Below are positions 1 through 41,123 of a DNA stretch of 41,123 nucleotides, piece after piece. Under the pieces are notes generated by a model. It saw only the letters and a list, made by a program, of their open reading frames with translations. It was not told the origin of the DNA and made no database searches. This stretch comes from Candidatus Parcubacteria bacterium (GTDB lineage: Bacteria; Patescibacteriota; Patescibacteriia; Patescibacteriales; UBA12075): contig JAGLPO010000034.1 of NCBI GenBank assembly GCA_023137275.1, forward strand, positions 1 through 41,123, read 5' to 3'. A program made the position numbers and the translations under genes. Every line of letters begins with the position of its first letter. Position 1 is the first letter of the stretch.

Positions 1-10
1 GCACAAGGTA

Positions 11-49
11 CTCTTTAGGGTATAAAATGCCCTTTAGGGTATAATTTGT
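11..49 (+). repeat. 3' end of dispersed ~100-bp element (CTTTAGGGTATAA twice)
   Basis: CTTTAGGGTATAA at 13-25 and 32-44. AATGCCCTTTAGGGTATAATTTGT closely matches AATGCCCCTTTTAGGGTATAACTTGT at 4898-4923. Confidence 0.7.
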
Positions 50-60
50 AATTAAATAAA

Positions 61-2223
61 ATGTTAATAATAACTAAATTAATTTTATTTGCCGTAATAA
101 TTCTAGATATTTTTTTATTGTTGTTAATATTGAAAAATTTTAAAAATAATACTAATAAATTATTAGCAATTAATATCTTAGGTATTTTAGGGTGGGCTTT
201 TTGCATATTTATAAATTTGTGGCTATCAAGTTTATATGTTGAAAAGTTTATTTTTGCTTTTCCGGTTATAATTGTAACGTCTCAACTATTTTTTATTAAA
301 GTTTTTCCATCTGGAAATTTTTTTTTAAATTTTTCTAAAAAATTTTTATTATTGATAAGTTTATTTATTGTTTTTATTTGTTTTTTGCCAAATTCACTCT
401 TTTCCGAAATTGAAATAACAAGCCAGGGCTATACAGTGATAAATAGCGGTCCCTGGACTCCTTATTATTCTATTTTTATTTTAATTTTTATATCATATCC
501 AATATTTGTATTGTATAAAAAGTTTAAAAATTTTAGCGGTAAAAAAATTATAAAAATGCAATTAAAATATTTGTTTTTTGGGTATTTATTTTTTCTTATC
601 GCATCGTATATTACAAATTTGGTACTCCCGGTATTTTTTAAAATTTATTTTTTTAATGGTTTAGGACCTGCTTTATCGTTAATATTTTCCGGATTTATTT
701 TTTATATAATTACTCGTTATAGTTTTTTAGATATTAAATTAATTGTTCAGCGGGGCATAATTTATTCTACTATTTTAGGCATTATCATAGGTTTTTATAT
801 TTTTTTAGTGTTTGCGCTTGGTTTCTTTTTTCAGCAATCAACTGACGCAACTATTATATTGGCCGCTGGCATTGCCACTGTGTTTGGAATATATGGCGTA
901 CCATATCTGGAAAGATATTTTCAAAGGATTACTGATAGAATATTTTTTAAAGATAAATATGATTATTCCCAGGCGATTTATGAGCTTAGTGAAATATTGA
1001 ATAAGAATATTGAATTGAATCAGCTGTTGATCAAAACAGTGAAGAAATTAAAAGATATATTCAAAGTTTCGCTGGTAACGATCATATTGCCGGACCAACA
1101 GCTGATTTTTAATAGCGATGGCAAAATAAGGGCTCCGCGCGCGCGATTGTCAGATAGCATGATTTCGGCTATTGAAAAGAGTACGGAGATATTGCTGATC
1201 AGAGAGAAAATTCCAGAAACAATAAACAAATTAACGCTGGCGGGTGCCAGCCGGGAAATAATTAAAGCGGCCAGGCAAGGCTATGAGATTGCCAATAAAT
1301 ATGGATTTGAAGCATATTTGGCCATCAAGCTAAAAAATAAGTTGATTGGATTCGTGGTGTTGACAAAAAAACTGTCAGGCGATTTTTTTAATGCTGAGGA
1401 TGTAAAATTACTCAAAACTTTTTCTAACCAGGCGGCCGTGGCCATGGAAAAGGCCAAGCTGTTTGGGCAGGTTAAAGCTCATTCAGAGAAGCTGGAAGAA
1501 AAAGTGCGTGAGCGAACCGCTAAAATATCAGGCCTTCAGGAAAATCAGAAAAAGATGATGCAGGAAATGGCCCATAGTCTGCAGACGCCGATAACCATTT
1601 TAAAAGCCGAATTGTCCCAGCTTGGCAGGGACACGAGGATGGAAAAAAAATTCAGGCTGATTGAAAGATCAATTGACCGGGTTTCAAATTTTATTTACGA
1701 TATATTGCGGCTCTCCAGGCTGGAATCCGGCGGCAAGGATTTTAGCAAGGAAATATTTAGTTTAAGTGAATTTTTAATTGAGCTGATTGAAAGCTATGAA
1801 ATTATTGCCAGTGAAAAAAATATTTCAATTAAAAGCGGTATAGAAAAAAATATATTTTTTAATGGAAATAAAAAAGAAATTGAGGAGATGATAATGAATA
1901 TTGTCAGCAATAGCGTGAAATATTTTGGCGGGGAAAAAAATAATAAAATAAATTTTACTTTAAAGAAAAAAGGCGGTATAGCTGAAATAATTATTGCGGA
2001 CACCGGAATAGGAATAAAAAAAGAGAAAATACCAAAATTATTTTCTCGTTTTTATCGGGCAGGAAAAGATAATAGGGGCACCGGATTAGGCCTGGCAATA
2101 TGCAAGGAAATTATAAATCGCCACAAAGGGGAAATTAGGGTTGAAAGCGAAGATGGGGAAGGCACTAAATTTATTATCCAGCTGCCGCTAACAAGCAATG
2201 AAAATAAGGATGGGAAAATTTAA
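61..2223 (+). CDS. Membrane sensor histidine kinase (multi-TM N-terminus, GAF-like, HisKA, HATPase_c)
   Basis: About 9 hydrophobic segments; GAF-like end 'FFNAEDVKLLKTFSNQAAVAMEKA'; H-box AHSLQTP; N-box NIVSNSVKY; G boxes DTGIGI and GTGLGL. Confidence 0.93.
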   Translation: MLIITKLILFAVIILDIFLLLLILKNFKNNTNKLLAINILGILGWAFCIFINLWLSSLYVEKFIFAFPVIIVTSQLFFIKVFPSGNFFLNFSKKFLLLISLFIVFICFLPNSLFSEIEITSQGYTVINSGPWTPYYSIFILIFISYPIFVLYKKFKNFSGKKIIKMQLKYLFFGYLFFLIASYITNLVLPVFFKIYFFNGLGPALSLIFSGFIFYIITRYSFLDIKLIVQRGIIYSTILGIIIGFYIFLVFALGFFFQQSTDATIILAAGIATVFGIYGVPYLERYFQRITDRIFFKDKYDYSQAIYELSEILNKNIELNQLLIKTVKKLKDIFKVSLVTIILPDQQLIFNSDGKIRAPRARLSDSMISAIEKSTEILLIREKIPETINKLTLAGASREIIKAARQGYEIANKYGFEAYLAIKLKNKLIGFVVLTKKLSGDFFNAEDVKLLKTFSNQAAVAMEKAKLFGQVKAHSEKLEEKVRERTAKISGLQENQKKMMQEMAHSLQTPITILKAELSQLGRDTRMEKKFRLIERSIDRVSNFIYDILRLSRLESGGKDFSKEIFSLSEFLIELIESYEIIASEKNISIKSGIEKNIFFNGNKKEIEEMIMNIVSNSVKYFGGEKNNKINFTLKKKGGIAEIIIADTGIGIKKEKIPKLFSRFYRAGKDNRGTGLGLAICKEIINRHKGEIRVESEDGEGTKFIIQLPLTSNENKDGKI

Positions 2224-2278
2224 TTTTTTAATATAGTTTTGATCATATTATTAATGCGCCGTAAGGCTTAATTTGTTT

Positions 2279-2953
2279 ATGCGTATCCTCATAGTAGAAG
2301 ATGAAAAAGAAATTAGCGAATTATTGGCACGCCGGTTAAGGGCCAATAAGTATGAAGTGGATGTAGCCGAGGATGGAGAAAAGGGTTTGTTTTTAGCTCG
2401 TACGAATGATTATAGTCTAATAATTTTAGATTATAATCTTCCTAAACGCGATGGCCGACAGGTTTGTAAAATAATCAGACAGGAGGGGGTTGATTTGCCG
2501 ATAATTATGCTGACTGTTAAATCAGAGCTGGAAAATAAGGTTGATATGCTGGATTTGGGAGTTGATGATTATGTGACTAAGCCGTTTTTTCTTGATGAAT
2601 TTATGTCAAGAATCAAGGCGTTGCTTAGAAGGCCAAAGCGCGTGGAAAGAGAAATAATAACAGTTGGTGATTTAGTGATTAATAAAAATAATTTTAAGGT
2701 TAAACGCAAAGATAAAGAGATCTATTTAACGCGCAAGGAGTTTATGTTATTGGTGTATTTAGTGAAAAATAAAAATCGCGTTATTTCCAGCGAGGCGATA
2801 TTAGAGCATGTTTGGGATATTAACGCTGATCCGTTTTCACATACCGTTAAAACCCATATTATGAATTTGCGCCGAAAAATTGATAGTGAGTTCAAGGCAA
2901 AGCTTATTCATACTGTAACAAGCAGGGGATATATGGTTAGTGTTGAAAAATAA
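2279..2953 (+). CDS. OmpR/PhoB-family response regulator
   Basis: Receiver motifs ILIVEDE, IILDYNLP, KPF; winged helix LTRKEFMLL...VKTHIMNLRRKI...IHTVTSRGY. ATG at 2279 preferred over TTG at 2273. Confidence 0.96.
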   Translation: MRILIVEDEKEISELLARRLRANKYEVDVAEDGEKGLFLARTNDYSLIILDYNLPKRDGRQVCKIIRQEGVDLPIIMLTVKSELENKVDMLDLGVDDYVTKPFFLDEFMSRIKALLRRPKRVEREIITVGDLVINKNNFKVKRKDKEIYLTRKEFMLLVYLVKNKNRVISSEAILEHVWDINADPFSHTVKTHIMNLRRKIDSEFKAKLIHTVTSRGYMVSVEK

Positions 2954-2976
2954 GGTTGAATATTTAGATTATAACT

Positions 2977-3822
2977 ATGAATAAACTTATTAAGAAAATT
3001 TTGATTAAAAAGGCCTTAAAAAATCCAGAAATAGAATTAAAGAAAGAGAAAGACAAGTTGGAAATAAAAGCAGAAAAAGAAATTATGGAGTTGAAAAAAA
3101 TTCAGACGGAGAAGATGCTGCAGCTTAATCGTTTTGCTGAATTTGGCCGATTATCAAGCGGGTTTTTTCATGAATTTATAAATTCTCTAACTGCTATTTC
3201 ATTGCATATTGAGCAAGTTAAGAATGGCTCCTATAAAAAATTAAAAGAGACAAAACAATACCTGGCAAGGGCTATCAATACCTCGGAACAAATGAAAAAT
3301 TTTCTTATGATGGCGCGCAAGCGAATAGCAGCCCAGGAAGATATAAAATTATTTTCCGTAGAGGATGAAATTAAACAAGTGGTTAAAGTGCTTGCCTATA
3401 AAGCGCGCAAGGCCAATGTTTGCATTAACTTTAATCCGTCAGTAAATATTAAAATTTACGGCGACGCGATAAAATTTAGCCAGGTTGTAATTAATTTAGT
3501 ATTGAATGCCGCTGACGCGTATCCGGACGCGGATGAACAGATTGCTTCGCGCAATACAAGGCGAGAGGTTTTAATCAGTCTGGATAAAAATAAAAGCGGG
3601 TTTATACTAAATGTAGAAGATTGGGGGAGAGGTATATCAGGCGAAAATGTTCAAAAAATATTTGAGCAATTTTTTACAACCAAGGATTTTTCAGAAGGAG
3701 CGGGCGTAGGCCTTTTTTTAGTAAAAAACATTGTTGAAAAAGATTTTGAAGGCACAATTAAATTAATAAGCAATAATAAAAAAGGAACAATTTTTAGTGT
3801 TGCTATTCCGATTAAAAAATAG
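2977..3822 (+). CDS. Cytoplasmic histidine kinase with no sensor domain
   Basis: Coiled-coil N-terminus, H-box GFFHEFINSL, NLVLNAADA, DWGRGI, FFTTK, GAGVGL; no TM segment. Confidence 0.9.
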   Translation: MNKLIKKILIKKALKNPEIELKKEKDKLEIKAEKEIMELKKIQTEKMLQLNRFAEFGRLSSGFFHEFINSLTAISLHIEQVKNGSYKKLKETKQYLARAINTSEQMKNFLMMARKRIAAQEDIKLFSVEDEIKQVVKVLAYKARKANVCINFNPSVNIKIYGDAIKFSQVVINLVLNAADAYPDADEQIASRNTRREVLISLDKNKSGFILNVEDWGRGISGENVQKIFEQFFTTKDFSEGAGVGLFLVKNIVEKDFEGTIKLISNNKKGTIFSVAIPIKK

Positions 3823-3839
3823 CTAAAAAAATTAATAAT

Positions 3840-3873
3840 CTTTACCAAAACTTTACCGTTTTTTTGTTATGAT
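3840..3873 (+). promoter_or_regulatory. Putative OmpR/PhoB-type tandem box plus extended -10 for the com-like gene
   Basis: CTTTACC at 3840-3846 and 3851-3857 (11-bp period), 10 bp upstream of TATGAT (3868-3873), which is preceded by TGn. Confidence 0.55.
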
Positions 3874-3936
3874 AAAATCAGTTGTGTAATAATTCCCGCG
3901 GTTCTGGCGGCCGCGGGGCTAACCGGCAAGGAGGCT

Positions 3937-4101
3937 ATGGCTAATTTCTTAAAAGAATATCGCTGCAAGCATTGCAATAAGCTTTTTTTTAAAGGCGATC
4001 TGCGGCATTGCGTTGTGGAAATCAAGTGCAAAAACTGTAAAAAGATCAACATGATTGAGAGAAAAAATCGCAAATTATTTTTGCTTTGCGATCAAGTATA
4101 G
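3937..4101 (+). CDS. Mu Com-family zinc-ribbon regulator, 54 aa (not in the ORF track)
   Basis: MANFLKEYRCKHCNKLFFKGDLRHCVVEIKCKNCKKINMIERKNRKLFLLCDQV; RCxxCxKL...EIKCxxCKxIN signature; SD AAGGAGG at 3928-3934. Confidence 0.85.
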   Translation: MANFLKEYRCKHCNKLFFKGDLRHCVVEIKCKNCKKINMIERKNRKLFLLCDQV

Positions 4102-4111
4102 TATTTATAAG

Positions 4112-4152
4112 AGAAGCTCATAAGAAGCTCATCAGCTATGATGAGTTTTTTT
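4112..4152 (+). terminator. Intrinsic terminator whose 5' arm is the second copy of a tandem AGAAGCTCAT repeat
   Basis: Repeats at 4112-4121 and 4123-4132; stem CTCATCA(4128-4134)/TGATGAG(4139-4145), loop GCTA, T7 at 4146-4152. Confidence 0.75.
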
Positions 4153-4183
4153 GTATTTTATGGCTTGAGTACTTTTTAATAAG

Positions 4184-4244
4184 CATTTAAGGGGCTGTTG
4201 CCTAACACTTTTTGTGTTGTTTTCCGGCGGCAGCCTCTTAAATG
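4184..4244 (+). other. Long RNA hairpin in the leader of the receiver gene
   Basis: CATTTAAGGGGCTGTTGCC (4184-4202) pairs with 4226-4244 over 19 bp, including 3 G:U pairs; inner AACAC/GTGTT stem. Confidence 0.6.
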
Positions 4245-4362
4245 GGGATTCGGGCTGTGTATTGCCAAAGATACTAAAAAGGAACTTGGGGTGATTGAAC
4301 GGTTGATCGCAATTACCAGAATTCATTGCATTGAATAATAATTTTTTTAAAAATTAACTATT

Positions 4363-4773
4363 ATGAAAAGCAATAAGAAAATAATTCTTACAATTGAAGA
4401 TGATAAGGTTTTGCGGAAATTACTTAAGGCAGAGCTTATTCGAGCGGGCTTTCAGGTTTTGGAAGCCCGCGATGGGCAGGAGGGAATAGTAATCGCTAAA
4501 GATAAACAACCCGATTTAATCCTGCTCGATTTGATGCTGTCAACAATGCCCGGTGAAAAAGTGTTAAAGGAAGTCGGTGTAAATAAATTAACCAGGAATA
4601 TTCCGGTAATAGTTTTAACGCTCAAAGCGGATGAGGCCAGTAAAATAAATTGCCAAAATATTTTGGGCGCGCGTGATTATCTGATTAAATGCGATGTTAC
4701 TTTGGATGAGGTAGTGTCAAAAATTACTCAGGAATTAAGCTTAAACCAAAAGAATGTCCGCGCTAACCAATAG
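4363..4773 (+). CDS. Single-domain response regulator (CheY-like receiver)
   Basis: IEDD, ILLDLML, VIVLT, DYLIK; no output domain. Confidence 0.92.
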   Translation: MKSNKKIILTIEDDKVLRKLLKAELIRAGFQVLEARDGQEGIVIAKDKQPDLILLDLMLSTMPGEKVLKEVGVNKLTRNIPVIVLTLKADEASKINCQNILGARDYLIKCDVTLDEVVSKITQELSLNQKNVRANQ

Positions 4774-4816
4774 CAAGCCGAGCGTTATGCGCGCCGCGCC
4801 GGGCGATAAGATAATT

Positions 4817-4917
4817 TATAGTCAAGGAATTTGAGCACCCCAAGGGCACTTCCTTCGGGGCGTATTCCCGACTACTGTTAGTGCCCTTTGGGCATAGAAT
4901 GCCCCTTTTAGGGTATA
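4817..4917 (+). repeat. Dispersed ~100-bp palindromic element (REP/MITE-like)
   Basis: TATA at both ends; nested stems CAAGGGCACT/AGTGCCCTTTG, TCGGG/CCCGA and GGGCAT/ATGCCC; head matches 41101-41120 exactly, tail matches the window start. Confidence 0.75.
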
Positions 4918-4921
4918 ACTT

Positions 4922-7033
4922 GTGATGCTGAAAAACATATTCACAAAATATAAAAAAAATAGGGTGGTGAAAAGAGATTTTTTTCTTTTGGTTGCCGGGG
5001 CTTTTTTGTGTTTTGCGTTTTTTTTATTTTTATTTTTTACTAACGGAGTATTATACTGGCAGAATCAAAGAATATTTGAAAAAGAAATAAGGCTGGTTAA
5101 TAGTGTTTTACAGAATAGTTTGTTTCAGCTCAAAGAGCAGGCAATGGGGCTCTCTGAGTCGGAAGATATTACGGAATATATAAAAAAGAAAGATATTTTA
5201 AATCTTGTTTCATTGCTTGACGAGGAGAAAAAAAATCGCCCGTTTAAGATGATAACCGCCGTAGATAAAGACGGCATTGTCTTATCAAGAACGGAGCAAT
5301 TGTCAAGACGCGGCGACTACCTTTTTCATATCACTCCCTGGGGGCGCGTGGTTGCCGAAGGCAAAACGGTAGAAGTTATTGAGGAGGGAATTATTTCACC
5401 GCTTATTTTGATTGCCGGCCATCCGGTCGTGGATGGAGATGAATTCATTGGCGCTATGTTCTCCGGCCAGGCATTGGACGATGCTTACGCTGAACGTTTA
5501 CAGGAACAGCACCTTCATTTTGGATCTCATATAATTTTTTATTCCAGGAATGAGGGGATTATTGGAAACAGTTTTAAAAATAGCGAGACAAGAGAGCTGT
5601 TAGCGGCTAATTTTAACACCGGTTCCAACTGGATACAAAGCAATACCGGGGCCGAAGGGTACCGTTCGGTTGAAATATCAGGCAAAAAATATTTTTTGGG
5701 CAGTATTGTTTTCCCGGGGCTGGAGGAAAGCCCCGGCGGAGCATTGATTTTTTATCCGCAAGGAATTGTATCAATGAGTATCGTTCCGCCGCTTTTTTTA
5801 TCCGCGCTTTTTTTTCTGGCGCTGTTTGCGTGGCTTTACGGCAAACATCAAATAACATGCGCCAATCTTACTTACGTGGTTTCTTTTTGCTGTGTAATAT
5901 TTTGTATAACTTTTTTAACAAAAGTATTTTTATTTGACAGCCGTTTTATAAAACCGCTTTATATCAGCGGCTTGGCGGATACTATTTATAATTCAACCCT
6001 GGAACTTGAGCCGCGGTACAGTATATTTGACAAATCTTTTAATCATATTCTTGCGATCAAAATATTGCCTGGCGGCGAAGCTATTAACGCGGTACGGGCG
6101 ATTGTTCGTTATGATCCGGAGAAAATTCAGGTAGAAGAGATAATTACGTCAAAATCATTTTGCAGGCGGACAGGAGCTGATTTGTTTATTGAAAAAATTA
6201 TTGACAATAAGCGCGGCGAGGTTATTGTTTCCTGCGGCTTGCCTAATCCGGGTTTTTCGGAATCACATGGGATAGTGGCCGAGTTAGTTGTTAAGCCTCT
6301 TGAAACCGGTATTACGAATGTTAGATTTGATCAAGCCAGCCGGGTGTTGGCTAATGACGGGCTGGGAACCGATGTTCTGCGAGCGGTTACGAACGCAAGC
6401 TACTATATCGCCGATTACCAGGAGAGGAATGAAGACATTGAATTATACGAGCCTTTAATTGTTTTTTCGCCAACCCATCCCAATAGCGAGGAGTGGTATG
6501 ATAAAAAGGATGTTTATTTTTCCTGGCTTGGGAACGATCAGCTTGAATACGCGTATTTGTTTAATCAACAAGCCACGGGAACACCGGATATAAGGCAGTT
6601 TACAGAAGATAAATCATTGCGATTTAGCGTTAAAGCTGACGGTATTTATTATCTCCATATCGCGCCGGTTAAAGCCGGTATTATTGGCCCAACAAGAAAC
6701 TACAAAGTGAAAATAGATGCTACGCCGCCGCACAAGACTGATATTAGGGCAAGTGAGGTTGTTATTAAAAGCGGTGATGTGGTTAGGTTTGAATTCAGCG
6801 GTGAAGACGAGATGAGCGGTTTGCAGTCCAACTATTATTACGTGCGAATAGATAACAGTACGTTTCTGCCGACGAAGACGCCTCTGTATGTGCCGTTTAT
6901 TGAGCCGGGCAAACATCCGGTTACTGTTAGGATGTTTGACAATGCTGGAAATTTCAAAGATACTGGCGTAGAAATTGAAGTTAAGGGCAAGCCGCTTCCG
7001 GAGAAGCTTATTACTATATTCGCGCCACAGTAA
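4922..7033 (+). CDS. Membrane protein: Cache-like domain, cohesin domain and Ig-like C-terminus
   Basis: TM1, then Cache-like 'MITAVDKDGIVLSRT...LIAGHPVVDGDEFIG', two TMs, cohesin-like 'AINAVRAIVRYDP...VLANDGLGTDVL', then 'SPTHPNSEEWY' and 'DEMSGL...VRMFDNAGN'. Start is GTG 4922 or ATG 4925. Confidence 0.72.
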   Translation: MMLKNIFTKYKKNRVVKRDFFLLVAGAFLCFAFFLFLFFTNGVLYWQNQRIFEKEIRLVNSVLQNSLFQLKEQAMGLSESEDITEYIKKKDILNLVSLLDEEKKNRPFKMITAVDKDGIVLSRTEQLSRRGDYLFHITPWGRVVAEGKTVEVIEEGIISPLILIAGHPVVDGDEFIGAMFSGQALDDAYAERLQEQHLHFGSHIIFYSRNEGIIGNSFKNSETRELLAANFNTGSNWIQSNTGAEGYRSVEISGKKYFLGSIVFPGLEESPGGALIFYPQGIVSMSIVPPLFLSALFFLALFAWLYGKHQITCANLTYVVSFCCVIFCITFLTKVFLFDSRFIKPLYISGLADTIYNSTLELEPRYSIFDKSFNHILAIKILPGGEAINAVRAIVRYDPEKIQVEEIITSKSFCRRTGADLFIEKIIDNKRGEVIVSCGLPNPGFSESHGIVAELVVKPLETGITNVRFDQASRVLANDGLGTDVLRAVTNASYYIADYQERNEDIELYEPLIVFSPTHPNSEEWYDKKDVYFSWLGNDQLEYAYLFNQQATGTPDIRQFTEDKSLRFSVKADGIYYLHIAPVKAGIIGPTRNYKVKIDATPPHKTDIRASEVVIKSGDVVRFEFSGEDEMSGLQSNYYYVRIDNSTFLPTKTPLYVPFIEPGKHPVTVRMFDNAGNFKDTGVEIEVKGKPLPEKLITIFAPQ

Positions 7034-7228
7034 AGAATTTACAGAAATTTTACTATTAGCTTACCGGAATGAATTTGCCAAAAGACAAAAAATATATACT
7101 CCACTGCTAATTAAATTCCGTATAATGCCCCGGAGCGTATACGCGTAAATACGCTTAAAATTGGCAATAAACTAAACTTTTTAGATACCAATAAAATCGG
7201 AATTAAAAAAGCAAAGGGGTATAACTAC

Positions 7229-7257
7229 TAAAAACCCCGTTTATCGCGGGGTTTTTA
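7229..7257. terminator. Bidirectional intrinsic terminator between convergent genes
   Basis: TAAAAACCCCG-tttatcg-CGGGGTTTTTA. Confidence 0.8.
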
Positions 7258-7272
7258 TATAAACGCGCGTAT

Positions 7273-7310
7273 TATAGCACATTCTATAGAATGTGCTATA
7301 GAATGTGCTA
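7273..7310. repeat. Perfect 28-bp palindrome with a 12-bp tandem duplication of one arm
   Basis: TATAGCACATTCTA|TAGAATGTGCTATA at 7273-7300; TAGAATGTGCTA at 7287-7298 and 7299-7310. Confidence 0.85.
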
Positions 7311-7334
7311 TGTTATTAATATGGACGAGCATCC

Positions 7335-8633
7335 CTATTTTAATAAATCATCCAATTCGCAGCTTAGTAAAGATGATTTATTAAGTAAAATTTGTTCTTT
7401 TTGGTTTAGGTTATCCGCGGTCATTCTGATGAGTTTAGTTGTTATTGCGCTGCCAATCATTATGCGTTCTGTCTTTTTTAAATAATTTTCAGTTTTTTTA
7501 TAAAATAGCTCGGCATACCGCATTAGCTTATTCTGTGATATAGAATTCCTGTTTCGACCATTGCTATCAAATCTATAAAGTTTTTTAATTTTTTTACTTA
7601 TTTCAATTAATAAATCGCCTTCTCTGTCTTCAATCCAATAGTCACTAATGCGATAAATGATTTTTATTGATTTTCCGTCATCTGTTTTATACCAATATAC
7701 AAATGAAAATACATCGTTGTGAAAATCTTGGCGTACCCCCACTTCTTCAAGTTCAGTAACTGTATGAATTTCATACTCATCATGCAGGCGCATATAGCTT
7801 TCGCGCCAGTTATTAAGCCAATTTTGGATATATGTCTGATCGATAAATAATGGAGTGAGATCCTGTTTAAGGTTTTCATCCATCCCTTTATCATTCAAGA
7901 TGTTTATCGTGATTTTATCAAAAAGCGTCCGTAAATCTTTTGCCTCTTTTACATTTTTAGCTTTAAGATAATCAAGATCAGGAACTATTTTTTTTCTCAT
8001 GTACCACAGTAGATCATAGATATCACGGCCTTTATGGCCGTATATTTTTTCACCTACCCCGCGCGGCCCGCGCAAGAACACAGCCGCGATTTTACTTGCC
8101 ATAAGCGCGGACATATTGTAGGTTTTTATAACAAAAGAGAGCTGATACTCATTTTGCGGCCAACGTTCTGTTACTATCCTGGGACGCGCGGCAAAGTGGT
8201 TGAGATCAATTTTAATGTGTATCTGCTTTGAATGAAAACCCAAATTTAGTTCTTCTCCTATAAGGAACTTTAATGTAAGGCCTCTGTTGTTCGTGGTTCC
8301 AATTGTGAGTAAATTAGAATTAACGCCATAAGTATTCTTAAAATGTTCTATTATTTCATCTTTTAGTTTATTCAGAAAGTCATTAGTGATTTCGTTGTCC
8401 ACTTCAAAATCCAAATCAACCGACATACGATCAAGGTCGTGGCAAATACGAAGCGTAGAACCGCCATACATGATCCAATTACTGTATTTTGGATGGTGAT
8501 ATATAAAATTAAGTACGTAATATTGCAGAGCCTCCTTAACCGCGTTTCTTTGAACATCAGGACCGATTTCGCCATAGGACGTGGAAATTTCTTCCAGCCT
8601 TTTTTTAAGTGTTGCAAGTATTTGATTATTCAT
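7335..8633 (-). CDS. AbiEii-family nucleotidyltransferase toxin (type IV TA) with C-terminal extension
   Basis: MYGGSTLRICHDLDRMSVDLDF, KIAAVFLR and KGRDIYDL motifs; directly downstream of the antitoxin gene. Confidence 0.9.
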   Translation of the reverse strand: MNNQILATLKKRLEEISTSYGEIGPDVQRNAVKEALQYYVLNFIYHHPKYSNWIMYGGSTLRICHDLDRMSVDLDFEVDNEITNDFLNKLKDEIIEHFKNTYGVNSNLLTIGTTNNRGLTLKFLIGEELNLGFHSKQIHIKIDLNHFAARPRIVTERWPQNEYQLSFVIKTYNMSALMASKIAAVFLRGPRGVGEKIYGHKGRDIYDLLWYMRKKIVPDLDYLKAKNVKEAKDLRTLFDKITINILNDKGMDENLKQDLTPLFIDQTYIQNWLNNWRESYMRLHDEYEIHTVTELEEVGVRQDFHNDVFSFVYWYKTDDGKSIKIIYRISDYWIEDREGDLLIEISKKIKKLYRFDSNGRNRNSISQNKLMRYAELFYKKTENYLKKTERIMIGSAITTKLIRMTADNLNQKEQILLNKSSLLSCELDDLLK

Positions 8634-8634
8634 A

Positions 8635-9246
8635 TTACGTATAGTCTTTTATCATTCTATAAAATTTTTTTTGCTCTATTTTATCCATTTCAATAATATC
8701 AATCCGCAATTCTTTTATTAACAAATCAACATTCTTAAGATCTATATTTCTAAACTGCCTGGTTTTAAAGTAGAGCATGTCAAAGAGAGCTTTCGCGGGT
8801 GTTGCTATAAAGAATTCAAATTTATTTTTTACTAAAGAAAAATCTGAAAATAGGCCTTTTTTAACAGATTGATAAGAAAAAGCGCCTATTTTTGTTTTGT
8901 AATTTCTGGTGACTTTCGGCGTGACAGATGTAATAGTATGTATTGCCTCGGTGGCTAGATTATAATATTGTAGAGCGGTCCAGGAACTTACATAAGATGG
9001 TTTGCGAACAATGTTTGCAAGAAAAAACAGGTAGGAAGTATTACCTTTATTTTTAAGATAAAAATCAGCGGGTACGTATAGCCCATTTTTGAGCTGAAAA
9101 ATATCTTTGCGCTTCAAAGAGCGGCTGATATAAGAATCAACCGTAGTGTTTTTAAGGTTAAATTGTTCGCTAAGTTGACTTATGGCCTTTTTGTCAAAAA
9201 AGGGGAGTGGTTTAAGCTGATTTAGCAATATTTCTCTATATTTCAT
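8635..9246 (-). CDS. AbiEi-family antitoxin / transcriptional regulator
   Basis: LKNGLY, PSYVSSWTALQYYNL, ITSVT, IATPAKALFDMLY; 1 nt from the toxin start. Confidence 0.88.
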   Translation of the reverse strand: MKYREILLNQLKPLPFFDKKAISQLSEQFNLKNTTVDSYISRSLKRKDIFQLKNGLYVPADFYLKNKGNTSYLFFLANIVRKPSYVSSWTALQYYNLATEAIHTITSVTPKVTRNYKTKIGAFSYQSVKKGLFSDFSLVKNKFEFFIATPAKALFDMLYFKTRQFRNIDLKNVDLLIKELRIDIIEMDKIEQKKFYRMIKDYT

Positions 9247-9249
9247 AAT

Positions 9250-9287
9250 TATGATAATATCATATCAAAAATGAAATAAGATGTCAA
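9250..9287 (-). promoter_or_regulatory. Sigma70 promoter of the abiE operon with an inverted repeat over the -10
   Basis: Minus strand TTGACA(9287-9282)-17 bp-TATGAT(9264-9259); IR TATGATA-A-TATCATA at 9250-9264. Confidence 0.7.
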
Positions 9288-9474
9288 TAGATATATAGAT
9301 TAATTGAATATTAGGGATAACAAAAAGCAAAAACGAAATTTGGGCAAAGCCAGTGAAATAAAAATTCAATATGGTTTTACCAGTTGATTAGTTTTTCTTT
9401 AATTAATATTGAATTTTTTATTATGTAACCCCCCCCAAAAAAAATGATTTTTGTAATTTACAGTAAACATATAA

Positions 9475-10923
9475 TTACCTTGCGTAAATTATACTTTGAC
9501 ATTTTTTTCTCTTTGAGGAATCACTAATTTTATCACACACAGATCTGTCTTTGCTTTGTGCCGCAATATAAAAATAACATTCATCTTTTTTTGAAATACT
9601 GTTTATTTTATTGCAAATTGTTGAATCATGATTAAAGGCCGCGGCATTAAAATAGCAATCATCTCTCTCATTAACTTTATTATATAAATGTTCACAAATT
9701 TTTGGCTCCTCCTTTATCAAATCACTATAACACGATTTAAGCTGATTTCGGTCTGAAATAATAAATTTATCGCATTTAGATATCTTTACTCTAAAAATAC
9801 ATTCCTCCATAATTTTTTTATCGGCAATTTTACTGCAGCTATCTAAATCATTATTAGTTATACTGCCCCCTATATAACATTCTTCTCTTAAATTTTTGTC
9901 TTTTATCTCTTCACAATTTGAGCATTGGATGGGCACGCCAGCAGGATCAATTTCCTCGCCAAACCATGCGTATGCGTAACCTTTGTAAATACTTACGCCC
10001 AGCGCGTTCCATTTAATATTTTTCCATTCCCCGCCATTAATCATTACCATATGGTGCTTATGTGATATTTGCCATCCTTTTAACGCAAGCTCTGGTGTCG
10101 CGCTGCGAGGCTTAACGCTATCTTCAACCCAGGAAACAGCATTCTCATAGCCTTTTCCTTGGTATTCAGTTAATTCATTGGGTTTACTATTCATACATTT
10201 AGAACTTTCTCTTGATCCAGTATAACAGCAAACCGACCATCGGCCTTTGTCCGACCAGCTATGCGGGTTGCATCGCCCCTTAACAGGTTTATTTATTACT
10301 ACATCCAGAGCATGAATTTTAGCAACATAAAATAACGATTTTGATAAAGGAATTTTAGATAAGCCCAAAGATGCTCTATAATTATTTATTAATTCAGCTA
10401 ATTTTTTTTCTTCCTTTGTGATGCAAAAATTATCAACAGTAATATCAAGAAAATCTTTTGTGCCAGAATATATTTTAGGCGCGTCTTTTGCGCTTTCTCC
10501 TGTTTGAGTGTCTATTGAGCCAGTAAATTTTTTTGTTTCATTTAACTTGCCTTCGCCTAAGGGATTATAGCCGTTTCTGACTTCATCTCCGTCTTTATAT
10601 CCATCTCCGTCACTATCAGAATTTTTAGGATCTGTGCCGTAGAATGTTTCTAAAGAGTCTAATAAGCCATCATTGTCACTATCTCCGGCCTCTTCTTCTT
10701 GAGAAATATGTATATTGTAATCTTTAGTTTCAAAACCAATTTTATTGCTTGTTTTAAACCAAAAAATGATTACAGCAACAACTATTCCAGCTAACAAAAT
10801 AGAAAAAATTATTAAAAGAATATTAATTTGTTTTTTTTCACCCAGTTTATAAATTGATTGTCGCTCTTTATTATTTTTGTTTTGTTCTTGTAAATGTAAA
10901 GGAGATAGATTTTGGTTAAACAT
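9475..10923 (-). CDS. Membrane-anchored protein: TSP3-like Ca-binding repeat, CAP/SCP domain and Cys-rich repeats
   Basis: One TM; DSDNDGL...DSDGDGYKDGDEVRNGYNPLG; LINNYRASLGL...AKIHALD...GYENA...WQISHKHH; repeated C-x2-I-x5-7-C-Y/F units. Confidence 0.82.
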   Translation of the reverse strand: MFNQNLSPLHLQEQNKNNKERQSIYKLGEKKQINILLIIFSILLAGIVVAVIIFWFKTSNKIGFETKDYNIHISQEEEAGDSDNDGLLDSLETFYGTDPKNSDSDGDGYKDGDEVRNGYNPLGEGKLNETKKFTGSIDTQTGESAKDAPKIYSGTKDFLDITVDNFCITKEEKKLAELINNYRASLGLSKIPLSKSLFYVAKIHALDVVINKPVKGRCNPHSWSDKGRWSVCCYTGSRESSKCMNSKPNELTEYQGKGYENAVSWVEDSVKPRSATPELALKGWQISHKHHMVMINGGEWKNIKWNALGVSIYKGYAYAWFGEEIDPAGVPIQCSNCEEIKDKNLREECYIGGSITNNDLDSCSKIADKKIMEECIFRVKISKCDKFIISDRNQLKSCYSDLIKEEPKICEHLYNKVNERDDCYFNAAAFNHDSTICNKINSISKKDECYFYIAAQSKDRSVCDKISDSSKRKKCQSIIYAR

Positions 10924-11167
10924 AGGTTTAAATTAAATTTTTCAGATTTTTTTTGCGGGTAAACTGGAATAAAATAAAATTTTAAGCTTTAAATAAGCTT
11001 AGTTTTTTTGTTGTCAAGAATTTTATTAAAGGAGAGAGGTCTGTCCGTAACGCTCCCTGCCCGACAGTGCCAGTTTATGGCAGACGGTGAGGAATTAAAG
11101 AGGTTGCCCCTGTCCGTAGCTTTAGTAAAGGTATGTCGGCGGGTAGTGCCCCCTTGAGTTTTAACTA

Positions 11168-11503
11168 TTAAAGCTTGCTTATTTTTTCATTTAATTTTTT
11201 AAACGGAGGTGAATTTACAATAATTGCTTTGAAAGTTCCTTTAAAACTGTATTCTGTGTTGGACGGTATAAATATGACATCACCTGTTTTGCCTACAAGG
11301 TTGTTGTTAACAATAATTTTTCCTTCAAGAATAAAATATGCCCTATCACTATTCGTCTTTGTGATTTCATCGTGATTAGTAGCATTACCTACGGCAATAC
11401 TGACTTTGTCACTATTGTCAGCCGTTAAAAAATTAAATACTGAATAAGATTCAGATATTTTTCTAGCAACAGCGTCTTCTTTTTTAAAAAGTTTAATATT
11501 CAT
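11168..11503 (-). CDS. Cupin-fold protein
   Basis: YFILEGKI...GDVIFIPSNTEY...IIVNSPPF. Confidence 0.75.
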   Translation of the reverse strand: MNIKLFKKEDAVARKISESYSVFNFLTADNSDKVSIAVGNATNHDEITKTNSDRAYFILEGKIIVNNNLVGKTGDVIFIPSNTEYSFKGTFKAIIVNSPPFKKLNEKISKL

Positions 11504-11653
11504 AATGCTTTAATGGTTTGTCTAATGAAATTTTTGTCTAACATTTTGCATATCTGAAATTGTTTATTTTTTCCTTATTATTTTATAAAATTAGAAATAA
11601 ACAAGCTGGATGGAGAGTAGAGGAGAAAAATTATTTATAAAATGGCGCCCCTC

Positions 11654-11935
11654 CTATTTAAACGGAGGGGCATACCAAGACATGTTTAAGGCTTGACCCA
11701 GCCTTTTTTTTTGAAGAGCTTTGATACCCTCGTTTTCATCAGTGTTAAGCCATACTTCAGCAACAAATTCGTCTAATTTTTCAAAATCACAGTACAAACT
11801 ATCCACTACGGCCTCATCAATTTCAGGAAGAGATAAAACCATTCCGATTGGTGGCACATAGGGAAAGTCAACGATTTTTTCCAAACTGTTGTCTTCAACC
11901 AATTCCTTGTTCCTTATAACGAATTTAATGTTCAA
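11654..11935 (-). CDS. Hypothetical protein
   Basis: ORF in track. The perfect SD AAGGAGGTGA contains the track's GTG, so the in-frame TTG at 11935 is the more likely start. Confidence 0.6.
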   Translation of the reverse strand: MNIKFVIRNKELVEDNSLEKIVDFPYVPPIGMVLSLPEIDEAVVDSLYCDFEKLDEFVAEVWLNTDENEGIKALQKKRLGQALNMSWYAPPFK

Positions 11936-12087
11936 AGCGATCACCTCCTTATTGAAAGAGCATTGTTAATAAAAAAACGAATTTTATAAATGATTTTTTT
12001 CTTTACGGAATCAGATACGTTATACGATAGTGAGGAGCGATAGCGACGAAAACGCAGTACCCCCTTGAGTTGAAAAAATCGCGTTAA

Positions 12088-12606
12088 TTACTTTGTATAA
12101 ATTGATCCAAATCTACCTTCAGATAATGTTTTAACAATTTCATCAGGGACAAAAAGTTTTCCATTCATACACACATAAATACCCTCGGATAATTCTTGAG
12201 ATTTTGCAACAGCATAACCCATATTAAATCCAGCATCCGTTGGTGTAAATCCTTCAAGAGGTATCATTGAACAGACAAAAATTATAACTTTACCATGATC
12301 TTTAAGTTGTGCTTGTAAGTATCTTGCTGTATCAGGTAATGTATATGTTCCATGAGTGATAATTATTCTTTTAGAATCACTGTTTTTAACAGTTTCAAGG
12401 ATATTTTTTCTATCTGTTCCGTTTAAATCTCTACTATCTTTCATACATACTTCTGTGAATTTACAGTCTTCATATAATTTTAATATCTTTACAAATTTTG
12501 GCACAACAGAGTGTTCATTAGTTATGGCTGTGTCTTTTGTTCCGTCATAATATGAATCTATAGTGCCACCCGTTATGATGAAGTGGAGTTTATTGTTTTT
12601 TGTCAT
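12088..12606 (-). CDS. Asparaginase N-terminal domain protein
   Basis: TGGTID, KDS and ITHGTYT asparaginase motifs; C-terminal domain absent. Confidence 0.88.
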   Translation of the reverse strand: MTKNNKLHFIITGGTIDSYYDGTKDTAITNEHSVVPKFVKILKLYEDCKFTEVCMKDSRDLNGTDRKNILETVKNSDSKRIIITHGTYTLPDTARYLQAQLKDHGKVIIFVCSMIPLEGFTPTDAGFNMGYAVAKSQELSEGIYVCMNGKLFVPDEIVKTLSEGRFGSIYTK

Positions 12607-12744
12607 ATATTGTGTGTGTTAGTTAATAATATATAAAACTTTTTTGTCCTGTTTTTTATCTAAAATAAGGAAATTTTTTTTATAATTATTCTTATTTTAA
12701 GCTATTTTGAGGCTTAAGTCAATTAAATTTAGCCAATTAAACAC

Positions 12745-12769
12745 AAAAAAATCAGGTTTTTAGCCTGAG
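12745..12769 (-). terminator. Intrinsic terminator after the thermonuclease gene
   Basis: Minus strand TCAGG-loop-CCTGA followed by a T-run. Confidence 0.55.
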
Positions 12770-12779
12770 TTAAATATTA

Positions 12780-13304
12780 TTATTTTTCTTCACATTCTGT
12801 CCAGAGCCCGGCTTTTTGTTCGCGGGCGTTTTGTTCCAGCGCTCTGAATTCATCCAAACGGACAAAAGGAAAGTTGTCCAGGAGATAAGCGCAGCCTTCG
12901 GTAAGGAGTCTGGCGTTAATATGGGTATCGTTTAAATAAACATATCGAAGCAGGCGTTCGTATTTATCGCGGTCATCGTTGATCGGGTCAGGCTCCAAAC
13001 GGACGCTTTGCCAGAGCAGCAGGTCTTTGGTAAATTCACTGGCCTGCTTGCCATAACATTCTTCCCTGGTATAAGGGCTTTCTACTTCCGGGGTATCAAT
13101 GCCGATCAGGCGGACTGATTCGCGTTGGCCTTCCATTAGCACGACAATGGTATCGCCGTCATAAACATCAACTACTCGGTAAAGCTTATTGTTGTCTGGC
13201 TCGCCAAGGCTAAGCGGGTAAGCAAGCCACAGCAGGCTAACAAGAATTACAAAAGCCGGCGCGAAATAAAAAATATTATTTTTATTTTTTAGCTTAAATT
13301 TCAT
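12780..13304 (-). CDS. Thermonuclease (SNase) family, membrane-anchored or secreted
   Basis: DGDTI, VRLIGIDTPE, DKYERLLRYVY, GLW; N-terminal TM. Confidence 0.95.
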   Translation of the reverse strand: MKFKLKNKNNIFYFAPAFVILVSLLWLAYPLSLGEPDNNKLYRVVDVYDGDTIVVLMEGQRESVRLIGIDTPEVESPYTREECYGKQASEFTKDLLLWQSVRLEPDPINDDRDKYERLLRYVYLNDTHINARLLTEGCAYLLDNFPFVRLDEFRALEQNAREQKAGLWTECEEK

Positions 13305-13385
13305 AATTTAAAGCGCAATGTCTGTGTATACATTATAATTATATTTTAACAGAATTTGCTTAATTTAAAAAGTTTAGATGGTAAT

Positions 13386-13426
13386 AAAAAAAATAAGGGC
13401 GGGATGTTGATAACAACAAACCGCCC
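13386..13426 (-). terminator. Intrinsic terminator downstream of the small Cys ORFs
   Basis: GGGCGG/CCGCCC stem with inner TGTTG/CAACA and a T-rich tail on the minus strand. Confidence 0.6.
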
Positions 13427-13442
13427 CTGCCACAGGCAATAT

Positions 13443-13625
13443 CTAGCATTCTTCTAATTTTTCGTAGTGCCTGCATTCTTTGTTGTCGCAACTGCGACGT
13501 TTTAGCCAACTACCTCAAACATAACGTTCAAGGTTAAGCTCCTTGCCTTTTCCGCACGATATGCAAAGGTCCCCAGTAAAAACCACATTTCGTACGCTTG
13601 AGTCTTTAAAAAAACTACTTTCCAT
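13443..13625 (-). pseudogene. Small zinc-ribbon-like ORF interrupted by an in-frame TGA
   Basis: MESSFFKDSSVRNVVFTGDLCISCGKGKELNLERYV*GSWLKRRSCDNKECRHYEKLEEC; TGA at 13517-13515; G-rich RBS upstream, terminator downstream. Confidence 0.5.
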
Positions 13626-13673
13626 AATTACCCCCTTTTGAAAAAAATCAATACATTTTTCTTATGTTATATG

Positions 13674-13976
13674 TCACATTTCTCTTGCGTCAACCTCCTT
13701 GTTTGTGTATAGTTTTTCTATAGACAGAAATGACTCAACTTGGTCATCAACCAGAAAAGCTGTGTTATAACCCACCATGTAATATGGGTTTTTTTCATTC
13801 TCGGCTGAAATGTTATTTCTTTTGATACAACGGCAATAATCATTAAAACCCTGTTGATGATCTTTTGATGCCTGTTCGGGGTCATCGGCGATTGTCGGGC
13901 AAAAACGATGATGCTCTGTGTCGCCGTCGCTCGCGTACCTTAAACACATTGGACAATTCAGTTTTTTTTCTGCCAC
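13674..13976 (-). CDS. Hypothetical protein with possible CxxC...HxxxC zinc site
   Basis: CPMC...HHRFCP; GTG start with SD AAGGAGGT. Confidence 0.65.
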   Translation of the reverse strand: MAEKKLNCPMCLRYASDGDTEHHRFCPTIADDPEQASKDHQQGFNDYCRCIKRNNISAENEKNPYYMVGYNTAFLVDDQVESFLSIEKLYTNKEVDAREM

Positions 13977-14098
13977 AAGAAACCTCCTTTTTTGTTGGTT
14001 TTGTTGGTAAAGATTAAATGTAGTTGTGTGTGCTTGATGTTTAGTAAATCATAAAATTAATTTCGTGTCAATCGCAGAATGTTAACAAAATAATACAC

Positions 14099-14128
14099 TT
14101 GAAATTGTGTTAGCAAAAATGTTATAAT
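14099..14128 (+). promoter_or_regulatory. Putative sigma70 promoter of the giant gene
   Basis: TTGAAA(14099-14104)-18 bp-TATAAT(14123-14128) with extended TGn. Confidence 0.6.
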
Positions 14129-14246
14129 ATAGTCAATAAATCGTATTTATCCACGCTAAAAAGCAGTTAGTGGATTTTTGCGGATTTTTGGTTTTTTGTG
14201 GCTAATTTTAGCTAATCTTAAATAAAATTTATCTTCACGCTTCCCC

Positions 14247-17200
14247 ATGCTTGAGAAGATTAAAAGTTTATACAAAAACAAAGCCATTCGTTTGGCAATA
14301 TTAGTCGTTGTCTTAACGGCCGTGTTCGGGTATTCCGGCGGTCGTTTTTATATTGTCAAAGCTTTTAACAGCCGGGTAAATATTTTTCCCGGCTCTTTCG
14401 CTGTTGAGCAGATTGACAATGATTTGGTCTGGGAAAATATTGAAAAATCGTTTTATCAGGATCTGTCCGGCACTGCCGAAGGAGAAGAATTTATTAAAGA
14501 AAATTCAGCCTTTATTTTGTCTGCCAAATCCTTGGAGATTTACAAAGCCGAGCCGGAATTTGCGCCGGCTGTTAGCGAGGAAGAAACAGTGGATGATTCT
14601 GCGCCAGCTGATTTGCAAGAAGAGATTCAAGACGAAGGGATTAATGAAGCAGAATTAAAGGAGCCTGAGGAAAATGACGATTTGATTGAAGAAACAATTT
14701 TGCCAGAAGAGATTGGAGAAGACGCGGGAAGCGAGTCTGGTAAAGAATTAACACCGGAAATAATTCCTTTGGAAGCGGATGAATCTCCGGAACCAACGGG
14801 AGATCCTGAGCCGGTTGAAAACAAAGACGATGTTTCTTTATTTGACCGGGTAATTCAGGGTATTAACGGCTTTATCAGTTATACCAAAGAACTGGATATA
14901 TTTGGCTTTAAACTGGCCCGGGCCCAGGACGATAGCGCTGATTTTGTTGAGCCAAAGGCTCAATATACGCTTTTAAATCAGAATATAATATTCTCGGACT
15001 TTAGCGTACCGATTGAATATACGGAAAATAATCTGGCGCAAATAAATTTACGTTTATCTTTAGCCGCTTACAGCGAATATATTAACGATCATATATTACT
15101 GGAATATTCAATAAATAACGAGTGGCATTCTTTGGATGAGATCAGCTTAAATGAGAGAATATCCAACCGGCTTAATAACGATTATTTGCTGTATGATCTT
15201 TCTGAAAATATGAACTGGGAAGATCTGGATGATTTAAAAGTAAAAGTTAATTATTTAAATAATGACCTGGTAAGCGATGAAGATGATAAAGAGCTGGAAA
15301 TTTTTCTTGACGCTATCTGGCTGGAAGTGGATTATAATGATCCTGCAATGGAAACAGAAAACATAAGTGAAGGGAAAGTACTTGGAGCGGAAGAAGAGAG
15401 TGAAAATAACAAGAAGTATGAGTTTAAATTATTATCAGATAAGACTGACTTTGAATCATCGGAAATGCCAAATTTTAATTTCCGCATTCAAAAAAAAGAA
15501 AATTTATTGCAGCAATTATTAACCGAAATTACCCAGACATTCAGGGATGAATATAAAATTCTTAGCATGTCAGCCAAACTGCTAAATGAAGATGGCAGTG
15601 AATACGAAGACGCGGCCTTGCGCGTGAATTATTTAAAAGACGGAGAATTTGAGGTTAAATATGATAAATTGTTGCGGAAATTCAAGCCTGGAAAAAATAA
15701 AATTATAATATCAGTTAGGGAAGGGACAGAGCAATATATTTTTTCCCAGGATTTTACCTGGGGAGTATTGGCTTTAAATACTAACAAGTCCATTTATTCT
15801 CCCAAGGAAGACGCTTATCTGCAAATGGCGGTTTTGGATGATAATGGCAATACCTTGTGCGCGGTTAACGCTCTGACATTGGAAATTCGCGATCCAATCG
15901 GCCAAATATCTTATTTAACGCTTGATAATGGAAAAATAATCGCTAACCCGGAGTGCGGACCCAATAATGTTATTGACAGCCCGGATTTTTACGGTTATTA
16001 CCGGCTTGATGTTCCGGGCCGCTATGAGCTGATCCTTAAAGCAGACACGGATAATGGCGAGCGAGAGATCAGCGATTTTATAGAAGTCCATGAGGCCGTG
16101 CCGATCGCGATTGAACGAATCGGCCCGACCAGGATCTATCCGCTGGCGCGATACGCGATGCGGTTTAATATTACTCCGACCATTGATTTTGAAGGTGAAT
16201 TCAAAGAGATCGTGCCAAATGTTTTTATTGTAAAAGCGCCATCAGGCAGAATAACAAGCGGCCAGGAAGGGGAGAATATTATCAGCTGGCAGGTTGATTG
16301 GTCGGCCGGCAGAACATATGAACTTTCTTATGTTTTTGACGCTCCGGATATAAGCCCGGAATTTTATTTATTAGGTCCGGCCAAGGCTGGCGGCCGGGGC
16401 ACTTTTCTTCTGGCAGACTCGTTAATTAAAGAGGCTTTAATTCAAAAAGAAATCAGGCAATGGCAAATCGCGTCTGATGATCTAACGATTTTATTTACCA
16501 AGGATTCAACAACCGCTAACGATTATAATACAACCGAAGAAACTTTGCTTTCTTTGTCAGGCTTTGATAGCGGAGAAACCTATATAATATTCGGCGGAGT
16601 CGGCAGCAGCCGCTATGACGGCGCGTCAAACCGCAACGAGATCGGCTTATCCATCCAGGCCAATGAAACCCATCTCCCTAACCTGAACGAATTTGTGGAA
16701 GGTCCGCGGTCCGATGACGGAGCTTCGGTGTTTATGATGGGCAAGCGCGAGTGGGACACCGAGACCTTATATTTAAGGGCTGACAGCACCGCTACGGCCG
16801 ATGCCGAGGATTATTTCCTTATGGCCATGGCCACTTCCACCATGGGAACTTATGGCCAGGATTATTTTTGGAATGATCATATTAACACCGCTGATTTGCC
16901 AGCCAACCCAACGTTCAGCGAATACGCGTCCACTACTTTTCTCTCGGACGGAAGCAGTGAATATCTGGTTATCGGCGTTATGGAAGCGGCCGTTGACGCT
17001 GATAGCCAATGGATTGAAATGGATATTTATAACGGAAGCGCGTCCATGGTTGAGCATGTCCGGGACGCCGAAGACATAGCTGACACGATCCAACTTTTTG
17101 CCGCCACTTCAACCAGGCCAACGGCCGGCACAACCACGATCTCTATCCGGGGCAGGGCATCGGCCGGCACGACCGGCGACCATTTAAGTTCGCGAATACT

Positions 17201-20200
17201 GATCATTAGAATGAATTATTATAAGGATTGGTCCTGTTCCGGTTCAAGCGCCGCCGGAGCGATTAACACGGCTCCGGCAGTAATTAATTCCACCAGCCTT
17301 CAGCTTAGTTCGCCCGGAGACGTGGTAGCGCTTTATTACGGGGCTTTTTCTTCTACTGATATTGGTTCCGGCGTTTCGGCCCGGGCTCGTTTTGACTCAA
17401 CGGTCCAGTACCAAATTACCGAGGATGACCCGAATAACGGGCCGGGCCGGATCCATGTCTGGAATACGACTGATGTCCACCCCACTTTGTGGTTTGACGA
17501 AATTACCGTAAGCGATACTGACTCCCATACTTATGATTTTTCTTATGAGCGCCAATCCGTTATTGGCGCCAGCTACGAGCAGTCTTTGATATGCGTTTGG
17601 GGCAAAGCGCCGGCCGAGGATGTATCAGTCAGCGCCACCGGCACCCAGATATTTTCTATTTTAATACCCACCAGCAACGTGGAAATGAACGCTAAATTCG
17701 TGCTTACGGACAACACCGGCTCGCATAATATAAACAGCATTATTATTACGGAAAACGGCACAATAGATGCCGGAGAGTATTTGGAAAATGTCCGCCTTTA
17801 TTATGAATTAGACACAACAGCGCCGTATGATTGCGCCGGAGAATCTTATGGCGGCAGTGAAGAGCAATATGGAGCGACTTCAACAGGCGGCTTTAGCAGC
17901 GCCAACGGAACAGCTGTTTTTAGCGAAACCGTTGGCATTAGCACCACGTCCACAATGTGCGTATATACTGTTTTAGACGTAATTGTTGGAGCGGCTGACA
18001 ACAGTACTTTGGAAATTAAGATTGATGATCCGGTTAATGAAGTTGATATTAATATTGGCATAGTCGGACCATCAACGGGCGTGGACCTTCCAGGCACTAC
18101 TCAGCTTACAGCGCCGGCAGTTACTGCAATAGTTGATGAACAGCGTAAAAGCGATAATTCCACGCTTATTTCCAACACCAATTGGACTGATGAAAATGAA
18201 GTTTATTTATCAGCTTTTGCCTATAGTTCAATTTCAGCCACTACTTCGGAGTTTGATTATTATTTTGAACTGCTTACCGAGAACGGGACTTATACCACTG
18301 CCACCACTGTTCCGGCCGGCCCCTGTGTCAGCGGCACGGCTTATGGTAGCTGCGGCAGCAATATATGGACCGGAATTGCCAGCGCGACCTCCTGGTACGA
18401 CACTAACTGGGTTTACCGCAAAAAGATCACGATTTTTGCTTCCCAGGTTGTTGCCACGGCTGATGACTTTGTGGTTTTGGCCACTACTACTGACGCGAAT
18501 CTGGCTTACACTTCAAATGGCGGCCATATGGCCTCTTCCTCCGGAGCCGATATGTTGATAGCTGATGCCTTTGGCAACAAACTTGATTATGAGCGGGAGT
18601 ATTATAGTTCATCAACCGGCGAGATCGCTATATGGATTCAGCTTGATATTTCCTCAACAACCAATCAGGAAATATATTTATATTACGGTAATTCCACGGT
18701 TAGCAAAGACCAGGCCACCACTACCGGGGTTTGGGACAGCAGCTACAAGGCGGTCTGGCATTTGGCCGAAAGCGGAACAGGAGCGGCCGGAGAATATCTT
18801 GATTCCACTGTTAACAGCTACCATGGCCAGGGCGGAACCAGTGTTGGCGGTGATAATTGCGACCCGCCAACCCGGGTTAGCGGTTTAGCCGGATACGGGC
18901 AAAGCTTTGACGGGGATTCGGATAACTTTGGCCTTACACCGGATGTTGGCCTGGACGTATTTGGCAGTGATTTTACTCTTGAAGCCTGGACGCTTCTGGA
19001 CACGACTGATAATGGCGTTATATTGGACGCATTGCCAGGGCCCAATACCCGCCTTAATTTTTCGCATGATGGGGCTGACGGCTGGACATATAACAGCCGT
19101 TCCGGAACAATAGCCACTTATATTGTTGAATCAGCCAACACCACCGATATTAACGAGTATCATCATATTGTTTATACCAGATCCGGCAATGATTATATTG
19201 TTTATTTGGATGGAGCAGTATTGGCAACCAACACAAACGCAATTGCTCCTCCGGCTGACAGTGACTGGTCATTCGGGCATCGGCGGGAGAGCCGTATGAG
19301 TTTGACCGGGGATTTGGATGAAATACGGGTTTTAAGCGTGGCTCGGACACAGGAGTGGATCCAGACCGAATTTAACAATCAATCAAATGTAAACAGTTTT
19401 ATGAGTTTTGGCAATGAGGAGTCTTCCGGAATCGCGCTTACTGCCGGCGAAGCAAATATAAGCGGCATACCGGATAGGGGCACGGTGGCCGGACAGGGTT
19501 ATAAGTGGCAGGTATTAGCTTGCAATGATAATGATTATTGTTCAAATTGGGCGCGATTTAACTCTACATTGCCGAATTTCAAAGTTGATGATACTTCGCC
19601 AACCGCTCCGGGAAATTTAGTTCTTGCTACCACGACCGCGACCACTATCCGATTAGATTTCGGTTCCCAGAGTTCGGATGATAATTTTGACCGCTACCGT
19701 ATGTTTTATAAAGTGGGTATTTCGGAAGTAAGCCAAAACGATATTGAGCACAATGACAGTAATTTACTTTCAGCTGATTATAGTTCAGCCACTTCAACCC
19801 TGATAACCAATTTGGATTCGGCCACTACTTATGTTATTAATATCTGGGCCTATGATGACGCGGGAAATTATACCAGCGCATCGGAAATTGTTGTTACCAC
19901 TGCCTCGGCGCCGCATGCCAGAGCGCGCAGTGTTCAATTTTTGGCCGGCAATTATAGCGCCAACGGCTCATCCGGGCAGCTGTCCAACACTAATCAAACT
20001 TTTAACGCCTTTGCTCTTGAACTGGCCGAAACCGAGGCGCAGATCAGGAATGCCTATCTTATTTTTGAGACTCAGTTTGAGGCGTACCATGTTAATTCAG
20101 GCGATTATATCGGCTATGAACTGGCCTTTGATGTTTGCGAAGAACCGTGTTCGGCCGACGCCTTTTTTGGAACAGGCCGGATCTTGACAGATGATAACAC

Positions 20201-23200
20201 GGCTTTGGTTTATAATGAAGCCGGCGGCAATCAGGCGCGGATTCTAATGGATGTGACGAGCGAAGCTGAATTATTCGCCTATAAAGGCGATGGAGCTGAT
20301 CTGGAAGCTCAGATAGGCTATCGTTTGGAAACTGACACGGCAACCACGTCAATTGCCGGCGCCAAAGCGATATTGGTTGTGACTTATTCTTTTAATGATG
20401 ATAATTCCAGCAACTATACCAATACCGTGATCTATCCTTTGGAATCAACCGCTTCGGGTGATAGCGGCACCAGGCGGGCCAGCACAACGGACAACTGCAT
20501 TAAAACCCCGGATGGCTCGGCCAATTGCCCGATTTTTAATTATAATATGAATATCCCGGAATTTAACGCTAAGCTTTCGCAGTGGTTTGAGATCTTTGGC
20601 GTTAACGACCTGCATGGAGCTAATGATGTATTGGCTAATGTTAATATTGAGGGCGTTAATATTAATAGCAATTCATTTTATCATGAAGCCGCCAATAACG
20701 GGGAGCAAAGCAATTTGCCGCGGCTAATTTTTAATAATGTGTCCGGTTTTTCCGAAAGCACGGCCCAGGCTTTGGAGGCTTATTTTTTTGGCCAAGGCAG
20801 CGGACGATACTATCTTTTGGGCGGGGAAGTGATAGAAACCTATACGGCCGCTAAATCAGCCGGCACAAAAACCAGAACTGTTAGTTTCCCTATAGGAGCG
20901 CTTACCAACGGCCAGAGCATGTCCACGGCCAGCAGTTCCGTTGATGTGTATTTTCCGGAGAACGGATCCGGCGTTGGAGTGGTAAATATTGAAAAAGCCT
21001 GGCTGCGAATAGTGAGCAACAATTACAATAGCGGCGACCGCACTTTAACTGTTTCTTCAAAAGTCGGAGACAATACCCAATCATCAAATTATATTTACGA
21101 TCTAAACACCGGCACTGACGTAATAAATCCGGTTTATCGCGTGGTTCATATAATCCCAGGCGGGGATTATAGCGAACTGGAAAGCGCGAATGCCGCCAGC
21201 CCCAAGGCGGTTACGGCATATACCACTAATAGCTCGCTGGAACAAGGCGGCGTATCAGTTGAGCTGATGATCACCTATACTTACACGGATGAATCAAGCG
21301 GCTATTTGTCAGCATTAAGCTTGTATGGCGGGCAATCTGATGTTAACGGCAATTCGCAAAACGATATTGAAACAATAGCTAATTTGGTTTTTCCCGAGCT
21401 TCGGGGAGATGAGACCATAAGGGCGGCCGGCCTTACAACCAGTTATTTATTCAGTGATAGCGACGGTGATATGCCCGGTGTTTGGTTTTCCCTGGGTTCT
21501 AATATCGCTACCTCCAGTCCGATTTGCACCAGCACTTATTATCATAGAAGCGATGGTATTAACAGTTTTGGCGAAATGATAGAAAACGTAAGCTCTGTTC
21601 TAAGCGCGAATGACAATGAATCATATTCTGCCTGTTATTCAAACGCTAACGGATCATCCCTGACAGCCGGAGCAAAGATGAACGCGATCCTTAATTATGT
21701 ATATCAATGGGACGCTCCGCCGCCGGTATTGACCCAGAATGACTGGCGCTGGTATGAAGAAGAGGATGGAGTTACCCCGGACACTCCGCTGGCTGATGAA
21801 AATGCGGTGATCTCCAATGTTAACATCGGTGATAACGCGCGTTTGCGCATGAATATCGGCGTATCAAGCGATAATATGGCGACCTCCACTCAAACTTTTA
21901 AGCTGCAGTATGCCACTACAAGCGATTGTACATCAGCTAGCGAATGGACCGATGTTGGCGGCTTAGCCGGTAATTTACCCTGGCGCGGATATAATAATCC
22001 GGATCCGATTGACGGCGCAACGCTTGATTCAGTGTTATTATCATCTTCCACGCGCTCGGAATCTTATGAAGAAGAAAATCCCTCGGCCGGCAACCCCAGG
22101 GGCGTGGTTGTCGGCGGTTTTGGCGAGTGGGATTGGACACTTTATAATAATAGCGCCACTTCAAGCCAGTCTTATTGTTTTCGCATGGTGTTTAGCGACG
22201 GAACAGCGTTAAATGATTATTTATCCGACTCATACCCCAAGCTTACTACGGCGCCGGACAATTCTTCGTCCGAAGACCCGGATTCGCTTGGCCAATACCG
22301 GAACGATGATCAAAGCGTGATAAGCAATTCCGGATGGATAAATACAGACACAATTGATTTGAACGCGAAAGCGACTGATCCGAATTTAAACGAGATTATT
22401 ACTCTTTATTTTGAAATAGCTTCTACGTCCGATTCTTTTACAACCGCCACTTCGGCGCCGAGCCAGGCTTGTTTAAGCGGAACCAACTGGAATTCCTGCT
22501 TAAGCAAGGTTTGGGCCGCTTCTTCCACTGCCGGGGATTACCGCACGGTTCCTTTTTCCGGCACTACGACCATTGCCGGCTTGCCTGATTATGCCGTCGG
22601 GTATAAATGGCAGGTCCTGGCTTGCGACGATAGCGGAGAATGTTCCGACTGGGTTAAGTACAATTTAACAACACCGAACTTTAAGGTTGACACTGTTGCT
22701 CCGGATGCTCCGGGCAATATGATTTTTGCCACTTCCACTCCAACCAGCATAACTTTGGCCTTGGGCGCTTCCACTACGGAAGATAATTTTTACCGTTACC
22801 AAGTATTTTATCGGGCCGGTATTTTTGGGGTAAATGAAAATGACGATGAACATGCTGATAATAATTTTAATTTTCAGGATTATAACAGCGCTACTTCAAC
22901 CTTGGTTATTAATCTTTCGGCCAACACGGAATATGTATTTAATATCTGGGCCTATGATTTGGCCGGGAATTCAGCCAGCGCTACGGTAGAGGTGGTGGGA
23001 ACCACTACCTCGGCCTTTAATCCGCCAACCGGTTTTATTTCTTCGGTTGACCAAAGAACTGACGGTTCCGGCATAGTTGACGTAATTATTTTGGTTAATG
23101 ATCCGGACAACGATGATCAGGTTAGAGCCAGAATTATGTACGTATCAGGTGGTAGTTGTGATCTTACCGCTCCGCTTGACCCCAGCCTGGACGAAACAGG

Positions 23201-26200
23201 CGCGAATATTTGGGCCACTTACGGCGACCCGGATATTGATAATGACCACTATTATCAAGTCGGCACCTCAACTAGCTGGATCATAACCTCGCCGGGCCAA
23301 AATTATGTTTTCTTTGATTGGCAAGCGTATTTGGATGAGCCGGATGCTAACGGTGATTATTGTCTGGGCTTGGTGGTTAATGACGGCGGGTTTGACCAGG
23401 TCGCTACCCATACTCTTGATTTTACATTAGATAATGTTGATCCGGCGATACCCGGCAATTTAACTTTTGATTCAAAGAGCTATAATAGCGTAACTCTTGA
23501 TTTTAGCACATCCAGTAGTGACACTAATTTTGACCAATACATAATTTATTACAAAAAAGGCATAAGCGGCGTTAGCGAAACTGATACGCCTTTTGATAAA
23601 GATGACGATTCCAATCTTGATTTTGTAAATTACGGTACGGCCGCCACTACCACGATCATTGGCCTTGATCCTGACACTGATTATGTTTTTAATATTTGGG
23701 CCTATGATGTTTATGGCAACGCAACCAGTGCTTTAGTGGAGCTTACAGCAAAAACCAACGCTCAGCCTGTTAATATTTCAGCGGATGAGCAGTACCTGGA
23801 CGACGGTTTTACCGTGATTTCAAACAATACCTGGATTAACGAAAATAATGTAATACTTCAAGCCTCGGCTCATGACCAGGACGCGACTGACTCAATTACT
23901 TTTTACTATGAGGTACTAACCGCAACTGGCACTTTTAGCATTGCTACAAGCGCGCCAGGCGATTATTGCGCTTATTCCACGGCCTATTTGTCGTGCGATA
24001 ACAATATCTGGGGCGTTTCCACCAGCACTTCCAATCTGCCAAGTGATTGGTATAGTGAAGATTGGTTATTTCGTAAAGCAATTACTATAAATTCCAGCCA
24101 GGTCGCTACTAGCGTTGGCGCGATGCCGATTTTGGCCACCACAACCGACGCTGATCTGGCGGCCAGGGCCAGAAGCGATGCGTATGATATATTGTTTACT
24201 GATTCAGACGGCATTACCAAGATCCCTTATGAGCGCGAGTATTATAATTCCGGCACCGGCGAGCTAACGGCCTGGATAAAGACCGCTGTTTCTTCAACAA
24301 CAGACAAAGTGATCTATATGTATTACGGCAACGCGGCCTCAGACACGGATCAGGCAACTACGACCGGGGTCTGGGATATTGGCTACGCAGGCGCCTGGCA
24401 TTTGAGCGAGAATGTAGTGGATGAAAGCTCCTGGGTAAACGCACATTTGGACTCCGGCACTTACGGCAATGACGGCGATCAATATGGCAATAACGAAATG
24501 CCAGGACAAATTTATCGCGGTCAGGAATTTGACGGCATTGATGATTATATTGATATTGGCAATACCAACAATACCATTAACGGGGCGGCTTTCTGGATCA
24601 AGGCTGATTCTCTTACCCAGGATATTATGGACTTTGATAATGGCACGCATACGATCGCGCTAACCAACGGCGTTTTAAGCGCGCCCGGATTTGTCAGCCC
24701 AACATTTTACGTTGACGGGATTGCCACCACCACGCTGGACACGGGCTGGCACCACGTAATAGCCGCAACCGACACCGGATTTAGCGCCAGCGACTTTGAT
24801 ATCGGACGGATTAACACAAGCTATTTTGACGGTTTGATTGATGAGGTTCGTCTTTTAAGCGTTAGCCGCGGCATTGGATGGGCAAGCACGCAAGCCAATA
24901 ACCAGCGTGATGTTGATAGCTTTCTTGGTTTTGGAAGTGAAGAGTTGGCAATTTCTTTTTATGAAACTATGCTGGTAATTACTGTTCCGGATAATCCCGA
25001 CTACGCCAGCGGATATAAATGGCAGGCCATGGCTTGTGATGATGATAATGACTGCACTGTTTGGGATGAGTTTAATTCAACTACGCCGAATTTTAAAATT
25101 GACACTACCTTGCCCGGCGCTCCGGGACAATTAAGCGAAGATTCCAAGACCTCAAATACTATTACCCTGGCCTATGGGGCGGCTGCTAATGAAGATAATT
25201 TTGTTGAATATAAAATATACTATTCAACCACTTCGCCGGTATTTGAGACTGATATTGAACATAATGATTCTGATCTGGGCGATCAATATTACAATAGCGC
25301 CACTGACACAACCGTAACCGGTCTGAATCCGGATACCACTTATTATTTTAATATTTGGGCTTATGATATTGTCGGCCATACAACCAGCTCTACTCCAGTA
25401 TCAATAACTACTAATAATGCCCAATCATCTCCGGGCGCGGCTTTTTACACCAAAAATACCCGGGTGCTTTATTATCGGGTTTGGGATGGAGTAAATTGGG
25501 GAGCGGAACAAGCCGGCCCGACACTGGGCAGCGATGTTGGCGATAATATCCGGCATATCCGAACGCAAAGAAGCGACGATGGCGGCAAAGTAGGCATATT
25601 AATAAAAACCTGGGATGGAACCAATCAGGAATGGTGGGGCGCTGTTTATCGCTACGCGGCTAATGATTTTATCAGCGCATCATCTTTGGGCTCGGCGCAA
25701 TCATCAACTACAAATAATCAGCTTTTAACCGCTTGTATTGCCGCCTTGTCTGACGATGAATTTATAGTTGTACGCAATAATAATGCGTCAGACGGGACTT
25801 TGATATTTTCTTGGAACGGTACGGACGAATGGGTAAACGAAGGAGCCGGACCAAATCCAAGCGCGGTCATGAACGGCTGCGCGCTTGAACGCCGGCCCGG
25901 TACTGACAACTATTTGCTTCTTACCTTTGATGATGATGGCGACACGGGCACGGCCTATTATTACGGCGGTTCAAGCTATACTGACTCATGGACAGTCTGG
26001 AGCCAGCATTCAGGAGACGAGGAAGATATTGATAATTATGTTGGCCAGGCCTTTTTTGACCCAAGCGACAATACCCAGGGCGCGTTCAGCTATTCCAACA
26101 GTACTGTTAATAATTACGCTTATGCCAAGTATTTTCTCTGCGACAACACTTCAATTAATTTTGGCGCTCCGGTTGCCGGCCCTGGCTCAGCTCCGGATGA

Positions 26201-29200
26201 CTGGGGCAATGATTTTGTCCACGGTGAATTCGCGCCTGACCCGACCAGCAGCGGACTGGCTTATTACGCCGGTCGGGATATTGGCGGAGAGTTGAATGTT
26301 TACCAAGTTGACGCGTCTGATTCAAGTATTGGCTGGGCCACCACGACTAATGGCGATAATATCAGCGCCGGCGATCTTTATTCCGAAACAAATGATTCCC
26401 AGAAGCCATTCGCGATTGAATTCTATAAAGGCGGACACGGAGTGGTTGTCGGCCTGAATAATACCGGCGCGTCATTGCCTTATTACAGCACGATCAGTAC
26501 GGCAGGAAGTTCTTTAAGCGCTACTTCTTCGGTTGAGAACGCCACTAACGATGTCTGGACCCGGGTTCGGCTTTATAACGACCCGAATGAAGACGAGCTG
26601 CTGGCAATATTTCAAAATGATAATACTGATTATATCACTGCTTTTTGGGACGGCGGCAATGACCAATTTTACGCGGCCGGAACCCAGGCCTGGACCGAGC
26701 TGGCCACTTCAACCGGAGCGGCTAGTCAGAATGACGAAAATATTTCTTTTGCTTATACCAAGAATAATTCAGCCCCTGATCTGCCAACAGGCCTGGGACA
26801 ATACAAAAATGACGGGCTTACGGATATTGCCAATCAAGCCTGGACCAATGCCAGCACCACGCAATTTGTCGCTTCCATTACGGACGCGGACACCTCTGAA
26901 ATAATAACTTATTATTTGCAGCTTTTGCCAAATAATGACACTTTTGCCACAACCACGGCTGAATTGTCCAATGCCTGCGGCTCAAGCACGCCGTTTAACT
27001 CCTGCAATTCAAAAATTTGGGCAATTGCGTCTTCCACGCCCGGCGATTACAGCACTGAACCGTACACGGCAACCGCCACTATCGGCTATATTCCGGATTC
27101 AACAATCGGCTATAAATGGCAGGTGATTGCCTGCGATGACAGCAGCGCTTGCTCAAGCTGGGCGTTATTTAACGCTACAGCGCCGAATTTTTATGTTGAC
27201 ACAACCGCTCCGACCGCTCCGGGAGAACTTATTGATATCCAGGTAACCGGTAATTCCATAACCCTTCAATTCGGCGCGACCAGCACGGAAACAAATTTTG
27301 ACCGTTATCAGATCCATTACGCGACTAACAGCAGCGTGCAGCTAAGCGATACTGAACACTCTGACAGTGATTTAACCAATAAATTATTTAATTATACAAC
27401 ACAAACAATTGTTAATAACCTGGCCTCCAATACTTTGTACTATTTTAATATTTGGGCGTTTGATTTGGCCGGAAATCGGGCCACTGCCACCCCGGAAATA
27501 TCCACTACCACAAATATTGGCCCGCGCCTCGCGCAAATATCATATCTTTTGGAAAATGATGATGGAGTTAATGTAAATTCCAATACCGCTGATGTTGCTT
27601 CAAACACGCCGCTAAACAATATCAATATCGGGGAGCGAATCAATGCCCGTCTCCAGCTTGAGAACTTTGGCGGAGATATTATGAGCAATAAGGTTTATCA
27701 ATTACAATATGAAAATCAAACCGATGATCCCGGGAACTGGTATAACGTGGGAGCAGCGACCGAGATAAGCCATTCACCCGGACTGTCCGGCGCTGTTAAC
27801 GGCCAGGCCATTACTTTAAGCAAGGCAGCGGCTAATGCCAACCAATGGAATGACGGCACGTGGCACGAAGACACGGGTCAAATCGGTTCTTACTCATTAA
27901 CCGAGCAGTATTATACCGAGTTTGTGTTCGCGATTGAGACCGGTAATGCCGCTACTAACACGGCATATCGGCTTCGCTTATACAATTTGACTGACAGTGA
28001 AGAATTGGAAACTTACACTAATTACGCCGTGATTAACACGATCGTATCGGAAAGTAAACGTTATTCTAAGGAAATAAATGGGAGCTTGCCCACTGATACG
28101 AATGATTTAAATTATTATCTTGACCCGGAAGGATACGCGGATGTGTTCTCTGATGACAATGTAAACCGTGATGAATTAACAAGTTCAGCCAATTACGCGA
28201 TCTACAATTTTGCAACCAAACATACCAACAGTACGGAGGCGGCGTCTTCAACCTGGAACGGCCGGTCCACTATCGCGCCGTTTTCAAATAATGTTGTACT
28301 GCAGGCATATCGCTTTGGCACGACCAATGCCTGGGTAACGCTTGATACGGAAAACGCGGCCGGCGCCGGAGCTGACTTTGATTTAACAGCAACGCTTAAT
28401 TCAAATCTATCTGAATATTATAATGGCGGCAATTGGATATATTGGCGCGTTTATCAAGTGTCCGGTACGCAGACGCTTCGTACTGATTATTTTAATATTA
28501 ATTATTCAGCGCCGATTCCTTATGTAGAACAAATTCATTACCGCTGGCGCAATGACGACGGCACAGAGCTAAACGCGACCTGGCTGGAAGATGAAGATAC
28601 CGGAAATCCGACTTTGGGCAATGCTTTAAGCAAAGGCAGTTCAACTCGTTTGCGTTTCGCAGTGGTTAACACTGGCGGGGGCGAGGCAACAACTTATCAA
28701 TATCAAATAGAATATGCCTCATCTTCTGATGGCTGTTCCACTGATCCCGGCAATTGGGAAACAGTGCCAATAACAGCCACGACCGAACATTTTGAAATGG
28801 CCACTAGCACTTATTTTAATGATGGCGAAGCGACAACAGCCACGACAACAAATTCCGAGAACTATACATTTATCGCCGGTGATATGGTGGCGGATTCATC
28901 AAACACCAGCGGGCAAATATCTTTAAGCGAAGGCAGATACACAGAGCTTGAATATATAATGCTGGTGACCATTAACGCCGATACCGGCGGAACCTATTGT
29001 TTTAGAGTAACTAATAATAGTTCTGTTCTTAATAATTATGATACTTATCCGGTTGTTACCTTGGCGGGTAATACCAATAACGCCCCTGGTTTTGACGCTC
29101 ATCCATCTGATAATAATTCCGCTTCCACTTCGCCGACAAATTATGGCGCTGATATAAGCTTTACCGCCACGGCCTCGGATGATGAACATAGTTATTATTT

Positions 29201-30635
29201 GGCGATTTGTAAAACTAACAGTATAACCCCGGGAAATGACGGACCGCCAATATGCGCGGGCGGCGCTTGGTGCACTTCCACTTTAACAGCCAGCGCTAAT
29301 GAGGCCGGCTGCAATTATACAACAGCCACTACTTCGGAAATGCTTGACTGGTGGGGATTTGCCTGCGATAAAGCCGCCGGATTTGGCGTGGCCAAGTGTT
29401 CGTCCGGTTCCCAGGGAAGCGGTGATATATTTGATGATTCACCTTTTGTAATTAACCATCCCCCGGATCTTACTCAGGCTTCAACCACAGAGAACAATAA
29501 GGATCCGGGCGAGACCTATACGATTACCGCCAGTGTCACAGACGCCGATACTGCCGGGGGCGCCGATACTATGGATTTATTCGTGTGTTCTCAAAATAGC
29601 GCTGTCGCTGGCGTCGGTTGCGCCGGAGTAGGCAATATTGAGCTTTGTTCCGAATCCGCCACTAGTTCGCCAAACGCGTCTTGTCCTTTTTCCACTTCTT
29701 CGCCGGCCATTGCCGGAACCTATACTTATTACGCGTTTGTTTTTGACAGCCATGGCCTGGCCGCCTCTCCGGCCTCGCGCAGCGGCACTTATACGGTTAA
29801 TAACGTGGCGCCGAATCTTGGAACTCTGTTATTGAATAATGGCAGTGGTATTACTTTAAACATTAAAGGGGCCGGCGATATTTCAATTTCTGCCGTTAAC
29901 GCTTCCATAGAAGATGAGAACGGATGCAATGATCTGGTAAGCGCGGTTGGCCGGATATATATGTCCAATGCCGCTAATGGATTTAACTGCGCGGCCGATA
30001 ACAACGATTGTTATCATATTGACACGGCCAGCTGCGTGATCAGCGGCTGCGCCGGCGGCACTGATAAAACAGCGGTCATTACCTGCGCGGCCGGCATGAA
30101 ATATTACGCTATACCGACGACAGAAGATAAGTCCGGCTCTAATCCCTGGAAAGATTATAATTGGCTGTCTTATATGCAGGTTTATGACGGTTCAAACTAT
30201 AGCGCAACAACTTCAGCCGGGGTTGAAGTTGGTATCAGTCTGGCCTTAAATGTTGAAGAAGGCGCAATAGATTTTGGCTCGGAAATGGAGGAAGGTGATA
30301 ATAGCGGCACTGACAATTCCACGACCACGATTGAAAATGCCGGCAATTGCCCGATTGACACGAATATATCAGGCACGGATATGATAGGTAATCCTAGCGG
30401 AACCATTGATGTTGAGAATATTAAGTGGCATACTGACAATTTTAATTATACTTTGGAAGGGACCGCTCTTACCGAATCAGATGATCTGGTTGATATTGCT
30501 GCTCCGCGAGCCACTACTTCGTCTGATGTTGAAGACCGGATATATTGGGGGATCAGCATTCCTCATGAGGCGAATTCCAGCACGTATAACGGACAAAATG
30601 ATTTTCAAGTTCTTCTGGACGTTGATAATTGGTAG
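14247..30635 (+). CDS. Giant (5462 aa) modular cell-surface, adhesin-like protein
   Basis: Uninterrupted 16.4-kb ORF: N-terminal signal/TM, acidic linker, MG2-like 'NTNKSIYSP' domain, 2x DUF2341+LamG-like, 5x FN3-like (IWAYD), 4x GYKWQxxAC modules, 3x 'Q..(W/Y)RW.NDD...YCFR' type domains, a possible beta-propeller near 25440-26760, and a Cys-rich C-terminal module. Confidence 0.9.
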   Translation: MLEKIKSLYKNKAIRLAILVVVLTAVFGYSGGRFYIVKAFNSRVNIFPGSFAVEQIDNDLVWENIEKSFYQDLSGTAEGEEFIKENSAFILSAKSLEIYKAEPEFAPAVSEEETVDDSAPADLQEEIQDEGINEAELKEPEENDDLIEETILPEEIGEDAGSESGKELTPEIIPLEADESPEPTGDPEPVENKDDVSLFDRVIQGINGFISYTKELDIFGFKLARAQDDSADFVEPKAQYTLLNQNIIFSDFSVPIEYTENNLAQINLRLSLAAYSEYINDHILLEYSINNEWHSLDEISLNERISNRLNNDYLLYDLSENMNWEDLDDLKVKVNYLNNDLVSDEDDKELEIFLDAIWLEVDYNDPAMETENISEGKVLGAEEESENNKKYEFKLLSDKTDFESSEMPNFNFRIQKKENLLQQLLTEITQTFRDEYKILSMSAKLLNEDGSEYEDAALRVNYLKDGEFEVKYDKLLRKFKPGKNKIIISVREGTEQYIFSQDFTWGVLALNTNKSIYSPKEDAYLQMAVLDDNGNTLCAVNALTLEIRDPIGQISYLTLDNGKIIANPECGPNNVIDSPDFYGYYRLDVPGRYELILKADTDNGEREISDFIEVHEAVPIAIERIGPTRIYPLARYAMRFNITPTIDFEGEFKEIVPNVFIVKAPSGRITSGQEGENIISWQVDWSAGRTYELSYVFDAPDISPEFYLLGPAKAGGRGTFLLADSLIKEALIQKEIRQWQIASDDLTILFTKDSTTANDYNTTEETLLSLSGFDSGETYIIFGGVGSSRYDGASNRNEIGLSIQANETHLPNLNEFVEGPRSDDGASVFMMGKREWDTETLYLRADSTATADAEDYFLMAMATSTMGTYGQDYFWNDHINTADLPANPTFSEYASTTFLSDGSSEYLVIGVMEAAVDADSQWIEMDIYNGSASMVEHVRDAEDIADTIQLFAATSTRPTAGTTTISIRGRASAGTTGDHLSSRILIIRMNYYKDWSCSGSSAAGAINTAPAVINSTSLQLSSPGDVVALYYGAFSSTDIGSGVSARARFDSTVQYQITEDDPNNGPGRIHVWNTTDVHPTLWFDEITVSDTDSHTYDFSYERQSVIGASYEQSLICVWGKAPAEDVSVSATGTQIFSILIPTSNVEMNAKFVLTDNTGSHNINSIIITENGTIDAGEYLENVRLYYELDTTAPYDCAGESYGGSEEQYGATSTGGFSSANGTAVFSETVGISTTSTMCVYTVLDVIVGAADNSTLEIKIDDPVNEVDINIGIVGPSTGVDLPGTTQLTAPAVTAIVDEQRKSDNSTLISNTNWTDENEVYLSAFAYSSISATTSEFDYYFELLTENGTYTTATTVPAGPCVSGTAYGSCGSNIWTGIASATSWYDTNWVYRKKITIFASQVVATADDFVVLATTTDANLAYTSNGGHMASSSGADMLIADAFGNKLDYEREYYSSSTGEIAIWIQLDISSTTNQEIYLYYGNSTVSKDQATTTGVWDSSYKAVWHLAESGTGAAGEYLDSTVNSYHGQGGTSVGGDNCDPPTRVSGLAGYGQSFDGDSDNFGLTPDVGLDVFGSDFTLEAWTLLDTTDNGVILDALPGPNTRLNFSHDGADGWTYNSRSGTIATYIVESANTTDINEYHHIVYTRSGNDYIVYLDGAVLATNTNAIAPPADSDWSFGHRRESRMSLTGDLDEIRVLSVARTQEWIQTEFNNQSNVNSFMSFGNEESSGIALTAGEANISGIPDRGTVAGQGYKWQVLACNDNDYCSNWARFNSTLPNFKVDDTSPTAPGNLVLATTTATTIRLDFGSQSSDDNFDRYRMFYKVGISEVSQNDIEHNDSNLLSADYSSATSTLITNLDSATTYVINIWAYDDAGNYTSASEIVVTTASAPHARARSVQFLAGNYSANGSSGQLSNTNQTFNAFALELAETEAQIRNAYLIFETQFEAYHVNSGDYIGYELAFDVCEEPCSADAFFGTGRILTDDNTALVYNEAGGNQARILMDVTSEAELFAYKGDGADLEAQIGYRLETDTATTSIAGAKAILVVTYSFNDDNSSNYTNTVIYPLESTASGDSGTRRASTTDNCIKTPDGSANCPIFNYNMNIPEFNAKLSQWFEIFGVNDLHGANDVLANVNIEGVNINSNSFYHEAANNGEQSNLPRLIFNNVSGFSESTAQALEAYFFGQGSGRYYLLGGEVIETYTAAKSAGTKTRTVSFPIGALTNGQSMSTASSSVDVYFPENGSGVGVVNIEKAWLRIVSNNYNSGDRTLTVSSKVGDNTQSSNYIYDLNTGTDVINPVYRVVHIIPGGDYSELESANAASPKAVTAYTTNSSLEQGGVSVELMITYTYTDESSGYLSALSLYGGQSDVNGNSQNDIETIANLVFPELRGDETIRAAGLTTSYLFSDSDGDMPGVWFSLGSNIATSSPICTSTYYHRSDGINSFGEMIENVSSVLSANDNESYSACYSNANGSSLTAGAKMNAILNYVYQWDAPPPVLTQNDWRWYEEEDGVTPDTPLADENAVISNVNIGDNARLRMNIGVSSDNMATSTQTFKLQYATTSDCTSASEWTDVGGLAGNLPWRGYNNPDPIDGATLDSVLLSSSTRSESYEEENPSAGNPRGVVVGGFGEWDWTLYNNSATSSQSYCFRMVFSDGTALNDYLSDSYPKLTTAPDNSSSEDPDSLGQYRNDDQSVISNSGWINTDTIDLNAKATDPNLNEIITLYFEIASTSDSFTTATSAPSQACLSGTNWNSCLSKVWAASSTAGDYRTVPFSGTTTIAGLPDYAVGYKWQVLACDDSGECSDWVKYNLTTPNFKVDTVAPDAPGNMIFATSTPTSITLALGASTTEDNFYRYQVFYRAGIFGVNENDDEHADNNFNFQDYNSATSTLVINLSANTEYVFNIWAYDLAGNSASATVEVVGTTTSAFNPPTGFISSVDQRTDGSGIVDVIILVNDPDNDDQVRARIMYVSGGSCDLTAPLDPSLDETGANIWATYGDPDIDNDHYYQVGTSTSWIITSPGQNYVFFDWQAYLDEPDANGDYCLGLVVNDGGFDQVATHTLDFTLDNVDPAIPGNLTFDSKSYNSVTLDFSTSSSDTNFDQYIIYYKKGISGVSETDTPFDKDDDSNLDFVNYGTAATTTIIGLDPDTDYVFNIWAYDVYGNATSALVELTAKTNAQPVNISADEQYLDDGFTVISNNTWINENNVILQASAHDQDATDSITFYYEVLTATGTFSIATSAPGDYCAYSTAYLSCDNNIWGVSTSTSNLPSDWYSEDWLFRKAITINSSQVATSVGAMPILATTTDADLAARARSDAYDILFTDSDGITKIPYEREYYNSGTGELTAWIKTAVSSTTDKVIYMYYGNAASDTDQATTTGVWDIGYAGAWHLSENVVDESSWVNAHLDSGTYGNDGDQYGNNEMPGQIYRGQEFDGIDDYIDIGNTNNTINGAAFWIKADSLTQDIMDFDNGTHTIALTNGVLSAPGFVSPTFYVDGIATTTLDTGWHHVIAATDTGFSASDFDIGRINTSYFDGLIDEVRLLSVSRGIGWASTQANNQRDVDSFLGFGSEELAISFYETMLVITVPDNPDYASGYKWQAMACDDDNDCTVWDEFNSTTPNFKIDTTLPGAPGQLSEDSKTSNTITLAYGAAANEDNFVEYKIYYSTTSPVFETDIEHNDSDLGDQYYNSATDTTVTGLNPDTTYYFNIWAYDIVGHTTSSTPVSITTNNAQSSPGAAFYTKNTRVLYYRVWDGVNWGAEQAGPTLGSDVGDNIRHIRTQRSDDGGKVGILIKTWDGTNQEWWGAVYRYAANDFISASSLGSAQSSTTNNQLLTACIAALSDDEFIVVRNNNASDGTLIFSWNGTDEWVNEGAGPNPSAVMNGCALERRPGTDNYLLLTFDDDGDTGTAYYYGGSSYTDSWTVWSQHSGDEEDIDNYVGQAFFDPSDNTQGAFSYSNSTVNNYAYAKYFLCDNTSINFGAPVAGPGSAPDDWGNDFVHGEFAPDPTSSGLAYYAGRDIGGELNVYQVDASDSSIGWATTTNGDNISAGDLYSETNDSQKPFAIEFYKGGHGVVVGLNNTGASLPYYSTISTAGSSLSATSSVENATNDVWTRVRLYNDPNEDELLAIFQNDNTDYITAFWDGGNDQFYAAGTQAWTELATSTGAASQNDENISFAYTKNNSAPDLPTGLGQYKNDGLTDIANQAWTNASTTQFVASITDADTSEIITYYLQLLPNNDTFATTTAELSNACGSSTPFNSCNSKIWAIASSTPGDYSTEPYTATATIGYIPDSTIGYKWQVIACDDSSACSSWALFNATAPNFYVDTTAPTAPGELIDIQVTGNSITLQFGATSTETNFDRYQIHYATNSSVQLSDTEHSDSDLTNKLFNYTTQTIVNNLASNTLYYFNIWAFDLAGNRATATPEISTTTNIGPRLAQISYLLENDDGVNVNSNTADVASNTPLNNINIGERINARLQLENFGGDIMSNKVYQLQYENQTDDPGNWYNVGAATEISHSPGLSGAVNGQAITLSKAAANANQWNDGTWHEDTGQIGSYSLTEQYYTEFVFAIETGNAATNTAYRLRLYNLTDSEELETYTNYAVINTIVSESKRYSKEINGSLPTDTNDLNYYLDPEGYADVFSDDNVNRDELTSSANYAIYNFATKHTNSTEAASSTWNGRSTIAPFSNNVVLQAYRFGTTNAWVTLDTENAAGAGADFDLTATLNSNLSEYYNGGNWIYWRVYQVSGTQTLRTDYFNINYSAPIPYVEQIHYRWRNDDGTELNATWLEDEDTGNPTLGNALSKGSSTRLRFAVVNTGGGEATTYQYQIEYASSSDGCSTDPGNWETVPITATTEHFEMATSTYFNDGEATTATTTNSENYTFIAGDMVADSSNTSGQISLSEGRYTELEYIMLVTINADTGGTYCFRVTNNSSVLNNYDTYPVVTLAGNTNNAPGFDAHPSDNNSASTSPTNYGADISFTATASDDEHSYYLAICKTNSITPGNDGPPICAGGAWCTSTLTASANEAGCNYTTATTSEMLDWWGFACDKAAGFGVAKCSSGSQGSGDIFDDSPFVINHPPDLTQASTTENNKDPGETYTITASVTDADTAGGADTMDLFVCSQNSAVAGVGCAGVGNIELCSESATSSPNASCPFSTSSPAIAGTYTYYAFVFDSHGLAASPASRSGTYTVNNVAPNLGTLLLNNGSGITLNIKGAGDISISAVNASIEDENGCNDLVSAVGRIYMSNAANGFNCAADNNDCYHIDTASCVISGCAGGTDKTAVITCAAGMKYYAIPTTEDKSGSNPWKDYNWLSYMQVYDGSNYSATTSAGVEVGISLALNVEEGAIDFGSEMEEGDNSGTDNSTTTIENAGNCPIDTNISGTDMIGNPSGTIDVENIKWHTDNFNYTLEGTALTESDDLVDIAAPRATTSSDVEDRIYWGISIPHEANSSTYNGQNDFQVLLDVDNW

Positions 30636-30679
30636 TTGTCTTTGTTTAATTTTATTTTAAATTTTTAAAACTCAAACCT

Positions 30680-31399
30680 ATGCAAAATCAAGCACAAAAT
30701 TTTAACCAGGATTCAGATTTAGATCAAGAACAAAACAAAAATCAGGAGCAGCCGTTTAAAAAAGAGCCTTTTTTTCTTATGACCATTAAAACACCTTTGA
30801 TTGTTTTGATTTTCATCGCGCTTGGAGCGGTGATTGGATTGATGGGATATGTTTTAACAAAAAAACAAGTAAAAGTTGAAGCGCCAGAAGTAAAAGTATC
30901 AGATGAGATTATTAAAACTGATAGTTCCGATTTACCGTCCAAAGATTCAGCGACGGATGACTGGCAGATTTATCGAAGCGAAAAAGGCGGCTTTGAATTA
31001 AAAGCACTGGTTAAATGGGATTTTTATGAACATATTTCCTCTGTAACGGGAGGTGTAGACCTTTTCTTGTTTTTTGATAAAGATGCAACAACTACCAGTA
31101 TTGATGAATATGATTATGTACAACTAAACATAAGAATTAAACAAAATAAGCAGAATTTATCAATGGAAGATTTTTATAATGGCAAGCAAAGTACCGAGTT
31201 ATTCCGTAATGCTCAAGGCGGCTATAACGAAGTAATAATAGGAGGAAAAAATGCTGTTAGATTTAAAGAAAAGGATGATATTGGGGCAGATGTTGTTGTT
31301 ATTCCGCTGCATGGCAAGTTTATAGAAATAGATAGTGCTAATTCTAATATAGAGATGTTCAATCAAATCCTCTCCACTTTCAAATTTATAGAAGATTAA
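30680..31399 (+). CDS. Membrane-anchored PsbP-like protein, copy 1
   Basis: TM; 'WQIYRSEKGGFELK..VKW' and C-terminal 'FNQILSTFKF'. Confidence 0.75.
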   Translation: MQNQAQNFNQDSDLDQEQNKNQEQPFKKEPFFLMTIKTPLIVLIFIALGAVIGLMGYVLTKKQVKVEAPEVKVSDEIIKTDSSDLPSKDSATDDWQIYRSEKGGFELKALVKWDFYEHISSVTGGVDLFLFFDKDATTTSIDEYDYVQLNIRIKQNKQNLSMEDFYNGKQSTELFRNAQGGYNEVIIGGKNAVRFKEKDDIGADVVVIPLHGKFIEIDSANSNIEMFNQILSTFKFIED

Positions 31400-31401
31400 A
31401 C

Positions 31402-31430
31402 TTGACAATATGAAGAATATTTTGTAAAAT
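31402..31430 (+). promoter_or_regulatory. Sigma70 promoter of the AAA ATPase
   Basis: TTGACA-17 bp-TAAAAT immediately after the copy-1 stop codon. Confidence 0.7.
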
Positions 31431-31462
31431 ATAGTCATAATATTTAAAAAGATTTAAAAATT

Positions 31463-32770
31463 ATGAATATAATTTTAAAGAATAGAACAATTTTGCCTAA
31501 TATTGCCAAACAGCTTAATAATGATTTAGTGTTGATCTTGATCGGGGCAAGGCAATCAGGCAAAACATCTATTTTAAAATTGCTTGCAAAATATATTAAA
31601 AAGCATTATCCCAAAAATAGCATACTCTATTTTGATCTGGAAAAGCCTGATATTTTGGAAAATTTTTTAGATTACAGATCAATTTTAAATTTTTTGAAAA
31701 CACAGGGCATTGATAAAAATAAAATGAATTTTATTCTATTGGATGAATTTCAAAAAATGCCAACGCCGGCAAAGACACTGAAAATAATCCATGATCATTA
31801 TCCGTTTTTAAAAATAATCGCCACAGGGTCGTCATCTTTAGAGATAAGCAAGAAATTAAGAGAAGAATCAATGGTTGGCAGGAAAAGAATTTTTACCGTT
31901 TTTCCATTGGATTTTGGAGAATATTTAAATTTTATCAAATTTGACGATTACGAAATATTTAAAAGAGTTATAGAAAAAGACATTGATCCAAGCTCAGTCA
32001 AGCAGAAGTTTATTTCCAGTTCGGAAGAAAGCGCTATCTGGGGTTTATATCCAAAAGTAGCTTTGCTTGATAATCATGAAGAAAAGCGCCAGGAATTAGC
32101 TGAGATATACCAGTCATATCTAAATAAAGATATTGTTGGTTTTTTAAACGTTGAGGATGCTGTTTCTATAAACAAGCTGGTTTCTTTGCTGGCTGTCCAG
32201 ATTGGTAATCTGTTTAATCAGAATGAAATTACAAAAGTTGCCGGTATTTCCAGGCATATTTTAGAAAAATATCTTTTTATTTTAGAAAACACATTTATCA
32301 TCAGCCGCCTGCTTCCTTTCTATACCGATAAACAAAAAGAGGTTATAAAAATGCCGAAAATGTATTTTATGGATACCGGGCTGCGCAATTTCGCGATTAA
32401 AAATTTTAATTCCTTAATAACGCGCCAGGATACCGGTTCATTAATGGAAAATTTTGTTTTTTTGGAATTATTAAAGCGCAAGAAAATCACGGATGAAATT
32501 CGTTTTTGGAGAACGCCGCACAAAGCTGAGGTTGATTTTATTATTTTGGGAGAGGCAAATAAAATTACTCCGATTGAAGTAAAATATAAATCATTCGCGA
32601 AACCGATCGCGCCTTCCGGCTTAAAAGCGTTTATCAATCTTTATTTGCCAAAACAAGCTTTTGTTTTAACTAAGGATTTCTATGCTGTATCAAAATACAA
32701 TCAATGCAAAATATATTTTTTGCCAGTGTTTTTAACGGCTAAGATTTTTAAGATTTTAAGTCAAAAATAA
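31463..32770 (+). CDS. AAA_14 ATPase with DUF4143 (COG1373-like)
   Basis: Walker A GARQSGKT, Walker B ILLDEFQ, ATGSS, PKMYFMDTGL, ENFV, EVDF...PIEVK (PD-(D/E)xK-like). Confidence 0.93.
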   Translation: MNIILKNRTILPNIAKQLNNDLVLILIGARQSGKTSILKLLAKYIKKHYPKNSILYFDLEKPDILENFLDYRSILNFLKTQGIDKNKMNFILLDEFQKMPTPAKTLKIIHDHYPFLKIIATGSSSLEISKKLREESMVGRKRIFTVFPLDFGEYLNFIKFDDYEIFKRVIEKDIDPSSVKQKFISSSEESAIWGLYPKVALLDNHEEKRQELAEIYQSYLNKDIVGFLNVEDAVSINKLVSLLAVQIGNLFNQNEITKVAGISRHILEKYLFILENTFIISRLLPFYTDKQKEVIKMPKMYFMDTGLRNFAIKNFNSLITRQDTGSLMENFVFLELLKRKKITDEIRFWRTPHKAEVDFIILGEANKITPIEVKYKSFAKPIAPSGLKAFINLYLPKQAFVLTKDFYAVSKYNQCKIYFLPVFLTAKIFKILSQK

Positions 32771-32894
32771 TTTTAATTTTTAAAATTACAAATTTATACC
32801 AAACCAAACTCAAAACCCGAATCAAAATTCAGATTTAGATCAAGAACAAAATAAGAATCAAGAGCAGCCGCTTAAAAAAGAGCCTTTTTTTCTT

Positions 32895-33512
32895 ATGACT
32901 CTCAAAACACCTGTAATTGTTTTGATTTTCATCGCGCTTGGAGCGGTGATTGGATTGATGGGCTATGTTTTAACAAAAAAACAAGTAAAAGTTGAAGCGC
33001 CAGAAGTAAAAGTATCAGATGAGATTATTAAAATTGATAGTTCCGATTTATCATCCAAAGCTTCAGCGACGGATGACTGGCAGATTTATCGAAGCGAAAA
33101 AGGCGGCTTTGAATTAAAAGCACCGGTTAAATGGGATTTTTATGAACATATTTCCTCTGTAACGGGAGGTGTAGACCTTTTCTTGTTTTTTGACAAAGAA
33201 GCAACAACTACCAGCATTGATGAATACGATTATATACAGTTGAATATAAGAATTAAACAAAACAAACTGAATTTATCAATGGAAGATTTTTATAATGGCA
33301 AGCAAAGTACCGAGTTATTTCGTAATGCTCGAGGCGGCTATAACGAAGTAATAATAGGAGGAAAAAATGCTGTTAGATTTAAAGAAAAAGACGATATCGG
33401 GGCAGATGTTGTTGTTATCCCGCTACAGGGCAAGTTTATAGAAATAGATAGTGCTAATTCTGATATAGAAATTTTCAATCAAATCCTCTCCACTTTCAAA
33501 TTCATAGATTAA
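32895..33512 (+). CDS. Membrane-anchored PsbP-like protein, copy 2
   Basis: ~93% aa identity to copy 1. The frame is open back to ATA at 32796, which aligns with the copy-1 ATG. Confidence 0.75.
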   Translation: MTLKTPVIVLIFIALGAVIGLMGYVLTKKQVKVEAPEVKVSDEIIKIDSSDLSSKASATDDWQIYRSEKGGFELKAPVKWDFYEHISSVTGGVDLFLFFDKEATTTSIDEYDYIQLNIRIKQNKLNLSMEDFYNGKQSTELFRNARGGYNEVIIGGKNAVRFKEKDDIGADVVVIPLQGKFIEIDSANSDIEIFNQILSTFKFID

Positions 33513-33562
33513 ATTTGTTAAAAACCAGCGTTTTATGGTATAGTATATATAATTATTACCCC

Positions 33563-35119
33563 ATGCAAAAATCAAGGAGTTTAATTAATTTTAAAAATTT
33601 TATTGTCAGCCTGGCCCTGGCCGTAATCTGGGTGGCTGGGTTTTTTGTTTGGCAAAATAAGCATTTATTGCCGGCCGCGGCCGAGGAAGAAGAAGAGGAT
33701 AATACACCGCCATTAATCTACAACGTTGGCGTTTCCAGTATTAACGCGACATCCTCAATCATCACTTGGGAAACCGATGAATTAGCGGATTCATTGATCA
33801 ATTACGGCCTTAATAAGGAATACGGGATCATCCGCGATCCGCGGGCCGACAAATTTGAGCACATGATAATCGTTGAAAATTTGGCGCCGGACACGAATTA
33901 TTTTTTTAGGATCACTTCGGCTGATGACAGCGGCAACCAGGGAATATCCAGCGATTATACTTTTCAAACCCTTAAGGATAAAGAAAAAGAGATGGAATTT
34001 GACGGTCTTCAAGAAGAAGTCAGTGAAGAAGGGATAGCCGGCCTTAACGAGGTCGGGGTTGAAGAAATACTTCAGGCGATAAAAAGCATTTCCTCGGAAG
34101 AAGTGCTGGAAAAGATTGAAGAGGAGCTTAAACAAACCGCTGAAGAAGTGCTTTCGCCGCCAACCATTATTCTTGATTACGCCGATGTTGAGGTCGGGAC
34201 CGACTACGCGATAATCACCTGGGAAACCGACAAAGAATCCAATACGATCGTGGCTTTGGCAGACGAGGATGATTATGATGAAGACGCGGCTGATCCGTAT
34301 CGCTGGCGCGAAGGCGGCCCGGACGACATGACACTTGAGCATCGGGTGGAGATAACCGGCCTGAATCCGGCCACGGTTTACCATTTTCAGGTTTCATCAC
34401 AGTCAACTTTGGGTTTAACCGGCTATAGCAGTGACAAAATTTTCAAAACCAAATCAGTCAAGCCGGAAATATATAATATTCAGCTGTCCAAGGTAGAGGA
34501 AGAATCAGCCACCATTCGCTATACGACCAATGTTCCTTGCTCGTCTATTATTGATTATACTAATTTAAATACGAACGATACCAAACTGGAAGGCAATTCC
34601 AGCTATTTGACCGTCCATCGGACGCGGCTTACTAATTTGATCTTTGATACTTATTATTCATTTATTGTTAAAGTGGAGAGCGAGGACCAGGAAAAGGCCG
34701 AGAGCGCTCCGATCACTTTTATTACGATCAAAGATGAAGAGCCGCCGGTAATTACTAAGGTAAATACCGAGTCAACCATATATCCGGGTTCGGAAAACAA
34801 GATCCAGACCATTGCCTCCTGGCGTTCGGATGAACCGGCCCAATGCCAGCTGTTTTATCATCAGGGCCTGGTGGTAATTGACGAGCCGCAATCGCTTATC
34901 AAGGAAGAGGATTTTGCCGTTAAGCATGTTCAGGTAATCACAAATTTTTTACCTTCCACGGTCTATAAATTCTGGATAGTATGCGATGACGAAGCCGGCA
35001 ACGCTTCAAGATCAGAGGATTTTACCATGCTTACCCCGACCCAGGAGGAAAGCATTATTGATATTATTATTAAAAACTTTGAAAGTACTTTCGGCTGGCT
35101 TAAAAAGATGAAAATATAA
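33563..35119 (+). CDS. Secreted/anchored protein with four FN3-like (purple acid phosphatase N-terminal-like) domains
   Basis: Signal/TM; repeats 'IITWETDE.A.S...H.....NL.P.T.Y.F.I.S'; acidic coiled-coil spacer; amphipathic C-terminal helix. ATG 33563 preferred over TTG 33515. Confidence 0.8.
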   Translation: MQKSRSLINFKNFIVSLALAVIWVAGFFVWQNKHLLPAAAEEEEEDNTPPLIYNVGVSSINATSSIITWETDELADSLINYGLNKEYGIIRDPRADKFEHMIIVENLAPDTNYFFRITSADDSGNQGISSDYTFQTLKDKEKEMEFDGLQEEVSEEGIAGLNEVGVEEILQAIKSISSEEVLEKIEEELKQTAEEVLSPPTIILDYADVEVGTDYAIITWETDKESNTIVALADEDDYDEDAADPYRWREGGPDDMTLEHRVEITGLNPATVYHFQVSSQSTLGLTGYSSDKIFKTKSVKPEIYNIQLSKVEEESATIRYTTNVPCSSIIDYTNLNTNDTKLEGNSSYLTVHRTRLTNLIFDTYYSFIVKVESEDQEKAESAPITFITIKDEEPPVITKVNTESTIYPGSENKIQTIASWRSDEPAQCQLFYHQGLVVIDEPQSLIKEEDFAVKHVQVITNFLPSTVYKFWIVCDDEAGNASRSEDFTMLTPTQEESIIDIIIKNFESTFGWLKKMKI

Positions 35120-35122
35120 TTT

Positions 35123-35190
35123 AGATAACAGATAGCAGATAACAGAATCCCGAATACCCGGGACTGTCGTCTGTCGTCTGTCGTCTGTTA
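35123..35190. repeat. Inverted heptamer tandem repeats forming a long hairpin
   Basis: (AGATARC)x3 ... TCCCG/CGGGA ... (CTGTCGT)x3 CTGTTA, ending 3 nt before ATG 35194. Confidence 0.8.
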
Positions 35191-35193
35191 ACA

Positions 35194-36516
35194 ATGCCTC
35201 AACCAATCGTAAAAATCAAGGATCTGGATATTACTTATAATCTGGGCAAAGAAAACGAGTTCAAAGCGACTCGGGGCGTTAGTATGGAAGTGTATCCGGG
35301 AGAATTTGTCGCCTTTTTCGGACCGTCAGGCTGCGGCAAATCAACTATTTTTTACAGCATTCTGGGGATACTGGAGCCATCGGCCGGACAGCTTTTAGTT
35401 AAGGGTGAAAATCCTTATTCTTTTTCGCCTGAGGAAATGGTAAGGTTCCAAACCAAGATCATCGGTATTGTTTACCAGGCTTTTTATTTGATTACCTCTT
35501 TATCGGTAATTGACAACGTTGTTTTGCCGCAAATTTTTCATGGCGTTAATCCTGGCAAACGGCGGCGCTGGGCCAAGCAGGTATTAAAGCGCTTTGGCAT
35601 GGAGGAGCATGGCGATAAATATCCGGATAATCTTTCCGGCGGACAGTCTCAGCGCGTTTCCGTGGCTCGGGCAATGGTCAATAACCCGAATATTCTTCTA
35701 GCTGATGAGCCGACCGGCAACCTGGATTCAACTTCAACCAAGCAGGTAATGGACTCAATGGCGGAAATAAATTCAGTTGACAAGAAAACAGTTATTATGA
35801 TCACCCATAACGCTGCCCAGCTGTCGTATTGCCACCGCGTATTTTATTTGCGCGACGGCAAATTGGAGCGCGTTGTGCCGAATCCGGAAAAAAAGCAGAT
35901 CGCGAAAATTGATAAGCATAAGATACTGATAACCGAGTTTGACCAGCTTTCCAAGCTCTTTCCCTATGAAGATCCGATCACTCTTAAAGTAAAGAGCCTG
36001 GTTAATTACCTGACCCAGGATCTTAATTATTACCAGTTGCAGCGTTTGGAAGATATAATCAAGCTGGTGGTGGAGAGAAAAATAAGCCAAAAAGAATTTA
36101 AAAGCCTGGTAATGAAAAATTATAACCAGGGCGGCATTGATCTGACGGAAAGCCTGGCCGCGCATATGTCTGAAAAAATTTATAAAATAATCAGGCAATC
36201 CGAAGATATCCGCCGTTTTCGCCGCCGTTTTCTTAATTCTAATTTCTTTTCCCGCGAAAACGTGCTAGTCAGAAATCTGGCTAAATTCGTAATGGATGAG
36301 TATAAAAAAGAGCTTAGCCTGGTGCAGCGCCGCCGGCTAAAGGATCTGGTTTATAAGCGGATTACCGGCCTTATTTCCCGGCGTGATTTTAAGGACGCGC
36401 TCAGGGTTGAACTCCCGGATGGGGGAGTGGGCCTGGGCAAGGTTTGGTCGCGCAAGCTAACCCGTTATTTTGAGAAATTATTAATGCAGGGAACAGATTC
36501 CAAAGGCCACCATTAG
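35194..36516 (+). CDS. ABC transporter ATP-binding protein (LolD/MacB-like) with ~200-aa C-terminal extension
   Basis: GPSGCGKS, LSGGQ, ILLADEPTGNLD, ITH. Confidence 0.95.
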   Translation: MPQPIVKIKDLDITYNLGKENEFKATRGVSMEVYPGEFVAFFGPSGCGKSTIFYSILGILEPSAGQLLVKGENPYSFSPEEMVRFQTKIIGIVYQAFYLITSLSVIDNVVLPQIFHGVNPGKRRRWAKQVLKRFGMEEHGDKYPDNLSGGQSQRVSVARAMVNNPNILLADEPTGNLDSTSTKQVMDSMAEINSVDKKTVIMITHNAAQLSYCHRVFYLRDGKLERVVPNPEKKQIAKIDKHKILITEFDQLSKLFPYEDPITLKVKSLVNYLTQDLNYYQLQRLEDIIKLVVERKISQKEFKSLVMKNYNQGGIDLTESLAAHMSEKIYKIIRQSEDIRRFRRRFLNSNFFSRENVLVRNLAKFVMDEYKKELSLVQRRRLKDLVYKRITGLISRRDFKDALRVELPDGGVGLGKVWSRKLTRYFEKLLMQGTDSKGHH

Positions 36517-36588
36517 TCCTCTCCCCCGCTCGCTATCGCTCGCCTCCCCCTCTCCTAATTAGGAGAGGGGGCTGGGGGGAGAGGGCTA
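36514..36588. repeat. REP-like nested palindrome
   Basis: Perfect CCCCCTCTCCTAA|TTAGGAGAGGGGG (36546-36571) inside outer stem TAGTCCTCTCCCCC/GGGGGAGAGGGCTA. Confidence 0.85.
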
Positions 36589-36642
36589 GGTCGGCTATTA
36601 AACTAATTAATTAATCACTAATTAAGCAATCAACTAACATTT

Positions 36643-37842
36643 ATGATGAGATTGGATGACATGTTAAAACTCGCTACCAGGATGTTCAGGACCCGGCCGG
36701 CCCGGACCTGGCTGACTATTCTTGGTATTGGAGTCGGTTTCGCGGCTGTCGTGATCCTTGTCGGCCTTGGCTTTGGCTTGCAAGGCGTATTGCTTGAAAA
36801 GATCGTGTTTGGCGAAGCAATGCTGTCTTTAAATGTTGTTACTCCTCCTTCCCGGGTAGTGGTAATAGAAAATGAACAGCTGGATCAGTTTAAACAGCTG
36901 CCAAATGTACAGGATGTAGCGTCTTTAGCCAGTTTTACCTCGCTTATTACTTTTGGCGATTTGACCGGCAGCATTATGCTAAATGGCGTAGAGCCCAAAT
37001 ATTTTCGCTATGCCGGCATAGTTGCCCAGCATGGAGAATTATTTGAGAACGGGCAGGCCGATTACGCGCTGTTATCATCCGCGGTTTTAAAGCTGTTTGA
37101 CATGGAGCCGGAAGATATTATCGGGCAAAAGGCAAGCTTTAAGGTTTTTCTTCCAATAGATGACGGAGAGGATGAGGTTAGGGAAATTCCTTTAAACAAG
37201 GAATACACTATTAAAGGAATTATTGAAGACGATGCTTCAATATTCGCCTATGTTGCCCAGCAAGAGCTTAGTTCCCAGTTTGTAATTCCTTATTATGAAA
37301 AGGCCAGAGTCAAGGTAACGGACCGGATTTATCTTGATTCCGCTGAGGCTCAAATTTTGGAACTGGGATTTATTGTAACCGCGCTTTCAAAAACCGTAGA
37401 GCAAGCAAATAAGATATTTGCCGGAGTACAGGTTGCTTTGGCCTTGTTTGGCGCGATCGCCCTGATCGTATCAGCCATCGGCATGTTTAACACCATGACC
37501 GTAACGCTCCTGGAGCGGACCAAGGAGATCGGGATCATGCGCACGATCGGCGGTTCGCCGTTAAATATTAAGGTAATGTTTTTAACTGAATCAGTATTAA
37601 TGGGATTTCTTGGAGGAGTGGTCGGGATCGGGATCGGCGTGGGCGGCGGGCTTACGATCAATTTTATGCTTAATACTTTGGCAACCCGCATGGGCGGCGC
37701 CCCAATGGCTCTTTTCCGCTTTCCAATGCCGTTTTTGATTTTTATCGCGGTTTTTTCCGGAGTAATGGGCTATGTTACCGGGCTTTTTCCGTCCAAACGA
37801 GCCGGCAAGCTGAACCCATTAGACGCAATTCGCTATTCGTAA
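36643..37842 (+). CDS. ABC transporter permease, MacB/FtsX family
   Basis: RTWLTILGIGVG, large extracytoplasmic loop, FNTMTVTLLERTKEIGIMRTIG, PSKRAGKLNPLDAIRY. Confidence 0.95.
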   Translation: MMRLDDMLKLATRMFRTRPARTWLTILGIGVGFAAVVILVGLGFGLQGVLLEKIVFGEAMLSLNVVTPPSRVVVIENEQLDQFKQLPNVQDVASLASFTSLITFGDLTGSIMLNGVEPKYFRYAGIVAQHGELFENGQADYALLSSAVLKLFDMEPEDIIGQKASFKVFLPIDDGEDEVREIPLNKEYTIKGIIEDDASIFAYVAQQELSSQFVIPYYEKARVKVTDRIYLDSAEAQILELGFIVTALSKTVEQANKIFAGVQVALALFGAIALIVSAIGMFNTMTVTLLERTKEIGIMRTIGGSPLNIKVMFLTESVLMGFLGGVVGIGIGVGGGLTINFMLNTLATRMGGAPMALFRFPMPFLIFIAVFSGVMGYVTGLFPSKRAGKLNPLDAIRYS

Positions 37843-37869
37843 GTTAATAAATTTTGTAACTATTTTACT

Positions 37870-38076
37870 ATGTCTTTAATGAAAAAAATTAATCCGAAAG
37901 TAAAGGATTTTTTTACTGAAAAGGAGAATATTACGATGATGGGGCTGATGTGGGCATTTTATTGGCGTTGGGCGCTGTTAATTATTGCGATTATGCTTTT
38001 AATAATGGTAGTGGCTTTTGGCTTTGGTTTTATTGCCATGATTGCCGGCTTAAGCGCGGGAGCTGCGGCGGTATAA
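37870..38076 (+). CDS. Small membrane protein
   Basis: Co-oriented, with short gaps to both neighbours; long hydrophobic segment after WAFYWRW. Confidence 0.65.
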   Translation: MSLMKKINPKVKDFFTEKENITMMGLMWAFYWRWALLIIAIMLLIMVVAFGFGFIAMIAGLSAGAAAV

Positions 38077-38082
38077 AAATGA

Positions 38083-38571
38083 ATGAATAAAAGAAAAGCA
38101 ATTATTTCAGTTGTTATTTTATTCAGCCTAATTATTGTTGGTTTGTTTTTTGGAGCTCAGTTTGATAAATACAGGAATAAAGAAACAATAAAAGGGCTGG
38201 CATTGAATAACGTTCCGGCTGATAGAAAATATGTTCGCTTAAGTTTATTTAATACTTTGCCTGACAAGATCAGCCTGCAAATTCCGGAAGATTGGGAGGG
38301 TTCGTATCGGGTAAAAGATAATGGAAATCTAGCTAACATATTTTTTATAGATGGTCCGGAAGAGTGGGAATTACTTTCATTCAAACAGTTTAGCCAATTT
38401 GAATGGGAAAATAATTTGGATAAAAATTGGCAGAAAATTATGGAAGATAACGGATTAATTATTGTTTATAAATTATCCACAGGTGAGGGAGTTAATTTAG
38501 AGCAGATGAATAAATTTAATCAAATGCGCCGCGATATTGAGTTGATGATTCAATCCATAAAAATCAGATAA
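38083..38571 (+). CDS. Membrane-anchored protein, possibly PsbP-like
   Basis: N-terminal TM; 'ISLQIPEDW' and C-terminal 'ELMIQSIKI'. Confidence 0.6.
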   Translation: MNKRKAIISVVILFSLIIVGLFFGAQFDKYRNKETIKGLALNNVPADRKYVRLSLFNTLPDKISLQIPEDWEGSYRVKDNGNLANIFFIDGPEEWELLSFKQFSQFEWENNLDKNWQKIMEDNGLIIVYKLSTGEGVNLEQMNKFNQMRRDIELMIQSIKIR

Positions 38572-38747
38572 GTTAGTTATTATTTAATATTAGTAGAAAA
38601 ATTAATTAAAAATTTTAATAAAAAGATAAACTTCAGTTTAAAATTAATTAAAATATAATTGTGTAATTTTGACAAATTGTGTTATAATAGTAATAGAGTT
38701 GTGGAAAGGTTCCGCATCTCTTAAAGTTTTTAAAAAACAAATTCCCC

Positions 38748-40520
38748 ATGGCTCAAAAAATTAAAAGACAGATCAAGAGGTCAATGCCTCTTTTTATCAT
38801 TTTTTGTTTGTTAACCAGCACGGCTTCTTTGGCGCTGGTTTTTAATTTTGATTTTTCTTTAAGTAATTTATTAGGCCAGCCAACCGCTTTGGCCCAGCCT
38901 TATGGCGACCAAGCCACGACCACGGTAACGGTTATGAACGCCGCTCCGCAGTGGGCCGTATATCCGGCAGAAGTTCCGATTTCCACTTCCACTTCGCCGA
39001 TCAATGTCGGCTATGATATATCATTTACCGGAACCGCCAATGATCTTGAGTCTGACAGCTATTATTTAGCGATTTGCAGTTCCAGCTCAATAATCGCCTC
39101 CACGACCGGCGGGATGCCAACTTGCGTGGGCAATACTTTTTGCATTTCTACTTTGACTGTTGCCGGCAGCCAGGCAACCTGTAAATACAATAATGTTACT
39201 GATCCAAGCGCGGAAATTCAAGATTGGTATGCTTTTGCCTGCGATAACCACTCTACTGAAGGAGATTGTTCAATTGTGAGCCAGGGAGCCAATCCCGGCG
39301 TATTAGCCTCGTCTTCACCGTTTTGGGTAAACCACGCGCCTGATTTTACCGCTGTTGCCGACGACGGCGGGCAGGATCCGGGCGACGATTACACGGTTAC
39401 CGCCACGGTAACGGATAGCGACAGCGTGTTAGCCGGTTTGGATGAGTTGACTCTTGATATCTGCAGCACTGATTCCTGGGCGACCTCAACCGGTTGCACC
39501 GCCACTACTTTTTGTACCGCCACTTCCACTTCAGATGATATAATTTGTGAGTGGGCAACGACTACGCCGGCCATAGATGGGAGTTGGGATTATTGGGCTT
39601 TTGTCAAAGATGAGCACGAAATGCCGGCAATCGGCAATTCGCAGACTGACATTTATGTGGTTAATAATGTCGCCCCCACGGTCAGCAGTGTTGAGCTTCA
39701 TGGCGGCATAGATATTACTCTTAATTTGAAAAACTCGGCAGAAGTGCTGGCTACCGCGACCGCTATTATTGCCGACAACAATACCTGCCATGATATAGAT
39801 GGCGCGACCAGTACGATCTATTGGTCCGGGGTTGCCGGCCTTCATAATTGTACGGCCGACGATGATCAATGCTATGACATTGCTCAGATTAACTGTGAGT
39901 ATCAGGCCGGCTCCTGCTCCGGCACTTCCACCACCGCCACTTATATTTGCTCCACTACTATTGCTTTTCACGCTATTCCGACCGATGGCGCCGGCGGTGA
40001 TTATCCTTATGGCAGCACGGATTGGCTGGCCGCTATTCAGGGCATAGATGATGATGGGGCCGTAGGAATCGCCACCACGGTTCCCGGATCAGCGGTTCAT
40101 GTGGAAACGCTCCTGGCTTTGGAAGTTCAGGAATTTGGCATAAATTTCGGCTCTATCCGCGGCGGTCAGGATTCCGGCACTGATAACGGCACCACGACGT
40201 TAGAAAATTACGGCAACGCGCCGATTAACAGCACTTTCCAGGGCGATGATTTATTTAAGGGTACCAGTACAAATTATATTGAGGCGTATAATCAGCGCTA
40301 CGGCACGACCACAGTCACTTACGCGTCATTAACTTATCAGCTTGCTTCAACCTCGCCTTCGGCGCCGCGCGATTTGGATATTGATAAGCCGACCACGGCC
40401 ATTCAGACAATTACTGACGAGGTTTATTGGGGGATAGATATCCCGGCCGGCAAGATATCCGGTGTTTATGACGGCACAAACTATATTGTATCAGCTTTGG
40501 ATAATTCCGGCTGGCAATAA
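38748..40520 (+). CDS. Secreted Cys/Thr-rich protein homologous to the C-terminal ~520 aa of the giant protein
   Basis: Signal peptide ending ALA|Q; shared colinear motifs SYYLAIC, FACD, VNNVAP, AIPT, SGTDN.TTT.EN.GN.PI, YWGI.IP. Confidence 0.88.
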   Translation: MAQKIKRQIKRSMPLFIIFCLLTSTASLALVFNFDFSLSNLLGQPTALAQPYGDQATTTVTVMNAAPQWAVYPAEVPISTSTSPINVGYDISFTGTANDLESDSYYLAICSSSSIIASTTGGMPTCVGNTFCISTLTVAGSQATCKYNNVTDPSAEIQDWYAFACDNHSTEGDCSIVSQGANPGVLASSSPFWVNHAPDFTAVADDGGQDPGDDYTVTATVTDSDSVLAGLDELTLDICSTDSWATSTGCTATTFCTATSTSDDIICEWATTTPAIDGSWDYWAFVKDEHEMPAIGNSQTDIYVVNNVAPTVSSVELHGGIDITLNLKNSAEVLATATAIIADNNTCHDIDGATSTIYWSGVAGLHNCTADDDQCYDIAQINCEYQAGSCSGTSTTATYICSTTIAFHAIPTDGAGGDYPYGSTDWLAAIQGIDDDGAVGIATTVPGSAVHVETLLALEVQEFGINFGSIRGGQDSGTDNGTTTLENYGNAPINSTFQGDDLFKGTSTNYIEAYNQRYGTTTVTYASLTYQLASTSPSAPRDLDIDKPTTAIQTITDEVYWGIDIPAGKISGVYDGTNYIVSALDNSGWQ

Positions 40521-40541
40521 AATTAACAAGTTTTTATACAT

Positions 40542-40572
40542 AAAAAACCGCCTTAAATCAGGGCGGTTTTTT
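40542..40572 (+). terminator. Intrinsic terminator closing the surface locus
   Basis: AAAAAACCGCC-loop-GGCGGTTTTTT. Confidence 0.85.
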
Positions 40573-40695
40573 GGTTTGAAAGATAGAATATTTTTTACGC
40601 TCCTTGACAGGTTAGTTGTTATGTGGTATATATTGAATTATTGAATAAAATATAAATTTTATCTTTAATCGCTCATTATAGGGAGGGAGTGAAAA

Positions 40696-40995
40696 ATGGA
40701 AGTAAAAAATAGTTATGTGCTTAAAAGCATCGGCTTGGTATTTAAAAATATCAAAGATATTTGTTTAATTATTGGTGGCGGTGGACTTGTTTTTTTAATT
40801 TATGCCATAGAATTCATTCTGGGCTTTTTGGTGGCAAAACGACCACGAATCTTCCGTTCTGATCCAGACCCTGGATACAGGGACCCTGACGCTCTTATTG
40901 AGTATCGGAAATGGCCTAAAATATTTGGGTATAGAGTTTACCCTGTTGTTCCAATCGGTATTATTGGAATTATTATATATTTTATATACCGATAA
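40696..40995 (+). CDS. Hypothetical small membrane protein
   Basis: Two hydrophobic segments, G-rich SD, TTGACA at 40604 upstream, hairpin downstream. Confidence 0.65.
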   Translation: MEVKNSYVLKSIGLVFKNIKDICLIIGGGGLVFLIYAIEFILGFLVAKRPRIFRSDPDPGYRDPDALIEYRKWPKIFGYRVYPVVPIGIIGIIIYFIYR

Positions 40996-41020
40996 TACCG
41001 ATTAATATATTTCGCAAGAA

Positions 41021-41058
41021 AGGCCGCAACATAATAATAGTTGCGGTCTAATTTTTTT
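41021..41058 (+). terminator. Intrinsic terminator
   Basis: AGGCCGCAAC/GTTGCGGTCT stem followed by a T-run. Confidence 0.65.
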
Positions 41059-41100
41059 CCTTAAAATAATGGGATAAATAATCTGTTTTTAATATCATAT

Positions 41101-41123
41101 TTTATAGTCAAGGAATTTGAATA
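41101..41123 (+). repeat. 5' end of the dispersed ~100-bp element, truncated by the window end
   Basis: TTTATAGTCAAGGAATTTGA is identical to 4815-4834 (20/20). Confidence 0.8.

What the first reader, a model, noticed from the sequence alone, without database searches (positions are those of the whole stretch)
3937..4152. Unannotated Com zinc finger followed by a tandem repeat embedded in a terminator: candidate antitermination switch
Seen: a 54-aa Com-like protein, then AGAAGCTCAT twice starting 10 nt after its stop. The second copy forms the 5' arm of a 7-bp hairpin followed by T7. Established: phage Mu Com binds RNA upstream of the mom start codon in the com-mom transcript and opens an inhibitory hairpin to allow translation. 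Inference: here Com bound to the repeat would block terminator folding and allow read-through into the receiver and Cache-cohesin genes. That would be Com acting on transcription termination in a cellular signalling locus with no phage genes.
Basis: partly seen in the sequence, partly recalled or inferred. Interest (0 to 1): 0.85.

Follow-up and report, generated by a model that had tools for sequence, protein, structure and literature searches.

The report
Com-controlled terminator switch in Patescibacteria
A tiny zinc-finger protein related to phage Mu's Com sits beside a conserved RNA hairpin switch built into a transcription terminator, a pairing repeated in many ultra-small bacteria, most often before the anaerobic ribonucleotide reductase gene, which points to an undescribed way of switching genes on.

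Summary
A 54-aa Cys4 zinc-ribbon ORF lies at 3937-4101. AGAAGCTCAT occurs twice (4112-4121, 4123-4132). The second copy is the 5' arm of a hairpin followed by T7.

It is not chance. Among Com-homologue loci from public genomes and metagenomes, 46 of 93 unique ones carry the same element, on the com strand in 54 of 55 cases. In an even sample of 151 genomes of the phylum, the six with the element are exactly the six with a Com homologue.

The terminator stem covaries. The two repeats can also pair with each other into a weak 4-bp hairpin, GA-stem-C..GA-stem-C. Compensatory changes support this hairpin. It excludes the terminator and has the architecture of the published Mu Com target RNA.

In other loci the usual downstream gene is nrdD, starting 3-30 nt after the hairpin with no room for a promoter. 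In this window the downstream genes are a receiver and a dCache protein, 210 nt away.

Best reading (0.6): a Com-dependent antiterminator/terminator switch. There is no RNA or biochemical evidence. I found it neither in Rfam nor in the papers searched.

The parts
3840..3857 (+). Direct repeat CTTTACC-AAAA-CTTTACC (7+4+7, 11-bp period) just upstream of the -35 of com. Possible binding site for the adjacent OmpR-type response regulator.
   Evidence: Read. Conserved in the closest locus L006. The exact form is unique in the genome; 1-mismatch forms are no more frequent than the control. Its function is inferred.
3864..3893 (+). Promoter-like site for com: TTGTTA, 18-nt spacer, TG-extended AATAAT.
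   Evidence: Consensus scan, 9 of 12 matches; the scan as a whole is not above chance. The sequence is conserved in L006.
3895..3934 (+). com 5' leader: GC-rich hairpin CCCGCGG (3895-3901) with CCGCGGG (3911-3917), and Shine-Dalgarno AAGGAGG (3928-3934). It largely falls in a 33-nt stretch that L006 lacks.
3937..4101 (+). com-like gene: 54-aa Cys4 zinc ribbon (C10, C13, C31, C34).
   Evidence: AlphaFold model with four beta-strands, pLDDT 83.
4113..4119 (+). Repeat 1 (GAAGCTC). AGCU 4115-4118 is the 5' arm of the proposed antiterminator mini-hairpin.
4124..4130 (+). Repeat 2 (GAAGCTC). AGCU 4126-4129 is the 3' arm of the mini-hairpin, and the whole repeat is also the base of the terminator's 5' arm. 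Loop 4119-4125 = C-AUAA-GA.
4124..4152 (+). Intrinsic-terminator-like hairpin (11 bp, 4124-4134 with 4139-4149, loop GCUA) and U7 tract (4146-4152).
   Evidence: -12.7 kcal/mol.
4159..4262 (+). Long extended hairpin in the spacer between the element and the receiver gene. Role unknown.
   Evidence: Fold of 4100-4365: -80.8 kcal/mol against -56.6 +/- 4.2 for shuffles, z -5.81. Single copy in the genome. Its start is partly conserved in L006.
4363..4773 (+). Stand-alone receiver-domain protein (136 aa). Candidate downstream gene.
   Evidence: Pfam Response_reg, E 2.6e-18. Co-transcription was not tested.
4922..7033 (+). 703-aa membrane protein with a dCache_3 domain. Candidate downstream gene.
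   Evidence: Pfam dCache_3, E 1.1e-9. Residues 429-496 resemble the gene next to com in L007 (43% identity over 68 aa, E 4e-13).
61..3822 (+). Upstream two-component genes: GAF histidine kinase (61-2223), OmpR-type response regulator (2273-2953), short histidine kinase (2977-3822). The same gene order precedes com in L006.

Best explanation
The finding is a two-part regulatory cassette. One part is a Com-family zinc-ribbon RNA-binding protein. The other is its cis RNA target directly downstream.

The RNA can fold in two mutually exclusive ways. In the first, the two GAAGCUC repeats pair through their AGCU cores into a weak 4-bp hairpin, GA-AGCU-C(N2-5)GA-AGCU-C. In the second, repeat 2 forms the base of a stable hairpin followed by a U-tract, which is an intrinsic terminator.

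Without the protein the terminator wins, at about -11 against -2 kcal/mol. Com bound to the small hairpin holds repeat 2 away from the terminator, so RNA polymerase reads through into the downstream gene. Where the start codon follows at once, the A/U-rich ribosome landing site is also freed.

In this window the expected downstream genes are the receiver and dCache genes. In most other loci the downstream gene is nrdD.

Shown by computation: the conserved architecture, both helices, and the genomic coupling to com. Inferred: that Com is the binding factor, that binding relieves termination, and what the downstream genes are in this window.
For: **1. Conservation.**
- Of 93 unique Com-homologue loci searched with the covariance model (the window included), 46 have at least one element at E<=1e-3. 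That is 55 elements, 54 on the com strand.
- 48 elements lie 0-700 nt downstream of the com stop (40 within 150 nt) and 3 lie within 150 nt upstream.
- The strict tandem motif is found within 250 nt downstream of com in 39 of 100 unique loci (24,377 nt). The remaining 814,560 nt give 31 hits, and several of those are further real elements.

**2. Coupling to com.**
- In 151 genomes drawn evenly from the phylum, R1 finds the element in 6 and the Com profile finds a match in 6. They are the same six genomes.
- The element is within 100 nt of com in G138, G078, G144 and G057, and 4.6 kb away in G027.
- The own genome has one com and one element, adjacent to each other.

**3. Terminator helix.**
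- 94.7% of 486 cells are paired and 42 cells carry changes on both sides. 0 of 500 shuffles reach this, and slid registers give at most 61%.
- The U-run is at least 5 long in 49 of 55 elements. Median energy is -11.2 kcal/mol.

**4. Repeat-to-repeat helix.**
- 220 of 220 cells are paired. AU changes to GC in 3 elements and UA to CG in 5. 0 of 500 shuffles reach this.
- These changes make the two repeats unlike each other while keeping them complementary.
- A descriptor that ignores the core sequence gives 55 hits in 44 of 100 unique loci on the com strand, 0 on the other strand and 0.2 per shuffle. Cores vary: AGCU/AGCU 31, GGCU/AGUC 5, AGCC/GGCU 4, GGCU/AGCC 4, and single cases of GACU/AGUC, GGUC/GACC, AGUC/GACU and GUGC/GCAC.

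**5. Likeness to the known Com target.**
[quoted passage not shown] That is the same GA / 4-bp stem / loop C..GA / stem / C layout, and it folds at -2.4 kcal/mol against a median of -2.3 here.
- That paper reports a bipartite motif, a variable 3-4-bp stem and a GA dinucleotide protected by Com.

**6. Read-through is required.** In 19 of 21 nrdD loci examined, the start codon lies 3-30 nt after the hairpin. There is no room for a promoter and no Shine-Dalgarno sequence is visible.

**7. Family.** 52 of 65 family representatives match Pfam Zn_ribbon_Com at E<=0.01, best 9.6e-8.
Against: - There is no experimental or expression evidence of any kind.
- 47 of 93 unique Com-homologue loci show no element at E<=1e-3.
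- The window's own protein scores 17.9 bits on PF10122, below the gathering score of 22.9.
- AGCU is a palindrome, so identical repeats pair automatically. Only the variant elements are informative: 8 cells with changes on both sides and 5 wobble cells, plus the variant cores. Related sequences are not independent events.
- The mini-hairpin is about 9 kcal/mol weaker than the terminator. The protein, or folding kinetics, would have to make up the difference.
- In this window the next gene starts 210 nt after the U-tract, behind a strongly structured spacer. A weak promoter-like match lies at 4313-4342. The receiver and dCache genes may therefore have their own transcription.
- In the closest subfamily (L006, L053-L061) the elements lie 60-110 nt after com, with -10-like sequence in between. 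There Com would act on a separate transcript.
- That a hairpin plus U-tract terminates transcription in these organisms is assumed from other bacteria.
- With the corrected model R2, one genome without a Com match (G106) has a 28-bit hit at E 8.3e-4 and ten more have 23.6-27.1-bit hits. I read three of them. One is a half motif, one lies in coding sequence (EAREAR) and one has a single repeat.
Confidence: 0.6

Rival explanations
1. Control is translational only, as in phage Mu. The hairpin is a translation-inhibition structure, and the U-tract is a ribosome landing site, not a terminator. Com melts the hairpin to allow initiation on the downstream gene.
For: The nrdD start codon lies 3-30 nt after the hairpin in 19 of 21 loci, with an A/U-rich leader and no Shine-Dalgarno. 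Mu Com is a translational activator that melts a hairpin (PMC6483171).
Against: The hairpin never contains the start codon. The U-run directly abuts the stem and is at least 5 long in 49 of 55 elements, which is the signature of an intrinsic terminator. In the window and its closest relatives the next start codon is 100-560 nt away, too far for masking. This mechanism may act alongside antitermination in the nrdD loci.
Confidence: 0.15
2. Com, or another factor, uses the repeats to promote termination or to repress. The sign of regulation would be reversed. For example, protein bound at repeat 1 could block an upstream competitor structure, or could stabilise the terminator.
For: The sign of regulation is not shown by any search. 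TRAP-like proteins that bind repeats and favour termination exist (recalled).
Against: No conserved alternative partner for the terminator's 3' arm, other than the repeats, was seen in the alignments. In nrdD loci nothing except read-through can express the gene. The terminator is already far more stable than the alternative fold, so a factor is needed to turn expression on, not off.
Confidence: 0.1
3. The element is a conserved terminator cassette that travels with com and is recognised by something else, or by nothing. The sequence conservation would reflect recent common descent or mobility of a com-plus-terminator unit.
For: The element and com are always found together, as expected for one mobile unit. 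The cassette is sporadic: 5 of 150 other genomes sampled in the phylum.
Against: Com proteins at element-bearing loci are only 40-82% identical to the window's, while GAAGCUC is kept. The inner stem and spacer vary freely while the repeats and their mutual complementarity are kept. Elements also occur in series of 2-3 and upstream of com, which a plain gene-end terminator does not explain.
Confidence: 0.1
4. The repeats are a DNA operator. A DNA-binding protein, such as the neighbouring OmpR-type regulator or Com itself, would bind the direct repeats in double-stranded DNA.
For: Short direct repeats are typical response-regulator sites. Two-component genes flank com here and in L006 and G027.
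Against: 54 of 55 elements are on the com strand, and the descriptor finds 0 on the opposite strand. Variant repeats stay complementary to each other but do not stay identical. The second repeat is always embedded in a hairpin plus U-tract. Most loci (nrdD type) have no two-component genes, and there is no room for a promoter downstream.
Confidence: 0.05

Closest known systems
Phage Mu Com / mom translational activation (Pfam PF10122 Zn_ribbon_Com)
   Same: Both are small N-terminal Cys4 zinc ribbons. In both, the gene lies immediately upstream of the RNA it acts on. The RNA site is a weak 4-bp hairpin with GA 5' of the stem and a loop that starts with C and ends with GA, placed next to or overlapping a stable inhibitory hairpin. 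Both sites are bipartite or repeated. Sources: PMC6483171 sections 3, 7, 14, 15, 18.
   Different: The host here is cellular, apparently Patescibacteria, and tblastn found no phage match. The core is GAAGCUC with a U-A closing pair, where the paper reports GAG(N)2CC with a C-G closing pair. The inhibitory hairpin is a terminator with a U-tract, not a stem holding the start codon. The downstream genes are nrdD, secreted proteins, or here a receiver and a dCache protein, not mom. The window's protein is below the Pfam gathering score.
BglG/LicT/SacY-type antiterminators with RAT sites
   Same: The logic is the same: a protein stabilises a weak antiterminator hairpin whose 3' part overlaps the 5' arm of an intrinsic terminator in a leader.
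   Different: The proteins are unrelated (CAT-PRD domains, controlled by sugar-PTS phosphorylation). The RNA is unrelated. Here the regulator is a roughly 40-residue zinc ribbon, usually encoded on the same transcript just upstream.
Repeat-binding attenuation proteins TRAP, HutP, PyrR (recalled)
   Same: A short repeated RNA motif in a leader is read by a small protein that decides between terminator and antiterminator.
   Different: Those proteins are oligomeric rings or a PRPP-transferase fold that bind many triplet repeats or a single hairpin. Here there are two 7-nt repeats that also pair with each other.
NrdR with NrdR boxes, the usual bacterial regulator of ribonucleotide reductase genes
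   Same: It controls nrd genes. The abstract start of bioRxiv 10.1101/2025.03.28.645925, seen only in the listing, calls NrdR the master regulator of the RNR network. That NrdR has a zinc ribbon is recalled.
   Different: NrdR is a DNA-binding repressor with an ATP-cone that acts at promoters (recalled). The present element is strand-specific, structured RNA inside the transcript, and the protein has no ATP-cone.

Membership tests
Com (Pfam PF10122, Zn_ribbon_Com) | N-terminal Cys4 zinc ribbon, CxxC-(17)-CxxC, in a protein of about 45-110 aa | tested here: met
   C10, C13, C31 and C34 are invariant or nearly so in 9 and in 65 relatives. The AlphaFold model has four beta-strands and pLDDT 83.2.
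Com (Pfam PF10122, Zn_ribbon_Com) | Match to the family HMM at or above the curated cut-off | tested here: inconclusive
   The window's protein scores E 0.0022, 17.9 bits, against a cut-off of 22.9. 52 of 65 family representatives match at E<=0.01, best 9.6e-8. Two relatives are named 'phage FluMu protein Com' by their source.
Com (Pfam PF10122, Zn_ribbon_Com) | Cognate RNA site: short hairpin presenting GA, next to an inhibitory hairpin, downstream of com | tested here: met
   A GA-AGCU-C..GA-AGCU-C hairpin overlaps the terminator and is supported by covariation. The layout and energy match the Mom 19-mer.
Com (Pfam PF10122, Zn_ribbon_Com) | Physical binding of the protein to that RNA | not testable with these tools
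   Needs EMSA or a footprint.
Com (Pfam PF10122, Zn_ribbon_Com) | Activates translation of mom by melting a stem that holds the start codon, in a phage | tested here: not met
   There is no mom. The next start codon is 210 nt from the hairpin. tblastn found no phage match at E<=0.01.
Intrinsic (Rho-independent) terminator | Stable stem-loop followed directly by a U-tract | tested here: met
   The window has an 11-bp stem, a 4-nt loop and U7. Family-wide, 94.7% of cells are paired and the U-run is at least 5 in 49 of 55 elements. Actual termination is not testable here.
Protein-dependent antiterminator/terminator switch | Two mutually exclusive helices sharing one strand, both conserved | tested here: met
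   Repeat 2 pairs with repeat 1 or with the 3' arm. When position 6 of repeat 2 is C, its partners on both sides are G.
Any Rfam 15 family | Covariance-model match | tested here: not met
   0 matches at gathering threshold in the window. 0 matches at E<=1 in 8 loci that hold elements.

The most novel reading that the evidence does not exclude
Com-family zinc fingers are a cellular class of signal-responsive antiterminator proteins in Patescibacteria. The Cys4 finger would bind its hairpin only when reduced and zinc-loaded. In nrdD-linked members a second cysteine motif of the C..x..CP.R type would contribute. The oxygen-sensitive class III ribonucleotide reductase, and in other lineages surface proteins and signalling genes, would then be transcribed only under permissive redox or metal conditions. 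This would be the first regulatory RNA-protein switch defined for this phylum and the first non-phage function for Com.
Probability: 0.2. Interest if true: 0.9.

Novelty: new variant of a known kind. Interest (0 to 1): 0.8.

Why it matters
Gene regulation in Patescibacteria is almost unexplored, because these organisms are mostly uncultured. This work yields a compact, portable cassette of about 250 nt that can be tested in a heterologous host. The cassette consists of com, a 7-nt repeat pair and a terminator.

If the model holds, three things follow:
- The Com family extends from a single phage translational activator to a cellular family of antiterminators.
- It would explain how nrdD is switched on in many of these genomes.
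- It would provide a very small protein-RNA switch that could be used as a tool. Mu Com and its hairpin are already used that way, judging by titles in the listing.

The covariation gives explicit predictions for mutagenesis.

Tried and rejected
**Searches that found nothing**
- Rfam: nothing at gathering threshold in the window and nothing at E<=1 in 8 loci.
- PDB by sequence profile: only generic zinc ribbons at E>=0.21.
- Foldseek of the AlphaFold model against the PDB: nothing at E<=0.001. The best hit was the ZitP zinc finger at E 1.6. This gives no help on family membership.
- tblastn of the protein against 50,697 phage records: no match at E<=0.01.

**Controls**
- The bare pattern GAAGCTC-N2-5-GAAGCTC in viral contigs gave over 119 stretches. 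Of the 80 listed loci that I scored with R2, none reached 29 bits and three reached 25.7-27.4. None of those three has a Com relative at E<0.04. The bare repeat alone is therefore common by chance in very large collections. I did not score the remaining stretches.
- The chance explanation for the element is rejected.
- The idea that the weak R2 hits in genomes without Com are real elements is rejected for the three I read.

**Expression**
- No RNA holder is listed. Six DNA runs in three studies hold the stretch, with coded ids X1-X6, all labelled cold seep metagenome. X1 may be the source of this DNA.
- Complex prediction was not used, because it does not take RNA.

**My error**
One search exposed this: 54% of cells paired, and 94% at slide -2.
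- I counted the correct register, built R2 and repeated the own-genome and phylum searches.
- Searches used the flawed R1, which acted mainly as a sequence profile. Alignment A7 comes from R1.

**Literature**
- Searches found no description of a Com homologue with nrdD, with a terminator, or in Patescibacteria.
- PMC5737381 holds none of six such terms in its main text.
- PMC13551039 was looked at through found passages only and is not relevant.

**Not resolved**
- I could not show whether the receiver and dCache genes are co-transcribed with com.
- The own genome has an nrdD on another contig. No com or element was found anywhere else in the genome, so none is there.
Full report
**1. What is in the window**

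The ORF 3937-4101 (+) encodes 54 aa with CxxC at positions 10-13 and 31-34. It is preceded by AAGGAGG at 3928-3934.

Ten bases after the TAG stop, AGAAGCTCAT occurs twice, at 4112-4121 and 4123-4132. The core repeat is GAAGCTC at 4113-4119 and 4124-4130, separated by ATAA.

The second copy starts an 11-bp hairpin (4124-4134 with 4139-4149, loop GCTA). It runs into T7 at 4146-4152.

**2. The protein**

- Pfam gives Zn_ribbon_Com (PF10122) at E 0.0022 and 17.9 bits, below the gathering score of 22.9.
- The word-indexed search found 8 relatives. One is an NCBI 'hypothetical protein' of a Candidatus Parcubacteria bacterium. Two are named 'phage FluMu protein Com' by JGI.
- The exhaustive search of cluster representatives found 114 proteins at E<=1e-3.
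- Of 65 family members scanned one by one, 52 match PF10122 at E<=0.01, best 9.6e-8.
- Conserved residues are KEYRC..C.KL.FKG....EIKC..C.
- AlphaFold gives a four-stranded ribbon with pLDDT 83. No solved relative was found.
- The gene is single-copy in its genome.

I treat the protein as a divergent Com-family zinc ribbon.

**3. The architecture is conserved**

I fetched 47 loci from species-representative genomes and 70 from metagenomes that encode relatives. The record titles name Parcubacteria, Saccharibacteria, Paceibacterota, Uhrbacteria, Kaiserbacteria, Moraniibacteriota, Andersenbacteria and others. Some are labelled 'uncultured Gammaproteobacteria'.

Reading the 110 nt after each stop codon showed the same arrangement again and again. 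It consists of GAAGCTC, a 2-5 nt spacer, a second GAAGCTC, a variable stem-loop whose 3' arm ends GAG(C/T), and a T-run.

Counts, after collapsing duplicates to 100 unique loci including the window:
- The strict motif (at most 1 mismatch per half) lies within 250 nt downstream in 39 of 100 loci (24,377 nt). All remaining sequence, both strands, gives 31 hits in 814,560 nt. Several of those are extra true elements.
- A covariance model found 55 elements at E<=1e-3 in 46 of the 93 unique loci searched. The 7 loci L113-L122, with weak 17-residue protein matches, were not searched with it.
- 54 of 55 elements are on the com strand. 40 lie within 150 nt after the stop, 8 lie 151-700 nt after, and 3 lie within 150 nt upstream of com.
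- 39 loci have one element, 5 have two and 2 have three.
- 47 of the 93 loci show none.

**4. A test not selected through Com**

I searched 151 genomes drawn evenly from the window's phylum, separately with the RNA model and with the Com profile.
- R1 at E<=1e-3 hits 6 genomes. The Com profile at E<=1e-4 hits 6 genomes. They are the same six: G000, G138, G027, G057, G078 and G144, in 5 genera.
- With the corrected model R2, the seven hits of 29.4 bits or more are again in those six genomes. One further genome (G106) has a 28.0-bit hit at E 8.3e-4. Ten more have hits of 23.6-27.1 bits at E<=0.01.
- The three of these weak hits that I read are a half motif, a coding EAREAR stretch and a single repeat. 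None has a Cys4 ORF nearby.
- In G138, G078 and G144 the order is com, element, nrdD. G138 and G078 have an activase-like gene after nrdD.
- In G057 a 280-aa protein with an N-terminal Com domain has one element just upstream and one downstream, before a 615-aa secreted protein.
- In G027 the element precedes a secreted protein 4.6 kb from a 169-aa Com-domain protein, with two receiver genes in between.
- In the own genome the exact tandem repeat and the model each find only the site next to com.

Related genomes are not independent, so I give no probability.

**5. Two helices**

*Terminator.* In the right register, 94.7% of 486 cells pair. The two inner pairs vary as AU 24 / GC 15 / UA 3 and CG 21 / UA 9 / AU 8. 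There are 42 cells with changes on both sides. 0 of 500 shuffles reach this, and slid registers give at most 61%. The U-run is at least 5 long in 49 of 55 elements. Median energy is -11.2 kcal/mol, and -12.7 in the window.

*Repeat to repeat.* AGCU of repeat 1 can pair with AGCU of repeat 2.
- All 220 cells pair.
- Where repeat 1 has GAAGCCC, repeat 2 has GAGGCTC (5 elements). Where repeat 1 has GAGGCTC, repeat 2 has GAAGCCC (3 elements). Five more elements are wobble pairs. None is a mismatch. 0 of 500 shuffles reach this.
- These changes make the two repeats different from each other but keep them complementary. That argues for an RNA helix and against two equivalent binding sites.

*A descriptor that does not fix the core sequence.* It requires GA-x4-Y-N1-8-GA-y4-C with x4 and y4 complementary, followed by a terminator built on the second half.
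- It gives 55 hits in 44 of 100 unique loci on the com strand, 0 on the other strand, and 0.2 per shuffled replicate.
- The cores include fully swapped ones: GACU/AGUC, GGUC/GACC, AGUC/GACU and GUGC/GCAC.

The loop of this small hairpin is 5 nt in 35 of 55 elements and 7 nt in the window. Its median energy is -2.3 kcal/mol. Because repeat 2 is in both helices, they exclude each other.

**6. Comparison with the known Com target**

I read the abstract and sections 3, 7, 14, 15 and 18 of Nowacka et al. 2019 (PMC6483171).
- Com binds a short hairpin next to the translation-inhibition structure of mom.
- SELEX gave a bipartite motif on both sides of a variable 3-4-bp stem.
- The GA dinucleotides are protected by Com.
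- The C-terminal tail is not needed for binding.

The native 19-mer printed there reads GA-AUGC-CUGCGA-GCAU-CCC. That is GA, a 4-bp stem, a loop beginning with C and ending with GA, the second arm, then C. It folds at -2.4 kcal/mol. The element here, GA-AGCU-C(N2-5)GA-AGCU-C, has the same layout and stability. It differs in the closing pair (U-A, not C-G) and in the core sequence.

**7. Downstream genes**

I took the first + strand ORF of at least 120 aa that begins within 800 nt after com.
- It is NrdD in 19 of 29 loci that have the strict motif; 9 of these also match the ATP-cone family.
- It is NrdD in 8 of 33 loci without the strict motif. Several of these carry a degenerate element. Two more are flavodoxins.
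- In 19 of 21 nrdD loci examined, the ATG is 3-30 nt after the stem, in A/U-rich sequence. There is no Shine-Dalgarno and no room for a promoter. The other two have about 150-160 nt.
- So nrdD can be expressed there only by transcription through the hairpin.

The window belongs to a subfamily (FFKGDL motif; L006, L007, L053-L062).
- Its elements sit 60-110 nt after com, often two or three in series.
- They precede secreted or membrane proteins of no Pfam family.
- Four of these proteins are related to each other. Two of them (L056 and the G057 protein) also match the last ~300 residues of the window's 5,462-aa ORF.

**8. The window's own context**

- The closest locus, L006 (82% protein identity), has the same upstream order: histidine kinase, OmpR-type regulator, short kinase, com.
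- It also shares the promoter region, including the direct repeat CTTTACC-AAAA-CTTTACC at 3840-3857.
- L006 has two elements. The window's element is nearly identical to the second one. The window therefore seems to have lost the first element and the intervening sequence.
- After the window's U-tract come 210 nt that fold far better than shuffles, z -5.81. Then come a stand-alone receiver (4363-4773) and a 703-aa dCache_3 membrane protein (4922-7033).
- The genome's nrdD lies on another contig. No com or element was found outside this window.

**9. Mechanism**

My preferred reading is in the best explanation. Com stabilises the small hairpin, which removes the base of the terminator stem next to the U-tract, and transcription continues.

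In nrdD leaders the same event would also free the landing site for the ribosome. The Mu-type translational effect may therefore act there in addition.

The rivals are translation-only control, reversed sign of regulation, a passenger terminator and a DNA operator. They are weighed in their own sections.

What Com senses, if anything, is open. A Cys4 zinc site in front of an oxygen-sensitive enzyme invites a redox or zinc hypothesis, but nothing here tests it.

**10. Known or new**

- No Rfam 15 family matches.
- Five full-text searches found no paper that links Com homologues to nrdD, to terminators or to Patescibacteria. A term search inside the 2017 catalogue of 224 RNA motifs found nothing either.
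- I rate this a new variant of a known kind. It has a known protein family and a known type of RNA site, used for a different output (termination) in cellular genomes, with new downstream genes.

**11. Caveats**

- All evidence is comparative.
- Model R1 carried my mis-registered structure. R2 corrected it and gave the same picture.
- E-values of these short models are rough.
- Half of the Com loci lack a recognisable element.

Noticed in passing
window 3840-3857: A pho-box-like direct repeat, CTTTACC-AAAA-CTTTACC, abuts the -35 of the com promoter and is conserved in L006. com may be a target of the adjacent OmpR-type regulator (2273-2953). That would give a cascade from kinase to regulator to com to read-through.
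   Followed up: partly
window 3900-3932 compared with L006: The window's com leader holds a 33-nt stretch that L006 lacks. It covers most of the GC-rich hairpin (3895-3917) and most of the AAGGAGG. In L006 the -10 box is almost next to the ATG, so its com mRNA may be nearly leaderless.
   Followed up: no
window 4159-4262: A long, near-perfect extended hairpin lies in the spacer before the receiver gene. The region 4100-4365 folds with z -5.81. It is single-copy in the genome and has no Rfam match.
   Followed up: partly
window 14247-30635: A giant 5,462-aa ORF has clearly higher GC than its flanks (0.45-0.49 against 0.31-0.39). Its last ~300 residues resemble the secreted proteins that follow Com elements in L056 and G057 (28% identity, E 1e-16 to 3e-18).
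   Followed up: partly
L257 1986-2230 (viral contig): A 44-aa com is followed by a Mu-type hairpin, GA-UAGC-CUAGA-GCUA-CC, and GAGAGCC repeats. The last repeat starts the 5' arm of a hairpin with U7. GGAGG and the ATG of a 640+ aa ORF follow. This single case suggests phage Com proteins may also act on terminators.
   Followed up: partly
L258 and L259 (viral contigs), just after com: GAG(N)3-4CC-like motifs (GAGCGCGCC, GAGTGGCC, GGAGCCGCC) are clustered directly after the com stop, with no T-run.
   Followed up: no
Com homologues next to nrdD (for example L020, L029, L035, L047): Most carry a C-terminal extension with a second cysteine motif of the form C-x4-5-CP.R. The window's closest longer relatives (L053-L059) instead carry a CxxC...C cluster. 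The window's protein and that of L006 stop before either.
   Followed up: no
L013, L026, G057 (L134 2244-3086, minus strand), G027 (L133 5632-6141): The Com zinc ribbon also occurs as the N-terminal domain of proteins of about 160-280 aa.
   Followed up: no
window 7335-9246 (minus strand): An AbiEii-type nucleotidyltransferase toxin ORF (432 aa, E 2.8e-21) has a 203-aa ORF directly upstream with no Pfam match. This is probably a type IV toxin-antitoxin pair.
   Followed up: no
window 7273-7312: A 17-bp terminator-like hairpin is built from repeated TATAGCACATTCTATAGAATGTGCTATAG sequence. It lies after the dCache gene, and its 3' end overlaps the first bases of the minus-strand AbiEii ORF (7335-8633)? 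No: it ends at 7312, before that ORF's 3' end at 7335.
   Followed up: no
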